From: Candidatus Omnitrophota bacterium
Lineage (GTDB): Bacteria > Omnitrophota > Gorgyraeia > JAHJTE01
Assembly (NCBI GenBank): GCA_040753675.1
Contig: JBFMEB010000001.1
Location: 32,498-96,497, forward strand
Direction of reading: 5' to 3'
DNA length: 64,000 nucleotides
This document shows positions 1 to 64,000 of this stretch, piece by piece. The position numbers were made by a program, and so were the translations under genes. Within the stretch, counting starts at the first letter, position 1. Each line of letters opens with the position of its first letter. Under the pieces are notes generated by a model. That model ran no database searches. It was not told the origin of the DNA and saw nothing but the letters and a program-made list of their open reading frames with translations.

Positions 1-8366: not shown

Positions 8367-9944
8367 CTAAAATTCTTTCTCAGTAGAGATGCTTGTATCT
8401 AAAAAAGAACGTAACCTTCGCGCACGGGTAGGATGCCTTAGTTTGCGTAATGCCTTTGCTTCAATCTGGCGTACGCGCTCACGGGTAACCTTAAACACAT
8501 TACCAACCTCTTCTAATGTGCGCGGGCTACCGTCGCCTACGCCGAAACGCAGCATAAGGATTTTTCTCTCTCGTTCAGTAAGACTGCTCAAAGCCTCTTG
8601 CATCTCTTCTTTAAGCATGGAATGCACTGTTGCATTTGCCGGAGAAACAGCTTTTTTATCCTCGATGAAATCACCAAAATGAGTATCTCCTTCATCGCCT
8701 ATGGGCGTTTGTAAGGATATAGGCTCTTGGGCAAGCTTCAGAATACTTTTTACTTTATCCTGAGACATGCGCATTTGAGATGCGACTTCATCAGGATTTG
8801 GCTCACGGCCTCTCTCCTGAACAAACATCCTGGAGACTCGAATAATCTTATTAATTGTTTCTGTCATATGAACGGGGATGCGAATAGTCCTGGCTTGATC
8901 AGCAATAGAACGTGTAATCGCCTGTCTTATCCACCAAGTAGCATAGGTTGAGAATTTATATCCACGCTTATATTCAAATTTCTCTACAGCGCGCATAAGA
9001 CCAATATTGCCTTCTTGGATTAAATCCAGAAAGGAAAGACCTCGATTAGTATATTTCTTAGCAATACTAACCACTAATCGTAGATTGGCCTCTACCAGTG
9101 CCTTTTTGGCGCGGCTAAACCTCCATTCCCGCTGCTTTATAACCTTTAATTCTTCTTTAATCTTTTTTGGATTGTTGCCTAAAGAACGTAAAAGTTCTCT
9201 TCTTCTTGCTAAAAGCTGACTTACTCTACCTCTTTCTTTACGAACAGAGGTTTTCTTCAAATCCTTATCAATTGTTTCTATTCGGCGCATAGTATTGCTT
9301 AGGTTTCTCGCAATATCCTCGATTATATTAGTAGAGAAATTAAATTCCATTATCAACTTCGAATTATCAGACTCTTTGCGGGTATGGCGTAGTTTATGAA
9401 TAAGTCGTTTAATTCGCCGCAACATATTCGGCCGTTTAATAATCGGGTCAAACTTTATCAAATCTTCTAAATTTACGTTCTTATCCAAAATATCATTAGT
9501 AAGTTTCAACACTTCTTCACGAGCAAATTTTGTTGCCAAAACAACTTCACAAAAACGCTTCTCTGCTTCCTCTATTCTCTTTGCCAGGGCAATCTCATCT
9601 TCGCGACTAAGCAAAGAGATATGACCCATCTGTTTTAAGTACATTTTTACCGGGTCATCAAGTGGAATGAACTTATCTTCTAAAGTCGGCGCCTTTTTCT
9701 CTTCTAAGGCAACGGCCTTTAATTCTTCTGCGCTAAAATCGCTCTTTATCTCTGTCAAATCTTTCTGAGAATCTACAAGTTGTATCTCCTCTTTACCCAA
9801 CATCTCCAAAACCTTATCAATCTCTTCGCTGGAAACTACATCCTCAGGCAGAAGATCATTAACTTCATCGTAAGTAAGAAAACCTTTGCGCTTCCCTAAG
9901 GCAATAAGCCTCTCTACGCCCTTTAAGATTTCGCTCTTTTTCAT
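8367..9944 (-). CDS. rpoD: RNA polymerase primary sigma factor (sigma-70)
   Basis: Region 2 ([39 protein letters not shown]), regions 3 and 4 ([20 protein letters not shown]). Confidence 0.9.
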
Positions 9945-9958
9945 TTTAAATACCTCTT

Positions 9959-11767
9959 TTAAATGCTTAGTTCTTTTTCTTTCTTTTTTACTAAATTATT
10001 ATATTCGATAATTAATTGCTTAACTGCCTCTTCGTCATTTCTAGTTTGGGCAGCAAGAATTTGTTCATGTAATAAATTTTTGCGAGATTTAATCTGTTCA
10101 CATTTTATCCTCTGTAGGCATTCCTTAAACATTTTTTTTCTGTCATCAAAACATATGCCATCTATACAGTCTTTATCCTCTTCAAATGCCAATTCTGATA
10201 TTAACTGCAGAGAATATGTGTCGAGAAAAAAATTCATAAGTTCTTTTGCCTCAATAGACTTACCAGTCTTATCCAATTCTAAAATGGTAGTAATAATTTG
10301 TCTAATTTGACTATCCTGGAAATTGCAATCTTCAAATTCTTCTTTAATCAAAGATAGCAAACCAGCATCTTTAAGGATTAGTTTTAAAATCATCCTCTCC
10401 ACTGCCGGCTCTTTTGAACTAGAGGAAGAATTCAAGCCAATATTTAATCTATTGGCACCATCCCTCTCCCTGGCCTGGCTAGCCTCTCTCAGAAGCACTG
10501 CCTCTGATATAGAAAGCGCCTGAGCTAATTTTTTCATATATTCAGACTTTAAGATTTCATCTTTAAATTTATTAACCGTCGAAATCATTTCATGGGCAAT
10601 ATTAGCCCTGCCTTCAATGGTTTTAGAATCGAACTTTCTAAGGAGTATGGACATCTTATAATCAAATAAAGTGAGAGCACCTTTAATTATTTCGTTGAAT
10701 TCTTTTGCTCCTTTTTCACGGATAAATGCGTCGGGGTCAAACCCTTCAGGAAGAACTACCACCTTTACATATAAATCTTCTTGGACAAATAAATCTAAAC
10801 TGCGCAAAGCAGCAATTTGCCCTGCGCTATCTGCATCAAATACGACAACGATATTTTTTGTATAACGCTTAAGAAGTCTTATCTGATTTTCGGTCAAAGC
10901 CGTGCCAGAAGAAGCAACCACATTTTTTATTCCTGCCTGATAAGGAGTAATCATATCGAGATAGCCTTCCACTAAAATAACTAAATCTTTTTCTCTGATT
11001 GCCTCTTTAGCAAAATTTAACCCATAAAGATTATTGCCTTTAATAAATACCGCTGTCTCAGGAGAGTTTACGTATTTTGCAGAATCTGTACTGCCTTCAA
11101 TAAGGCGCCCACCAAAAGCGATTATCCGCCCCTTAACATCAAAAATAGGAAAGATAATTCTGTTGCGAAACCTATCGTAAAAGCCGCCGGCTTCCTTAGT
11201 TATTACAAGGCCGCTTTTTTCTAATGCTTTTAGATTAATCTTATTATCGCGTAAAAAGTTTAGTAAACTATCCCATCTATCAGAAGCAAATCCTAATTTT
11301 AAATTTTTAGCAGTCTCTTTAGCGATTTTTCTTTTTGACAAGTAAATGCGCGCAGGCTGGCCTAAACTTTCAGATAATAAATTTTTTTGATAAAACTCAG
11401 CGGCTAATTCATTTATATGATAAATTTCTCTTTCTAAGCTTATCTTTGTCTCATCGAAAGTTAAAACCGGCAAAACCACCTGAGCCTTCTTAGCTAAAAT
11501 CTCAACTGCTTCTCTAAATTCAAGATGTTCATAGCGCATTAAAAAATTAAAAGCATTACCGCCGGCATTACAGCCAAAACAATGATAAATTCCTTTATCG
11601 GGACTGACCATAAAAGAAGGAGTCTTTTCATAATGAAAGGGGCAGGCTGCTTTAAAATTCCTTCCTGCTTTTTTCAATGGAATATAGCCCGAAATAAGCT
11701 CAACAATATCAATGCGGTCTAAAATCTGCTCTAGAATTTGCTCTGGAAACCTTCCTGCCATGCTCAC
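9959..11767 (-). CDS. dnaG: DNA primase
   Basis: Zinc-binding [11 protein letters not shown]...CFGC motif, TOPRIM domain (ILVEGYLD...VVFDAD). Confidence 0.9.
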
Positions 11768-12717
11768 CTTTGGAATCTCTTAAATCCCGAAGCACAAATT
11801 AATTTAAATTTCTCCTGTTTTTCTAAATTATCAAAAATAATATTCATGCCCAAAGAATCGCTGGAAATGTGGCCTGCTATTACAATATTCAACCTTTCTT
11901 TTTCAGCGTTTTTAAAATGCTCTTCGGATAAATGCATGCAGACTAAAGTGCTAATGCCGCTGGTAGCTAATCTTAAGAATACATCTTTGGAGCCCTCAGT
12001 GCCTCCGGTCATATCAACCAAAATCTTTCCGGCTTTTGACTTGCTTGAACCCTGAATAATCTTTGCGGGACACTTATTAGATGCCGCATACTTATATTCG
12101 GGTATTTCATTTAAAATATCCAAAATATCCTGCAAGGTGTGCGGTTTTTTCTTATCAAAAATGTTCTTTAAGAAACTGGCTGCGCAATTATCCGCCGCAG
12201 TATGCATACAAAGGAAAGGTATATCTAAGAGCGTAGCAGTATCTACTGCGCGCATATGATTTATAGGCATAAAACGCCTTTCTACTTCTTTTAGCCGCTC
12301 CTGGGTTAAAGCCTCGCCCACTGCTATAGGCACGCCATACTGAGCCAGGATTTCCGCCTGCATTGGCATAACTTCAAACAAGGAGGCCAATGCTTTGCCA
12401 GCAGGATGATGCGAAATCGCCAAATCTACTTTTGTCTGGCTTGTCTGGTTCAATCTATCAATTAATAATAACTCTTCGCCACTAATATCTATACCGACAA
12501 AAATCGTTTTTATTTGTTTTTCTTTATCTCCATATAGAATGCGCGTGTCCGGATACGGATTAAATAAGTTATCTAAATCAAAATACTGTTTACCTTTTTT
12601 TAATTCTTCGTATTCTTTTCTCTTTTCACTTAGCGCCTTAGAAACAGCAGCCTTGCCGCGAGGATCGTTATCAATGCCGATCTTTACAATCTGCTCATAA
12701 AGCTTGCCTAATTTCAT
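11764..12717 (-). CDS. Nif3-like dinuclear metal-centre protein (GTP cyclohydrolase 1 type 2 family), tentative
   Basis: DLAISHHP and C-terminal IAGHISSDS motifs resemble Nif3 HHP / GHxxTE signatures. Conserved neighbourhood with dnaG-rpoD and DUF164. Confidence 0.4.
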   Translation of the reverse strand: MKLGKLYEQIVKIGIDNDPRGKAAVSKALSEKRKEYEELKKGKQYFDLDNLFNPYPDTRILYGDKEKQIKTIFVGIDISGEELLLIDRLNQTSQTKVDLAISHHPAGKALASLFEVMPMQAEILAQYGVPIAVGEALTQERLKEVERRFMPINHMRAVDTATLLDIPFLCMHTAADNCAASFLKNIFDKKKPHTLQDILDILNEIPEYKYAASNKCPAKIIQGSSKSKAGKILVDMTGGTEGSKDVFLRLATSGISTLVCMHLSEEHFKNAEKERLNIVIAGHISSDSLGMNIIFDNLEKQEKFKLICASGFKRFQR

Positions 12718-12734
12718 AAACTTCTCCTCTTGTG

Positions 12735-13292
12735 TTATTTCTCAATTGTCCTAAAAATTTCTTCGTTAATTTTTTCGCTTGAAAAAAACGGGTTAATTAA
12801 TCTTTCAATTACAAATGCATATGTCTTAGTTACAGTTGGGATGGCATATTGGCCAAAAAAGCAAGTTTTAGCGCCTTTATCGAAGAAACTAATTTGACTA
12901 ATCATCAAGATTAACAAAATCATCCCACTTAAAAACAAGCTGCGTATTCCTCCTAAAAACGCTCCTCCCCACTTATCTAATACTGCCAGTGGCTGTAATT
13001 TAATGAGAAACAAAAACATTTCGCGAATTATGAAACTAAAAAATAAAAAAATTGACCAGATAAAAATAAATGCGACAAAATTTCCTAACTCGGTTGGAAC
13101 TATTTCTGGCTTGCTTAAAAAAGCACCTAATTTAGAATAATAATGCAGGCAGGTAAATACGGCGAGTAAGGTACCAAGTAATTTAAAAAACTCAACTGCT
13201 AAACCGCGTTTTATTCCAATATATATACAACGGCCAATTATCAAAATTATAACAATATCTGCCCACCGAAGTTGATTAAACAGTGAAAGCAA
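12735..13292 (-). CDS. cvpA: CvpA family membrane protein (colicin V production protein)
   Basis: N-terminal DIVIILIIGRCIYIGIKRGLAVEFFKLLG typical of CvpA; 4 TM helices. Confidence 0.6.
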   Translation of the reverse strand: MLSLFNQLRWADIVIILIIGRCIYIGIKRGLAVEFFKLLGTLLAVFTCLHYYSKLGAFLSKPEIVPTELGNFVAFIFIWSIFLFFSFIIREMFLFLIKLQPLAVLDKWGGAFLGGIRSLFLSGMILLILMISQISFFDKGAKTCFFGQYAIPTVTKTYAFVIERLINPFFSSEKINEEIFRTIEK

Positions 13293-13432
13293 CTAACTAC
13301 TCCTTATAAATAAAAAATTAAAATAACCGAATAATAAATAAGATGATCAGCAGATTCTGGAAAATTTACGCTCTTTATAAGCAATTTTAACTATGTTTAT
13401 CTGTGATCATCTACGATTTAAGGACCGTCAAA

Positions 13433-13461
13433 AGTATAACATATAAAAGCACTTATGTCAA
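13433..13461 (-). promoter_or_regulatory. Sigma-70-like promoter TTGACA-17-TATACT overlapping the mtaB stop, probably for cvpA
   Basis: Minus strand reads cTTGACAtaagtgcttttatatgtTATACTttt. Confidence 0.3.
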
Positions 13462-14742
13462 GGTAGCGCTTTCTTTTTTATAACTATAATCATAACAATA
13501 AGATAGATATTTTTGCTGTGTGATTTTGCTTAAGTCAATTGACCCCAGAGTACTAAATCTATCAACATTTTCAATCCTGATGGGAACTATTTTATTCAAA
13601 ATATCTCTTGAACCAGAAAAGTTAACCCGTATATAATTATCACTATAACCGCTTATTTGTCCATTTTTAAAGGTTTCAGCTAAAACCAACAAATCTTTAT
13701 TTAAGAATGAACTTCGAAAGGTAGATGATAGCTCTTCTGATAGTTGTTTTAAAACTTTAGCTCTTCTCCTCAGCTCATCTTGGTCTACCTTTGGTTGCTC
13801 CAAGCAAGCAGCCTTTGTTAGTTGGCGAGGACTATATACAAAACTATGAACGCGCAAAGGCAAAATCTTTCTTAAAGCATTAAGCGTGTTTTGAAAATTC
13901 TTATTATCCTCTCCAGGAAAACCTATTAGCACATCAGTAGTTATTCCAATCTGAGGAATAACTCTGCGGATTCGACTTATTAAAGACAGGTAACCTTCTC
14001 TATTGTAATTCCTATTCATCAGTTTTAAAATTTTATTATCTGCACTCTGCAAAGGTATATGTAAATGTCTACAAAGTTTATCAGAATTTGCCATAAGTTT
14101 AATAAGCTCATCTTTGACTAAATGCGGTTCGATTGAACTTAAGCGAATACGCTTAAGTTCTGGATAATTATGCAGCTTATCAATTAAACTTACCAGACTG
14201 GCCTTTGATTTTAAATCCGCACCGTAAGAACCTAAACAGACACCAGCGAGGACTATTTCCTTAAAACCGTTCTCTAACAGATTCTTTATTTCGGTAATTA
14301 TTTCTTTCTCGCTGCGACTTCGGGAAGAGCCTCTCACCAGAGAAACCTTGCAATAACTGCATTTGTTGTTACAGCCATCCTGAATTTTAACAAAAGCTCT
14401 CGTCTTATGAAAAAACCGGTTTATTCTATCGCTAAAAAAAGACTTCGGGATTATATAGTCAATGCCTTTAATGTTTCTTGCCAGAATCTCCTTATCAAAC
14501 TTAGCCATACAACCAGTGACTAAGACCTGCGATTTTTTCTTATTTCTAATAGCAGAAAAAATTGCATTTCGCGATTTTGAATCTGCGCGCGAGGTAACTG
14601 TACAGGTGTTGACAATACGTAAATCTGCTAAACCTACAGATTCTACCTCACTTAAACCACTCTCCTCTAAACGCTCGCGTATTGCCTCGCCTTCATATTG
14701 ATTAACTTTACAGCCAAGAGTTTTTATCCAAAAGGTTCTCAT
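13453..14742 (-). CDS. mtaB: MiaB-like radical SAM tRNA methylthiotransferase (MtaB type)
   Basis: N-terminal UPF0004 domain TLGCKVNQYE, radical SAM CxxxCxxC (CNNKCSYC), C-terminal TRAM-like region. Confidence 0.7.
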   Translation of the reverse strand: MRTFWIKTLGCKVNQYEGEAIRERLEESGLSEVESVGLADLRIVNTCTVTSRADSKSRNAIFSAIRNKKKSQVLVTGCMAKFDKEILARNIKGIDYIIPKSFFSDRINRFFHKTRAFVKIQDGCNNKCSYCKVSLVRGSSRSRSEKEIITEIKNLLENGFKEIVLAGVCLGSYGADLKSKASLVSLIDKLHNYPELKRIRLSSIEPHLVKDELIKLMANSDKLCRHLHIPLQSADNKILKLMNRNYNREGYLSLISRIRRVIPQIGITTDVLIGFPGEDNKNFQNTLNALRKILPLRVHSFVYSPRQLTKAACLEQPKVDQDELRRRAKVLKQLSEELSSTFRSSFLNKDLLVLAETFKNGQISGYSDNYIRVNFSGSRDILNKIVPIRIENVDRFSTLGSIDLSKITQQKYLSYCYDYSYKKESATLT

Positions 14743-14754
14743 AAAAAACAGTAG

Positions 14755-15498
14755 TTAGTAGTTTGTAGTTAGTAAAAGAGAGATTATTCCAACACAGATT
14801 ATTGCTGCGGTTTCGACTTTAAGGGTAGTTTCGCCTAAAGAAAGCATTATTGCATTTGACTTTTTAGCAAGATTAACTTCTCCTGGCGTAAAATCTCCTT
14901 CAGGCCCAATTAAAATCAAAATATTTTTTTTGCTTTTTAAGAGATTTGAGGCGTTGAAGATATTAATTCTAGATTTAGAGCTTAAATTAGGCATGAGGAT
15001 TAAATCAAAACTTGAAAAATTTTCGGCTAATTTAGATAATTTAATGAGTTTGGAAATAACTGGGATGCTCAACCTGCCGCACTGTTTACTTGCTTCTTGT
15101 GCAATCCTTTGATAGCGGTTTATTTTACTTTCGCAATTTTCATCTAATTTTATTATGCTACGCTCAGTTATTAAAGGAATAATCTCATCAACTGCCAACT
15201 CAGTTGTCTTTTCAACAATTAAATCAAATTTGCCTTTTTTAGGCATGGCGCAAGCTAAAATAATTTTTGGCTTATCAAGATTAACTGCTTTTTTAATATT
15301 TTTTATATAGGCTATTATTTTATTTTTCTCAAAGGACCTGATGTTACAAGTAAACTCATTTGCCGCTTCGTCAAAAATAATTATTAAATCACCTGGCTTA
15401 CGCCTTAAAACATTTTTAAGGTGATGAATTTGCGCCTTGTCAGCAATAATAATTTCTTTCTCTGAAATGTTTGCTTGAGGAACAAAGAATTTAGGCAT
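14755..15498 (-). CDS. rsmE: 16S rRNA (uracil1498-N3)-methyltransferase
   Basis: MPKFFVP...IHHLKNVLRRKPGDLIIIFDEAANEF PUA-like N-terminus and SPOUT C-terminus (ILIGPEGDFTPGE). Confidence 0.75.
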   Translation of the reverse strand: MPKFFVPQANISEKEIIIADKAQIHHLKNVLRRKPGDLIIIFDEAANEFTCNIRSFEKNKIIAYIKNIKKAVNLDKPKIILACAMPKKGKFDLIVEKTTELAVDEIIPLITERSIIKLDENCESKINRYQRIAQEASKQCGRLSIPVISKLIKLSKLAENFSSFDLILMPNLSSKSRINIFNASNLLKSKKNILILIGPEGDFTPGEVNLAKKSNAIMLSLGETTLKVETAAIICVGIISLLLTTNY

Positions 15499-15528
15499 TT
15501 TTAGCTATGAAGATTTGAGATATATAAA

Positions 15529-17217
15529 TTATCTTTTTTTATTGTTAGGAATTGCGCTATTCAGTATTTTTATATTTTGTTGTAATATAATGTTATTAGG
15601 GTCAATTTCTGACGCTTTTTTATATGCTTCTATCGCTTCAGATATCTTTCCGTCAGCTGCGTATACGCTGGCAAGATTGTTATAATAAGATACGGCGTGA
15701 ATATTTTTAGGGGCAATCTCTATTGCTTTTTTAAACGAAAGAATCGCCTTCTCTGTATCGCCTATAGCAATATATTCATTGCCCAAATTATAATACGCAT
15801 CAGCATGATTAGGATCTATTGATAGTGCTTTTTTATAAGCAATAACTGCCCTCTCTCTATTGCCCATAGCGCTATAAGCTGTACCAAGAAGGTTAAACGT
15901 ATGGGAATTTTTAGAATCTATCTCAATTGCTTTTTCCAATATCCCTATTGCTTCTTTATAGTTACCGGCTGACTCATATGTTTTAGCCAAATTAAGATAT
16001 AACCTTACGCTATTGGGAGCATACGAGATGGTTTTTGTATAAAAAGCTACAGGCTCTCTCCAGTAAGCATTTTGACTTAATGATAAATATGAATAGCCCG
16101 ATAAAATAAATAAAATTAAAAATATGGATAATAATTTTGTCTTTTTTATTACATATAACGAGCTTAGCCGATGAGCAATAATTAAAAAGAATCCCAAAGA
16201 TGGTAGATAAAGCCAGTGTTCAGCCATATACGCATTAATAGAATAGAGATTGGAAACCGGAAGCAAAGTAATAAAAAACCAATATACAGAGAATGTTTTA
16301 AGTTTATCGTCCTTTCTCTTTTTAAATGCATACCCGAAAAGTAAAAATAGAATTACAACCCCGGCTATCGCTCGGAACTCACTGAATAAAAATAACTTAT
16401 TTCCATATTCCATATGCAAATTAAACGGCAGAAACAAAAGTTGCAGGTATCTGGTTATAGCTACGAAAAACCCAGGAATTCTCTGGAATATTGTAACACT
16501 TGGAATTCCTATAATCTGTGTATTCTTTATAATCAAACCCCTAAAAATTAAATAAAGCAAGGCAGTAACTACTATATAAATAAACTCCTTTTTTAATATT
16601 TTCTTTTTAAATACATAGCTGTAGAGCAATATTAAGATAGGAACAATGAGACTAGATTCTTTAGATAAAATGGCCGCGCAGAAACTCAGTATCATCAATG
16701 TAAAAATCATTTTTTTGTTTAGGGAAATCTGTTTTATATAACAAATAAGACATAGAATTATGCCTATAGTAGCTAATGATTCTGCCCGTCCCGAGATATA
16801 TGCAACGGCCTCGACATGAATTGGATGGCTTACGAATAAAATACTAACCAAAAAAGAAAGTAGCTGCCTATTGTAAAGCAGGTAAACCAACCAAAATAAC
16901 ATTAAAGCTGCTATGGTGTGCAAAATAATATTTGTTAGATGATACCCAACTGCATTGAGCCCCCACAATGAATAATCAAACATGTATGTAAGCATTTGGA
17001 GAGGGCGATAACAAGGACTTTCCCGTCCAGCACCGACTCCGATAGTTTTAGTAAAGATACCGGGAATCATTGAAAAATGCTTTATATAAACATTATCTTG
17101 CACCAAGAACTCATCATCCCAAAGAAACTTACCGTTTAGCGAAGTCGCATAAATAAAAAAACTTAAAATTATTATTGAGGCAATCTGTAATAATAAAATT
17201 GTATTTATCTTATTCAT
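15529..17217 (-). CDS. TMTC-like membrane protein: GT-C fold (DUF1736/PMT-like) N-terminal domain plus C-terminal TPR repeats; start set at MNKINT
   Basis: About 10 TM helices followed by at least 5 TPR units (AYYNLGNEYIAIGDTEKAILSFKKAIEI). The 30-codon N-terminal extension in the ORF track overlaps tRNA-Ala and is discarded. Confidence 0.55.
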   Translation of the reverse strand: MNKINTILLLQIASIIILSFFIYATSLNGKFLWDDEFLVQDNVYIKHFSMIPGIFTKTIGVGAGRESPCYRPLQMLTYMFDYSLWGLNAVGYHLTNIILHTIAALMLFWLVYLLYNRQLLSFLVSILFVSHPIHVEAVAYISGRAESLATIGIILCLICYIKQISLNKKMIFTLMILSFCAAILSKESSLIVPILILLYSYVFKKKILKKEFIYIVVTALLYLIFRGLIIKNTQIIGIPSVTIFQRIPGFFVAITRYLQLLFLPFNLHMEYGNKLFLFSEFRAIAGVVILFLLFGYAFKKRKDDKLKTFSVYWFFITLLPVSNLYSINAYMAEHWLYLPSLGFFLIIAHRLSSLYVIKKTKLLSIFLILFILSGYSYLSLSQNAYWREPVAFYTKTISYAPNSVRLYLNLAKTYESAGNYKEAIGILEKAIEIDSKNSHTFNLLGTAYSAMGNRERAVIAYKKALSIDPNHADAYYNLGNEYIAIGDTEKAILSFKKAIEIAPKNIHAVSYYNNLASVYAADGKISEAIEAYKKASEIDPNNIILQQNIKILNSAIPNNKKR

Positions 17218-17230
17218 TTTATGTAAATAG

Positions 17231-17303
17231 TGGAGCGGAGCGGATTTGAACCGCCGACCTCCTCGTTGCGAACGAGGCGTTCTCCCAGCTGAACTACCGC
17301 CCC
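17231..17303 (-). tRNA. tRNA-Ala (anticodon CGC)
   Basis: GGGGCGGUAGUUCAGCUGGGAGAACGCCUCGUUCGCAACGAGG...GGUUCAAAUCCGCUCCGCUCCA with the G3:U70 Ala identity pair. Confidence 0.8.
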
Positions 17304-17384
17304 TCAATTTTACAAAGAATTTATAATTAGATTAAAATATAACATCATAACTGGAAATTTGCAATATTATTAATGAGAGCGGGG

Positions 17385-17996
17385 CTACTGGGAGGACGCG
17401 GCAGGAATCCTTGCTGCGCTAACTAAAGTTACTTCTTGATTTAATGCAGATGGAGGTTGCGAAGGATTCTGACGGCAAGTAATTTCTATTCTGATGAACT
17501 GGTCGTTAAACGCGTTACCGTCAGCGTTTAAATCAACTGCTTCAAAAATCGGTGCATCAACAATGTTTCCAATAAGAATCACCCAAACCGGAGGTGCGGG
17601 AGGATTAGGATAGCGGTTATTAGTAAATTCAATCTGATTATTGTTCCATCTATAACCTACCCACCTGTCGTTAGGGTCTACTCCTGAAGGAGGTAAATCT
17701 TCTCTATGTAGAACCAATTCAAAACCTATAGGTGCATCAGCCCCAAATTTATCAAAGATATAAAAAGCATCTCTAAGAGCACCAGAGCCTGGAGGATCAC
17801 CAAAAGATTGCATTATGTCCCTAACAATAAGCTCCACAGCATAAGATACCTGATTTGCAAGGCGTGATTGTGAATTTTCACTTGCTAAAAATCTATTTGA
17901 ACTTGCATTAATAGCTACACCTGCTAAAACAACAAGCCCTAAAAGCACAATGCCAATACAAAGCTCAACCAGCGTTAGTCCCGTTCGAGATTTCAT
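17385..17996 (-). CDS. Pseudopilin / minor pilin-like protein (prepilin-type N-terminal domain)
   Basis: MKSRTGLTLVELCIGIVLLGLVVLAG class III leader and hydrophobic helix. Confidence 0.6.
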   Translation of the reverse strand: MKSRTGLTLVELCIGIVLLGLVVLAGVAINASSNRFLASENSQSRLANQVSYAVELIVRDIMQSFGDPPGSGALRDAFYIFDKFGADAPIGFELVLHREDLPPSGVDPNDRWVGYRWNNNQIEFTNNRYPNPPAPPVWVILIGNIVDAPIFEAVDLNADGNAFNDQFIRIEITCRQNPSQPPSALNQEVTLVSAARIPAASSQ

Positions 17997-18121
17997 AAAT
18001 GTTAGTCAAAAGTTGTCATACAATTGTCATACTATTGTCATATATTGTTTTTGCAATGTATGACCATATTTGACTATTTATGACTATGTATGACTTATTA
18101 GTATCTGTGCTAATCTGTGTT
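17997..18121. promoter_or_regulatory. Helically phased array of GTCA/TGAC half-sites: 3x TTGTCATA at 18013-18041, then 4x TATGAC at 18059-18096, all on a 10-bp register
   Basis: Read directly from the sequence: tgaccatatt tgactattta tgactatgta tgacttatta, with TGAC at 18061, 18071, 18081 and 18091. Confidence 0.5.
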
Positions 18122-18568
18122 TTAAGGTTCGGTCCAACGTATTGTTACTGTTACCTGACGGGCATCATTTAAGATGCTAGCAACCTCATATTCACAAGTG
18201 GCATTAAATGGCGCTAGAGCAAACGCACCCATGTTTATATTGCAAGGCTTGGGTACGCCTCCAGTAGGGTCTAATCTATCGCCATCAACGCCATCAGCCC
18301 AATCCCGTGCATCAACAGACCATCTTAACTCTTCGAAGGCCTGGCGGACATAATTAGCTGCGAGTAGCCTTCTGTTTGAACGAATAATAATCCTCTGCGA
18401 AGATACAAATGAACCAATCACTCCCGCAATAACTATTGCCAGTATAGTTGATGCCACTAATATCTCAACCAGAGTGAGTGCTCTTAAAGAAGTTTTTTTG
18501 TTTTGGCTTATTCTCACTTTGTTACCACCACCTAGCCACTTCCCAAGTGCCATCCCAGACTTCGGCAT
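18122..18568 (-). CDS. Pseudopilin-like protein (leader ...SLRALTLVEILVAS)
   Basis: Hydrophobic N-terminal helix with conserved Glu+5; 148 aa. Confidence 0.5.
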   Translation of the reverse strand: MPKSGMALGKWLGGGNKVRISQNKKTSLRALTLVEILVASTILAIVIAGVIGSFVSSQRIIIRSNRRLLAANYVRQAFEELRWSVDARDWADGVDGDRLDPTGGVPKPCNINMGAFALAPFNATCEYEVASILNDARQVTVTIRWTEP

Positions 18569-18932
18569 TAGTTAAGGTAATTGTCCTGGTATTATATGCA
18601 AGTAAGCCGCCAGTGCGAGTAGCTGTAGCAGTAAAATTTGGTCCAGCTACAACAGCCACGCTATAATCCCATCCTCCAGCTCTTAAGTCTAAATTAAGAT
18701 TGGTATTACAATCAGTGGTATTATTGCAGGCAACAAATCCACCTGTCTGCAAGAAAATAATGCGCTCTGCAGCGAATATCACTTCCAGCCCAACCCTTGC
18801 CTCTCTGGCAAGTGCAGACTCCATGCTGGTTTGATACTGAGAAAATCCAATTGTGGCTAATACGCCGATTATTACCAGCGTAATCATTATTTCCATCATT
18901 GTAAAAGCTTTACTTAAGAATATCCTCGTCAT
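18522..18932 (-). CDS. Type IV pilin (PilA-like), paralog of 22282-22698
   Basis: KAFTMMEIMITLVIIGVLATIGFSQY canonical type IVa pilin N-terminus; C-terminal CN...DCNT with two Cys (disulfide loop). Confidence 0.75.
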   Translation of the reverse strand: MTRIFLSKAFTMMEIMITLVIIGVLATIGFSQYQTSMESALAREARVGLEVIFAAERIIFLQTGGFVACNNTTDCNTNLNLDLRAGGWDYSVAVVAGPNFTATATRTGGLLAYNTRTITLTNAEVWDGTWEVARWW

Positions 18933-18989
18933 AATACCATATCCTATATCAAATAAATATATAATACAACAAAATATTTAAATAAATAT

Positions 18990-19385
18990 TTAGGGACAGG
19001 TGACAGGATTTGGAGGGTCACTAATATCAGTAATATTACCGCCTCTGTCAATTTTATAACCCCTGTTTGTATTCTTGCGACAGGCCTTGAGTTGCAAATC
19101 GCCTCCTGAAATAGTAATTTCATAATTAAAATGGCTCCCTTTCACTGCGCCTGGGTCATCCAGGGCCAAATCAGCTAAACTTGCAGCATACTGCTCGAAA
19201 AAAGCAAAATGATCCTGCTGTGCGCTCCAAATAGCTCTTAACCCAACCTCTGCTTCTCGCTCGATTTGCCTTTCTGCCATATTTAGAAAGATAATAAAAC
19301 CTATTCCAGAAAGAACTGCTATAATTATTAATGTTACAAACAATTCAATAAAACTAAAACCTTCCTCTGATTTTATCTCATTCAT
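18990..19385 (-). CDS. Minor pilin-like protein (start set at MNEIKSEEGFSFIEL)
   Basis: GFSFIELFVTLIIIAVLSGIGF prepilin motif; the upstream part of the ORF overlaps the neighbouring gene and was trimmed. Confidence 0.6.
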   Translation of the reverse strand: MNEIKSEEGFSFIELFVTLIIIAVLSGIGFIIFLNMAERQIEREAEVGLRAIWSAQQDHFAFFEQYAASLADLALDDPGAVKGSHFNYEITISGGDLQLKACRKNTNRGYKIDRGGNITDISDPPNPVTCP

Positions 19386-19443
19386 TGCGTCTACTCTGTC
19401 ATTAGCGATTATCCTGAAAGTAGTTTTTTGCTGTAGGTGAGAT

Positions 19444-19932
19444 TTACAAGTTTTGAAAATGGACATGGCCGCTTACTGCCCAGCCTGTTGGCACCACATC
19501 AGCATCAACATGGATTCCCGGAACATTATAGTTGTGGGTGTGGGCTGGACCACCCGAGTTATCTGATGTCTCAAATTCTAATAGCGTCATGTCATCGATA
19601 TCAATAGCAATTCCATCTGACCAGGCTGCCTCAGTGATAACCTTATTCAAATCTGGATCATTAAGTTTTTCATATCTTAGTTCATCATCGAAAGCGCCTG
19701 CGCCCTTCGGTATGCGATGAGTAACAAAAAATTGAGTCGCCCGCCACTCTTCATCTACCCACGCGCCCTCTGAAGCATCACCTTTATCGCTGAAATGAAC
19801 CAAGGCAGCATCAAAATGGTCTGAAGCAACATTAGCAAAGGTTGACTTATAGCCAAAAAATGCCAAAGAGAATAAGACAAGTGTTAGTAAACAAACTCCA
19901 AAGGTTATCATGGAAACTTTTATTAGGCTCAT
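19444..19932 (-). CDS. N-terminally membrane-anchored secreted protein, His-rich, C-terminal SGHVHF motif; unknown function
   Basis: Single N-terminal TM helix; C-terminus HTHNYNVPGIHVDADVVPTGWAVSGHVHFQNL. Confidence 0.45.
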   Translation of the reverse strand: MSLIKVSMITFGVCLLTLVLFSLAFFGYKSTFANVASDHFDAALVHFSDKGDASEGAWVDEEWRATQFFVTHRIPKGAGAFDDELRYEKLNDPDLNKVITEAAWSDGIAIDIDDMTLLEFETSDNSGGPAHTHNYNVPGIHVDADVVPTGWAVSGHVHFQNL

Positions 19933-19948
19933 AGTACTCTCTCCTTTG

Positions 19949-20206
19949 TTATCTAGATAAAGGTTGAGGTGAGTCTACGATAAATTCGTATTCATCCTCT
20001 CCTTCCCTTAAAGCCTGCTCTATAGCCTGCGCGCGCTGTTGTATAATTGGATTCTTAGCGCCAGAAATCTGTAGTTTTCTCTGCACAATAAAATACTGCC
20101 GGATTTTTTTTATCTTTGATAATCCCATCCCTATTATCAGGCCGCATAAAAAACAAACTAGTGCAATAATTATTATTCGAAATGTATATGCCCGTGAACT
20201 CGCCAT
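19949..20206 (-). CDS. Small single-pass membrane protein
   Basis: 85 aa, N-terminal TM helix (IIIIALVCFLCGLIIGMGL), charged C-terminus. Confidence 0.4.
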   Translation of the reverse strand: MASSRAYTFRIIIIALVCFLCGLIIGMGLSKIKKIRQYFIVQRKLQISGAKNPIIQQRAQAIEQALREGEDEYEFIVDSPQPLSR

Positions 20207-20550
20207 TTGGTTACCTTCATAATTGCCTGACCCCTAATAACTGGTAGTTTTACTGTGCCAGGTGCGTAGGATGAATTTTCTTCATACAACTTAACTGACT
20301 GCTCAGGTGCTTGAGCTGAAGTATCGGGATTAAAACTTTTAAATTCTTTATCTGGTTCGCTCCAATAATAAGCTTCAATTGCCTGCCAGTGTTCATCGTA
20401 ATAAACACTAGCTGGACTTTCGCCTGCAGAAACCTCACCGATAGGATCTGATGCCTCTAATCTTGCAGCCATATAAAGAAACCCAGCAATAATTCCTAAA
20501 GATAGAGACAAACCAATACATATGCCTAAAATTACTGTCTTCTTTTTCAT
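20173..20550 (-). CDS. Membrane-anchored protein with C-terminal HGHIHFE motif (paralog-like of 19444-19932)
   Basis: N-terminal TM helix; C-terminus ...KVTKWRVHGHIHFE. Confidence 0.4.
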   Translation of the reverse strand: MKKKTVILGICIGLSLSLGIIAGFLYMAARLEASDPIGEVSAGESPASVYYDEHWQAIEAYYWSEPDKEFKSFNPDTSAQAPEQSVKLYEENSSYAPGTVKLPVIRGQAIMKVTKWRVHGHIHFE

Positions 20551-20572
20551 CTTTTCACCTCTTATATATAAC

Positions 20573-21034
20573 CTATCCCCCTGGTCTATCTAAGATAAAT
20601 ATAGGAAAAGCTCGCCTGCCGCCGGCTTCTAATATATAGACATTATTCCAAATCGCACCAACAGGAGGTACTGGTATTGATTCTTTTGTCTTTAGATTAA
20701 AAGGTGACTGCACTGCTGCTGTAATTTTTGTTCGACCTGGCCCTGGCTCTTCTATTCGATAGTATATATCAAAAGCCTCACTTGGCTCTCCCAAAATTCT
20801 ATAGGCGAATACCTTATCCTTGGAAACTGGTACAGTACCATTCCTTATATCAATCAAAGCCATGCTAATCCCGGCCTCACATAGATAATAGGCTTTAGTG
20901 GCGTCAATCCAGCGCAATGCTCGGCTTGTATCAAGCCTAAGCATGGTAAATATAACTACTGTGCTTAAGGACAGAATAAAAATCAGACCTACGGCGAGAA
21001 TTAAGACAATGCCTTTTGAATGTTTAAATCTCAT
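20573..21034 (-). CDS. PilX/GspK-like minor pseudopilin (atypical leader)
   Basis: N-terminal hydrophobic helix GIVLILAVGLIFILSLSTVVIFTML; genomic position within the minor pilin block. Confidence 0.4.
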   Translation of the reverse strand: MRFKHSKGIVLILAVGLIFILSLSTVVIFTMLRLDTSRALRWIDATKAYYLCEAGISMALIDIRNGTVPVSKDKVFAYRILGEPSEAFDIYYRIEEPGPGRTKITAAVQSPFNLKTKESIPVPPVGAIWNNVYILEAGGRRAFPIFILDRPGG

Positions 21035-21041
21035 GCTAGTT

Positions 21042-21509
21042 TTAGTTAATGAGTCCGTGAGGAGTCATATTATTACGCGGCACTACAGCAGTACGAACAG
21101 GATAATCTTTTCCCTGACTACTTGTTAGGATAATATGCATCTCAACACGGCCTGTATCTTCACCAAACCCAGGTGTTTTTGTAAAATAAGCACTGGAAAC
21201 GCCTTTCAAGAAAACATCTCCATTAAGGTCAAGTGTTCCTGCGCTATCGTCAAATCTGATTGCCCCTCCTGAAAAGGTAATTATTTTATGGTCAGCAGAG
21301 ACAGCAGGTACTTCGTTAGAGTACAATAAACGCTGAAAGGCATACTCCATTCCATGGATAGCCCTGCCCTGGGAGATTCCAACATCAGCCCTGGCTTCAA
21401 CATCGACACGACTTAAGAATGAACCTACTGTCCAACTAAGGGCAATGATGAGCACTGTCAAGGCAGTAGCTATAACCAGTTCCACTAAACTAAATCCTTT
21501 TCTTTCCAT
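21042..21509 (-). CDS. Pseudopilin (PilW/GspJ-like)
   Basis: MERKGFSLVELVIATALTVLIIALSWT prepilin leader. Confidence 0.6.
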   Translation of the reverse strand: MERKGFSLVELVIATALTVLIIALSWTVGSFLSRVDVEARADVGISQGRAIHGMEYAFQRLLYSNEVPAVSADHKIITFSGGAIRFDDSAGTLDLNGDVFLKGVSSAYFTKTPGFGEDTGRVEMHIILTSSQGKDYPVRTAVVPRNNMTPHGLIN

Positions 21510-21536
21510 CTTTGCCTCACCCCTTTGTGAAAAAAT

Positions 21537-22187
21537 TTACCATCTCAGTCGCCCTAAATTTAACTGAAGTTGATCGTTAGTTGACTTTATCGGAATCGTG
21601 CCGAGATAAATTACATAATCTTTACCTTCTTCTTTCCATTGTACTCTAACATCTGTTTGAAATGCGGCTGAACTTAAATCACTAATGAGCGGCCACTTGC
21701 GCGCAATAAAAGTAATCTTAACGCTTTTGTAGTCTGACTTTGGCACTAATTTTTTGACTTCAATATCTCCTATCCAATCAAAGGGACAAGTAATACCTGG
21801 CGGGTCTGGCACTCCACTTGTATTGTTTATATCGTAATGTGTCCATGATTTCAAACCATAACCAACCGTGGTAGTATCAGCACCTTGCCATTTAAGATCA
21901 CACATTGTATACGGCCATGGTGGAACCGGTTCCATAACTATATCAAAATCAGTAACACAATTAGTTCCTGGCTCATACATATACTTCAGCCCTAACGGAT
22001 GCGGCATCCTGCCAGATTCAGCCCATTCTACGCACTCCCTAGCAAGATTATATGCTGTGTAGCGGTAACCCACTGTCTGGGCAAGTTTTTTGTACCCCCG
22101 ATAACTAGAAACAAAACCAAGCATACCCACAGCTAAAATCATTGTGGCGACTAATAACTCAGTTAATGTAACTGCCTTATTTTTCAT
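21537..22187 (-). CDS. Pilin-like protein (start set at MKNKAVTLTELLV)
   Basis: AVTLTELLVATMILAVGMLGFVSSY prepilin-type helix. Confidence 0.55.
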   Translation of the reverse strand: MKNKAVTLTELLVATMILAVGMLGFVSSYRGYKKLAQTVGYRYTAYNLARECVEWAESGRMPHPLGLKYMYEPGTNCVTDFDIVMEPVPPWPYTMCDLKWQGADTTTVGYGLKSWTHYDINNTSGVPDPPGITCPFDWIGDIEVKKLVPKSDYKSVKITFIARKWPLISDLSSAAFQTDVRVQWKEEGKDYVIYLGTIPIKSTNDQLQLNLGRLRW

Positions 22188-22281
22188 CCTATTACAAGTA
22201 TAACATAGGCTACAGCAAACTTCTATTAAATCTTGATTTAGAGTCAAGATTATAGATTATGAGAAAGGTGTGCAATTTTAC

Positions 22282-22698
22282 TTAGAGAAACGGCCAGGTG
22301 CCTGACCAGGAAGGATCTGGGCTGACGCTCGGGTCGTAGGTCATTACAATAGTTTTAGCATTATATGCCGCTTGTCCACCGGAGCGGGTAGCTGTACTAA
22401 CAAAAGAATCCGCAGCACCAGCAACACTATAATTCCATTCCATTGAACTAAGTTCTAGATTAAGCAACGTGTTGCAGTCAGCGGTGTTAAGGCAGGTTCC
22501 ATATGTTGGATTCTCGCCCCGATAGATTCTCTCTGCAGTGTAGACTAACTGCAGACTATTTATAGCATCCTGCCCCTTAACTTTCTCATTTATACTCTCA
22601 TATTGAGAAAATCCCAGCACAGCTAATACACCAATGATTACCAGCGTAATCATTATTTCCATCATGGTAAAGCTGTTAGCACATGAGAAAATTCTCAT
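22282..22698 (-). CDS. Type IV pilin (PilA-like), paralog of 18522-18932
   Basis: NSFTMMEIMITLVIIGVLAVLGFSQY; shares the C-terminal CLNTADCNTLLNLEL...YSVA...ATRSGG region with the 18522 gene. Confidence 0.75.
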   Translation of the reverse strand: MRIFSCANSFTMMEIMITLVIIGVLAVLGFSQYESINEKVKGQDAINSLQLVYTAERIYRGENPTYGTCLNTADCNTLLNLELSSMEWNYSVAGAADSFVSTATRSGGQAAYNAKTIVMTYDPSVSPDPSWSGTWPFL

Positions 22699-22739
22699 AC
22701 CTCTAATATCTATATCATCCTGCGCTCAACTAACTTAAA

Positions 22740-23201
22740 TTAATATCCGCCTGTCCCAGTCCATGAATCAGCGCCAGTAGCAAGATTACTTGTTAAAATT
22801 AAGGTTGTTGCTGCTGGACCGCCTGGCTGCTTACCATTACCGCCGGTACAACGAGTAGCTGTAATAACTACTTGATTAAGTACAGCGTTAGTAACGCCAT
22901 ACATAAAAAAGTACTGAGTACTAGGTGCTGCTGCTGCGCATGCATCAGAAATTTGACCAGGTTGATTACCTATGCCTACCATAGCATTTGTAAGTGTGCC
23001 GGCTGGTAGCGAATTGTTATTTTGCATATAAATTGCTGCAGCCTGAGTCCTTATCGTCCCAATAACTGACCTTGCTTCTGCGCCACGCGAACGCTCTACC
23101 ATTCTCTGGAACTGCGCAAATCCCAGGGTTGCCAATATACCCAAAATTATGATAACAATTACCAGTTCCAATAGCGTAAAACCCATTATCTTCTTTCTCA
23201 T
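22740..23201 (-). CDS. Major pilin / GspG-like pseudopilin
   Basis: MRKKIMGFTLLELVIVIIILGILATLGFAQFQ classic prepilin peptidase site (G|FTLLE). Confidence 0.75.
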   Translation of the reverse strand: MRKKIMGFTLLELVIVIIILGILATLGFAQFQRMVERSRGAEARSVIGTIRTQAAAIYMQNNNSLPAGTLTNAMVGIGNQPGQISDACAAAAPSTQYFFMYGVTNAVLNQVVITATRCTGGNGKQPGGPAATTLILTSNLATGADSWTGTGGY

Positions 23202-23287
23202 TTGTACTGTCTCCTTTTTATTGAAAAATTAATTTCTTAAAATTTTAATGTTTAATTTTTGATTTTTGATTTTCCTCTCTCACCTCC

Positions 23288-24550
23288 TTAGCCTCCAAAC
23301 CCTCCGCCGCCAGTTGAAAGCTTAAAAATAGGCCAGTACATTGCAATAACCATTGCTCCGATAAGTAAGCCCATAAATACAATCATTACGGGTTCAAAAA
23401 TAGAAGTCAACCGGGCAATAAAGGTTTCTACATATTGCTGATAATAATTGGCTATACGATTACACATCTTAGGTAGTTCGCCTATCTCTTCGCCGATAGC
23501 AACCATCTGCGTTACCATTGGAGGAAAAAGACCTGACTCTTCCAAGGGAGCATGGAATGTTTTGCCTTGGCGCACTGACTCTTTTACATGCTCAACCGCA
23601 TCTTCCATCAGGACATTTCCCATACCGTGTTGGGTAATTTCTAAGGCATAAAGTATTGGTACACCGCTTTCTAAAAGCATTGAGATTTGCGAGGCAAATC
23701 TCTCCATTAAAATTGCCTGAATCATCCCTTTTAAAAGAGGAATTTGTAATTGTTGTTTGTCAAAGAGCCTTTTGCCAGCGCCAGTCGAAATAAAGTTTTT
23801 TAGACCAAAGAATAAACCAATACAGCCGAGAATTATATAAATTATACCACGGCGCAAAAAAATACTCAATGACAATAATATTCTCGTTACCAAAGGTAGT
23901 TTAATATTAAAGGTAGAAAATATTTCGTAAAATCTTGGGACAATAAAAAATAAAAAAGCAAAATTTGCTAAGAGGGCGACTACTAACAAAAGTAATGGAT
24001 AAATCATTGCTGAAATAAGTTTAGTCTTAAAAGCCTCGCGTGCCTCTAAATAAAATGCTAATTTATCCAAGACAACCGGTAGGCTTCCGCTCGCTTCACC
24101 CGCGGTAACTAAATTAATCCAGAATTTAGAAAATATTTTAGGATGTTCTGCAAGAGAATCTGAAAGATTTCTTCCAGAAGAAACATCTTTTTTTATTGTC
24201 TCAAGCGCGCTTTGAAGCTTACGACTGGTAACCTGTAAAGAAATAATTTCGAGGCATCTTAAAAGATTAACGCCGGCGCTAAGCATGGTTGCGAGTTGTC
24301 TGGCAAATATCACTAAATCACTAGATTTCACTCCAGAGTGTTGGCTAAGGCCGACCTTCGGGCTTGGCCTTGCTCTTGCCTGCATTTCAGTAGCTATCTT
24401 ACCCTCTGACAAGACCTCTTCTCTAATTGAAACCACAGTAACGCCTTCGGCTTGAAGCTTATTCAAAAGCAACTCTTCGCTTTCTGCCTCAGCCCTGTTT
24501 GTCTGTTTTCTCCCGTCTTTAGAAATAACTGTATAGATAAATTTAGCCAT
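23288..24550 (-). CDS. pilC: Type IV pilus / T2SS inner-membrane platform protein (GspF/PilC family)
   Basis: Two T2SSF repeats (LATMLSAGVNLLRCLEI ... ESGVPILYALEI). Confidence 0.85.
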   Translation of the reverse strand: MAKFIYTVISKDGRKQTNRAEAESEELLLNKLQAEGVTVVSIREEVLSEGKIATEMQARARPSPKVGLSQHSGVKSSDLVIFARQLATMLSAGVNLLRCLEIISLQVTSRKLQSALETIKKDVSSGRNLSDSLAEHPKIFSKFWINLVTAGEASGSLPVVLDKLAFYLEAREAFKTKLISAMIYPLLLLVVALLANFAFLFFIVPRFYEIFSTFNIKLPLVTRILLSLSIFLRRGIIYIILGCIGLFFGLKNFISTGAGKRLFDKQQLQIPLLKGMIQAILMERFASQISMLLESGVPILYALEITQHGMGNVLMEDAVEHVKESVRQGKTFHAPLEESGLFPPMVTQMVAIGEEIGELPKMCNRIANYYQQYVETFIARLTSIFEPVMIVFMGLLIGAMVIAMYWPIFKLSTGGGGFGG

Positions 24551-24551
24551 T

Positions 24552-26270
24552 TTATCCCTCTGCGATTATCGCCATTACCTCTTCTAAACTAGTAATACCT
24601 TTTTCAACTTTTTTAAGGCCGCTTTCCCACAAAGTATCCATCCCTGATTGCCTCATAGCCTCCTTAAGCTTTGAGCTTTGGGCTCCCTCTAAAGCAAGAC
24701 GTGTAATCTCTTCGGTATTAAGCATAACTTCGTAAACCGCGACTCTACCCCGATATCCGATCTGATTACATTTCTCGCAACCTTTTGCCTTATAGATGAG
24801 GTCAACATTTAACTTTATTTTGCCTAATTTTTCTTTATCCGGCTCATAGGCCTCTTTACACTCCGGGCATAATTTTCTCACTAATCTCTGAGCGACTATC
24901 AATAACAAAGAGGGCATTAATAGATACGGCTCTATCCCGATATCAATCAGTCGCGTGATTGCAGAAGGCGCGTCATTAGTATGCAAGGTGCTCATTACTA
25001 AATGGCCGGTTAAGGCTGAACGGATACAAATCTGGGCAGTTTCTAAGTCCCTTACCTCGCCCACCATCATAATGTCCGGGTCCTGACGCAAGAAAGAACG
25101 TAGAGCAGTAGCAAAGGTAAGCCCGATTTCAGATTTTACCTGAACCTGATTTATTCCCTCAAGCCGATATTCAACCGGGTCTTCGACGGTAACGATATTT
25201 TTATGCGGATTGTTTATCTCGTTTAAAGCAGCGTAGAGAGTAGTAGTTTTTCCGCTACCGGTCGGGCCGGTCAAAAAAACCATTCCATAAGGCGAAATTA
25301 TTGCTTTTCGAAAATATTCTAACTGTTTAGCTTCAAATCCCAGCTGGCTTAACTCTAAAGGCAGCTGGCTCCTATCTAAAAGACGAATAACTACCTTCTC
25401 GCCGTATACGGTAGGTATGGTGGAAACCCGCAAATCGATAGTCCGTTTTTCGGAACGGACCATAAATGCGCCGTCCTGGGGAAGGCGTTTTTCCGCAATA
25501 TCCATTTTGGCCAGAATTTTAATCCGGGAAATTATGGGCAGATGCAAATGTTTTGCCGGAGGAGGTATGTCGTAAAGCATGCCGTCAATCCTGTACCTTA
25601 GGCTAATCCTGTCTTTATAAGGCTCAATATGTATGTCAGAAGCGCGTTCATCTATTGCCTGACGGATAACCAAATCAACTAATTTTACTACCGGAGCTTC
25701 CTCTGCCTTAGCAATTAATGTATCTAAACTTAGCTCGTCCTCGGCTAACTCGCCTGCTGCCTCTTCTGTTTCTTCTTCGGTCTTGCCATAAGATTCTTTT
25801 ACTGCTTCTTTTAAAAGGTTAACTTTGCCGTAAAACTCTTCTATCGCCTTTAAGATATCTGTTTTCGTGGCAATAACCGGATTAATCTCGCAACCGGTCA
25901 TCTTCCTTAAATTATCTATTAAAACTAAATCCATCGGGTCATAGATTGCGCAGGTAAGAGAATTTAAATTTTTAGAAAGCGGAAGTAAAATATTTTTGAT
26001 AGCAAAATCCTTCGGGATTAATTTTTCTAAACCTTGGTCAATAGCCGGTCGCAACAAGCCGACTCCAGAAGTGACATAAGGAATAGCTAATTGTTTGCCT
26101 AAGGTGGCGACTAAATCATGCTCGCTAACCATCCCCAGGTAAACAAAAACTTCCCCTATCCGGGAATCTTTTTGTTTTTTCTGCTCATCCAGGGCTTTAA
26201 CCAGCTGCTCTTTGGTAATTAACCCTTCTTTAACTAACAAGTCGCCTAATTTTAATCTCTGCTTGGTCAT
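24552..26270 (-). CDS. pilB: Type IV pilus assembly ATPase (GspE/PilB family) with N-terminal GSPII_E_N domain
   Basis: Walker A LTGPTGSGKTTTLYA, Asp box, His box and tetracysteine motif CPEC...CEKC. Confidence 0.9.
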   Translation of the reverse strand: MTKQRLKLGDLLVKEGLITKEQLVKALDEQKKQKDSRIGEVFVYLGMVSEHDLVATLGKQLAIPYVTSGVGLLRPAIDQGLEKLIPKDFAIKNILLPLSKNLNSLTCAIYDPMDLVLIDNLRKMTGCEINPVIATKTDILKAIEEFYGKVNLLKEAVKESYGKTEEETEEAAGELAEDELSLDTLIAKAEEAPVVKLVDLVIRQAIDERASDIHIEPYKDRISLRYRIDGMLYDIPPPAKHLHLPIISRIKILAKMDIAEKRLPQDGAFMVRSEKRTIDLRVSTIPTVYGEKVVIRLLDRSQLPLELSQLGFEAKQLEYFRKAIISPYGMVFLTGPTGSGKTTTLYAALNEINNPHKNIVTVEDPVEYRLEGINQVQVKSEIGLTFATALRSFLRQDPDIMMVGEVRDLETAQICIRSALTGHLVMSTLHTNDAPSAITRLIDIGIEPYLLMPSLLLIVAQRLVRKLCPECKEAYEPDKEKLGKIKLNVDLIYKAKGCEKCNQIGYRGRVAVYEVMLNTEEITRLALEGAQSSKLKEAMRQSGMDTLWESGLKKVEKGITSLEEVMAIIAEG

Positions 26271-26280
26271 AGAGTACTAC

Positions 26281-26450
26281 TTTTGAAATCCCAATGTCAA
26301 ATACTACCAATACTACCAAATAAATCCCAATTTCAAATAAATACCAAATTTTGGATTTGGGATTTTGGATTTATTTTGCCTGCCTGCCGGTAGGCAGGGA
26401 TTTTGTAGTATTTGGATTTTGGATTTTAACATTAGTCTAATTTCACTACC
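26281..26450. promoter_or_regulatory. Repeat-rich intergenic element: GGATTTT / TACTACCAA repeats flanking an 8-bp stem hairpin (26379-26398)
   Basis: ttggatttgggattttggattt ... CCTGCCTG ccgg TAGGCAGG ... tttggattttggatttt; inverted copies of ggtagtatttg on both sides. Confidence 0.4.
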
Positions 26451-26456
26451 ACTGTA

Positions 26457-27971
26457 TCACAAATTATTGCTTTTTTCAAACTCGGATAATGCTTTATTAA
26501 CTTCTTCATTTAAAGAGGTCAGCGGCCCTTGCTCGCGGTCTAAGGTAGTATATTCACTAATTACCTGCGACATTGCAACTGCGTTAGTTCTTAAAAGATG
26601 CGGAGTAATAAATATTATCAGTTCTCTATTTTTAGTCGTGCCTTCTCGGTGACGAAATGCAGCACCTAAAAACGGTATGTCGCCTAAAATCGGCACTTTT
26701 TTGCGAACTTGAGAATCATCCGTCCGGATTAACCCTCCGATAACCACAGTCTCGCCATCCGGCACCATTACTGTAGATTTGGTAGCCCGGCTTTCCGGAT
26801 CTTTCAGGGTATTACCCTGTAAAGTAATTGTGCCTGCCTTAGCTTGAGTCACGCTGGTCTCAAGAAACATGGTAACCTCTCCGCTGTGGGTGTTTATTTG
26901 CGGCGTAACCCGTAAAAGGATACCCGTCTCTGCTCTTTCTGCTGTCTGGGTGATGGAACCGGCGCTTCCTCCGGCTGCTGCTGTCTCGGTAGTAACGCCG
27001 ATTGCCTCATCAACAGTTATCCTTATTTCAGAGGTCTCATTTGAAAGCGTTAACAGCCGAGGCCTGGCTAAATATTTTGTATCCGTGTGAGTCTGCAGTA
27101 ACTGAAGAGTGGCGGTTAAAGATTCAGCACTAAGCATACCAAAGTGTGTAGTCTGGCGGGTGGCGTTACCCTTCATGTCATTACCAAAAGGAAATCTTAA
27201 TTCTTGGCTGGGGCCAGTAAATTTTAACGCAGTATTAGAAAACTTGACTCCCAATTCATCAAGCACATCCTGATTAGCGTCCAACATCTCGATTTCAATC
27301 ATAACCTGTGGAATCGGGATATCTAATCTAGCAATAGTCTCTTGTATCGTCGTAAATCTACTGGCAATATCAGTCACTATTAAACTATTGGTGCGGGTAT
27401 CTTCAACTACCCGGCCGTTAGTGGATATAACCTTTTTTACCGCAGCAGTAATATTATCCTCTCCGGTTGTGCTGGAGGCGGAAGCGCCTCCTTCGTCAGA
27501 AGAAATCTTATCCTCGATTTCTTTTGAAAGGCGGGAATTTGAGACTCGGGCGTATTTTAAATAAAATACCTTGGTAACCATATCAATCTCCGAGCCGCCC
27601 TTATCCTTTACGATAAAAATATCCGAACTTTCTTCCTTTTCATAGGTCAGGTTATTCGCGGCAAGAAGTTTTTCTAATGCCTCATCCACAGACACATCCT
27701 TTAGATAAAGGGTAATCTTTCTATCTTCCACTGCAGCACTAGCAATAAAATTTAAGTTCGCCTGCTGGGAAAATATTTTTAATACATCTTTTAAATTTGC
27801 CTCCTTAAAATCCATTGAAATTTTAGGCATTTCTGTTTGAAAAACAATATTCTGCCATGGAGGAGAGCCCCGAGCAAAGATGCTCGGCATAAATAAAAAC
27901 AATACTAAAAATATCGCTATCGCAACCAATTTTGCGCGCTCTAATCTAAACAATTCGTTAAGGCTTTTCAT
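26457..27971 (-). CDS. pilQ: Secretin (PilQ/GspD family)
   Basis: Secretin N domains and C-terminal secretin core VVIGGLIRTDDSQVRKKVPILGDIPFLGAAF. Confidence 0.85.
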   Translation of the reverse strand: MKSLNELFRLERAKLVAIAIFLVLFLFMPSIFARGSPPWQNIVFQTEMPKISMDFKEANLKDVLKIFSQQANLNFIASAAVEDRKITLYLKDVSVDEALEKLLAANNLTYEKEESSDIFIVKDKGGSEIDMVTKVFYLKYARVSNSRLSKEIEDKISSDEGGASASSTTGEDNITAAVKKVISTNGRVVEDTRTNSLIVTDIASRFTTIQETIARLDIPIPQVMIEIEMLDANQDVLDELGVKFSNTALKFTGPSQELRFPFGNDMKGNATRQTTHFGMLSAESLTATLQLLQTHTDTKYLARPRLLTLSNETSEIRITVDEAIGVTTETAAAGGSAGSITQTAERAETGILLRVTPQINTHSGEVTMFLETSVTQAKAGTITLQGNTLKDPESRATKSTVMVPDGETVVIGGLIRTDDSQVRKKVPILGDIPFLGAAFRHREGTTKNRELIIFITPHLLRTNAVAMSQVISEYTTLDREQGPLTSLNEEVNKALSEFEKSNNL

Positions 27972-27997
27972 TTTAGCCTCCTTTAATAAACAACTAA

Positions 27998-28396
27998 CTA
28001 TGGATACAAGGTAAAAAGCTTACCTTTGAATAATACAGCGACTTCTTTTGGTTTTATGCTAATTATAGTAATCGGCTCTCCATTATTTATTACGTCTCCT
28101 TCCCGCATTACATGACTTTCGATAATTACCTGGGGAAACTTGCCGCCCCAAACAATGCCTTCAATTTTTAAATCCGGTGCTAAAACAGGAGCCTGAGGAA
28201 CAATCCTCACCTCTCCTTGCTTAATTTGTTTCTCAGGCATTAAAGACCTGAATGGATCTCTCCCTGTCGGATTAAATGTCGGCTTTCTTGCGGTAACAAT
28301 TTCGGCCTTGCTAAGTAAATTTTGGAAAAAAAAGCATATAATCAGCAACAAAACAAGGGTTATCTTTTGCATACTTATCTTCAGGGTAATTATCAT
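27998..28396 (-). CDS. pilP: PilP-like pilus assembly lipoprotein
   Basis: Signal/anchor plus RDPF motif and C-terminal beta domain; position between pilO-like and pilQ. Confidence 0.45.
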   Translation of the reverse strand: MIITLKISMQKITLVLLLIICFFFQNLLSKAEIVTARKPTFNPTGRDPFRSLMPEKQIKQGEVRIVPQAPVLAPDLKIEGIVWGGKFPQVIIESHVMREGDVINNGEPITIISIKPKEVAVLFKGKLFTLYP

Positions 28397-28962
28397 TTTT
28401 TTGAAATATATTCAGAAAGATTTGGCTCTTTCAGAACTACCGCGTGTAAGGTGATGCTAATACTAAGATAAGCCAAATTCTCTCTCTGGCTAGCTTGTGG
28501 GGAGATCTGCAAACTTGTAATATCAATAAATCCCTCGTAACCCTCAGCTAGACTTAAAAATTGCCCGAGACTCAAGTAGTCGCCTTTTGCCATTAAGGTT
28601 ATTGGAGTGTAATTAAAAAATTGACCGCTTGTATCAGTCAAGAGCGGACGCAAAGATATTAAATCCAAGCCCGAACTTTTTGCCCATTCGTTAATCAAAT
28701 TTAGTAACCCAGCGGAATCTTTTTCAAAAAATATTTCTTTTTTATAGAGTTGAATGTCCTTTACTAAAGTATCGATATCGGAAAAAAGCGTATCTTTGCT
28801 CTTTTGGCTACTGATCTTCTCATGTAACAATTGGAGGGTGTTTCTATTCTTAGTGTTGATTTTAAACGCAACTAACAAAGCAACAACAGCCATAATAATA
28901 ACTACTACATTATCGGTTTTTTTAAAAATTTCTTCTGCTTTTATTTCATTTAAATTAATCAT
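28393..28962 (-). CDS. pilO: PilO-like pilus assembly protein
   Basis: Single N-terminal TM helix, coiled coil, C-terminal domain; position downstream of pilMN. Confidence 0.5.
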   Translation of the reverse strand: MINLNEIKAEEIFKKTDNVVVIIMAVVALLVAFKINTKNRNTLQLLHEKISSQKSKDTLFSDIDTLVKDIQLYKKEIFFEKDSAGLLNLINEWAKSSGLDLISLRPLLTDTSGQFFNYTPITLMAKGDYLSLGQFLSLAEGYEGFIDITSLQISPQASQRENLAYLSISITLHAVVLKEPNLSEYISKK

Positions 28963-28971
28963 AAGATAAAT

Positions 28972-30537
28972 TTATCGACATTGAATCTGAAATTGCCTAA
29001 CCACAAAATCATCGACCGAAGATTGACTCACGGAACTAAGGACAATCTCTTTAAAACCCTCTTTAAAGAGAGTATCTGAACGCAAATTATTTAGCAGTTG
29101 ATTAATCGCTGGTAACTCATCCTGGGACATCTCTAAATAAGCGAAACCTTCTAAATTTATTTCTAATGAATTTAAATCTTTCCTAAAGTTAAGACGCTCT
29201 AACCAAACACCTTCTGGCAGTAGTTTGCTTAAACGTTCTATTTTTTCTGTTAAGTAGACTTTCTGGCTAATCGTAGATTTAATTTGACTAAGTTCTCCTT
29301 TTAAAGATTCCTTTATCTTTTGCAAATCATTTAGTTCTAAGTTGGCACCTTTAAGGGCAAAAATACTTTTCCCTTTTAGTGTGACAAGATCAGAAACCTG
29401 TTTTTCAACTCTCTTTACTTTTATGTTACCCCAAAACCATATTAAAAAAACCATGCTTGTTAAGACTGCTACGGAGATAGCGTATTTCTTAAATGTTGTC
29501 TTCGAAATAAAAGTTTTTGATATTGCTTCAAATTGTGGCTGTGCCTTCTTAATTTGCGGCTCTTTTCTAAGAAGATTCAAATCAATAGGAAACCTTACTA
29601 TTTGTCTTAGCGAGGCGCCCGCTGCTTTAAGCAAATCACAATGTGCTCCTTCAATATTCAAGAGCTTGCCTGCCTCAAATGAGGCACATTTTATACCCAA
29701 TTCCTGCGTTATCATTTCTGCCCAAGAAATAACTTGGTTAGAGTCTGAAAAAAGATAAATATTTAAGATATTATTCTCTCGCCTATTCTGTCTATGTCTA
29801 AAATAATCAATCGAAATTCTAATTTCATTTACTAATTTAGATAGTACAGCCTGAGTTTCCTCTGAGCCGCCTATTGGCATAGATGAAGTCAGGCTTATAT
29901 CCCTAATAAAACAAGGCAAACCAGAATCTAAGATTATAATATCGCCGTTAGACAAATTAGAGTCTATATCTACAATTAAGGCACCTCTCTTTCCTTCTCG
30001 ATTTAACTTGGTCTTTATATAAGCTAAACGTAAAAAACTCAAAGATGATGGCTCAAGCGACAAAATATTAAAACCCACCTGGTTAAATACTTTAATATAC
30101 TTATCAATGATCTTCTTTTTAATTGCCGCAAAAATTATTTCTAAAGATTTAGCATCCTTTCTTTGGCTAATAAATTTAAATATTAATTCCTCAATTCTAA
30201 AAGGAATGTATTTTCTGGCTTCAAAATTTACTGTAGAATCCATGTCCTTTTTTGAAACAACCGGTATGTTAAAAAACCTTACCAACACGTCAAAAGCAGG
30301 CAAGGCAATATGTGCATCACGAGAACTAAAATCATTTTCTCTTATTGCCTTTTGTATTACTGCGGCGAATTTAATATCATCTTCAGATATCTCATCTAAA
30401 CTAGCCCCAAAAGAGGAAAGACTCTGTCTGCAATGCCTTCTAATTTCTTTGCCGGCAAATTCAACAATGCTTAATGCATCCTGGCCTAAATAAATTCCCA
30501 ATTGCGTCTTTTTAAGACTTTTTATTAATCTTTGCAT
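28972..30537 (-). CDS. pilM: PilM-PilN fusion protein (actin-like ATPase domain + TM + PilN-like periplasmic domain); start set at MQRLIKS
   Basis: N-terminal PilM-like region (LGIYLGQDALSIVEF...), TM helix AISVAVLTSMVFLIWFWG at about residue 375, coiled-coil C-terminus. Confidence 0.65.
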   Translation of the reverse strand: MQRLIKSLKKTQLGIYLGQDALSIVEFAGKEIRRHCRQSLSSFGASLDEISEDDIKFAAVIQKAIRENDFSSRDAHIALPAFDVLVRFFNIPVVSKKDMDSTVNFEARKYIPFRIEELIFKFISQRKDAKSLEIIFAAIKKKIIDKYIKVFNQVGFNILSLEPSSLSFLRLAYIKTKLNREGKRGALIVDIDSNLSNGDIIILDSGLPCFIRDISLTSSMPIGGSEETQAVLSKLVNEIRISIDYFRHRQNRRENNILNIYLFSDSNQVISWAEMITQELGIKCASFEAGKLLNIEGAHCDLLKAAGASLRQIVRFPIDLNLLRKEPQIKKAQPQFEAISKTFISKTTFKKYAISVAVLTSMVFLIWFWGNIKVKRVEKQVSDLVTLKGKSIFALKGANLELNDLQKIKESLKGELSQIKSTISQKVYLTEKIERLSKLLPEGVWLERLNFRKDLNSLEINLEGFAYLEMSQDELPAINQLLNNLRSDTLFKEGFKEIVLSSVSQSSVDDFVVRQFQIQCR

Positions 30538-30542
30538 AACTA

Positions 30543-30640
30543 ATTCACGAATTCTCACGAATTGCACACAAATTCTCACGAATAAATTCCGATGATAAAT
30601 TCGTGTTTATTTGTGTGTAATTAGTGTCCGTTCGTGTTCC
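30543..30640. promoter_or_regulatory. Operator-like repeat cluster: 3 direct CACGAAT repeats plus inverted ATTCGTG, inside a 19-bp imperfect palindrome cacacaaaTTCTCACGAAT / ATTCGTGtttatttgtgtg
   Basis: CACGAAT at 30546, 30556 and 30577; ATTCGTG at 30599; a further TTCGTG at 30631. Located between the HTH gene and the pilM start. Confidence 0.5.
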
Positions 30641-30671
30641 ATTGGTTTTGAAATTATCAATAACATAATCC

Positions 30672-30854
30672 TCACTCAATTCTTTGCTCATGCTCCCGAA
30701 GCCATTTATCCACACTCTTCTTGTCGAATCTCCACACACCGCCAACCTTAATTCCAGAAAATTTCTTCTGATTTAACCAATTGTAAATAGTCTGTTTACC
30801 TAAACGTAAATAGTCAGCTAATTCTTGGATATCCATTAATCTTGACATAAGCAA
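30672..30854 (-). CDS. Excisionase-family / MerR-like helix-turn-helix DNA-binding protein (60 aa)
   Basis: MDIQELADYLRLGKQTIYNWLNQKKFSGIKVGGVWRF matches the AlpA/Xis-type HTH_17 pattern. Confidence 0.65.
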   Translation of the reverse strand: MLMSRLMDIQELADYLRLGKQTIYNWLNQKKFSGIKVGGVWRFDKKSVDKWLREHEQRIE

Positions 30855-31079
30855 CCCTTTAGTTATTGAGTTAAATTTTGTTAAAGTCTATTTTACCTTA
30901 AGTATAACAGAATTCATTTAAACATAATAATATTACTTTGTCAATAAAATTTTAATAAATTTTTATTTAGATTTACTTAAACTTACTTATAAATTTTCTT
31001 AACATATTGTAAATTAAATAGTTATAAAAACTAATAATTAATATTTGAATCTTAATTTAATTGAATAATAATGGTTGGA
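30855..31079. promoter_or_regulatory. 225-bp extremely AT-rich intergenic region (probable promoter / curved DNA) upstream of the HTH-pil operon
   Basis: More than 80% A+T with A/T tracts; no ORF. Confidence 0.4.
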
Positions 31080-31403
31080 TTAAAAAGAGAGGTCAGTTGT
31101 TACGTCTAATTGTCCTGAGAAGGAATCGTGAGTTATGGTCACATCTTGTCCGTTTATAGTTAAATTTGGAGTTATTGGAGCTGCTGGATTATTAAAAAGT
31201 TCATCATTTGCCTGAACAATAGCAGCTTGGCTGGAATAAAATCCTATAATTCGCCTGACTTGTCTTTCAATTAGCCTTGCTTGGTTTGTCATTAAAAAAA
31301 TACTGGTAACGGCAACCATAGAAACTACTATTATAAAAATTAAAACCGTGACCATTGCTACTGCTTTTGTTGTGTAAAAGTTTCTAAAAAATAAATTTTT
31401 CAT
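31080..31403 (-). CDS. PilX N-terminal-domain-like small membrane-anchored protein
   Basis: AVAMVTVLIFIIVVSMVAVTSIFLMTNQARL resembles the PilX_N hydrophobic segment; 107 aa. Confidence 0.4.
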   Translation of the reverse strand: MKNLFFRNFYTTKAVAMVTVLIFIIVVSMVAVTSIFLMTNQARLIERQVRRIIGFYSSQAAIVQANDELFNNPAAPITPNLTINGQDVTITHDSFSGQLDVTTDLSF

Positions 31404-31409
31404 AAATGC

Positions 31410-31625
31410 CTAATTCTCGACCTTACGCAAGGTTATACAATACCCTTGACCTTCATCGGCTAAAATTACGTGCCCTTCCCTCGCTAACCAACCGATACTC
31501 ATTAGTAATAAATCACGAGGTTTGTCAATATTAGAAAATAGATCATTTAGCTTAGTTTTACCGTGGCTGTCAAGATAATGCCAAATATCCCCTGCTGCTA
31601 TACCGATTTCAGTAATCATGTGCAC
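31410..31625 (-). CDS. Small winged-helix protein (DUF2582-like), 71 aa
   Basis: IGIAAGDIWHYLDSHGKTKLNDLF...GWLAREGHVIL pattern. Confidence 0.4.
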   Translation of the reverse strand: MHMITEIGIAAGDIWHYLDSHGKTKLNDLFSNIDKPRDLLLMSIGWLAREGHVILADEGQGYCITLRKVEN

Positions 31626-31680
31626 CTCCTGCTACTTTAATTATATAACATTTACATCTTTTTTCCAAATTAATTTTAAT

Positions 31681-31926
31681 TTAAATACTTATCGACTCTT
31701 CTCTTTTATTAAGACTTCCACAGCGTGGACACTCGGACATAAATACATCAGCCTCAAATATAAAATAGGAGTAAGTGCAAACATTACAATGCCAGATTTC
31801 CTTCTCAATAGCAAGTTTTCTAAAAGCAGGTCTACTTTGAAATGGCCTAATCCACGCTAAGAATATCAATAAAAGCGGTAAAGATACAAACAAAAAAACT
31901 GACCAAATAAAATCAATTGCTATCAT
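31681..31926 (-). CDS. Small membrane protein with C-terminal CxxC...CxxC zinc ribbon
   Basis: TM helix then WHCNVCTY...ECPRCGS. Confidence 0.4.
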   Translation of the reverse strand: MIAIDFIWSVFLFVSLPLLLIFLAWIRPFQSRPAFRKLAIEKEIWHCNVCTYSYFIFEADVFMSECPRCGSLNKREESISI

Positions 31927-32593
31927 TTTTAAAATCTATTTCTATTTTCTGATTGTGCCTTTTTCCTACTCTTGAAGTATCAAAAACCAGTCTGCGAATA
32001 GCTCTTTGCACAAACAAGTCTACCTCAAAATTTCCCGAAGTAATTTCTTTATCCAAAAATTCAACCCTGCCTCTTTCGGAAATATCCAGATTAAATCTAG
32101 TCGAACAAGGAAGCCCCTCTTTAAATTGCAAAAATTTAGGCCTTAATTGATTCTCATCAAAAAAATTAGAATCTTTTTTATCTACAATTGTTTTCTCTTC
32201 AAATTTAGATAAAAACTCTAAAAGCGGCAAATTGTCTTCTTTTCTTATGACTTCTTGACTAAAAACGTAATGTCTTGGCTTGTCTAAAAAAAAATCTATT
32301 TTTCTCTGCGTCGGCAGTTCTTTAGAAAGAATAACTTCTTTAGCTGCTCTTAAAAAACCTTCGTTTTTCGCACTTAGCCTATCCTTAATTAGAGAGGAAT
32401 CAATATCATATCTATTTAAGAAAGAGCCGAGAAAGGTAATATCTCGAGACTTTAGACTATTTTTGCCATTCGGAAAAGTTATATATAATATACTAAATAA
32501 CGAAATGTGCCAAAAAAATGACAAAAGATAAAACAAAACTAAAGGGTTTCTGCCTTTAGTAAATTCATTCAATGTCTTGATTAGTTGCAACAT
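31913..32593 (-). CDS. TonB-family C-terminal domain protein (TonB/TolA-like energy transducer), tentative
   Basis: N-terminal TM anchor; C-terminal RGRVEFLDKEITSGNFEVDLFVQRAIRRLVFD resembles the TonB_C fold; lies immediately after exbB-exbD. Confidence 0.4.
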   Translation of the reverse strand: MLQLIKTLNEFTKGRNPLVLFYLLSFFWHISLFSILYITFPNGKNSLKSRDITFLGSFLNRYDIDSSLIKDRLSAKNEGFLRAAKEVILSKELPTQRKIDFFLDKPRHYVFSQEVIRKEDNLPLLEFLSKFEEKTIVDKKDSNFFDENQLRPKFLQFKEGLPCSTRFNLDISERGRVEFLDKEITSGNFEVDLFVQRAIRRLVFDTSRVGKRHNQKIEIDFKNDSN

Positions 32594-32972
32594 TTATCCT
32601 CTCTAAACCAAGTTCTCTACAAATATCCCAGATCTCTACTACTCGTCCTAAATAAGCCTTTTTATCAGACTTAATTAGTACTGAACCGGAAACGGCCTTA
32701 ACCTCTTTTAACTTCTCTTTTAATTCTCCTAAGGTCACCACCTTGCCTGATAGATATAATACATTTTCCGCACTTATTGAAATTATTATATTTTTATCGC
32801 CAACCACTTCGCTAGTAACTGCCTTAGGTAAATTTATGCGTATTCCCGGTTGTAATACAAAACTCGAAGTCAGCATAAAAAATATAAGCAATTGGAAAAC
32901 AATATCAATCATAGGAGCTATATCAAATTGGCCTAAACCATGCTCTATCTGCATATGTTTTCTAAATTTCAT
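32565..32972 (-). CDS. exbD: Biopolymer transport protein ExbD/TolR
   Basis: Single TM with FDIAPMIDIVFQLLIFFM and periplasmic domain. Confidence 0.8.
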   Translation of the reverse strand: MKFRKHMQIEHGLGQFDIAPMIDIVFQLLIFFMLTSSFVLQPGIRINLPKAVTSEVVGDKNIIISISAENVLYLSGKVVTLGELKEKLKEVKAVSGSVLIKSDKKAYLGRVVEIWDICRELGLERINVATNQDIE

Positions 32973-33679
32973 GGCCTAAATTCCTTCTTTACTTCTTCTC
33001 TTTCGGTTAGGAAGTTTAATAATTCAGTAGCCGAACGCTCCATATCCAAAATAAAATTATTAATACGGTTAACCAGATAGTTATAAGCAACATATGCTGG
33101 TATAGCAATAACCAAGCCGGCAACCGTAGTAATTAATGCCTCCCAAATTCCTCCTGCCAAGTCTCCTGGGCTAACCGGTTGAAAACCCACAGACTTAACC
33201 TGGATTACCTGGAAACATCTTACCAGGCCAGTTACTGTACCTAAAAGCCCTAAGAGTGGGCAAATATGGGCTAAAGAAGCTAACAGGCTTAAATTCTTCT
33301 CCAGTCGGGGAACCTCGTATAAAGCAGTATCCTCCATTGCTTCCCTTATTTCTTCCCGGGAACGCTCTGATTTTAAAATACCTGCCTTTAAAATAAGTCC
33401 GATGGGATGAGGAGAATTATCGCAAGCGGCAATTGCCTCTTTAATCTTTTGTTTTTTTAAAGTATCAACTATTGTTTCTAAAAATTTAGTGGCGTCCATC
33501 CTCATTTGATACAAAAACCAGAACCTTTCCAGAATAATTGCCAGGGCAAAAATTGAACAGATAATTATAGGAATCATTACCGGCCCGCCCTTGTTAATAA
33601 TATCTACTTTTAGATAAAGAAAAAAGCCTACCAGGATACTTAACAATACCAGTCCAATTTTTTGTAATATTTCTGCCAT
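32969..33679 (-). CDS. exbB: MotA/TolQ/ExbB proton-channel family protein
   Basis: Three TM helices and conserved LGLLGTVTGLVRCF motif. Confidence 0.8.
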   Translation of the reverse strand: MAEILQKIGLVLLSILVGFFLYLKVDIINKGGPVMIPIIICSIFALAIILERFWFLYQMRMDATKFLETIVDTLKKQKIKEAIAACDNSPHPIGLILKAGILKSERSREEIREAMEDTALYEVPRLEKNLSLLASLAHICPLLGLLGTVTGLVRCFQVIQVKSVGFQPVSPGDLAGGIWEALITTVAGLVIAIPAYVAYNYLVNRINNFILDMERSATELLNFLTEREEVKKEFRP

Positions 33680-33697
33680 AAAGACACTCCTTTTTAA

Positions 33698-36184
33698 TTA
33701 TTTTTTGTCTATATGTTTTTCAATCCAATCTAAGCGGTCAGAGGCATATTTAGCCTCTTGGAAATTGCTATTTTTTAGCTTTTGATAAATTTTTTTTGCT
33801 TCTTCCCACTCATTCTCTGCTTCGCAAATTCTGGCTGATCGCAAAAGTGCACGTTTGGATATCTCGCTATTACCAAACCCCGGCAAATAACTTATCTTAA
33901 GGTAGTATTCCAAGGCTACTTTTAGCTTTCCGCGCTCCTCCTCAAGTTCAGCAATCTTAAATAGGATATCTAAATTTGGCTTCTCAGAAGACAATTGAAG
34001 CACCTCTTTATACGCCGCTAAGGCCTGGGGATAATTTTGTGTTGATTTAAGAAGGTCTGCTTTCCTACTTAAGGTCAATGCCTTATATGAAGCATATTTT
34101 GAATCGCTTAAGAGGTTTTCAAAAATACCTAAGGCTAAATTATACTCTTTACGGGCAATATAGATATCTGCCATAGACAAAAGCGCATCAAAACTTAAGT
34201 CTATATTCTTTGAGCCAGTTACCTGCGAAAAAGCTGCTAAGGCAGCTTTTAGCCTATCAGATTTTAAGTAACTAATCGCAATATTATACTGTGCCGAATC
34301 AAAAAGCTCATGAACCGGATACTCGTTTAAAACCTTTCGAAAATATCTTCGAGCAACTTCAAAATTATCTTTCCTCATATAATATTCGCCTAACCAATAG
34401 ATTATATCCGCACAGGTATTTGATTGAGGATGCTTTCTCAAAAAGGCATTGAAACGCGCCAAGGCATCTTTTTCTTTGCCCAACTGATAAAGGCAATTTG
34501 CTATCTCATATTCTGCTGCCTGGCTTAAACTTTCATCTTTTTTAATATTTTCTTTGAATATTCTTTCGAAAATAGATACTGCCTGCTTATATTGACCTAA
34601 ATTATAGAAAGATGAAGCTAAAAGATAAAGCGCATCCGCCTTTAAACTGCTATCCTTATTTTCAACTAAAAAAATGTTAAGTTGGTCTATGCTGCCTTGA
34701 TAATTAGCCTGCTGAAAATAAATAAGGCCTAAATAATAATTAGCCCTATCTTTTAGTTTTGTTTTAGGAAAGTTATCAAGAAAGGCTCTAAAGCCGAATA
34801 TCGCCGCATCAAGGCTTCCTGACTTATAAAGAGTGGCGGCAATCTGAAACTGGACGTAATCGCTATAAAGCGAATTAGGGTAATCGGTCAAAATCTTATC
34901 ATAAATCTGTCTTGCTTTATCATATTCCTTAGCCTCCTGATAAGTATCTGCCATTTGGCATAAGGCGCTTATTTTAACGATATCGTCATTGGAGAATTTA
35001 GCAATTTTTTCAAATTCATTAAGTGCACTTTGAAACTGGCCCGATTTCAAAAGTGACCAGGCAAGTCCATAATTAACTTTGCTCTCGATATCTTTATAGT
35101 TAGGAAGGCGAGAAAATTTCTCAATTATCATCTTATACTCATTTACCGACTCCTCAAAAGAATTGCGATTATACAGGGCTTCTGCTTTACCTAAGAATGC
35201 TTCCAATAAATAAGAACTACCAGGAAATTTTTCAATCAACCTAGCATAAGCGGTTATTGCACCGTCAAAATCATTTTCTATAGATTTTATCGCGGCTCTG
35301 CCTAAAAGGGCATAATCATTTTCATCTGCCTCTATGAATATCTTTTTAGCTTCTTCAATTTTATTCTGCTTTAGATAACACCAACCTATGCCGGCGATAG
35401 CCAAATTCTTTAGTTCTTTTTTATCAGAATCATCTAAAATTTTATCTAAAGCCATTTGATATAGTTTAAGAGCATTGTTGTAATTATTAGTATAAAATGA
35501 AATCTCGGCTAAAAAGAAATAACTTTGAGAAAGCCGGGAATTTTTAGGAAAATCATTATTAAAGTTCTTAAAGGCTTCTTGCGCCTTTTCATATTCTAAT
35601 GCCCGATAAAGACTTTCCGCTGACTTAAAACTGGCGGCCTCTAGTAGAGAATGTTTAGGAAACTCGATTCTTATTTTATTAAAAGAGTCTGCTGCCTCGG
35701 AAAATTTTTCCAGTTCGAATAAACATATCCCTTTCGAATAATAAGCAAAAGCCAAAAATTCCGACTTGGGATATTCATTAATAACCTTCTGATAAAAAAG
35801 AGATGCCTTGGTATAGTCTTTGCCCTTTAAGTGGACTTCAGCAATCCAATAAATAATTGCATCTTGAAAATTAGAAGTGGCGGGATTAGCGAGCAAGGCC
35901 TGCAATTGAGAAAGCGTATCGGCAAACTTGCCTTTAAAAAAAAGACACCTGGCAACAAAAAACTGAGCCTGGGCCAGGTAAGAGCTACTTGGATAACGTT
36001 TAATAAAACTTTGAAAACTGTCCAAGGATAAATCATAGAAACCATCCTCAAATGCCTTGGCTGCAACATAAAAATCCTCTCCCTCATTCGTTTCTATGCT
36101 AAAGGTTAGCTCAGTAAGGAAGCTAAAAATAAAAATTAGACACAACCCGGAAATAATTACTGTCTCTAGATATTTTTTCCTCAT
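33698..36184 (-). CDS. Large secreted/lipoprotein-like tetratricopeptide-repeat protein (828 aa)
   Basis: N-terminal signal/anchor then TPR units throughout (e.g. AYYSKGICLFELEKFSEAADSFNKI). Confidence 0.7.
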   Translation of the reverse strand: MRKKYLETVIISGLCLIFIFSFLTELTFSIETNEGEDFYVAAKAFEDGFYDLSLDSFQSFIKRYPSSSYLAQAQFFVARCLFFKGKFADTLSQLQALLANPATSNFQDAIIYWIAEVHLKGKDYTKASLFYQKVINEYPKSEFLAFAYYSKGICLFELEKFSEAADSFNKIRIEFPKHSLLEAASFKSAESLYRALEYEKAQEAFKNFNNDFPKNSRLSQSYFFLAEISFYTNNYNNALKLYQMALDKILDDSDKKELKNLAIAGIGWCYLKQNKIEEAKKIFIEADENDYALLGRAAIKSIENDFDGAITAYARLIEKFPGSSYLLEAFLGKAEALYNRNSFEESVNEYKMIIEKFSRLPNYKDIESKVNYGLAWSLLKSGQFQSALNEFEKIAKFSNDDIVKISALCQMADTYQEAKEYDKARQIYDKILTDYPNSLYSDYVQFQIAATLYKSGSLDAAIFGFRAFLDNFPKTKLKDRANYYLGLIYFQQANYQGSIDQLNIFLVENKDSSLKADALYLLASSFYNLGQYKQAVSIFERIFKENIKKDESLSQAAEYEIANCLYQLGKEKDALARFNAFLRKHPQSNTCADIIYWLGEYYMRKDNFEVARRYFRKVLNEYPVHELFDSAQYNIAISYLKSDRLKAALAAFSQVTGSKNIDLSFDALLSMADIYIARKEYNLALGIFENLLSDSKYASYKALTLSRKADLLKSTQNYPQALAAYKEVLQLSSEKPNLDILFKIAELEEERGKLKVALEYYLKISYLPGFGNSEISKRALLRSARICEAENEWEEAKKIYQKLKNSNFQEAKYASDRLDWIEKHIDKK

Positions 36185-36261
36185 ATAAAATTACTATAAC
36201 AAAAATTTACTGCCGACTCAATACCTTTTTTAAACGCAAAGGTATAATGATATTTTAAAAT

Positions 36262-39060
36262 TTAATGCTGCAATGTTTTCTTAAGGTAAGAACCGGTGAA
36301 GGATTTAGGGTTGTCTGCTATCTCTTCAGGTGTGCCAACTGCTACTACCTCTCCTCCTGCCTCACCGCCTTCTGGCCCTAAATCAATGATGTAGTCAGCT
36401 GATTTTAAAACGTCTAAATTATGCTCGATAACCAATACAGTGTTACCCGCTTCGACTAATCTATGCAGCACTCTCAATAGCTTATCAACATCGGCAAAAT
36501 GAAGTCCAGTAGTTGGTTCGTCCAAAAGATAGAGCGTTTTTCCCGTAGAATGCCTGCTCAACTGTTCGGCCAATTTAATTCGCTGGGCTTCACCGCCGGA
36601 CAATGTGGTAGCAAATTGCCCCAATTGAATATAACCCAATCCCACATCATTAAGAGTGCCTAATATGCGATTTATCTTAGGAATATTTTGAAAAAGTTCC
36701 AAACCTTCAGTTACGGACATATTAAGACAATCGCTGATTGAATTGCCTTTAAACTTCAATTCGAGGGTCTGCTGGTTAAATCTGCTGCCTTTACAGACTT
36801 CACAGGGCACATAAATATCAGGCAAAAAATGCATCTCAATTTTCCTAATACCGTCTCCCAAGCATGCCTCGCATCTACCACCTTTAACATTAAAACTAAA
36901 TCTGCCTGGTTTATAGCCACGACTACGCGAAAGCGGCAATCTCGCAAAGGTGTCTCTTATGGGAGAAAATGCGCCGGTATAGGTCGCAGGATTTGAGCGC
37001 GGAGTCCTGCCTATAGGAGACTGATCTACGATGATAACTTTATCTAGCAATTCTATCCCTTTTAATTTCAAATATTTTCCTGGCTTTTCTTTTGCCTTAT
37101 AAAAATATTGCGCCAAGGCACAGTACAAAATGTCATAAATTAAGGTGGATTTACCAGAGCCAGAAACACCACTCACACAAACAAAAAGACCTAATGGTAT
37201 ATCTACGTTTATATTTTTTAGGTTATGCTCGCTAGCCCCTTCTATTCTTAAAACTTTCGCAAGGTTAACTGACCTTCGCTTTTGGGGTGGCTTAATTTTA
37301 AGTTCGCCAGTTAGAAACTTGCCGGTAAGCGATTTATCGCATTTAAGTAGGCTTGCTAAATCTCCGCAATAGACTAAATAGCCTCCCTCCTTGCCAGCTC
37401 CAGGGCCTAAATCTACAATATAATCTCCAGCACGAATAGTGGCCTCATCGTGCTCAACTACGATAACTGTGTTACCTAAATCCCGCAGAGACAAAAGACT
37501 CTTAATTAATTTGCGATTATCTTTTTGATGCAAACCTATACTGGGCTCATCTAAAATATAGATGACTCCCACAAGTCCGGAGCCGATTTGCGTTGCCAAG
37601 CGGATCCTCTGTGCTTCGCCGCCAGAAAGGGTCGAACTCTTACGGTCCAAGGTCAAATAATCAAGGCCCACATCAATGCAAAATTTGAGTTTTTCATTAA
37701 GTTCTTTTAGTATTTCGCAAGCAATTAATCGCTGCAGGTCAGATAATTTTAGGCTCTCAAAAAATTCTTTAGCATCTTTTATAGAAAGCCGAATAATATC
37801 CCAGATAGAAAAACCTGAAATTTTTATGGAAAGACTCTCTTTTCTTAAACGTGCCCCCAAGCAAACCGGGCAAGGCAGCACGCTCATAAATTTTGCGATT
37901 TCTTCTTTTAAAAAGTCGCTTTTTGTCTGTCTGAATAGCCTTTCTAAATGCGGGATTATGCCTTCAAAAGGCTTACCCCAGATATAATCATCTGAGCCGT
38001 TTAATATGGTTTTACGAATATTAATTGGCAATTTATTAAAAGGTGTATCGATACCGAAATTTAAAGTTGCTGCCAATTCTCGCAACAACGCTCGGTAATA
38101 CATAAGATAACCTTTGCCGCCTTTTTTCCATGGTGCAACTGCCCCTTCTCTTATAGACTTGTTTTTATCGGGTATTATTAAATCAGGGTCAAATTCCAAT
38201 TTTGTCCCCAACCCATTACAAGCTGGGCATGCGCCATAAGGAGAATTAAAAGAAAAAATTCTTGGTTCAATCTCAGGCAGGCTACTACCGCAATGACTGC
38301 AAGCAAAATTTTCGCTAAAAACAAAATCTTTTTTATGTTTAGATTCTTTTGAAATCAGCACATTTCCCTTGCCTAATTTTAGAGCCATTTCAACTGAATC
38401 TGCCAAGCGCGGCTGTGATTGTTTGTCGACTGATAATCTATCAACAAAAATCTCGATTGTATGCAACTTATATCTTTCTAAAGAAACATCCTCGTCTAAG
38501 CTTTGTAATTTTCCGTCAATCCTTACCTTTGTAAAACCTTCTATACGGATACTCTCTAACAATCCTTTGTATTGGCCCTTTTTACCCCGTATTATTGGAG
38601 CAAAAATATTTATTATTGCTCCTTGCATCTCCTTAAAAGTATATTCGATAATCTCCTGCGAACTTTGTTGCTTGATTTCTCTGCCGCAGTTGTGACAGTA
38701 TGGCTTACCGATACGTGCAAATAAAAGTCGTAAATAATCGTATATTTCTGTCTGGGTGGCTACGGTAGAGCGGGGATTAGAAGAAGCACTGCGCTGTTCA
38801 ATAGCAATTGTGGCGGAAATACCCTCTATTGATTCAACGTTTGGTTTGCGCAATTGCTCTAAAAATTGGCGGGCATAGGCAGATAAACTCTCGATATAGC
38901 GTCGCTGGCCTTCAGCATAGATAGTATCAAAGGCCAAAGACGACTTGCCTGAGCCTGAAAGACCAGTCACAACAATAAGTTTATTGCGAGGTAATTTGAG
39001 ATCGATGTTTTTTAGATTATGTTCTTTAGCCCCTCGGATAATCAAAAAATTGCTTTGCAT
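36262..39060 (-). CDS. uvrA: Excinuclease ABC subunit A
   Basis: Two ABC ATPase modules ([33 protein letters not shown]) and zinc fingers. Confidence 0.95.
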
Positions 39061-39134
39061 TTTCTATCCTATTTTCTAATTTTTATGAAATTTGAAAATC
39101 TTTGTAGTCTTTGGGATATGCTTATAACAAAATT

Positions 39135-40118
39135 TTAGAGGGTGGGAAATTTTGAATATTTATTTCTCCAATAATTTAATAAATCCCTAAAAGTCGTTTC
39201 AATGGGTATCCGGGGCTTCCAATTAGTTACTTTTTGAAACTTTGAGGTATCCGGTATTTGCAAAGTAACGTCCGAAGGCCTCAACAATGAAGGGTCGACT
39301 TTGATTTTTATCTTTTTATTAGTCATGCTTAATAAAATTTTTAGCATTTGTCCTACCTTCATAGTACTATGTCCGCCAACATTATAAACCTCGCCCGCTG
39401 GACATTTATTAACCAAAAGCCAGTATGCTCGCACTGTATCACGAACATCACAAAAAGTCCTTATGCTATTTAAGTTACCAACAAATAAAACTGGTTTTTG
39501 TAATCCTTTTTCAATACGTGCAATCTGACGGGCAAAAGAAGAAGAAGCAAATACATCTCCCCTACGAGGACCAGTATGTGTAAACATGCGAGTGCGAATT
39601 GTCTTAATACCATAAGATATAAAATATTGATAGGCTAACATATCCTCTGCAACTTTGCTTACTGCATAAGGACTCGCCGGTCTAAAGCCTTGACTCTCTT
39701 TTATAGGAACTTCGTCTTTTTTAACGTGACCATAAACTTCTGAGGAACTACAGATATGTACAATGGGGTCAATTTTACAATAGCGTATCGCCTCGAGTAA
39801 ATTTATTGTTCCGCATACATTTGTTTCAATAGTATTAACTGGCGCATTAAAGCTGGTCTGCACATACGACTGAGCAGCTAAATGAAATATTATATCTGGT
39901 TTAATCTTTTCTATAGCCTCCAATGTCGATTTGAAATCCAGCAATTCGCAATAATGTAACTCTATTCTTTCCATAATTCCTAAGATGTTCTCTGTAGGAC
40001 TTCTCCAACGTCTGATGCCGTGGATTTTAATATTTTTGTCAGTCAATGATAAAAGATAATCTGCAAGATGACTACCTACAAAACCAGTTATACCAGTAAT
40101 CAAAATATTCCTTCGCAT
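39135..40118 (-). CDS. NDP-sugar 4,6-dehydratase family SDR (GDP-mannose/heptose 4,6-dehydratase-like)
   Basis: ITGITGFVGSHL Rossmann motif, FHLAAQSYV, ETNVCGTINLLEA, YAVSK catalytic motif. Confidence 0.6.
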   Translation of the reverse strand: MRRNILITGITGFVGSHLADYLLSLTDKNIKIHGIRRWRSPTENILGIMERIELHYCELLDFKSTLEAIEKIKPDIIFHLAAQSYVQTSFNAPVNTIETNVCGTINLLEAIRYCKIDPIVHICSSSEVYGHVKKDEVPIKESQGFRPASPYAVSKVAEDMLAYQYFISYGIKTIRTRMFTHTGPRRGDVFASSSFARQIARIEKGLQKPVLFVGNLNSIRTFCDVRDTVRAYWLLVNKCPAGEVYNVGGHSTMKVGQMLKILLSMTNKKIKIKVDPSLLRPSDVTLQIPDTSKFQKVTNWKPRIPIETTFRDLLNYWRNKYSKFPTL

Positions 40119-40146
40119 AATAAACTCCTTCAGGCAATAAAAACTT

Positions 40147-40941
40147 TTATATTTTTTTTATGGTCACTATCATATTATTACCAAAAAGTTGCATTAGTGG
40201 TCTAAAAATAAACTCAATAAAATTAACTACACCATATAAAAAATGAGGAACAAATGGCTTGTAAGTTAAGCCTCCGGACAAAGTATATCTAAGAAAATCA
40301 TGATAAATAAACGAAATTATTTTCAGTCTTTTAAATCTTTGTGTAAAAATATATGCATCTCTCTTAAAAATAATATAAGGCAAGGCCATATTAACCTTGG
40401 TTAGCCTGCCCTCAATAGTCTTATCTTCAATCTTCCAGCGCTTAAGAAGCTTATTGGTATATTCATTATGAAAATTTTTATTCATAAAATAACCGAAAGA
40501 ACTGCTTGAGGGCTCATTACAAACAAATATTCCATCAGATACTAAAACGCGCTGAATTTCTTCCAAGCACTTACCCGGATCCTCAATATGGTGCAAAACA
40601 CCATTAGCATATATAGCTTTTAAAGAATTGTCTGGAAAAGACAAACAAGTAACATCCTCCACACGATCAATCCCTTCAGATTCTACAATATCAGAAGTAA
40701 TTACATTAGGCAAAAATTCTTTTAAGAAACCGCCGCCACTACCTATCTCAAGTGAAGGAAAATTTAAATATTCTAGAGAATCTTCAATTTTTTTAAAATA
40801 CCTATATATAAAATTATAATGCTCAGTAAGTAGTGGACTTTTTTTAATAATACGACGATGTATGGAAATAGCCTCTCTCGAGTCAATATCAAGATTTCTT
40901 ACATCAGGCCTAATAAATATTTTGTTGAAGAATCCGCGCAC
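40147..40941 (-). CDS. Class I SAM-dependent methyltransferase
   Basis: LEIGSGGGFL motif I, acidic motif II. Confidence 0.6.
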   Translation of the reverse strand: MRGFFNKIFIRPDVRNLDIDSREAISIHRRIIKKSPLLTEHYNFIYRYFKKIEDSLEYLNFPSLEIGSGGGFLKEFLPNVITSDIVESEGIDRVEDVTCLSFPDNSLKAIYANGVLHHIEDPGKCLEEIQRVLVSDGIFVCNEPSSSSFGYFMNKNFHNEYTNKLLKRWKIEDKTIEGRLTKVNMALPYIIFKRDAYIFTQRFKRLKIISFIYHDFLRYTLSGGLTYKPFVPHFLYGVVNFIEFIFRPLMQLFGNNMIVTIKKI

Positions 40942-40956
40942 TAGGTTTTAAATTGT

Positions 40957-41691
40957 CTATACATATCGTTTTTTAGAAAATAACTGCTTTGCCCTTCTGT
41001 AACCATTTGGCGTGCCAAAATCAACTAACTCGAAATTTTGCTTAAATCCATAACATCTCTTATCCATAAGTACAATCTTTGGGAAAAAATCATGTTCTAA
41101 GGAAATGACCCTTCTTCTGGGCATAAAAGAAAAAATATCTCTGTCCATAAGGTAGGTGCCTGCACTATAGAAATTTTCTATTTCGACTTTTGTCTTTTCT
41201 CTAAAAACAATTATCCTCTGTCGGTTATCTAAGATTACTTTGCCAAAATTTCGATTATTACACTTATCAACCAAAGCAAGGGAAAGTAATGCCTTCTTTC
41301 TTAAATGGAAATTGATAAATTTGCCAAGGTTCAGACTTAAAAAAGCATCACCGTTCATAACTAAAAAGGGATTACTACGAATTAAATTTTTTGCTTTTTT
41401 TATTGCGCCGCCTGTACCCAATGGTTTCTCTTCTTGAGAATATAAGACCTCCCACGGCAAAGAATGAGCGCAATAATATCTTTTAATAAAATCTCCTTTA
41501 TAACCCGTACACAGAATAAACCTAGAAAAGCCAAAACTCGATACATATTCCATAAGCAGAGATAGAAATGGTCTGTTACCAAAAACAGCCATGGGCTTTG
41601 GCCGGTCTTTTAATATTGAGCTTAACCTCTTTCCTTCACCGCCGCAAAGAATAACCACGTCTATCTTGGATGGATTTGTGTAATTGCTCAT
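40957..41691 (-). CDS. hddC: Sugar-phosphate nucleotidyltransferase (HddC-like heptose-1-phosphate guanylyltransferase)
   Basis: VVILCGGEGKRL nucleotidyltransferase signature; adjacent to the heptose kinase. Confidence 0.5.
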   Translation of the reverse strand: MSNYTNPSKIDVVILCGGEGKRLSSILKDRPKPMAVFGNRPFLSLLMEYVSSFGFSRFILCTGYKGDFIKRYYCAHSLPWEVLYSQEEKPLGTGGAIKKAKNLIRSNPFLVMNGDAFLSLNLGKFINFHLRKKALLSLALVDKCNNRNFGKVILDNRQRIIVFREKTKVEIENFYSAGTYLMDRDIFSFMPRRRVISLEHDFFPKIVLMDKRCYGFKQNFELVDFGTPNGYRRAKQLFSKKRYV

Positions 41692-42692
41692 GGGGCGAAA
41701 AAGTCAGGGCGATAGTAAATTATCTGGCTTCCTAATTCTTCAAATTTAAAAGGGACATATAATATTTTTTTAAGTTTTTCTCTAACCCTAGGTTGCAATT
41801 CTGGTTTCACAAAAAACAATATGAAACCACCTCCGCCAGCTCCTAATATTTTTCCTCCCAATGCACCCCCCCTCATGCCTGCTTCATATATGTCATCAAT
41901 AATAGGATTAGTTATCTTATTGCTTAAACTTCGCTTCAGTTTCCAACTTTCATGCAAAAGTTTACCAAATGCTTCAAAAGTGGTTTTAGTGTTCAATATA
42001 TTTAGTGCCTGATTTACCATCTCATATATTAATTTTAATTCTTTATTTTTCTTTGGTATGTTCTCGATTTGTTCTCCTGCGATCTCTGAAGCCAACCGCG
42101 ACATTCCGGTAAAAAAAAGCATTAAATGGCTTTGAAAAAATCTTATTTTCTTGGAATATAAGGTAACCGGCCTTACTTCTATATTATTTTTGCCGGGTTT
42201 AAATTCAATTTTATTAAATCCTCCGAATGCGGCAGTAACTTGGTCTTGTGAACCAATATTTTCTTTAGCCCAATTCTGTTCTATTTCTATGGCTTCCAAT
42301 GCTAACTGTTTTTTGCTTACCATTTTACCTTTTAAAGCATATAACGCATTCAGGAGGCCAACTGTAAAAGAAGAACTCGAACCCATACCTGAGCGCGCTG
42401 GCAAATCTGCTACATGCTGTATGCTGATTCCACGCCTTACTCTCATAAACCGGAGGGTCTCCCTAGCGGTAGGATGCTGTATATCATTAATATTTTTGAC
42501 CATCTCGTGCTTAGAATAAAATATGCGATGTTTACAATCGAAGAATGGCTGAAGATAACCACAGGTAATGTAACAGTATTTATCAATACTGGCGGCAAGG
42601 ACAGCGCCCGGGTTCCTTTTGTACCAATCTGGATAATCTGTCCCCCCACCAAAAAATGATATGCGAAATGGAGTTCTACTTATAACCATCAA
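41688..42692 (-). CDS. hddA: GHMP kinase, D-glycero-alpha-D-manno-heptose 7-phosphate kinase-like
   Basis: RTPFRISFFGGGTDYPDWY N-terminus, characteristic of HddA-type GHMP kinases. Confidence 0.55.
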   Translation of the reverse strand: MMVISRTPFRISFFGGGTDYPDWYKRNPGAVLAASIDKYCYITCGYLQPFFDCKHRIFYSKHEMVKNINDIQHPTARETLRFMRVRRGISIQHVADLPARSGMGSSSSFTVGLLNALYALKGKMVSKKQLALEAIEIEQNWAKENIGSQDQVTAAFGGFNKIEFKPGKNNIEVRPVTLYSKKIRFFQSHLMLFFTGMSRLASEIAGEQIENIPKKNKELKLIYEMVNQALNILNTKTTFEAFGKLLHESWKLKRSLSNKITNPIIDDIYEAGMRGGALGGKILGAGGGGFILFFVKPELQPRVREKLKKILYVPFKFEELGSQIIYYRPDFFAP

Positions 42693-42719
42693 ACCTCCTA
42701 AGTTTTTTAAATTATCTCT

Positions 42720-43235
42720 TCAGGAGACAAAATGACCAAGTTTATCTCTCTTTGAAAGCATGGGGTTTTTAATCGGCCAAGAAATATTAAATCTGGAGTC
42801 ATTCCATTTATATGTAAATTGATTTTTGGGATTATAATAGGTAGATTGTTTATAGTGAAATATCGCTAATTTACTCAAGACCAGATGAGCATTTCCATGC
42901 TTTGGCGGCACTAAAACTTGAAATCTATTTTTATCAGATAGAATAAATGATTGCCATTTGCCAAAATCTTTTGATGAAATATCGCAATTAACTACCACCA
43001 AATAAAACTTTCCGAATAGGCAGGATATTAATTTCCACGTCTGGTTATCACCGTGGATTCCCCGTAATACATTTTTCTTTGATACAGAGATATCATCTTG
43101 GATAAATTTTATATCTATACCATTTTGACAATACAACTCTTTATTATAAATCTCGGCGTATTCTCCGCGATGGTCTTTAAAAACATCTGGCTTAATCAGT
43201 AAAACTTTCTCTAGTTCTGTTTTCTCTATTCTCAT
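42720..43235 (-). CDS. RmlC-like cupin NDP-sugar 3,5-epimerase family protein
   Basis: FKDHRGEYAEIY, LRGIHGD, KFYLVVV...FGKWQSF, VLVPPKHGNAHLV motifs. Confidence 0.65.
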   Translation of the reverse strand: MRIEKTELEKVLLIKPDVFKDHRGEYAEIYNKELYCQNGIDIKFIQDDISVSKKNVLRGIHGDNQTWKLISCLFGKFYLVVVNCDISSKDFGKWQSFILSDKNRFQVLVPPKHGNAHLVLSKLAIFHYKQSTYYNPKNQFTYKWNDSRFNISWPIKNPMLSKRDKLGHFVS

Positions 43236-44566
43236 CTGCCTAAGTTCCTAGACTTATCAAAGCGCTCATAGGCCTCATCTTGATACTTAAGCAAGTCTTC
43301 ATTTGATACGTTTGATAAATTTATACCGACGCTATCATAATAATTGGTTGCCTCCATCTGTTCAAAGCTCCAGGGATCAACCAACCCTTGCAAACAAGCA
43401 AAGTCATAAACCTTTGTACCAGGATAGGGAGCAAGAATCATAAATTTTGATTGGTCAGCGTTTAGTTCAAAGGCGAAATCAATAGTCTCTCTGATGGTTT
43501 GATGAGTATCACCTGGCAATCCTATAATGTAGCTGGCTATGCTGGCAAGTTTTGCATCTTTCATTATCTTTATAGCTCTCCTAAAGTCCTCTTTTGTTTC
43601 CTTTTTCCCAATCTTACTCAGCATTTCTTCATTGCCACTTTCTACACCAAGAGCAGCGAATAAACATCCAGATTTTTTTAAGGCCTCAACCAATTCCTTG
43701 GAGACAGAATCTGCCCTTAACTGAACCGTATACCCTATTTCAATCCTATCTTCGATTATTCGCTTACATATAGAGAGTGCTCTTTCTTCATCTATTGCAA
43801 AATCATCATCCCAGAACATTAGATTCTTCACTTTTAAAATATTCACAATATACCTGATTTCTTTTATAACATTTTCAATTGAACGTAGCCTAATTTTTCT
43901 CTTCCAAGTGACATTGGAAACACAAAAAATACAATCGTATGGACAACCCCTTCCGGAGTATACAGCCAGATGTCTCCCATCAAAATAATTCGGATCTATA
44001 TATTCATTAATATTCATTAAGTCCCAAGCAGGAAAAGGTAACATATCTAGATTTTTTATGAAAGGGCGAACCTCATTTACCTTTATCATATCTTGGTTTC
44101 TATATACTAGATTTTTTATCGAATCTGGCTTCTTATTCCTCTCTAACGCATTCAGTAACTCCAAAAGAGCATCCTCGCCCTCTCCGATTATACCAAATGA
44201 AATCCCTTCAAAAAGCGAAACTGATGGAGCGCCAGTAAGATGGGGCCCACCAACTACTGTGATAACACTACTATCCCTTGCCTTTATTTCCTGAGCAATT
44301 TTTACAATAACCGGATATCTTGGCGTAAGGGTTGTAAAACAGACGTATTTGGGTGAGGATTCAAGAATAATATTAGCCATTTCACTATGAGAGGTCACAG
44401 GTGTTATTTCAAAATCCACAATTGAACAATCGTAATTGCCTTTCTCGCGAATAAATGAAGCCAGCAACGCAATATTTAAAGGGCAGCGGATAACCCCTTG
44501 TTTTTTCCATTGCTCTGATTTCTGCAGATTTGGCGCTCTGACAAAAACAACTTTTACTCTATTCAT
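43232..44566 (-). CDS. B12-binding domain radical SAM protein
   Basis: N-terminal cobalamin-binding Rossmann region and radical SAM CPYDCIFC. Confidence 0.7.
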   Translation of the reverse strand: MNRVKVVFVRAPNLQKSEQWKKQGVIRCPLNIALLASFIREKGNYDCSIVDFEITPVTSHSEMANIILESSPKYVCFTTLTPRYPVIVKIAQEIKARDSSVITVVGGPHLTGAPSVSLFEGISFGIIGEGEDALLELLNALERNKKPDSIKNLVYRNQDMIKVNEVRPFIKNLDMLPFPAWDLMNINEYIDPNYFDGRHLAVYSGRGCPYDCIFCVSNVTWKRKIRLRSIENVIKEIRYIVNILKVKNLMFWDDDFAIDEERALSICKRIIEDRIEIGYTVQLRADSVSKELVEALKKSGCLFAALGVESGNEEMLSKIGKKETKEDFRRAIKIMKDAKLASIASYIIGLPGDTHQTIRETIDFAFELNADQSKFMILAPYPGTKVYDFACLQGLVDPWSFEQMEATNYYDSVGINLSNVSNEDLLKYQDEAYERFDKSRNLGR

Positions 44567-44573
44567 TTATTTA

Positions 44574-45572
44574 CTAATCTTCGGATAAAATACTATACCT
44601 CTCTAAGAGATTTGTTTTATGTAAGTAATACCATTCTATGGTCTTACGTATCCCAGTATTTATATCTATTTTAGGTGACCATCCCAGCTGGAACTTTGCC
44701 TTATCAATGCTTGCAACTCTATGCTTCTCTCCAGTCTGTCTTGTCGTATCCCATCGTATGGCAACTTTTCTGCCAATAAACTTCTCTGCACTAGCTACTA
44801 TGATTTCAGCCAAAGCTTTAATTGACAAAGGTAGCCCACTACCAACATTAAAAGGCCCTCGAGTATTTTTAATAATCATAAGAATCAAGAAATCCGCAAC
44901 GTCTTGCGAATACACAAAATCTCTTACGGCGGAACCATCTCCCCAAATGGTCAAGGGGTCTTCGCCATTAAATACACGATAGATCAAGGCAGGAATAACT
45001 AAGGCGGAATGTGGGTTAAAATTATCATATGGACCATAGGTATTCGTTGGACGAACAATAAAAAAATTTTCTAAATTGTACTGAAGTTTATAAGCTTCAA
45101 TCTGCATCTCTCCGATCAACTTAGACATTCCACCAAATATATCGGAAGAATCAGGTAAACCAGTTAAGGCATTTTTCTCTTCGAAGACTTCCGCAGGTGG
45201 ATAAATACAAATACTGCTGGCATACAAAAATCGCTCTACTGCAGCTTTTCTTGCAGCCTCCATAATCTGAATATTCATCAAAATATTCTTGATAAGAAAA
45301 GTGGAGGCTTTGGCATGTGCGACATCTATGCCTCCTTTGATTCCAGCTAGATGGAAGACTACCTGCATATCCTTTACTATTTCGGTGCATAACTTTTCAT
45401 TGCATAAATCTCCATTTATAAATTCAATTCGGCTACCAAAAGGAGACTTTAAATCCAAACTCACAACTCTAATGTTAGCCCCTAACTTATCTAATTTCTT
45501 TACTAAAGGGATGCCTATTAAACCTGTCCCACCAGTAACTAAAACTTTTTTATTATGAAAATAATTGTACAT
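44574..45572 (-). CDS. NAD-dependent epimerase/dehydratase (GDP-fucose-synthase-like reductase/epimerase)
   Basis: VLVTGGTGLIG Rossmann motif; YxxxK. Confidence 0.6.
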   Translation of the reverse strand: MYNYFHNKKVLVTGGTGLIGIPLVKKLDKLGANIRVVSLDLKSPFGSRIEFINGDLCNEKLCTEIVKDMQVVFHLAGIKGGIDVAHAKASTFLIKNILMNIQIMEAARKAAVERFLYASSICIYPPAEVFEEKNALTGLPDSSDIFGGMSKLIGEMQIEAYKLQYNLENFFIVRPTNTYGPYDNFNPHSALVIPALIYRVFNGEDPLTIWGDGSAVRDFVYSQDVADFLILMIIKNTRGPFNVGSGLPLSIKALAEIIVASAEKFIGRKVAIRWDTTRQTGEKHRVASIDKAKFQLGWSPKIDINTGIRKTIEWYYLHKTNLLERYSILSED

Positions 45573-45636
45573 TTTAAATCAAGAATTTTATAAAAATTTT
45601 TATCACAATTTATTTTACCTTTTTGCTTTATAAAAT

Positions 45637-45819
45637 TTAATAATTATATCTATCAGCATAAATTCCAAAAATTTTTAGCCAAGTTAAAGCTTCGGAACTG
45701 ATAATGTGAAAAACCTCTCCGATTGCATCCCTTAATCCAATAAGACCAATTAAGCCAACAGCAAAATTGGAACAGCTAGCACTAACAGACCCTGTACCAC
45801 CAATAAATAAAACTTTCAA
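45637..45819 (-). pseudogene. 60-aa remnant resembling the N-terminus of an SDR epimerase (KVLFIGGTGSV)
   Basis: Rossmann GxxGxxG start but truncated; lies between two full-length SDR genes. Confidence 0.3.
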
Positions 45820-46808
45820 TAAGATAATCCCTTCAAATTGTTACATTTAATTAGGCTATTTCTTGTTTGCGTATACCATGCTACTGTATCCTTAAGGCCT
45901 TCTTTTAAATATACTTTTGGCTCAAAACCCAATATTCTTTTTGCCATTGAGATATCAACTGCACGGAATGGTATTATCGAGGGTTTAGATACATTAAATA
46001 TAACTTTAGCTCTTTCATGGTCCGCAGCCTTAAGGATTATTTGCACAACTTCTTTAATCTTGACGGGTTTGCCATAGCCCAAATTGAGAGGATCGCATGT
46101 TGCATATTTTTCCAATATAAGTAGACAACCACGCGCTAAATCGCTGACATGCAGTAAATCACGCACTTCTTCTCCGCTGCCCCATACCTCATATGGGTTA
46201 TGTTTTTCAACTGCTTTGCGAATTAGAGCTGGAATAACATGACAAGTTGTTAAGTCAAAGTTATCCCAGCTACCATAAATAGTCGTAGGCCGTACAATGG
46301 CAATTTTCATATTAGATATCGATGAAACAAATTCTCCGAGTTTCTCAAAATATCGTCTCATCCACCCATACCCGGAATATGTTGGATGAGGCGAACCACT
46401 CCACATCTCCTCTTCTTTAACTGGATGGTCAGTAGGTGGATAAGCTGTGCTACTGCTAAACAATAAAAACCGTTCGACATTTGACTGCCAGGCAGCCTGA
46501 AGCATCTGTGCCGTAAGTATCAGATTTGTCGCAATAGAAACCATAGAATCAAATCCTGATATAGCTGCCGCCCCTACAGAACCCGCAGCATGAAAAATAT
46601 AATCAACCCCTTTCAGTACTTTTAAACAATCTTCCTGTATGGTTAAATCTGCTTTAATTGTTTCAATGCGTTTGTCTTTAATTATCAGTGGCCGCTTATG
46701 CACTGGTATACGCACTTTGGCATCAGCTTTTAAAAGTTCCTGCACAATGTGCGAACCCACGAATCCTGTACCGCCAGCAACTAAGACTACTTTTCCTTTG
46801 TAAAACAT
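45816..46808 (-). CDS. NAD-dependent epimerase/dehydratase family protein
   Basis: VVLVAGGTGFVGSHIV; YSGYGWMRR catalytic YxxxK-like. Confidence 0.6.
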   Translation of the reverse strand: MFYKGKVVLVAGGTGFVGSHIVQELLKADAKVRIPVHKRPLIIKDKRIETIKADLTIQEDCLKVLKGVDYIFHAAGSVGAAAISGFDSMVSIATNLILTAQMLQAAWQSNVERFLLFSSSTAYPPTDHPVKEEEMWSGSPHPTYSGYGWMRRYFEKLGEFVSSISNMKIAIVRPTTIYGSWDNFDLTTCHVIPALIRKAVEKHNPYEVWGSGEEVRDLLHVSDLARGCLLILEKYATCDPLNLGYGKPVKIKEVVQIILKAADHERAKVIFNVSKPSIIPFRAVDISMAKRILGFEPKVYLKEGLKDTVAWYTQTRNSLIKCNNLKGLSY

Positions 46809-46818
46809 TTATTTAGGC

Positions 46819-47697
46819 TTAAGCTTTTGAATATTTTTTGATTTTGTTTTTTAATTTTTCTCTTATAGAAACTGAGTCAAGGCCTATTTTTTTTCTTACA
46901 TCATGAACGTTGCCATAACAAGAACAGAACTCATCGGGTATGCCATAATAGGATATATTTAAATGCGGAACTTCGCAAATCGCCTCATATAAACCAAAGG
47001 CATCATGGATAACCACAATTTCAGAATCTTTAAACCGACAAATTAACTCTTTATCAATAGGTTTTATTGTGTGAAAATAAACAAGATTAATATCTAAATC
47101 CTTACAAGCCTCCAAAACATTAGCAAGTATCGGACCAGCGGTTACAACTGTTAGCTTTGAATTTGTGTTTTTTAAAATTGCGCCTTTGCCAAATTCCACT
47201 GGCATATCAATCTTGTGCGGATAATCAGATAGCCGAAAATAAGTTGTCCGGCCATTGTTATATTGGCTGCGCAACAAAATATCTAACTCCTTAGTTGAAC
47301 CGGGCTGAATTATTTCTATATCTGGAAGTAATCTAAGAATAGCCAAATCAGTATAACAATGGTGAGTCGCACCATCCCAGGCATAATCAAAAGATGCACC
47401 ACAGGATACAATATTCGCTCCAAACTGATTATAACAAAGATCAAGCTTAACCTGTTCAAAACTTCTTTCAGTAATAAAAGGTGTTATGGTGTGGATAAAA
47501 GGATAAAACCCCTGAGAACTTAAGCCTGCTCCAACGCTTATCAGCGTATTCTCGCAGATTCCTATATTATAAAACCGGTTAGGGTATTTCTTTTTAAACT
47601 CATCAAAAAGGTAAACGCTCACGTCACCAAATAACAGGACTATTCGCTCATCATTATTTGATAAATCCATTATTGTTTCTCTAAACTGTTTCCTCAT
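46819..47697 (-). CDS. Transketolase family protein, C-terminal (pyrimidine-binding) half
   Basis: Split-transketolase architecture; overlaps the N-terminal half gene. Confidence 0.6.
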   Translation of the reverse strand: MRKQFRETIMDLSNNDERIVLLFGDVSVYLFDEFKKKYPNRFYNIGICENTLISVGAGLSSQGFYPFIHTITPFITERSFEQVKLDLCYNQFGANIVSCGASFDYAWDGATHHCYTDLAILRLLPDIEIIQPGSTKELDILLRSQYNNGRTTYFRLSDYPHKIDMPVEFGKGAILKNTNSKLTVVTAGPILANVLEACKDLDINLVYFHTIKPIDKELICRFKDSEIVVIHDAFGLYEAICEVPHLNISYYGIPDEFCSCYGNVHDVRKKIGLDSVSIREKLKNKIKKYSKA

Positions 47698-48466
47698 CCA
47701 ATTCCCTTAACAGTTTCTTAAGTTCCTCTGACGTAGGAGACTTCCTGTGCCACTCATAATGATTAGAAATAAGACTACGCGAACCAAACCCTTTTTTAGT
47801 GTGTGCGATTATTGCTCTCGGTTTAGATGAAACTACTAAAATCTCTTTTTTAAGTTGAGATATATCATGGCCATCAACTTCGACAGCCTCACATCCAAAA
47901 GCTCCTAATCTTTGTGCCGGGTTTTGTATCTGTAGCCCCCGCGAATGCGAGAGATTGTTATCGTAAATAATCGTAAGATTATTTAGTCCTAAATTAGTGG
48001 CTACCATTATAGCTTCCCAGACAGAACCTTCGTTAGCTTCTCCATCACCGATCAAAGTATAGACCCTGCGGCTATCTTCCTTTTTAATTTTTAACCCCAA
48101 AGCCATGCCTACTGCAATGGCGATACCATGGCCCAAAGATCCTGTAGATGCCTCTATCCCAGGAATCTTAATTCTATCCATATGGCAACCAAAATCAGAC
48201 GTAAATGAACCAAAGGAATAAACATTTTTAATATCAAAATAGCCAAAGTGAGCTAGGACACAATAAAGGCCAAGGCTGGCGTGACCTTTGCTTAAAACAA
48301 AAATATCACGCCTAGACCAACTTGGTTTTTTGGGATCATGGTTAATAGTATGATAAAGCGCATAAAGTATTTCAATCACTGAAAAACAGCTCGGTACATG
48401 GCCATGGCCACTCACATTAGAAATCTTCAAAATATCTTGTCTGATTCTTTTGCAATCTGGATTCAT
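47681..48466 (-). CDS. Transketolase, N-terminal thiamine-diphosphate-binding half
   Basis: GHGHVPSCFSVIEILYALY and GDGEANEGSVWEA TPP-binding motifs. Confidence 0.7.
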   Translation of the reverse strand: MNPDCKRIRQDILKISNVSGHGHVPSCFSVIEILYALYHTINHDPKKPSWSRRDIFVLSKGHASLGLYCVLAHFGYFDIKNVYSFGSFTSDFGCHMDRIKIPGIEASTGSLGHGIAIAVGMALGLKIKKEDSRRVYTLIGDGEANEGSVWEAIMVATNLGLNNLTIIYDNNLSHSRGLQIQNPAQRLGAFGCEAVEVDGHDISQLKKEILVVSSKPRAIIAHTKKGFGSRSLISNHYEWHRKSPTSEELKKLLRELDEETV

Positions 48467-49221
48467 CTAATCTCAATATAAGATACTCTCGCAGTCATTG
48501 GTAACCTCTGCACTCTGACATTATTTAAACTCAGCATTTCCTTCAAGGCAATGGTCTCTCCAGGAAATATATCGTCGCATAATTCATCAAATACCAATAT
48601 GCTGCCTTTACACAAATTAGGTTTAATTGTCTGGAGGGCGACTTTTGTCGGCTTATAAATGTCAAAATCAAAAATTGCCAAAGCAATTATAGTTTCCGGA
48701 TGTTTCTTGAAATAAGCCGGCACAGTCTTTATGGCATTGCCTTTTATGAGCTCGTACCTAATCAGATGAGACATCGGATTCAATGATTCTTGCATAGCTA
48801 ATATCCTATCAAGATAACCTATATAATCCCGAGGCAAGGAGAAGGAACCATCGCTACATTTGCTTAATTTTCCATCATGCCTACTTATGCCCTTAAGACC
48901 TTCGAATGTATCAAAACCCACAATTTTTCTATGTCTGTTAAAGGGCTCTAAAATTCCCCTTAGGGCTGACATAATGGAAAGTGTCTGGCCCCACCTTACG
49001 CCAAATTCGACAATTATACCGTGATGATTGACTATCTTCTTGTATATTTCATAAAAAAATAATATCCGAGACAAATTCTTTGAGGTTAAAAATAAACCGA
49101 GGTTAGGCAGCAATTCTTCATCCGGCAAAGGATTTACCTTGAGGCTATTTGTGAATTGTTTCTGAACCATTTTTTCTCTTTGACTCGATAAAACAATCGC
49201 CTTATATTTTTTTGTTTTCAT
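48463..49221 (-). CDS. TylF/MycF-family sugar O-methyltransferase (class I SAM MTase)
   Basis: IVEFGVRWGQTL and GFDTFEGL motifs typical of macrocin-O-MTase-like enzymes. Confidence 0.55.
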   Translation of the reverse strand: MKTKKYKAIVLSSQREKMVQKQFTNSLKVNPLPDEELLPNLGLFLTSKNLSRILFFYEIYKKIVNHHGIIVEFGVRWGQTLSIMSALRGILEPFNRHRKIVGFDTFEGLKGISRHDGKLSKCSDGSFSLPRDYIGYLDRILAMQESLNPMSHLIRYELIKGNAIKTVPAYFKKHPETIIALAIFDFDIYKPTKVALQTIKPNLCKGSILVFDELCDDIFPGETIALKEMLSLNNVRVQRLPMTARVSYIEIR

Positions 49222-50204
49222 TTAGTCCACCACCCCTTATTTTCAATCCACCATTCGACTGTTTTTTGTATTCCTTGCTCTATCGAATTCTGAGTTTGCC
49301 AGCCTAAAGCCTCCTTTGCCTTTGAGCAATCAAGGGCTCTAAATTTAACCGTGGAAGGCTTATCGTGATTATATCTTATCTGGCAAGGATTGTGCCCCGC
49401 AGACTTAAGTATCAATTTTGCGATTTCATCTACAGTAATTTGTATCCCAGAGCCTATATTAAAAATATCAAATTTTATTTTCTCGGCATCCATCATGGTT
49501 ACAATCGCCCTGCCAAAATCCTCTGAAAAGATTACATCCCGGATTACATCTGGCCTACCCCAGATCTCAAAAGGATCTTGTTTTTCAACTGCCTTTCTTA
49601 TCAAAGCAGAAATAAAATGCGAAGTCTTAAAATCAAATTTAGAATAAGGACCAAAAATATTTGCCACCCTGGCGATAAGAATCTCGCTGCCGTATTTTGT
49701 GTGCAAAAAATCACAAAATCTTTCTATATATCTAGCTACCCATCCAAACCCCTGATAAGCCCCTGCAGGTTCTTTATTTAAATCCAACTCTTTCTCTTTG
49801 ATATGACCATTAAATTCTTGATACAACGTAGCTGAACTGATATAAATTATCCTTTTTATACCTGCAGAATGAAAGGCCTGCAAGAGCCGCACATTCATTA
49901 CTAAATTTTCGCTAATATAATTTAAAGGGCTAGAAATAACAAACCCTGCTCCACCGCTATAAGCCGCGGCCATAATTGCACAGTTAGAATCCCGAACAAT
50001 TTTTCCGCAATCATTCTCTGATCTTAAATCTGCGTAACAGTAATCAATATTTTTATGCTTAAGAAATGGCTTAGTATGCTTATAATAGGCGGCGCGAATT
50101 TTTGTTTGGGGATAATATTTTAAGATATAATTTAATATGCTAGTTCCGGCAAGTCCAGTCGCTCCCGCCAAAAATACTCTCTTTCCATCCAAAAATCTAT
50201 CCAT
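49218..50204 (-). CDS. NAD-dependent epimerase/dehydratase family protein
   Basis: VFLAGATGLAGTS; YQGFGWVARY. Confidence 0.6.
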   Translation of the reverse strand: MDRFLDGKRVFLAGATGLAGTSILNYILKYYPQTKIRAAYYKHTKPFLKHKNIDYCYADLRSENDCGKIVRDSNCAIMAAAYSGGAGFVISSPLNYISENLVMNVRLLQAFHSAGIKRIIYISSATLYQEFNGHIKEKELDLNKEPAGAYQGFGWVARYIERFCDFLHTKYGSEILIARVANIFGPYSKFDFKTSHFISALIRKAVEKQDPFEIWGRPDVIRDVIFSEDFGRAIVTMMDAEKIKFDIFNIGSGIQITVDEIAKLILKSAGHNPCQIRYNHDKPSTVKFRALDCSKAKEALGWQTQNSIEQGIQKTVEWWIENKGWWTK

Positions 50205-50209
50205 AACTA

Positions 50210-50884
50210 TTATTTGTGAGGCAACAACTCCTTGATAATAAGCAATAAAATTGCCGTTCCGTTTATTAACGGTCTCATCTTTCTTATTCCGCCTATTCTC
50301 GGTGGTTCATCACCAGGGATTTCGCAAACCCTCAATTTTAATTTAGCGCATTTGACCGAACTCAAAGGCTCAAAGCCACCTATCTCGACAAATCGGTTTG
50401 TCTGCGCGAATTTAAATAAATCTTTCTTCCATGCCCTAAATCCAACCAGAGAATCAGTATAATGGCCGCCAAATAATATATTAATCATGTTCGTAAACAT
50501 CCAGTTCCCAAACCTAGTGATAACGTCATCGTCATAACTTTTTGCTCCTTCCCGATAGCGGGAAACAATGACCATATCAAAACCTTCGGCCATCTTGCTG
50601 ATAAGGGCTGGAATTAATTCTGGTATAGAATTTCCGTCCGGAGTAAAAGTCACAATGATATCCCCAGTAGCAATTTCTAATGCCTCCCTATAAGCATTAA
50701 CTAAACCCTTTGTTTTCTGCTCTAATACGAAACAGCCTTGCTCCTTTGCAAATTCCGCTGTGCCGTCGGTAGATTTTCCATCGACAACAATTATCTCGTC
50801 AACCCATTCCCTTCTAATCCTAGGCATTATTTGTTTCATGCCATCGATTTCGTTTAAAGTAGGTATAAGCAAAGTGGATTTCAT
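50210..50884 (-). CDS. GT2 glycosyltransferase (polyprenol-phosphate sugar synthase-like)
   Basis: LLIPTLNE...IIVVDGKSTDGT...DGNS DXD motifs. Confidence 0.7.
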   Translation of the reverse strand: MKSTLLIPTLNEIDGMKQIMPRIRREWVDEIIVVDGKSTDGTAEFAKEQGCFVLEQKTKGLVNAYREALEIATGDIIVTFTPDGNSIPELIPALISKMAEGFDMVIVSRYREGAKSYDDDVITRFGNWMFTNMINILFGGHYTDSLVGFRAWKKDLFKFAQTNRFVEIGGFEPLSSVKCAKLKLRVCEIPGDEPPRIGGIRKMRPLINGTAILLLIIKELLPHK

Positions 50885-50889
50885 TACGT

Positions 50890-52116
50890 TTATCTACAAT
50901 AAGGAACAATATTCTTTACTGCAAGTAGGACATAACTGATAGGATCGTAAATGTTGAAATTAAAAAACAGGTCTAAAACGTTAACATAGTTTACACAGAA
51001 GATAAATACTGCAGCTAAAATAACAAAATATGACTGATAGTCCTTATTTTTCTGTCTAAATAATTCATATAAAGCTAATGCCGCAAACAGACCTATAACG
51101 AAATCTAAAACTGCAATAAATCGCACAATTTTTGTATATTTCATGCTACTAAATAAAACAAAGATAATGACAAAAGAAACCAAGAAATATGTGACTTTCC
51201 AATCAAATCTCTTTGTAAACAATATATAAAAAAAATAACCTATAAATAAGAGTGTAGCTATTGGATTCAGTATCAGATAATCTATAACGTACTTATACCA
51301 CGGTCCCATCCCAAACAAAGAATAAGTATTCGTCATAGTCACTGGAAAATGAACCCCTGCTATAAATCTAATCAGCGAAACAAGATTATCTAAGCCATTA
51401 AATAAAAACAGGTAGGCACCTCCTACAATAATTAAAGGAGCAACAAACAACCATAGCAAATAAGAATATGATATGTCTTGCTTATATTTGTATCTATATA
51501 ACAGATAAGACAAAACAAAAAATGGCAATAAGGCAATGGCGGATTCTTTAATAGTTATGGTTAAAGAATACACAATTACAAATGTAACAAATTTAGTTTT
51601 TCTTTTATTAACTAAAAAATCAAAGAAAAGCCAAACAGATAGAGCCCAGGATAAATTAACTGTACTATCTTGTAAGCACCTTCTGCCAGAGTACATTATA
51701 ATAGGACTACTGGATAACAACAATGTAGAGATATAAGCTATATCTTGATCAAAAAATTTTTTAATAAAATAAAAGCACACTATAATGAGAAGTATATAAC
51801 AGAGAAATGAAAAATGCGCCAGCGAAACAAAGGTATTTGGAAATATCTTAAACCAAAACGAAGTTATTAAGATATGTCCGAATCTACTGGCGGGGTTAGG
51901 AAATTGTTGTGCAATCTTATCGCTAAGATGATACTCCCACAATAATGGAAATTGGCTAATTCCCTTTTCTTTTATAATCTTTGCATACATGAAATAATGC
52001 CCCTCATCGGCTCTATGGGCAAATTCATTTTCTCGCGGCATGGATAAATAGACTGTAAAAATAGAAAACAAAATAAGAGCTAAAACTACGGTTCGCATTA
52101 TTATGCTCATCTTCAT
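50890..52116 (-). CDS. GT-C fold membrane glycosyltransferase (PMT/ArnT-like, GT39/GT83-like)
   Basis: About 11 TM helices with ADEGHY acidic motif in the first extracytoplasmic loop. Confidence 0.5.
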   Translation of the reverse strand: MKMSIIMRTVVLALILFSIFTVYLSMPRENEFAHRADEGHYFMYAKIIKEKGISQFPLLWEYHLSDKIAQQFPNPASRFGHILITSFWFKIFPNTFVSLAHFSFLCYILLIIVCFYFIKKFFDQDIAYISTLLLSSSPIIMYSGRRCLQDSTVNLSWALSVWLFFDFLVNKRKTKFVTFVIVYSLTITIKESAIALLPFFVLSYLLYRYKYKQDISYSYLLWLFVAPLIIVGGAYLFLFNGLDNLVSLIRFIAGVHFPVTMTNTYSLFGMGPWYKYVIDYLILNPIATLLFIGYFFYILFTKRFDWKVTYFLVSFVIIFVLFSSMKYTKIVRFIAVLDFVIGLFAALALYELFRQKNKDYQSYFVILAAVFIFCVNYVNVLDLFFNFNIYDPISYVLLAVKNIVPYCR

Positions 52117-52159
52117 CTCTCTGATTTAAATTAAAGACTTTATTATAGCAAAAAATAAA

Positions 52160-52195
52160 GCCCACTGCAAACGCAGGCAAAGTTTCTTAATTTTG
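52160..52195 (-). terminator. Weak intrinsic terminator after the flippase gene
   Basis: Minus strand: CUGC-GUUU-GCAG hairpin followed by UUUAUUUUUUGC. Confidence 0.25.
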
Positions 52196-52214
52196 CAAAC
52201 AAAGTACTTATTAA

Positions 52215-53438
52215 TTAATCTTTTTTGATTAAAATTTTGCTTAATAAATAAACATTACCTATCAATTGAGAAAATAACCAAGAATAGGCCATACCTAAGC
52301 TTCCCATTTTAAAAAGTAAGATAATCACAAAAAAAATCAAACTTATCAATATAATGAAACTTAAACTAAAAAAATCAAAAATTTCATTCTTAATATTTTT
52401 TAGAGTCAAATAGATTTGATTAATCGTGAAGGAAAAAATTGATAAAAAAAGCACTTTTAAAATTCCAAAAGAATGAAAGAAAAAATCTTTTTTAAAGAGA
52501 AGGAGAATCCCCTCTCCCCAAAAATAAAATAAAACAAATCCCAATATTGACAATAAAAAACAAAAACTTATCGTTTTTCTTAAGAGGGCTTTAACGTCTT
52601 CGCCGTGAGCAGCCTGCATTAAAAATACGCTAGAAATCGAAGCTATAAATGAACAGTAAACTGAAAATATCATCCAGGGGACATAAAATAACCCTACCTC
52701 GCGCTCCGAAAATAACGAAAGTATTATAAGAGGAAAAATCATCCCCGGTAAGTATAAGGTTGCAGCATTGAAGAAATTTACTAGAGAAAAGGGTAGTAAA
52801 TTCCTGAGTATAGAAAAATCAATCCTTAGCCTAATTTTAAAATTTGGATACTTCCTGACAAAAAAGATAAATGAAAAAATTAAGGCCAGGGCTGCAGCAA
52901 GACAATTAGCAGAAAATATCCCAAAACTCCTCCAAAATATAAAGACAAAGAGAAATCCAATCCTCAAAAAATTCTGCACTAAATTCTTAATTAAAGCCAG
53001 AGGCGTCTCTTGGTAGGCAAGAAAAATACCCTCAAAGCAAGTGAATAAAAACATAGTTACTACGAAAAATAAGAAAATTAAAGGATAAAAAGATACCTTT
53101 AATAAACTTAATTTAGGTAGAAAAAAGTCTATTCCTATTAATAGGCTAAGACTAAGAAAAATTAACAGGCTTAGAGAGAACCCAAGAAATGTTCCTAGCA
53201 ACTTAGACCTATCTTCATTTTGAGGCAGAAATCTCACAAATGTTGGAGCTAGGCCCAAGGATGCGACAAAAATCAAAAGTGAAACAACTGAAATTAAGGC
53301 AGAGGCAAGACCAATATCATCTATTGAGTAAAACCTGGCAGCTACCCACCAAAATATAATACCTGAAAAACCTAAAGATATTTTAGAGGCCATCAGCGTG
53401 GATGAATGAATAAAGAAATTACTGTTTTTGTTAATCAT
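52215..53438 (-). CDS. Wzx-like oligosaccharide flippase (polysaccharide biosynthesis protein family)
   Basis: 407 aa, 12-14 TM helices, typical Wzx hydropathy. Confidence 0.6.
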   Translation of the reverse strand: MINKNSNFFIHSSTLMASKISLGFSGIIFWWVAARFYSIDDIGLASALISVVSLLIFVASLGLAPTFVRFLPQNEDRSKLLGTFLGFSLSLLIFLSLSLLIGIDFFLPKLSLLKVSFYPLIFLFFVVTMFLFTCFEGIFLAYQETPLALIKNLVQNFLRIGFLFVFIFWRSFGIFSANCLAAALALIFSFIFFVRKYPNFKIRLRIDFSILRNLLPFSLVNFFNAATLYLPGMIFPLIILSLFSEREVGLFYVPWMIFSVYCSFIASISSVFLMQAAHGEDVKALLRKTISFCFLLSILGFVLFYFWGEGILLLFKKDFFFHSFGILKVLFLSIFSFTINQIYLTLKNIKNEIFDFFSLSFIILISLIFFVIILLFKMGSLGMAYSWLFSQLIGNVYLLSKILIKKD

Positions 53439-53448
53439 TTTACAGCAG

Positions 53449-55686
53449 TTATGGATTAAATATTTTAAGCCAAAGTGAGCGAATTTTTCTTAACCAGGAA
53501 ATTGGTAGATACGTAGCAAGGTAAAAAACCACTACTTCTGGATACAATGGACTCAGTCTCAATGCCTTATTAAGCATCAATCTAGCCTCTCGCATACGAT
53601 TTTGGCCACAGAAAGATCTACCTAAATGGTAATAATGATAAGCCAGAGCTAATCGTTTCTCTCTAATCTTACTCCCATTTTTATCTTTTATAGACAAAGA
53701 ATGTAGAATAACTAAATCATCTCTTCCTTTTCTTCTTCTCTTAGCACACTCTCTGGCTAAGGCAGCGTATTTATCCTGTTGTGATTTTTTCTCAATAGAT
53801 ATGGAATTGTCTATAAGGCGCCACTTATATAAGAAATCCGGTAGATTCGCCAAATCAAAATACTCTGCAATTCTCAAATATAGATCGTAATCCTGGGCAT
53901 ATTTAAATTCTTCTCTATACAAACCTACCTTTTCAAGACATGTTCTCCTAAACATGATTGAGCCATGATAGAACTGATTTCCCAACATTAATTCTTTTTT
54001 TATTTGTTCACTTTCAGTAAATAAATTAATCTTGGCTATTTCTTTCCCCATTTCATCAATCTGAACTACAGCTGTTCCAACTAAACCAAAGGAAGGATGG
54101 TTTTCAAGGAATTCCACTTGTAGCTGAAGTCTCTGCGGCAAGGAAATATCGTCCAAATCCATTCTGGCAATATACTCACCTCTTGCAAGTTTCAAGCCAT
54201 TATTCAAGGATTTAGTTAAACCAATATTACTTAGATTATTAAATACTGTTACGCGTTTATCCGTAACTTCTCTCAACATTACACCTGTCTTATCTGTAGA
54301 GCCGTCATTTATAATAATTAATTCGAACTCGCTAAATGTTTGGTTTAGAATACTGTCCAACGCCTCTTTCAGATACTTTTGAGCATTATAAGCACTTATT
54401 ATCACGCTTACTTTGGGCAATCTTTTATCACCATAACTAATAAAGTGCTTTTTATTAGCGACAAACTTCTTTGGAGGAATTTTTCTAGATGAATCTTCTC
54501 CATAAAATTGATCGACTAACTGATTATGTCCTTTAAGATATAAGAGCCCGCGACTGTCTATATATTCGTAGAGCTGAGATTTTAAGACATAATCGTATAG
54601 TTCGCTCCTCGGAATACCTACAAATACATTAAACCAAACACTCGATGGTTTAATTTTTTTGGCGAAGGATAATGTCTCCATTCGTTCCTCTTCAGTCTCT
54701 GTAGGCAGGCCGACAATAAAGCTAGCTGCTGTTTTAATTCCTAATCTATGACAGGAGCTAAACGCTTTCTCAATTTGTTCGAGGGTTATTCCCTTTTTTA
54801 TAAAATCAAGTAAACGCTGATTTCCGCTTTCAACACCAAGATAAAAAGCTCGGCAACCCGCACGATGCATAAGATGCATCAAATCATAATCAAGTGCGTC
54901 GATTCTTGTCTCTGTAACCCACTTTATCTTGATATCCTTCCTTAAGAGCAATTCGCAAAATTCAACCACTCTTTTTCTATCGAAAGTGAAGTTATCCTCC
55001 CTGAAAAATATAGCTTTAGCTTTATATCTGCCGATTAAATATTCAATATCATCAATTATCCGTTTAGCGCTAAAGCAAGTATAGCGCTTGCCCCAAATTG
55101 AACAAACTGAACAAAAAGTACAATCAAATGGACAACCCCTGCTAGTATTCATTGTAAATACAGGTCTATCATGAAACCATTCCACTGAATCATCATACGG
55201 CAAGCCTTCGAAATAATCCCATGCACATCTTGGAAGAGCATCTAAATCTTTTATGCGCTCTGACCTTACAACCCTTCCAGTATTGCCGTTTAAAATCTCA
55301 AGCAAAGACATCTCACCTTCACCTTGAACTAAATAATCCACAGATTCTGGGATGGTATTAGGGGCCACTGACACATGAGGCCCACCCGCTATAATTTTAC
55401 CGTTCCATTCTTTATCCTTGCTCATTTTATCTATTTCGCCAATAACCTTACATCCTTCAAGAAAACATATAGAATCTAAATAGATACCAACATAATCTAT
55501 TTGCTTCTCAATAAGAAACATCTTAAAAAAGGAAGGTTTAATGTAATTATCAATAAAATAAACTTGATGCCCCTCCTTCCTAAGAATGGCAATTAAAAAA
55601 CCTAAACCTAAAGGTGGCCTCTTTTCTAAAAGCGAAAATGGTGAATATACGGGTTTAGGTGGAGTCATTAAAAGAATTCTTTTCAT
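53449..55686 (-). CDS. Fusion: B12-binding radical SAM domain (N-terminal) + GT2 glycosyltransferase (C-terminal)
   Basis: CPFDCTFCSV radical SAM cluster motif at about residue 190; C-terminal VSVIISAYNAQKYLKEALDSILNQTFSEFELIIINDGSTD GT2 motif. Confidence 0.7.
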   Translation of the reverse strand: MKRILLMTPPKPVYSPFSLLEKRPPLGLGFLIAILRKEGHQVYFIDNYIKPSFFKMFLIEKQIDYVGIYLDSICFLEGCKVIGEIDKMSKDKEWNGKIIAGGPHVSVAPNTIPESVDYLVQGEGEMSLLEILNGNTGRVVRSERIKDLDALPRCAWDYFEGLPYDDSVEWFHDRPVFTMNTSRGCPFDCTFCSVCSIWGKRYTCFSAKRIIDDIEYLIGRYKAKAIFFREDNFTFDRKRVVEFCELLLRKDIKIKWVTETRIDALDYDLMHLMHRAGCRAFYLGVESGNQRLLDFIKKGITLEQIEKAFSSCHRLGIKTAASFIVGLPTETEEERMETLSFAKKIKPSSVWFNVFVGIPRSELYDYVLKSQLYEYIDSRGLLYLKGHNQLVDQFYGEDSSRKIPPKKFVANKKHFISYGDKRLPKVSVIISAYNAQKYLKEALDSILNQTFSEFELIIINDGSTDKTGVMLREVTDKRVTVFNNLSNIGLTKSLNNGLKLARGEYIARMDLDDISLPQRLQLQVEFLENHPSFGLVGTAVVQIDEMGKEIAKINLFTESEQIKKELMLGNQFYHGSIMFRRTCLEKVGLYREEFKYAQDYDLYLRIAEYFDLANLPDFLYKWRLIDNSISIEKKSQQDKYAALARECAKRRRKGRDDLVILHSLSIKDKNGSKIREKRLALAYHYYHLGRSFCGQNRMREARLMLNKALRLSPLYPEVVVFYLATYLPISWLRKIRSLWLKIFNP

Positions 55687-55745
55687 TTAAAACTTACCCC
55701 TTGAGTGCTAAATAATGCATTAAATCCATAATTTATTCCTTATGC

Positions 55746-56435
55746 TCAATAGCTTGGTAAGCGTGTAGCTTTAAAAAGAAAATAACCTTGGTTTTTAAAG
55801 ATTATTTCGTGGTTACCAAATACCTTGTCCAGAATTTCTGCAAGCATAGAATAAGAATAGAGACATAAATGATATTTATTTTTTTCCATAAGATACTTAA
55901 CGCTTTCACGAACATTTACAGCAGGAGTACTGCCTATCAATTTACCTCCAATCTTAGTAACTCTTTTTGCTTCTCTAAGAAACTGTATGCCATCATCGTA
56001 AGAGAAATGCTCCAAGGCCTCAATTGCGCTAACTACGTCAAAGTAATAATCATCAAATTGCAATGACAAGGCATCCATAACCAAATATCTTATGTTAGCC
56101 CTTAAGTATTTGACATTTGCTATATTTATCGCTTCGGGAGAATAGTCAATTCCCACCACATATTTTGCAACCTCTGCTAATTTGTAAGTACCCCAACCTA
56201 CGCCGCAACAATTATCTAGCACTATTTTGTCGCTCACCTCTTGGCGAACAAATTCAATGCGTTCCTTAAAAACATTCTGCCAAGGGCTGGCCTTCCATTT
56301 CGCTGAATCAGGATCAGCTCTCTCATCAACGTTTTCAGAAAGAAATCTCAGTTTTTTAGAAAACAATAAGCAATTTAGCATCAAGCTGTATCTCAAACAT
56401 CTTAGAAAACTAACTGTTGACTTATTGAATTTCAT
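55746..56435 (-). CDS. Class I SAM-dependent methyltransferase
   Basis: VLDNCCGVGWGT motif I. Confidence 0.6.
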   Translation of the reverse strand: MKFNKSTVSFLRCLRYSLMLNCLLFSKKLRFLSENVDERADPDSAKWKASPWQNVFKERIEFVRQEVSDKIVLDNCCGVGWGTYKLAEVAKYVVGIDYSPEAINIANVKYLRANIRYLVMDALSLQFDDYYFDVVSAIEALEHFSYDDGIQFLREAKRVTKIGGKLIGSTPAVNVRESVKYLMEKNKYHLCLYSYSMLAEILDKVFGNHEIIFKNQGYFLFKATRLPSY

Positions 56436-56442
56436 AAAAATT

Positions 56443-57330
56443 CTAAAATTTATTTTTTTTAAACATTTTATCCGCTAATGCTTTGGCGTACTTATTAGAT
56501 AAATAATATGAAATTGAGGTTGGCAAAATATAGCCCAATAAACTGCGTAAAGTACTCAATAAATTCTGAATACTGAAAAAATAAGGAAGATATTTTAGCT
56601 TTATTCTAAAAGTATCTTTTCTCATTCCTTTAAAATGTTTTCTCGTGACACCCTCTGCCCGTTGTGAAACAAATGTCAAAAACTCTTGTAAATTCATAAG
56701 TTTAGCTTTATTTTTAAGTGCCCTGGCCCATAATTCATAATCTTCAGCATGTTTAAAAGAGAAATTATACTTCCCTATGTTACTAAATAACTCTTTCCTT
56801 ATTAAAACTGTGGGGTGAACAACGCCGTTCTTCATATAGAGAATTCTAGCATTGACCTCTTCTGGCACCCTCCACTCTCCTATCACTTCTCCTTTAATAT
56901 CGATTAGATATGCCCAACTACCAAGCACAGAAACATCGCTGAATTCTTCCATATATTTAACCTGCTTTTCCAGCCTAGATTTTTCAGCAATATCTCCTGC
57001 ATCAATGCGTGCTATATATTTAGCCTCTGAAATTTCAATTCCTTTATTAAGGGAACGCGCTAAGCCCATACAAGTTTCGTTCTTTATAACCTTAATTCTC
57101 GGATCTGATGAAGCATAACTTTTTAGAATTTCTCCGGTTTTATCTTTAGAGCAGTCATTTATAACGATTAACTCAAAATCTTTAAAAGTTTGATGTAAAA
57201 TGCTATCCAAAGTTTTTGTTATAAAATTTTCTTCATTGTGCACTGCCAAAATAATACTGACAAGAGGCTTAATCATTATTTTAATATATTTGTATAAACC
57301 TTTCCTATCTCGCTGTTTAAAATGTGCCAA
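56443..57330 (-). CDS. GT2 glycosyltransferase
   Basis: VSIILAVHNEENFITKTLDSILHQTFKDFELIVINDCSKD. Confidence 0.75.
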   Translation of the reverse strand: MAHFKQRDRKGLYKYIKIMIKPLVSIILAVHNEENFITKTLDSILHQTFKDFELIVINDCSKDKTGEILKSYASSDPRIKVIKNETCMGLARSLNKGIEISEAKYIARIDAGDIAEKSRLEKQVKYMEEFSDVSVLGSWAYLIDIKGEVIGEWRVPEEVNARILYMKNGVVHPTVLIRKELFSNIGKYNFSFKHAEDYELWARALKNKAKLMNLQEFLTFVSQRAEGVTRKHFKGMRKDTFRIKLKYLPYFFSIQNLLSTLRSLLGYILPTSISYYLSNKYAKALADKMFKKNKF

Positions 57331-58394
57331 TTATATTGTTTTTCAACCAGTCTTCTGCCACTTTTTGCAAGTTTATTCCTTAAGTCTGAATTCTGGATTA
57401 AATCCAACATGGCCTGTTGTAAATCATTGACATCACCTGGCCGAATAATGTACGAATCCTCTAAATGAGTACAAATTTTAGCAATACTTCCTGTTTTAGT
57501 GGCAATGAGAGCTAAACTTGATGCCCAAGCCTCAAATATCACCAAAGGGCACCACTCGCGCAAAGAAGGCAAAATAAAAATATCGCAAGAACGATAAAGG
57601 TCAATCAAAACTTGGCTATTATAAACAGGACCTAAAAAGCTGACGAATGACTCAATATTTAATTCCTTAGATAACCTTCTCAAGTTTTCCTCTTCGCTGC
57701 CTTCTCCAACGATTAAAACTTCAAAATCTCTACAGCGGCCTGCGATTAAGTTAATGGATTGAAATAAAAGATTGAGTCCCTTTATTTTTTCCAATCTTCC
57801 AACAAATAAAAATTTTATTTTCCCATTTTTACCTTTCGCTTCTCCAAAATTAAATAAATCTAAATCTACGCCAGTGGGTATAAATATGCAGTCCTTAAAA
57901 TTAAGCCTTTTGAAATCTCCTAAACTCTCAGTATCAACAGTTATTATTTCTTTATAACTAGAAAGTTTTAAAAGGATAAAGTCAACTACTCTCCTAAAAA
58001 AACCGCAATCTCTATACGGGAACAAAATTGAATGACAGGTTAAGACAACAGGAACTTTAAAAATCCTCACCCAGAGACAGGCAATAAACCCTAATTCAAC
58101 TGAATGGGCGTGAATTACATCAGGTCTGATTTTCTTTAAAATATAGGGGAAATAAAATATTAACATCAGCATTGATATTAATCTTTTAAAACCGATTTTG
58201 TCCCAATTTCTTGCCCTGTCTTTCAGGCCGAACTTAAATACGTTATCTCTTGTAACTATCTCTTTACAATTAGATGTCAAAATAAATACCTGATGTCCTG
58301 AAATTCTTTGATACTTCTCAAGATTGGCGACATATACTGCATCCCCACCCATCGCATTTGGATATTTTTTCGTTAAATGAAGAATTTTCATCAA
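57276..58394 (-). CDS. GT4 (GT-B fold) glycosyltransferase
   Basis: C-terminal EGLNLLFQ...FEVLIVGEG...E-x7-E-like region. Confidence 0.65.
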   Translation of the reverse strand: MMKILHLTKKYPNAMGGDAVYVANLEKYQRISGHQVFILTSNCKEIVTRDNVFKFGLKDRARNWDKIGFKRLISMLMLIFYFPYILKKIRPDVIHAHSVELGFIACLWVRIFKVPVVLTCHSILFPYRDCGFFRRVVDFILLKLSSYKEIITVDTESLGDFKRLNFKDCIFIPTGVDLDLFNFGEAKGKNGKIKFLFVGRLEKIKGLNLLFQSINLIAGRCRDFEVLIVGEGSEEENLRRLSKELNIESFVSFLGPVYNSQVLIDLYRSCDIFILPSLREWCPLVIFEAWASSLALIATKTGSIAKICTHLEDSYIIRPGDVNDLQQAMLDLIQNSDLRNKLAKSGRRLVEKQYNWHILNSEIGKVYTNILK

Positions 58395-59324
58395 TTAAGT
58401 TTTTAATAGCCCTTTTAAAAATCCAAGATTCCAAAAAGCAAATGCTAATAAAGCCAAAGTTAATAGAAAAATATTTGCCTTAAAATAGCAAAATAGTAAT
58501 AAAGTTAAAGCCAAAATTAACGCTACAAAAAAGTTAGAAATTATACTAAAAGCCATTAGGCCAATAATTAAAAGACTCAAGAAAGGCAAGATCTGGATAC
58601 TTCTAAAAAACCCGTATCTTCTGACCAGAAATCCTTGCGCCCAGCCGTATCGGTACATCATCTTTAGGAAAGAATTTAAATCTTTTGGCCTATGATGAAA
58701 TATTAAAGCCTTAGGGTTAAAAAATAATTTGTATCCTTTTTTCCTTAAGCGATAATCTAATTCAACATCCTCTCCCGGCCATAAACCTTCTAAAAAACCC
58801 TGTTCTTTTAAAAATATTTCTCTTTTATACATCACATTGCAGGAAGCATTATGTTTTACTTCTTTTATTATGTTGCTCTTTGTTTTCCTCATATAATCAG
58901 TAATGAAGCCTGACTTTTTCATAAACAAAAATACTCTCTCTTCAAATTTACTAGCATCTTTAGGCAAACCCTGAGTTCCTCCTACTCCAACTGCATCAGG
59001 ATAGAGTTGAAAACCTCTAATTAACTCTTTAAGCCAAAACTTATCCAAAATACAGTCAGAATCAGTAAAGGCAATATATTCAGCATCTGATTCTTTCACC
59101 GCCATATTACGACAATAAGAAGGCCCTTTGAGGCCGGAATCTAAAATTCTTATCTTTGCACCATAATTAGTTAAAATGTTCTTTGCTCTAATGCTTAAAC
59201 CATCATCTACGACAATAATCTCAAAATTAGGATAATCTAAATCAATTAGAGAAGTTATGCATTTTTCTAAATAATCCGCCAATCCCTTAGCGGGTACAAT
59301 TACTGAGACCTTAGCGCCTTCCAT
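58395..59324 (-). CDS. GT2 glycosyltransferase with C-terminal TM helices
   Basis: VSVIVPAKG...VVDDGLS...DSDC motifs; 2 C-terminal TM helices. Confidence 0.65.
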   Translation of the reverse strand: MEGAKVSVIVPAKGLADYLEKCITSLIDLDYPNFEIIVVDDGLSIRAKNILTNYGAKIRILDSGLKGPSYCRNMAVKESDAEYIAFTDSDCILDKFWLKELIRGFQLYPDAVGVGGTQGLPKDASKFEERVFLFMKKSGFITDYMRKTKSNIIKEVKHNASCNVMYKREIFLKEQGFLEGLWPGEDVELDYRLRKKGYKLFFNPKALIFHHRPKDLNSFLKMMYRYGWAQGFLVRRYGFFRSIQILPFLSLLIIGLMAFSIISNFFVALILALTLLLFCYFKANIFLLTLALLAFAFWNLGFLKGLLKT

Positions 59325-59380
59325 ATAAAATTTTATTTATCTTGAGGAATTTATTATAAATAGAGATGAGACCCGAGGTC

Positions 59381-64000: not shown

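Follow-up and report, generated by a model that had tools for sequence, protein, structure and literature searches.

In a Candidatus Omnitrophota bacterium, the far end of a type IV pilus operon raises a question of function. In the gap between two minor pilin genes, here called C and D, a four-letter core recurs at helical spacing in two facing series, and this array could be a binding site for a regulatory protein, a spacer that acts within the messenger RNA or a by-product of local duplication. An earlier note on the sequence took it for a multi-site operator or enhancer and likened its units to those bound by PilR-like NtrC regulators upstream of pilin genes. The DNA analysed here, referred to as the window, is a stretch of 64,000 nt from a MAG of this organism (GCA_040753675.1, JBFMEB010000001.1, 32,498-96,497).

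Genomic context

The window (1-64000) carries 60-odd genes, on the minus strand throughout, and 100% of its ORFs of at least 110 aa lie on that strand. Within it the pilus operon runs in the order pilMN, pilO, secretin, pilB, pilC and pilins, all on the minus strand, with the C-D gap at its distal end. The features that matter for the argument are the following:

31410-31619, minus strand: DUF2582 winged-helix gene, 69 aa, before pilM
30672-30848, minus strand: HTH_17 (Xis/BldC-like) gene, 58 aa, before pilM
28972-30579, minus strand: pilM/N
28393-28962, minus strand: pilO
26457-27971, minus strand: secretin
24552-26270, minus strand: pilB
23288-24550, minus strand: pilC
down to 17385, minus strand: about twelve pilin-like genes
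22740-23201, minus strand: major pilin orthologue
18122-18568, minus strand: gene C, minor pilin with N_methyl motif, its orthologues directly upstream of D in all relatives
17997-18121: C-D gap, 125 bp, read directly from the sequence
17385-17996, minus strand: gene D, last minor pilin, 203 aa, with a prepilin-type N-terminus
17231-17303: tRNA, after the pilus operon

No ORF spans the gap, and a coding region was rejected on this ground. No gene for a response regulator, for an enhancer-binding protein (AAA+) or for rpoN/sigma-54 was found in the 64-kb window. Gene D has orthologues in all relatives, at 40-48% identity. No Shine-Dalgarno sequence was found before its ATG, and the neighbouring pilin genes in the cluster have clear AGGAGG-type sites, a pattern that suggests constitutively low or unusual translation initiation of gene D. 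A gene D without a Shine-Dalgarno sequence (window site 17997-18003) also occurs in the relatives L001, L249 and L250; in L253 and L254 this gene is preceded by weak, distant GA-rich matches alone.

Elsewhere in the window, three tandem paralogous pilin genes lie at ~6877-8251, and between two tRNA genes, at 5950-5978, a tRNA 5' half is repeated as a third, partial copy. Compared with L001 and L251, the window has ~3.8 kb of extra genes between pilins A and B (18990-22698), which are pilin-like and small membrane-protein genes; the pilin B paralogue at 22282-22698 is 49% identical to 18522-18932.

Layout of the array

On the plus strand the gap (17997-18121) begins with aaatgtTAGTCAAAAGT TGTCATACAAT TGTCATACTAT TGTCATATAT tgtttttgcaatg and continues with TATGACCATA TTTGACTATT TATGACTATG TATGAC ttattagtatctgtgctaatctgtgtttt. 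It is divided as follows:

18003-18048, plus strand: left arm, four direct units, period 10, 11, 11 (TRF)
18049-18058, no strand: centre of symmetry and hairpin loop, TTTTTGCAATG region, with TTGCA at 18051-18055
18059-18097, minus strand: right arm, four direct units, period exactly 10 (TRF)
18097-18121, minus strand: older gap module CACAGATTAG-CACAGAT (18103-18119) with a small ATTAG/CTAAT stem, recognised by homology to L250

The array is therefore built of 4+4 convergent units about a centre of symmetry at ~18050, with GTCA at 18005, 18015, 18026 and 18037 in the left arm and TGAC at 18061, 18071, 18081 and 18091 in the right arm, where the period is exactly 10. Seven half-sites, arranged three and four, had been counted in the earlier note; eight are present, the unit with GTCA at 18005 having been missed. 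This fourth left-arm unit (tAGTCAAA) is weaker and lies 10 bp further out than the three copies of TTGTCATA, which start at 18013, 18024 and 18035 with spacings of 11 and 11 bp; of the starts previously assigned to these copies the first was correct, and the other two (18023 and 18034) were off by one. Written in full, the left-arm units are tAGTCAAAagt, TTGTCATAcaa, TTGTCATActa and TTGTCATAtat (Tandem Repeats Finder: period 11, 3.4 copies), and those of the right arm, read on the minus strand, are AGTCATAcat, AGTCATAaat, AGTCAAAtat and GGTCATAcat (period 10, 3.7 copies). The right arm had been described as four TATGAC repeats exactly 10 bp apart, of which the positions and the spacing stand but not the identity, since the unit at 18069-18074 is TTTGAC. 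The TTGCA reported between the two groups is indeed present in the centre. That all sites lie on one face of the helix is true within each arm but not between the arms: the innermost units of the two arms are 24 bp apart centre to centre, which at 10.5 bp/turn places the arms ~100 degrees out of phase.

Conservation among the units is concentrated in the core. GTCA is found in all eight and GTCATA in six of the eight, and the 3-nt spacers of the left arm (caa, cta, tat) mismatch at all positions. Among the better units the seven differences fall 6:1 outside the core (rough p ~0.03). As a word GTCATA is not enriched in the window (24 found against 21 expected), and six of these 24 are packed within 80 bp. 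GTCA and TGAC are the sole 4-mers in the 64 kb with phased arrays of four or more copies spaced 9-12 bp apart, six of the eight 5-mer phased arrays in the window fall inside the C-D gap, and an inverted pair of phased arrays arose in none of 300 first-order Markov simulations. The existence of the phased GTCA/TGAC array is thus confirmed, and chance is far from accounting for it. The palindrome is imperfect and made of short units in arms of unequal period, and an assembly artefact was rejected on these grounds.

The same junction in relatives

A homologue search with protein D returned itself alone, and orthologues were therefore traced by synteny via PilC and PilB. Six relatives were compared at the C-D junction, L001 having been reached via PilC and the others via PilB homologues (83-88% identity). 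The orthologues of C and D are neighbours in all six, and the junction between them varies as follows:

L251: C and D overlap
L001: gap of 9 bp
L254: gap of 61 bp, fold z -4.3, a GC stem followed by TTTTATTTTTAT (T-run)
L250: gap of 78 bp, fold z -1.0, not significant
L249: gap of 82 bp, fold z -5.6
L253: gap of 106 bp, fold z -3.4
Window: gap of 125 bp, fold z -4.8

Three of the four expanded gaps in relatives thus fold significantly, with sequences unrelated to the window gap; that of L254 looks terminator-like. Among the window's own gaps of at least 50 bp, three of 17 have z below -3, and set against this background the three of four in relatives indicate that structure is enriched at the C-D junction (binomial p ~0.02).

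The motif search covered the 64-kb window and ~85 kb of relatives, ~150 kb in total. No GTCA array, nor even a two-unit pair, was found in the ~85 kb from the six relatives, and no second GTCATA-array site, even of two units, elsewhere in the 64-kb window. The earlier note had held that a motif widespread in intergenic DNA would indicate a generic repeat rather than a dedicated operator; the motif itself occurs nowhere else in the window and relatives, but the style of element does recur, as described below. An exact 30-mer of the array is absent from species-representative genomes, and BLAST searches of plasmid and phage collections gave no copy of the array. The first ~25 nt of the window gap (aaCACAGATTAGCACAGATactaat) match the start of the L250 gap and are the sole part with a counterpart; within them, the 17-mer ACAGATTAGCACAGATA is found again in L249, though in another gap. 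Because the only counterpart is this older CACAGAT module, the GTCATA palindrome is a lineage-specific insert beside it. The pilin genes that flank the array have 59-63% DNA identity to L249; they evolve fast, and the non-conservation of the spacer is therefore weaker evidence here than it would be in the pilB region.

Copies of the CACAGAT / AGATGATCACAGAT motif, both direct and inverted, occur in several gaps of the clade that are unrelated to one another (window 13350-13412; L249 9900-9990 and 15530-15570; L250 9334-9380; L253 6585-6647), its copies at 13350-13412 forming an inverted pair, AGATGATCACAGAT ... ATCTGCTGATCATCT. Its behaviour is that of a short dispersed repeat or of a binding motif common to these gaps.

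RNA folding, promoters and terminators

The sense (minus-strand) RNA of the gap is predicted to fold with an MFE of -27.1 kcal/mol (z -4.1 to -5.4), and none of 200-300 shuffles was as stable. Pairing in the predicted stem involves the GTCATA cores, whereas the variable spacers lie in bulges, and the stem ends 7 nt short of the gene D start codon. With C and D co-oriented and a stable fold on the minus (transcribed) strand, the gap has the arrangement of an intercistronic stem-loop. The weight of the fold is nevertheless limited: its significance follows automatically from the inverted arrangement and is not independent evidence, the unequal periods of the arms introduce bulges into the stem, and the plus-strand (antisense) RNA folds more strongly than the sense RNA, at -34.6 kcal/mol, so that energy cannot tell the strands apart.

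No sigma-70-like site (at least 9 of 12 matches) was found in 17997-18121 on either strand. TGG-N8-TTGC has no match in the gap, and the sole -24/-12-like element there is TGGTCATACATTGCA (18052-18066, minus strand), a TGG-N7-TTGC that is one base short; the earlier statement that no sigma-54 -24/-12 element with correct spacing is present is thereby borne out. As there is no promoter-like site in the gap, the palindrome is most likely transcribed within the pilin mRNA. Canonical sigma-54 spacing is seen in TGGCGGCTTACTTGCA at 18597-18612 (minus strand), within pilin gene B and ~30 nt before the gene C ORF; sigma-54-spaced matches in the window are not above chance (eight found, 4.9 expected).

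A scan for intrinsic terminators found none in the gap. The array stem is AU-rich and without a U-tract, and is followed by AACAUUUAUG, whereas the true terminators of the window (63284-63364 and 8270-8366) are GC-rich with T-runs. Rfam 15 gave nothing at the gathering score; at E up to 10 it returned generic microRNA-precursor hairpins alone, at 15-18 bits against thresholds of 67-104.

Other palindromes and conserved spacers

The convergent layout is not confined to the C-D gap. At least three other short-unit palindromes have the same layout with different motifs in the pilus operon and its clade: AAAATCC/GGATTTT at 26271-26456, CACGAA/TTCGTG at 30541-30640 and CACAGAT/ATCTGTG in L249. The first of these occupies the secretin-pilB spacer, where a 186-bp palindrome of AAAATCC heptads and GGTAGTATT units (z -4.5) centres on a GC hairpin, CCTGCCTACCGGCAGGCAGG. 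It has one heptad fewer than L249, to which its first 88 nt are 95% identical, and its 3' half is an inverted copy specific to the window; at 18-31 bp, the same junction is short in L001, L250, L251 and L253. The difference in heptad number, together with the window-specific inverted copy, indicates that slippage and inverted duplication are active here.

The second lies in the spacer between the HTH_17 gene and pilM (30538-30671), adjoining the probable pilM start (ATG 30537-30535), and consists of CACGAA units followed by AATTCGTGAG x4 (30541-30583, period 10). This spacer is 96% identical to L249, and pilB compared with L249 is 94% identical at codon position 2 and 63% identical at third codon positions. 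L250, L251 and L254 lack it and have a gap of 3-7 bp instead. The spacer is likely to be a functional non-coding element, and it is possibly a target of the adjacent HTH_17 protein. The HTH_17 gene is present in every relative whose locus reaches that region, and the closest solved structure to its product is a phage Xis-like protein (4j2n, E 0.03). Upstream of the gene is a conserved TTGACA promoter (30939-30944), and period-10 TAAGTAAGT units at 30971-30990 are common to L001, L249, L251 and L254.

The gaps of L249 contain the CACAGAT/ATCTGTG arrays and, in three gaps, a REP-like CCTGCC..GGCAGG hairpin. L249 also has a 71-bp palindromic insert, CCCCGTGGAATTC...GGGG, at 5299-5369, and inserts with TACCCCGTTAGAGAT-type inverted ends are found at L249 14846-15031 and L250 1-140; these palindromic inserts look like miniature mobile elements. 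The convergent-array build is thus a recurring style in the clade, with another motif each time. Functional non-coding DNA elsewhere in the operon keeps 95-96% identity to L249; the GTCATA array has no such conservation, which is evidence against a dedicated operator.

Interpretation

The reading that we favour, tentatively and with a probability of about 0.45, is that the array arose recently, in this lineage alone, as a palindromic spacer, and that its transcript forms a hairpin by which gene D is uncoupled. A ~95-bp imperfect palindrome would have grown inside a formerly tight junction of two co-transcribed minor-pilin genes, each arm probably having expanded through local duplications in tandem of a unit peculiar to it, 11 nt long in the left arm and 10 nt long in the right. 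In the mRNA the palindrome would form a long AU-rich stem-loop of ~-27 kcal/mol just before gene D. This stem-loop may break translational coupling between C and D, may insulate or lower expression of D, which is the last minor pilin and also the largest, and may shield the mRNA upstream of it; it could be under selection or be tolerated. Comparative and positional observations favour this reading: the array is confined to one genome, the junction is variable and unrelated hairpins recur there in relatives, the insert lies within an operon and no promoter was found in the gap, the best arm points away from gene D, the operon holds sibling palindromes made of other motifs, and the cores pair in the predicted stem while the spacers bulge. 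However, a hairpin needs neither eight copies of a 6-mer nor a period of 10-11 bp, a pattern that cooperative DNA binders give, and three perfect 8-mers with fully diverged spacers look like motif-level constraint. The stem is also not terminator-like, and the rapid evolution of the flanking pilins weakens the argument from non-conservation.

REP/BIME-type intercistronic palindromes and other stem-loops set differential mRNA stability. The array resembles them in its position between co-oriented operon genes, in the stable stem-loop on the transcribed strand and in its patchy occurrence across lineages, and the relatives hold other hairpins at the C-D junction. It differs in being single-copy in the sequence searched, AU-rich and composed of phased 10-11 nt units, as opposed to a GC-rich unit found genome-wide.

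Possible, although less probable than a transcribed spacer, is a newly evolved multi-site operator for a cooperative head-to-tail winged-helix protein. This protein could be a response regulator of the OmpR/PhoB family or the 58-aa Xis/BldC-like HTH_17 protein that the operon itself encodes, and it would either activate gene D from an internal promoter or stop read-through out of gene C. Evidence from within the array points toward protein recognition: the core is invariant, the spacers vary and the units recur every 10-11 bp, a period suited to cooperative winged-helix binders. In sequence the motif comes closer to PHO boxes than to PilR sites. PHO boxes consist by definition of 11-nt direct repeats, seven positions being conserved and four variable, with a CTGTCAT core and head-to-tail binding (PMC4415409), and this definition fits the left arm, whose direct repeats are 11 bp long with AT-rich variable positions and whose TTGTCAT matches the CTGTCAT of E. 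coli at six of seven positions. The units of a PHO box run toward the gene in place of the -35, with a -10 ~10 bp downstream; in the array, by contrast, the perfect left arm (plus strand) reads away from gene D with no -10 in register, and only the poorer 10-bp arm (AGTCATA) points to D. That right arm has a period of 10 and an AGTCA core in which the T of TGTCA is lost. Furthermore, the two arrays converge here, an arrangement that would put bound protein at the position of RNA polymerase, and they lie inside a pilin operon, not at a phosphate gene.

A metagenome scan for three successive TTGTCATA-N3 units gave at least 120 loci. Among the matches listed, the great majority are perfect tandem repeats with an 11-bp unit and an unrelated origin, such as arrays next to tRNAs in gut contigs or long arrays resembling satellites, and none is a homologue of the C-D gap element. 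In L120 a near-identical array with the same TTGTCAT core, TTGTCATAtaaTTGTCATAcaaTTGTCATA (7378-7407), stands 35 bp upstream of a PhoB gene (TIGR02154, 337.5 bits, cutoff 296.2) that is followed by PhoR, and its units face the regulated gene. The same array precedes a PhoB-like N-terminus in L028, L108, L113 and L115, the phoB-phoR family identity having been checked in L120 only. These loci show that AT-rich organisms use putative PHO boxes of the TTGTCAT type in three-unit arrays. Two convergent GTCA/TGAC arrays came from viral contigs, scanned with a looser pattern. On the phage contig L166 (6209-6290), GTCATAGTCT x4-5 is followed by three opposite TGAC units in the divergent region that separates the primase and terminase genes, likely an origin or packaging-site context; the L166 array is an analogue in shape only.

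With respect to the second candidate binder, proteins of the BldC/Xis type bind head-to-tail on variable numbers of ~9-bp direct repeats with the consensus AATTXXXX(C) (PMC5859096). Each of their sites is an AT-rich tetramer with a downstream contact, the left-arm units can be read in this manner as AATTGTCAT and TATTGTCAT, and the operon encodes a 58-aa protein of that fold class (30672-30848). A better candidate target of the HTH_17 protein, however, is the conserved AATTCGTGAG x4 array at 30541-30583. Against an operator of either kind stand the lack of a promoter-like site in the gap, of a second site in the window or the ~85 kb of relatives and of a response regulator gene in the window, as well as the fact that the array is missing from all six relatives. 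In addition, three other arrays of the same style with different motifs would each require a protein of their own.

It is rather unlikely that the array is functionless, whether as a tolerated product of slippage and inverted duplication or as a low-copy palindromic mobile repeat (MITE/REP-like). The confinement of the array to one lineage agrees with such an origin, as does the character of the junction, a hot spot with a different insert in each relative. Clear palindromic inserts occur in the relatives, the heptad copy difference between the window and L249 shows slippage, and the adjoining CACAGAT module is itself dispersed. Against a mobile repeat, no second copy was found in the window, the relatives or the plasmid and phage collections, and no target-site duplication or transposase is visible, although the outer ends, TTAGTCA / TGACTTA, are inverted. 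Recent duplication, for its part, predicts identical spacers, whereas those of the left arm are diverged and the cores perfect, and the equal number of units (4+4) suggests constraint.

More speculative, and in our view improbable, is the idea that the four convergent palindromes (GTCATA, AAAATCC, CACGAA/TTCGTG and CACAGAT) are one element class. On them, small proteins of the winged-helix or ribbon-helix-helix type would form filaments on the DNA, or ring-shaped proteins would bind the RNA, and the long pilus operon would thereby be split into segments that can be tuned separately. On this view the GTCATA array would be the newest of these elements; it might recruit a PhoB-like regulator, and phosphate status would then be linked to the tip pilin of an ultra-small, possibly host-dependent bacterium.

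PilR sites are tandem TGTC-containing units upstream of sigma-54 pilin promoters. A PilR/NtrC enhancer, as proposed in the earlier note, is very improbable at this locus: TGTC-containing tandem units do lie near a pilin gene, and the central TTGCA is -12-like and, on the minus strand, has a TGG lying 7 nt upstream of it, but the spacing is TGG-N7-TTGC where the canonical form is N8, the array overlies the would-be promoter instead of lying upstream of it, the downstream gene is the last minor pilin and not the major pilin, the window has neither an enhancer-binding protein nor an rpoN gene, and none of the six relatives has the array. Also rejected were an integron attC site (the R'/R'' cores misfit and there is no integrase), iterons or an origin (the site is within an operon) and a DNA-uptake sequence (the motif is not over-represented).

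Significance

The array is one unconserved example of an element whose kind is already known, either the intercistronic palindrome or the direct-repeat operator. Two other segments of the operon, the spacer at 30538-30671 and the opening 88 nt of 26271-26456, exceed the surrounding genes in conservation and make better leads than the array, and the recurring convergent-array build is likewise a more promising lead than the GTCATA array itself. If the array is a spacer only, it would be a small example of junction hairpins altering minor-pilin ratios in fast-evolving uncultured lineages. We know of no transcriptional regulation described for the phylum Omnitrophota; if the array is an operator, it would show that a regulatory element with several sites can arise de novo in a single lineage, and would suggest that these bacteria have a regulator for the composition of the pilus tip.

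Follow-up and report, generated by a model that had tools for sequence, protein, structure and literature searches.

A conserved excisionase-family HTH gene and a probable separate heptamer-array insertion at the head of a pil operon in Candidatus Omnitrophota

Why does an excisionase-type HTH gene stand directly upstream of a type IV pilus assembly operon, and do the CACGAAT repeats between this gene and pilM belong to it as an operator? In the window (the whole stretch of DNA that was analysed, 64 kb) all genes are on the minus strand, and the part concerned contains the following genes.

31403-31080, minus strand: PilX_N-like gene, followed by a 231-nt intergenic region before the HTH gene
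30672-30848, minus strand: HTH_17/excisionase-family gene, first gene of the pil operon, 58 aa from ATG 30848
28972-30537, minus strand: pilMN fusion gene (PilM_2 and PilN in Pfam), present start ATG 30537-30535

On the 3' side of PilMN we found PilO, a PilP-like protein and a secretin, and then pilB-like and pilC-like ORFs. We consider it probable that the locus combines two separate things, a conserved HTH gene and a mobile heptamer-array repeat inserted in pilM.

A preliminary description of this DNA had placed an excisionase-type HTH gene of 60 aa just upstream of pilMN. The position and the family were borne out, but the length is better given as 58 aa, the alternative start TTG 30854 (60 aa) having support no better than ATG 30848. 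The protein matched Pfam HTH_17 (PF12728) with 60.3 bits (E 2e-16, cut-off 27) and TIGR01764 'excise' with 47.3 bits (cut-off 28.8), and its best solved structure was the mycobacteriophage Xis 4j2n at E 0.03; judged by these matches it has the excisionase-family HTH fold. More than 1080 homologues were found, and the best 120 of these are 66-86% identical and mostly named Omnitrophota. A Candidatus Omnitrophota MAG carries an identical HTH protein.

Through the HTH homologues at 72-86% identity, nine related Candidatus Omnitrophota loci (L001-L009) were obtained; a PilMN-first scan of genome contigs for syntenic loci gave no match. The nine share the order TPR, ExbB, ExbD, two unknowns, DUF2582, PilX-like, HTH, PilMN, PilO, PilP and PilQ, and the same small HTH gene, whose presence in orthologous pil loci had been proposed as a check, lies 5' of pilMN-pilO-pilP-pilQ in 9/9. 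Identity to the window copy was as follows.

HTH protein: 72-83%
DUF2582 protein: 56-79%
PilMN: 28-49%
PilO: 24-46%

Neither in the window nor in the nine relatives was an integrase or other mobile-element gene found near the HTH gene, in agreement with the earlier view that it is not part of a mobile element. The gene thus appears, from gene order, as a conserved promoter-proximal member of the Candidatus Omnitrophota pil operon. The Pil proteins are much less conserved than the HTH protein, which makes it reasonable to assign the latter a dedicated role alongside the pilus operon, and with no mobile-element genes among the neighbours and a shared gene order the idea of a dedicated pilus-operon partner stands. 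In the literature searched, nothing relevant on Omnitrophota pilM with an excisionase-type gene was met. The pairing of type IV pilus assembly genes with a protein of the excisionase fold, seen across the phylum, would offer a possible regulator for pili to which a role in the host-dependent lifestyle of Omnitrophota is ascribed.

Upstream of the HTH gene we found a promoter and a set of short repeats.

30916-30944, minus strand: sigma-70-like promoter, TTGACA 30944-30939, 17-nt spacer ending TGT, TTAAAT 30921-30916
30963-30989, minus strand: TAAGTAA repeats upstream of the -35, direct units phased at 10 nt (TAAGTAA 30989-30983, TAAGTAA 30979-30973, degenerate TAAATAA 30969-30963)
30899-30893, minus strand: fourth unit AAGGTAA, downstream of the promoter

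The comparison included a tenth locus, L010, from a different (sister) assembly with an identical HTH protein. In L001-L010 (10/10) the sequence TTGACA-17-T(C/T)TAAT, with TGn before the -10, stands upstream of the HTH gene, and three units (A/G)AGTAAnTnT upstream and one unit downstream of the promoter are kept in all ten related upstream regions. This is the only occurrence of the TAAGTAA-type motif in tandem in the 64-kb window (0.28 in shuffles). A consensus promoter scan chose a neighbouring 9/12 match instead of TTGACA-17-TTAAAT. We regard the TAAGTAA repeats as the best operator candidate for the pil operon and suppose, as a hypothesis, that the HTH protein binds them; most likely the protein would be a small transcription factor acting at this conserved promoter upstream of its own gene.

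The CACGAAT repeats lie on the other side of the HTH gene. The spacer between the HTH gene and pilM is present as described before, but it measures 134 nt from the HTH stop (30674-30672) to ATG 30537 and not 130 bp. The three direct copies of CACGAAT and the inverted copy reported for it were found again at 30546, 30556 and 30577 (plus strand) and at 30599 (minus strand). The reported 19-nt imperfect palindrome (30565-30583 / 30599-30617) matches at 16/19 positions by eye and is contained in a longer inverted repeat, 30546-30583 / 30599-30636, whose 38-nt arms are 76% complementary.

30546-30583, plus strand: arm 1, with CACGAAT 30546, CACGAAT 30556, CACAAAT 30567 and CACGAAT 30577
30584-30598, no strand: loop of 15 nt, containing on the minus strand TATCAT, a weak -10-like hexamer
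30599-30636, plus strand: arm 2, inverted, with ATTCGTG 30599, ATTTGTG 30609, ATTAGTG 30620 and GTTCGTG 30630

Counted with one-mismatch units, each arm has four heptamers at a spacing of 10/11/10 nt, mirrored about ~30591. CACGAAT occurs eight times on both strands of the 64 kb (4.6 expected in shuffles), and four of the eight copies fall within 30546-30605; against a background of 4 per 64 kb, finding four copies together within 60 nt anywhere in the window has p ~5e-7. The window has three arrays in which CACNRAT/ATYNGTG units follow each other every 9-11 nt, compared with 0.08 in block shuffles.

Such a pattern invites the reading of the preliminary description, in which the palindrome is a dedicated operator of the 58-aa HTH protein and controls pilMNOPQ. 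The heptamers are phased at 10-11 nt, and excisionase-type winged-helix proteins bind phased direct repeats, as λ Xis does at X1/X1.5/X2; the palindrome also contains a weak promoter-like match, 9/12 over -35 and -10, and has TATCAT in its loop. The orthologous loci speak against it, as the nine syntenic loci have retained the HTH gene (72-86% identity) without the repeats, and the motif conserved at the operon promoter is the threefold TAAGTAA.

Comparison of the spacers themselves indicated what the repeats are. From the HTH stop to the pilM start there are 3, 27, 1, 7, 6 and 2 nt in L001, L003, L004, L007, L008 and L009, respectively. The 134-nt spacer is found only in the window and in L010, where it contains an extra 71-nt internal module, and it is absent from L001-L009; these empty sites were all seen in different species. 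The additional sequence can be delimited as follows.

30525-30660, minus strand: inserted palindromic element without a gene, TTGATAA...GATTAA, ~136 nt, with TA flanks at 30662-30661 and 30524-30523
30664-30666, minus strand: relic pilM start codon ATG, 5 nt (ggatt) past the HTH stop TGA 30674-30672

The relic ATG 30666-30664 has a Shine-Dalgarno-like GAGG just upstream and opens a 19-codon uORF, MLLIISKPMEHERTLITHK, which stops at TAA 30609-30607 within the hairpin's 5' arm. When the element and one TA were removed in silico, the reading frame became ATG TTA AAA AGT, that is MLKSLKKTQLGI, which fits the PilM N-termini of the relatives in length and sequence. The element's 3' end, which is conserved, contains ATG 30537 and codons 1-5 of pilMN (MQRLI). 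From this comparison the spacer is best explained, and we consider it shown at the sequence level, as a dispersed palindromic repeat that was inserted, in this lineage only and with TA on both flanks, into the pilM start.

The same insertion accounts for the annotation of pilM. An in-frame alternative start, GTG 30579, lies inside the repeats, and the gene call on the L010 contig evidently started there (535-aa product). The preliminary description preferred ATG 30537 to GTG 30579; the N-termini of the relatives are consistent with this, and we favour ATG 30537 on N-terminal length, neither start having a good Shine-Dalgarno sequence; both the start annotation and the disagreement of gene callers can be traced to the insertion. 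In the ancestral state HTH and pilM would have been translationally coupled. The element would then have entered codon 2 of pilM at a TA, in this lineage only, pushing the old start 129 nt upstream, where it now opens the uORF, while the 3' end of the element would supply the new in-frame ATG 30537.

That the repeat is dispersed was seen by BLAST and alignment, in which the window from ~30663 to ~30522 aligned with L010, L034, L048 and L078 and similarity ended outside. The last three are near-identical copies at unrelated sites in one related MAG, JAZDFF01.

L034: between a PTS-IIA-like gene and the HPr gene
L078: between genes that we take, from ORF translations alone, to be ybeY and recO
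L048: inside a prepilin gene

Excision in silico from L048 restored a prepilin N-terminus, MTANKKALTLLE, with a Pfam N_methyl match at residues 4-27. The 64-kb window holds one copy of the element, which is non-coding, 136 nt long and has inverted ends (38-nt arms, 76% complementary). L010, L048 and L078 contain the 71-nt internal module and the window copy does not; the latter is accordingly read as derived by deletion from a form of ~207 nt. When metagenomes were scanned for the 5' end peculiar to Omnitrophota, no match came up at first, and then ten chance matches.

Recurrence of the element at the PTS-IIA-like/HPr, putative ybeY/recO and pilin loci does not suit a dedicated operator, nor do the arrays in other phyla, which are found without this operon and surround a different gene (see below). 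We therefore consider the operator reading very improbable, and take the CACGAAT cluster, on these alignments, as the core of an inserted palindromic element and not as part of the pil regulatory design. A regulatory model of the locus that was tempting but wrong is removed by this.

Even as an insertion, the element could have gained a function as cis-regulatory RNA, the hairpin serving as an RNase III-type processing or stability site, or as a gate by which translation of the uORF frees the pilM start. Folded as minus-strand RNA, a 151-nt stretch with both arms gave -33.7 kcal/mol (z -2.35), and 4/200 shuffles folded as well as this. The uORF stops within the 5' arm, and 8 nt separate the end of the 3' arm from ATG 30537. 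The window unit ATTTGTG differs from L010 and L048 by a C-to-T change that restores pairing with CACAAAT; this one compensatory change hints at some selection for the hairpin. Correia elements of Neisseria, mobile-element hairpins that are processed in mRNAs, give a precedent. Against these points, the z-score is modest, the copies occur in either orientation relative to their host genes, and the 5' arm is split by the module in L010, so that even the two carriers do not share the neat hairpin. There is also no U-run, for which reason the palindrome is not an intrinsic terminator, and no terminator-like site was found in 30300-31500. A search of Rfam 15 at gathering score gave no match in the window, 30450-30950 yielding only sub-threshold miRNA-hairpin noise. 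An exapted RNA function seems unlikely to us. In the inserted-repeat reading, the element in pil mRNA would be a tolerated passenger without a designed function, forming a long imperfect hairpin; it would break the coupling of HTH and pilM, force the use of the element-borne ATG, and probably lower or uncouple PilMN translation.

The heptamer arrays were not confined to Omnitrophota. The exact 17-mer CACGAATTCTCACGAAT was found at 120 or more genome loci in about ten phyla; the taxa among the matches listed were Planctomycetota, Verrucomicrobiota, Omnitrophota, Lentisphaerota and Chloroflexota, and further KSB1, Desantisbacteria, Flavobacterium, Heliobacteriaceae and others, often with several contigs per MAG. 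A typical array is composed of (G)CCACGAAT-n3-CACGAAT-n3-CACGAAT, a loop of 1-84 nt, and ATTCGTG-n3-ATTCGTG-n3-ATTCGTGG(C), and in the cross-phylum arrays the units are spaced at 9-11 nt. At least one inverted partner unit was located within 150 nt in 89/126 cases among the matches listed, 0.13 units being expected. Outer spacers pair at 26/57 positions (18.3±3.6 when shuffled) and inner spacers at 10/66. The inter-heptamer spacers being mostly non-complementary, we conclude that selection acts on the phased heptamers and not on a continuous duplex.

Several known kinds of site were compared with the arrays. Their placement showed no preference with respect to genes (28 co-directional, 10 convergent and 8 divergent), and a terminator-like or promoter-like role was rejected on this ground. 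For DnaA boxes, parS, pho-box-type sites, DNA uptake sequences and ω-heptads either the sequence or the distribution did not fit, and these were rejected too. The exact 17-mer was not found in viral contigs, and viral PDDEXK_3 homologues are without flanking inverted repeats, hence a phage origin of the arrays was dropped. Rfam gave no match in 18 array loci from six phyla, and a literature search with the heptamer sequences yielded nothing beyond CRISPR, primer and unrelated matches.

For a recurrent neighbour gene, all ORFs of the 120 loci listed were clustered. The only cluster abutting the arrays was a ~125-aa PDDEXK_3 / TIGR04256 GxxExxY protein. Larger clusters, considered as transposase candidates, were ordinary families (oxidoreductase, kinase, ABC ATPase, PilB-like ATPase and sigma-54 activator). 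Among the loci listed, the PDDEXK_3 ORFs adjoin arrays in 4/4 cases from four phyla (L060, L098, L103 and the fragment L129), and in L098 and L060 the gene is located between a left and a right array. The array-bracketed proteins scored 98-133 bits against TIGR04256 (cut-off 35), and the catalytic D...ExK site is invariant (D73, E83 and K85).

A second test started from the protein. Among homologues of the L103 protein, arrays were found on both sides in 4/4 independent loci with DNA: Kuenenia (L141), Planctomycetes (L151-L160), L161, and a gatA-gatB locus (L162-L165). The inverted repeats around the GxxExxY ORFs are 28-34 nt long and 82-90% complementary, and in many cases the last heptamer and the GxxExxY start codon overlap, as CACGAATG. 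GxxExxY genes that are more distant and lie on large plasmids are co-oriented between housekeeping genes, e.g. fabD and fabG; the arrays around them have different units, namely CACAGAG (Bacteroides, Bernardetia) and CACGGAT (Treponema). A flanking inverted repeat above all shuffles was detected in 10/16 bacterial GxxExxY loci and not in the other 6/16; in viral PDDEXK_3 homologues a flanking inverted repeat above shuffles was detected in 0/17. With six of the bacterial loci and all 17 viral ones lacking repeats, the link to arrays holds for a subfamily and not for all PF13366. Within this scope, the two tests demonstrate, as far as sequence can, an association of heptamer-array ends with a GxxExxY gene.

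In the window and in any Omnitrophota locus fetched, no GxxExxY gene was found, and the loci examined contained no partner gene with Omnitrophota-specific termini. This bears on another explanation, that the repeat was moved by a TA-targeting DDE transposase of the IS630/Tc1-mariner type, with the arrays as incidental cargo and the GxxExxY association a separate matter. TA stands on both sides of 4/5 copies (L078 has TC on one side) and is possibly part of a terminal inverted repeat instead of a target duplication; short terminal inverted repeats, TATTGAT / ATTAATA, lie outside the arrays. Beyond the arrays, further terminal segments are conserved among the Omnitrophota copies, and considering these, a different TA-targeting transposase (IS630-like) could move the copies and carry the arrays along. 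However, no IS630-like gene with these ends occurred in the sequences examined, and the arrays bracketing GxxExxY typically have TTAGCC...GGCTAA at their outer limits, hence TA in this case too. A CACGAAT palindrome with other flanks is present in the same MAG JAZDFF01 (L028), which makes the arrays the recurrent core. We consider transfer by a DDE transposase quite unlikely.

Returning to the array-end reading, we propose a class of elements whose ends would be inverted arrays of two to four CACGAAT-type heptamers about one helical turn apart. In full-length members the arrays would bracket the ~125-aa GxxExxY / PDDEXK_3 gene with its intact PD-(D/E)XK site, and in gene-less copies both arrays would be brought together as a hairpin-forming palindrome. 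The PD-(D/E)XK protein may bind the heptamers on DNA, one per turn, and mobilise full-length and gene-less copies alike. Recognition by a protein is favoured over a duplex because the heptamers are kept, the spacers are mostly non-complementary, and the units differ around distant GxxExxY genes. We might speculate further, and only tentatively, that GxxExxY genes with phased-heptamer ends constitute an unrecognised class of minimal (~0.5 kb) selfish elements; these would insert at TA, co-oriented, between housekeeping genes or into their first codons, be transcribed from the host operon, leave gene-less derivatives in at least ten phyla including the repeat of the window, and use the PD-(D/E)XK protein as the array-recognising enzyme. 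We know of no transposase that consists solely of a ~125-aa PD-(D/E)XK domain.

The proposal would offer a testable function for the large GxxExxY / PDDEXK_3 family (at least 8000 homologues), which is listed as of unknown function. It would also explain a class of intergenic palindromes occurring from Planctomycetota to Flavobacterium, which probably break metagenome assemblies too. PMC3424549 gives the function of the GxxExxY family as 'Unknown', with 'multiple transfers', and flanking repeats of the family are not described in the portions of the literature that were searched.

Compared with known systems, the HTH protein is like the excisionase family (Xis/AlpA-type, TIGR01764) in HMM membership and size, and its nearest solved relative is a mycobacteriophage Xis. 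It differs in that the gene lacks what marks a functional excisionase, an adjacent integrase and a place inside an integrated mobile element, and in that the protein is 72-86% identical across the phylum as the first gene product of a type IV pilus assembly operon. With respect to the GxxExxY family (TIGR04256 / PF13366), the array-bracketed genes are members with D...ExK, whereas the window carries the repeat only and no gene.

Small elements of the MITE type that land in operons include Correia/NEMIS of Neisseria and the IS630-derived Nezha of cyanobacteria. The element resembles them in its size class (100-220 nt), in having no ORF, in inverted ends that form a hairpin when transcribed and in TA flanks; probably it also shares with them the many dispersed copies, the presence or absence among close relatives, and an ability to alter the expression of a neighbour. 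It differs from them in its ends, which are 7-nt units every 9-11 nt with non-complementary spacers, and the element class differs in its bracketed gene, which encodes a ~125-aa PD-(D/E)XK protein and not a DDE transposase, and in having the same heptamer common to about ten phyla. The REP/REPIN-RAYT system (PMC3733652) is similar in its short, multi-copy, intergenic palindromes without gene-orientation preference and in a single-gene partner with the same repeats. CACGAAT / ATTCGTG is absent from that REP survey (PMC3733652); the arms here are without a GTAG or CGTC tag and have phased heptamer arrays instead, and the partner is a PD-(D/E)XK nuclease (GxxExxY) and not an HUH Y1 transposase. 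By these comparisons the feature is best described as a repeat of the MITE/REP kind whose phased-heptamer ends are unusual and whose putative partner gene encodes a PD-(D/E)XK protein.

Upstream of the HTH gene, the excisionase-family gene that opens the pilus operon, the window carries the following features:

30916-30944, conserved promoter, TTGACA-17-T(C/T)TAAT with TGn
30893-30989, three TAAGTAA-type direct repeats in 10-nt phasing, plus one unit downstream
31410-31625, second gene upstream of the HTH gene, encoding a DUF2582 winged-helix protein of 71 aa

The promoter and the TAAGTAA-type repeats were found upstream of the HTH gene in all related loci (L001-L010), and together they form a candidate operator for the HTH_17 protein or, alternatively, for the DUF2582 protein. 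The latter is unusually conserved, the window's copy being 56-79% identical to those of the relatives, and its gene is syntenic in all loci that extend to its position. Besides the HTH protein, the pilus locus may have in the DUF2582 protein a second small partner that binds DNA.

The palindromic CACGAAT element inserted at the pilM start was found in other forms in related Omnitrophota:

L048:3535-4377, long form of the element inside a prepilin gene of a related MAG
L010:1223-1293, 71-nt nested palindromic module (CCCCGTGG...GGGACTAAAGTCCC...AAATTGCAATTAAAATTGCAATTT...GGGG) within the 5' arm of the element

In L048, the element lies in frame and without stop codons within the region of the prepilin leader peptide (MTA|...element...|NKKALTLLE), and this insertion might be tolerated because the prepilin peptidase would cut off the lengthened leader. 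The 71-nt module is common to L010, L048 and L078 and is absent from the window copy. Compared with the window, the sister assembly L010, whose HTH protein is identical, also contained about 240 nt of additional sequence upstream of the HTH promoter (region L010:536-1001).

A second array has the same architecture as the CACGAAT array but a different unit:

18005-18120, second palindromic array

It is composed of three TTGTCATA units spaced by 10-11 nt and a loop ATTGTTTTTGCAATG, beyond which inverted TATGAC occurs about four times, followed by two ATCTGTG. The array is flanked on one side by a pilin-like gene (18568-18122) and on the other by the start of an unknown gene (17996-17385), and its predicted RNA fold is -27.1 kcal/mol. 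No further full copies were found among the loci examined.

All the ORFs resembling real genes in the window (1-64000) are on the minus strand, and so are three tRNAs and the RNase P RNA:

4303-4659, minus strand, RNase P RNA

In other phyla, genes of the GxxExxY nuclease family (PDDEXK_3) occupy very short gaps, in the same orientation as their neighbours, either within conserved housekeeping operons or between them (L162, L169, L170 and L172), for example between gatA and gatB in L162 and between fabD and fabG in L169; this placement suggests that they depend on host transcription. Among the matches listed, most close homologues were on contigs of only 0.5-3 kb, which fits the idea that metagenome assemblies break at these genes and their repeats. 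One Kuenenia GxxExxY gene has two different upstream contexts (L142/L148 versus L141), which diverge exactly at its start codon, and the left array is missing from one of them, suggesting that a rearrangement took place at the array.

Follow-up and report, generated by a model that had tools for sequence, protein, structure and literature searches.

A radical SAM module fused to a GT2 glycosyltransferase in an Omnitrophota surface-glycan cluster belongs to an uncharacterised yet not rare family

The 745-residue open reading frame at 53449..55686 on the minus strand of the window (the whole stretch of DNA analysed, 64,000 nucleotides) is a genuine gene for enzymes of known kinds, joined in an architecture that is uncharacterised yet not rare. 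The ORF is intact and both halves of its product keep their catalytic motifs; the ORF list and Pfam together place in it a B12-binding-type domain, a radical SAM core, a GT2 glycosyltransferase and a helical tail. We think it probable that the protein is truly bifunctional and takes part in assembling a cell-surface glycan, with the radical SAM module tethered to the GT2. It is identical to NCBI entry MEW6008112.1 (our P0001), which is annotated as 'MAG: glycosyltransferase'.

The reading frame runs without interruption, and a Shine-Dalgarno-like AAGGGG lies ~10 nt 5' of its ATG; promoter-like sites near the ORF occur at chance level (19 seen, 21.4 expected). An earlier sequence-only reading had described a B12-binding-type domain, a radical SAM domain and a GT2 domain in one ORF, and all three score above their Pfam thresholds. 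The N-terminal, Rossmann-type 'B12-binding' domain (aa 24-130; 55297..55617, minus strand, as are all features below) is delimited by PF02310 (38.1 bits, cutoff 32.1), contains family-invariant columns, and shows a five-strand Rossmann pattern in the structure model. The radical SAM TIM-barrel core (aa 179-342; 54661..55152), seen both by PF04055 (83.5 bits, cutoff 29.5) and in fold matches, contains the CxxxCxxC [4Fe-4S] cluster motif CPFDCTFC (aa 185-192, with C185, C189 and C192; 55111..55134). The GT2 domain, of GT-A fold, takes up aa 424-640 (53767..54417) on the evidence of conserved columns and of PF00535, Glycos_transf_2, which matches aa 427-586 at 113 bits (cutoff 23.3). The motifs quoted in that reading, CPFDCTFC, ISAYN and INDGSTD, are all present in the translation, the last two within VSVIISAYN and IINDGSTD of the GT2 domain; the translation also gives the DxDD motif of the GT2, putatively donor- and metal-binding, as DLDD (54148..54159). 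The TPR-like C-terminal tail (aa 675-743; 53458..53664) is modelled as four helices (pLDDT 86-93) that follow a disordered segment (aa 661-674), and is kept in stand-alone GT2 orthologues.

The AlphaFold model (pLDDT 90.9) consists of two confident modules and a 14-residue linker, FVANKKHFISYGDK (aa 408-421; 54424..54465), which is predicted to be disordered (pLDDT <50); pTM is 0.61 for the full protein and 0.88 for the N-module alone. The linker had earlier been put at residues ~330-420, but residues 330-405 are part of the radical SAM module: they have a pLDDT of at least 88, and stand-alone orthologues align up to query residue ~404. The C-terminal part of that module accordingly spans aa 343-405 (54472..54660; pLDDT 88-98). 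As modelled, the disordered linker supports tethering, not a channel.

The architecture had also been called rare. This did not hold: of the best 120 database clusters at 90% identity, 76 carry the fusion, and at 50% identity no fewer than 38 clusters have the same junction between the two halves in a single collinear alignment. The junction aligns (query ~2-650) in proteins from NCBI, JGI, ENA and Logan assemblies, and the family, whose members are 40-62% identical over radical SAM module, linker and GT2, occurs in several phyla of Bacteria and in one record from an archaeon. The closest relatives, P0002 and P0003 (61-62% identity), come from other assemblies and are likewise fused, with equal length and equal linker. 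Of the 139 columns that at least 90% of family members conserve, the query retains 132. In a set of 49 fused and 31 stand-alone relatives, the motifs CxxxCxxC, GGPH, GEGE and DxDD, as well as D599, show either invariance or at least 90% conservation, and the three cysteines of the cluster motif are found without exception in all 80. Many fused homologues are multi-domain proteins of 1,000-3,088 aa, in which two or three GT2 domains are combined with TPR repeats, and many homologues have TPR arrays longer than the tail of the query. All the deepest branches of a domain tree (neighbour-joining, no bootstrap) are fused. Among the matches listed in a GTDB genome scan there is one close fused locus, L008 (a MAG), and a PLSDB protein search for cultured carriers gave no fusion and no radical SAM match above 30% identity. 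Six apparent distant fusions in the GTDB scan, with matches to query ~512-525 (L018, L026, L030, L058, L060 and L083) proved not to be single ORFs, with a GT2 within 400 nt only at L030. The earlier remark that no characterised example is known stands as far as targeted literature searches reach: these, and broad searches, returned nothing relevant on radical SAM-glycosyltransferase fusions. Targeted searches for B12-radical-SAM enzymes in O-antigen or capsule loci returned no relevant paper either, the sole related item being a plasmid from Brachyspira whose rfb and glycosyltransferase genes are interspersed with uncharacterised radical SAM genes.

The radical SAM half forms a single tight orthologous family (53-62% identity). 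Where its members stand alone, a GT2 gene is directly adjacent at all five independent loci sampled. At three of the loci this gene product shares 39-48% identity with the fused GT2, more than the best paralogue in the window, which reaches 36%; as a control, a GT2 of this kind lies near only one of 79 distant B12-radical-SAM loci. Our conclusion is that this radical SAM family is almost always fused to, or encoded beside, a GT2. The converse does not apply: the nearest stand-alone GT2 orthologues (47-55% identity) have no radical SAM gene at their loci, and so the GT2 does not depend on the radical step. These observations bear on the proposal that the fusion implies substrate channelling, which as worded is not supported in view of two modules on a disordered linker, naturally split adjacent genes, and GT2 orthologues lacking the radical SAM partner. 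What the data support is functional coupling in one pathway, through tethering or co-expression; an obligatory channel is without support. The fusion itself would provide co-localisation and fixed stoichiometry, without a sealed channel.

The gene sits in a co-directional cluster of ~24 kb that holds sugar-nucleotide enzymes, glycosyltransferases and a flippase, together with three SDR genes. Neighbouring glycosyltransferase genes are those at 56443, 57276 and 58395. A class I SAM methyltransferase gene (55746..56435; PF08241, 72.5 bits) lies directly upstream across a 59-nt gap, and a candidate Wzx-type flippase (52215..53438; PF01943 Polysacc_synt, 30.4 bits, cutoff 28.2) directly downstream across a 10-nt gap. 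The methyltransferase adjoins in the window and at L088, L089 and L001, where the directly upstream gene is 33-44% identical to that of the window (>100 bits), and it is fused in L008 and in P0019, P0057 and P0062, whose N-terminal methyltransferase domains are 33-37% identical to the window protein; at L091 an unrelated 360-aa protein stands between methyltransferase and GT2. Methyltransferase, radical SAM and GT2 thus define a recurrent module inside a surface-glycan cluster. In many anaerobes, clusters for surface sugars likewise contain the radical SAM and GT2 pair, either fused or in adjacent genes. We found no consistent sugar-nucleotide context across the loci, which contain heptose and GDP-mannose genes (the window), DegT aminotransferases (L001, L005) or NeuB/NeuC/NeuA (L090), and the donor sugar therefore cannot be inferred from them.

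Within the GT2 half, at least 90% of 49 sequences share D461/S463/D465, D510-L-D512-D513 and D599, D513 being invariant. By analogy with SpsA-type GT2 enzymes, we infer that D461, S463 and D465 bind the nucleotide, that DLDD serves metal and donor, and that D599 is the putative catalytic base. The domain matches 6p61 with a TM of 0.92 at 35% identity and SpsA with a TM of 0.72, and its best sequence match is the chondroitin polymerase K4CP (PDB 2Z86, 102 bits). It scores well below the curated cutoffs for EpsE (NF053739, 149.5 against 450), TuaG (NF047683, 91.6 against 400) and WcaA (TIGR04017, 62 against 495.75), and is similar to these proteins in type only.

In the preferred reading of a bifunctional enzyme, the GT2, as an inverting GT-A enzyme of the EpsE/WcaA/SpsA type, would take a sugar from a nucleotide-sugar donor and attach it, on the cytoplasmic side of the membrane, to an oligosaccharide carried on polyprenyl diphosphate. 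The radical SAM module, held nearby by the flexible 14-residue linker, would cleave SAM reductively at its [4Fe-4S] cluster, and the 5'-deoxyadenosyl radical so formed would attack the transferred sugar, or an adjacent one, by taking a hydrogen atom from an unactivated carbon. As to what follows, we favour, with low confidence, cobalamin-dependent C-methylation of the sugar on the lipid-linked glycan. Cobalamin-mediated C-methylation as in GenD1 and GenK, in which the same residue would also receive an O- or N-methyl from the neighbouring methyltransferase, is a tentative suggestion from analogy, and one that could well be wrong.

Evidence on the cobalamin question is mixed. The N-terminal domain was earlier called cobalamin-binding; the domain label stands, above the PF02310 threshold, whereas cobalamin is a putative ligand, and the closest structural relative, AprD4, binds none. 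AprD4 carries a B12-type domain nonetheless, so that the domain alone does not decide cobalamin binding, and 'B12-binding' is best taken as a label that the sequence earns. Foldseek returns AprD4, MgmA, TsrM, OxsB, CysS, TokK and MiaB at a probability of 1.00. AprD4 is the best match in both sequence and fold, true cobalamin-dependent enzymes coming next, and a top match that is neither a methylase nor a cobalamin enzyme speaks against the methylase view. On the side of cobalamin, the domain score is joined by the region of GGPH (aa 101-104) and GEGE (aa 122-125), which is common to the cobalamin-binding TokK and aligns weakly with it and with 4Q37. Query E77 (D77 in the family, beside a family R76) falls opposite TokK W76, a hydrophobic lower-axial residue typical of radical methylases; an acidic residue there would count against a methylase, but the alignment (E = 0.014) is too weak for single residues to be assigned at that position. 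No cobalamin riboswitch lies within the window, an observation that weighs against cobalamin. Among more than 25 NCBIfam models, no curated radical SAM family cutoff is reached.

The same similarity to AprD4 raises the alternative that the radical SAM half is a cobalamin-independent sugar dehydratase, which would abstract a hydrogen beside a vicinal diol of the transferred sugar and eliminate water; an SDR of the cluster would then reduce the keto-deoxy sugar, for net deoxygenation, and the 'B12-binding' domain would be a Rossmann remnant. AprD4 (6fd2) heads the sequence matches (84 bits in a single-sequence search, 115 bits when the family profile is used) and the full-length fold matches (TM 0.73-0.77), works on a glycoside, and in alignment has C244 and an ETR motif in common with the query. 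It also has the compact size of the radical SAM module, ~430-450 aa, and neither has the large additional C-terminal domain seen in TokK, CysS and OxsB. The three SDR genes of the cluster would also suit such a scheme. Against it, the AprD4 family model NF033070 gives only 100.7 bits (cutoff 500), confined to aa 124-359; the AprD4 match begins at ~146, and the N-domains are not alignable in sequence, unlike those of the cobalamin binders MgmA and TokK, which align through the GGPH region. The loop positions GGPH, GEGE and C74, moreover, are invariant in the family, which suggests a bound ligand. We found neither a consistent AprD3-like reductase partner nor a consistently adjacent SDR in the related loci, where the consistent partner is the methyltransferase instead. 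We regard a dehydratase as doubtful, though it deserves to be kept in mind.

Alternatively, the order of events could be reversed: the radical SAM module would first act on the nucleotide-sugar donor, and what the GT2 transfers would be a sugar already modified. A fusion would serve the hand-over of a labile modified donor equally well, and the far higher conservation of the radical SAM half (111 highly conserved columns, as opposed to 28 in the GT2 half) fits a fixed small-molecule substrate with variable acceptors. However, AprD4, GenD1/GenK and HpnJ act on glycosides and not on nucleotide sugars, and the closest stand-alone GT2 orthologues work without a radical SAM partner, so that their donor does not need one; we hold the reversed order to be unlikely. 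That these closest characterised sugar-acting relatives act after glycosyl transfer also speaks for the preferred reading.

Very unlikely, in our judgement, is a rearrangement of the sugar skeleton, for instance a ring contraction to a cyclitol or carbasugar, of the type proposed for HpnJ and demonstrated for OxsB, in which cobalamin, if present, would be an electron sink and not a methyl carrier. HpnJ (TIGR03471) heads the NCBIfam matches at 157.1 bits, the HpnI/HpnK/HpnJ logic of glycosyltransferase followed by radical SAM enzyme is a direct precedent, OxsB is matched in fold (TMq 0.75), and the lower-axial residue, if the TokK alignment is right, would be polar as in the non-methylating OxsB and TsrM. 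The HpnJ match, however, covers aa 134-372 only and lies far under the 577.6 cutoff, while the real HpnJ-like protein of the cluster is encoded by another gene, the paralogue at 59381-60814, which is HpnJ-like at full length (393.5 bits) and 31% identical to the 745-aa protein; the HpnJ reaction is itself still a hypothesis. There is, finally, next to no chance that the fusion is a chimeric join or a stop codon lost between adjacent genes: although split pairs with gaps of 6-160 nt occur in relatives, so that one error could in principle fuse such genes, the independent recurrence of the junction in dozens of collinear proteins from assemblies of different phyla (P0002 and P0003 among them), the fused deepest branches of the tree, and composition that shows no break at the junction (GC flat at 0.34-0.38) all speak against it, such that the artefact is effectively refuted at the level of the family and the earlier denial of an assembly join is borne out.

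To our knowledge, the substrates of most radical SAM enzymes have yet to be found, and this is what chiefly holds up the characterisation of such enzymes. Here, the fused or adjacent GT2 and the methyltransferase suggest that the likely substrate is the sugar newly attached by the GT2, and these partners make a widespread, uncharacterised radical SAM family, with no fewer than 38 clusters at 50% identity, amenable to direct testing. Should the enzyme C-methylate, deoxygenate or rearrange a lipid-linked glycan, radical sugar tailoring would leave the antibiotic pathways and enter cell-envelope biosynthesis, and unusual surface sugars would be predicted on uncultivated anaerobes; should it prove to be an ordinary methylase, the gain would be a useful annotation but no surprise. 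It is decidedly improbable, yet worth stating, that the methyltransferase, radical SAM and GT2 module makes a sugar modification new to any polysaccharide, either by CysS-like radical extension of the partner's O-methyl to O-ethyl or O-isopropyl, or by C-alkylation or carbocycle formation directly on the lipid-linked glycan. Were this so, the relatives of 1,000-3,088 aa would be assembly lines that both polymerise and radically tailor a surface polymer.

Several known systems resemble parts of this enzyme. AprD4 (PDB 6FD2), the radical SAM 1,2-diol dehydratase of apramycin biosynthesis, has the same Rossmann-type N-domain and radical SAM barrel at a similar size, and its substrate is a sugar ring inside a glycoside (paromamine); it differs in being only ~20% identical and stand-alone, in belonging to an antibiotic pathway, and in being paired with a reductase, AprD3, and not with a glycosyltransferase or methyltransferase. 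GenD1 and GenK of the gentamicin pathway, cobalamin-dependent radical SAM C-methyltransferases that act on a pseudotrisaccharide after glycosyl transfer, are like the query by description, in that they combine a B12-domain with radical SAM and methylate unactivated sugar carbons. Their sugar is also tailored by GenN, a class I SAM methyltransferase, which parallels the module described here. They are, however, separate proteins of ~77 kDa making a soluble antibiotic and not a lipid-linked surface glycan, and the GenD1 motif is Cx4Cx2C where the query has CxxxCxxC. CysS and TokK, iterative cobalamin-dependent radical SAM methylases, have the same class I B12-radical-SAM fold, but the similarity is weak, at a TM to target of 0.43-0.48 and, over the N-domain, E = 0.014; an extra C-terminal domain sets them apart from the query, and their substrates are carrier-linked small molecules. 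CysS reportedly extends a methoxy group laid down by an ordinary methyltransferase, and logic of this type is possible, by analogy, for the pairing of methyltransferase and radical SAM seen here. The multi-domain polymerases represented by K4CP resemble the giant homologues of the query, yet K4CP has no radical SAM module, whereas the query has a single GT2 domain beside a Wzx-type flippase. In the assembly of the hopanoid side chain, HpnI glycosylates a lipid and the B12-domain radical SAM protein HpnJ is then needed for its remodelling; HpnI and HpnJ are encoded by separate genes, and the query, by contrast, joins its glycosyltransferase and radical SAM module in one polypeptide outside any hopanoid context.

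The fusion ORF (53449-55686, minus strand) encodes 745 residues with no interruption in frame and is preceded by an AAGGGG ribosome-binding-like sequence. All three domains named in the sequence-only reading score above their Pfam gathering scores: a B12-binding domain at residues 24-130 (38.1 bits against 32.1), Radical_SAM (PF04055) at residues 179-342 (83.5 against 29.5) and Glycos_transf_2 (PF00535) at residues 427-586 (113 against 23.3). The motifs it quoted are likewise present, CPFDCTFC at 55111-55134 (minus strand) and ISAYN and INDGSTD inside the GT2 domain, which also carries a DLDD motif (54148-54159, minus strand). GC content is level over the junction between the radical SAM (rSAM) and GT2 halves, with no step. 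NCBI has an identical protein, MEW6008112.1 ('MAG: glycosyltransferase [Candidatus Omnitrophota bacterium]', 113 kb contig), and the fusion proteins already carry generic names in public databases.

Searching 5.8 billion clustered proteins gave 120 listed clusters, and by our count from the table PF04055 and PF00535 occur together in 76 of these listed matches. The fused clusters derive from NCBI, JGI, ENA and Logan assemblies, under source names that include Omnitrophota, Cloacimonetes, Syntrophorhabdus, Syntrophobacterales, Syntrophales, Chitinispirillaceae, Geobacteraceae, Clostridiales and one partial archaeal record. For each fused homologue BLAST gives a single collinear alignment that extends from query residue ~2 to ~650 and crosses the junction. 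When 1.84 billion representatives at 50% identity were searched exhaustively with HMMER, 38 had one stretch covering both halves; many fused representatives are 1,300-3,088 aa long. The largest giant relative among the representatives has 3,088 aa, and P0123 is among the giant polypeptides. The closest relatives, P0002 and P0003 (61-62% identity), share the length and linker of the query. Our conclusion from these searches, judged on sequence, is that the fusion is genuine and well populated. The same domain order thus recurs elsewhere, and the collinear junction across several assembly sources supports the view that this is not an assembly join, while the description of the architecture as rare has to be withdrawn. 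It is uncharacterised yet not rare: a literature search found no paper on the rSAM-GT2 architecture or any characterised member, in agreement with the earlier statement.

An AlphaFold2 model of the fusion, built on a 49-sequence alignment, has a mean pLDDT of 90.9. Its confident segments are residues 1-405 (a Rossmann-type domain, the radical SAM barrel and a short C-terminal subdomain), 424-655 (a GT-A fold) and 675-743 (four helices), with pLDDT below 50 at residues 408-421 and 661-674; pTM is 0.61 for the full-length fusion and 0.88 for the N-module alone. Since stand-alone orthologues of the rSAM half terminate at query residue ~404, the linker region formerly placed at 330-420 is mostly radical SAM module, and the true linker is 14 residues, FVANKKHFISYGDK. 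Conservation of at least 90% across the 49 fused sequences is reached by 139 columns, 111 of them in the radical SAM module and 28 in GT2. Conserved residues in the former are, among others, C185/C189/C192, GGPH 101-104, GEGE 122-125, C74 and C244, and in the latter D461/S463/D465, D510/D512/D513 and D599. The query retains 132 of the 139 columns, so neither half looks degenerate. The near-invariant C258 is T in the query, and its loop at residues 71-78 (within 55297-55617, minus strand) reads D-S-I-C-F-L-E-G against N-T-[IV]-C-[YF]-R-D-T in the family; in a comparison limited to the at least 90% conserved columns N71, T72 and C258, P0002 and P0003 keep the residues where the query deviates. 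By a low-confidence alignment this loop falls where TokK has its lower-axial residue.

From ~39.1 kb to the window's end all genes lie on the minus strand and all relate to glycan synthesis, among them an RmlC-like epimerase, three SDR enzymes, methyltransferases and five other glycosyltransferases of families GT2 and GT4. A Wzx-type flippase gene (minus strand) lies immediately downstream of the fusion, and in the 98-nt gap after it a terminator-like hairpin with a T-run (52160-52178, minus strand) may separate the fusion-flippase unit from the GT-C gene as an operon boundary; the region has 8 terminator-like matches, against 3.1 expected. The hairpin overlaps a promoter-like site (52142-52171) whose -10 is extended.

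The cluster holds two further, stand-alone B12-radical-SAM genes, 27-31% identical to the fused one. The first (59381-60814, minus strand) gives a full-length match to HpnJ (positions 1-471 of 472) whose 393.5 bits fall short of the equivalog cutoff, 577.6, and has as its neighbours a GT2 gene and a GT-C (PMT) gene for a membrane glycosyltransferase; no hopanoid genes are in view around it within the window, and it may be a sugar-remodelling HpnJ relative for a surface-glycan pathway. The second (43232-44566, minus strand; 444 aa) adjoins the RmlC-like epimerase and SDR genes and shares 27% identity with the N-half of the fusion and 31% with the HpnJ-like gene; the cluster therefore contains three different radical SAM families.

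Genes for a GDP-mannose-4,6-dehydratase-type enzyme, a methyltransferase, an HddC-like guanylyltransferase and an HddA-like GHMP kinase (39135-42692, minus strand), all four short of their equivalog cutoffs, suggest that a GDP-heptose or GDP-6-deoxy-sugar branch supplies the cluster. A transketolase split into separate N- and C-terminal genes (46819-48466 with 48463-49221, minus strand) suggests that a sugar is branched or chain-extended by a two-carbon unit; a weak TylF-like methyltransferase follows it and SDR enzymes flank. Two GT-C-type membrane proteins, PMT_2 and PMT (50210-52116 and 60822-62147, minus strand), and a small GT2 resembling AglJ/dolichyl-phosphate-hexose-transferase (DPM-synthase) imply that a polyprenyl-phosphate sugar is used for an extra, extracytoplasmic glycosylation step. 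Type IV pilus genes (PilB-, PilC-, secretin- and PilM/N-like; 23288-30579, minus strand) lie ~9 kb from the cluster. Given that rSAM-GT2 clusters in relatives also border pilin and pilus genes (locus L090, 13235-18235) or a pilin gene and two Wzy_C-domain proteins (locus L002, 2034-7689), use of the glycan for pilin or protein O-glycosylation is a possibility. RNase P RNA (class A, 158.7 bits) and three tRNA genes (Val-CAC, Met-CAT, Ala-CGC), at 4303-4659, 5852-6190 and 17230-17303 on the minus strand, are ordinary housekeeping; the window is chromosomal.

Stand-alone orthologues of the rSAM half are common (53-61% identity), and a GT2 gene is directly adjacent in all five independent loci sampled. 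In L001, L002 and L006/L007 it lies downstream of the rSAM gene at gaps of 6-158 nt and shares 39-48% identity with the GT2 domain of the fusion, for which the best paralogue in the window reaches 36%. Only 1 of 79 control loci with distant B12-radical-SAM genes (27-36% identity) carries a comparable GT2 on the same strand no more than 400 nt away, and thus the GT2 association is specific to the fusion's rSAM family. In a neighbour-joining tree of the rSAM module (no bootstrap) the deepest branches are all fused and stand-alone forms are nested among them, which suggests an old fusion with later fissions.

A third partner is the class I SAM methyltransferase directly upstream of the fusion (55746-56435, minus strand). 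It is 33-44% identical (>100 bits) to the gene directly upstream of the rSAM gene or fusion in L088, L089 and L001, against ~33 bits for the remaining methyltransferases there. The same kind of methyltransferase is N-terminally fused in P0019, P0062, P0057 and a giant protein of 1,886 aa from a Thermodesulfobacteriota MAG (L008, 5290-10950, plus strand), ordered methyltransferase-B12-rSAM-GT2-GT2-GT2-TPR. The loci of the closest stand-alone GT2 orthologues, P0230 (55% identity) and P0243 (47%), contain a methyltransferase and no radical SAM gene; therefore the radical step is optional tailoring, which the GT2 does not require. In L091 an unrelated 360-aa protein (1514-2596, plus strand) takes the rSAM slot between the orthologous methyltransferase and GT2 genes; its sole match is a sub-threshold prenyltransferase/alpha-alpha-toroid (23.9 bits against 26.5), and the tailoring step may here have been taken over by a non-homologous protein.

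By NCBIfam the GT2 half is of EpsE/TuaG/WcaA/PglI type, with every score below cutoff, and among solved structures it matches K4CP, SpsA and the Leptospira GT2 6p61 (35% identity, TM 0.92). Dpm1-type polyprenyl-phosphate glycosyltransferases match only weakly (28.9 bits); we infer that it extends an oligosaccharide rather than charging a lipid carrier.

None of the NCBIfam models reaches its cutoff on the rSAM half, the top partial scores being HpnJ (157 bits against 577.6), ApyD (147), ladderane-lipid rSAM (133), BchE (132), PhpK (129) and AprD4 (101). Cobalamin-dependent C-methylation is the outcome we put forward, tentatively, for the radical step. The N-domain scores above the threshold of PF02310 and is strongly conserved in its loop residues, and its GGPH/GEGE region aligns weakly with cobalamin-binding TokK and 4Q37. 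However, AprD4, which has a Rossmann-like domain, binds no cobalamin, so that cobalamin dependence of the fusion is only plausible; no cobalamin riboswitch occurs in the window. A low-confidence alignment sets an acidic residue opposite the hydrophobic lower-axial Trp76 of TokK, which, if it holds, would argue against a radical methylase. An AprD4-like dehydration or deoxygenation seems unlikely: AprD4, which dehydrates a sugar diol within a glycoside, is the best match among solved structures in sequence (84 bits by single sequence, 115 by family profile, ahead of the glutamine C-methyltransferase MgmA/QCMT, 9CCB) and in fold (TM 0.73-0.77 over its full length, then MgmA, TsrM, OxsB, CysS and TokK), but its sequence match starts only at residue ~146. 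Some other outcome takes the remaining probability, and skeletal rearrangement we regard as improbable.

As far as its sequence tells, the fusion combines two intact catalytic modules with a conserved pathway association and a glycan-assembly context. A lipid-linked intermediate would receive a sugar from the GT2 domain, the radical SAM module tethered to it would abstract hydrogen from that sugar or a neighbouring one, tentatively for C-methylation, and the partner methyltransferase would contribute a conventional methyl group. An obligatory form of the substrate channelling proposed earlier is argued against by the flexibility of the linker, by the forms that are naturally split and by the GT2 orthologues without a radical SAM gene; tethering with fixed stoichiometry is the more modest reading. 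The main interest is that an orphan radical SAM family becomes directly testable through partners that are fused to it or encoded alongside. Neither part is a new kind of enzyme, and functional partnerships of a glycosyltransferase with a radical SAM enzyme are known as separate proteins; action after glycosyl transfer has precedent in AprD4, in GenD1 and GenK, which work with the class I methyltransferase GenN, and in HpnJ, which follows HpnI.
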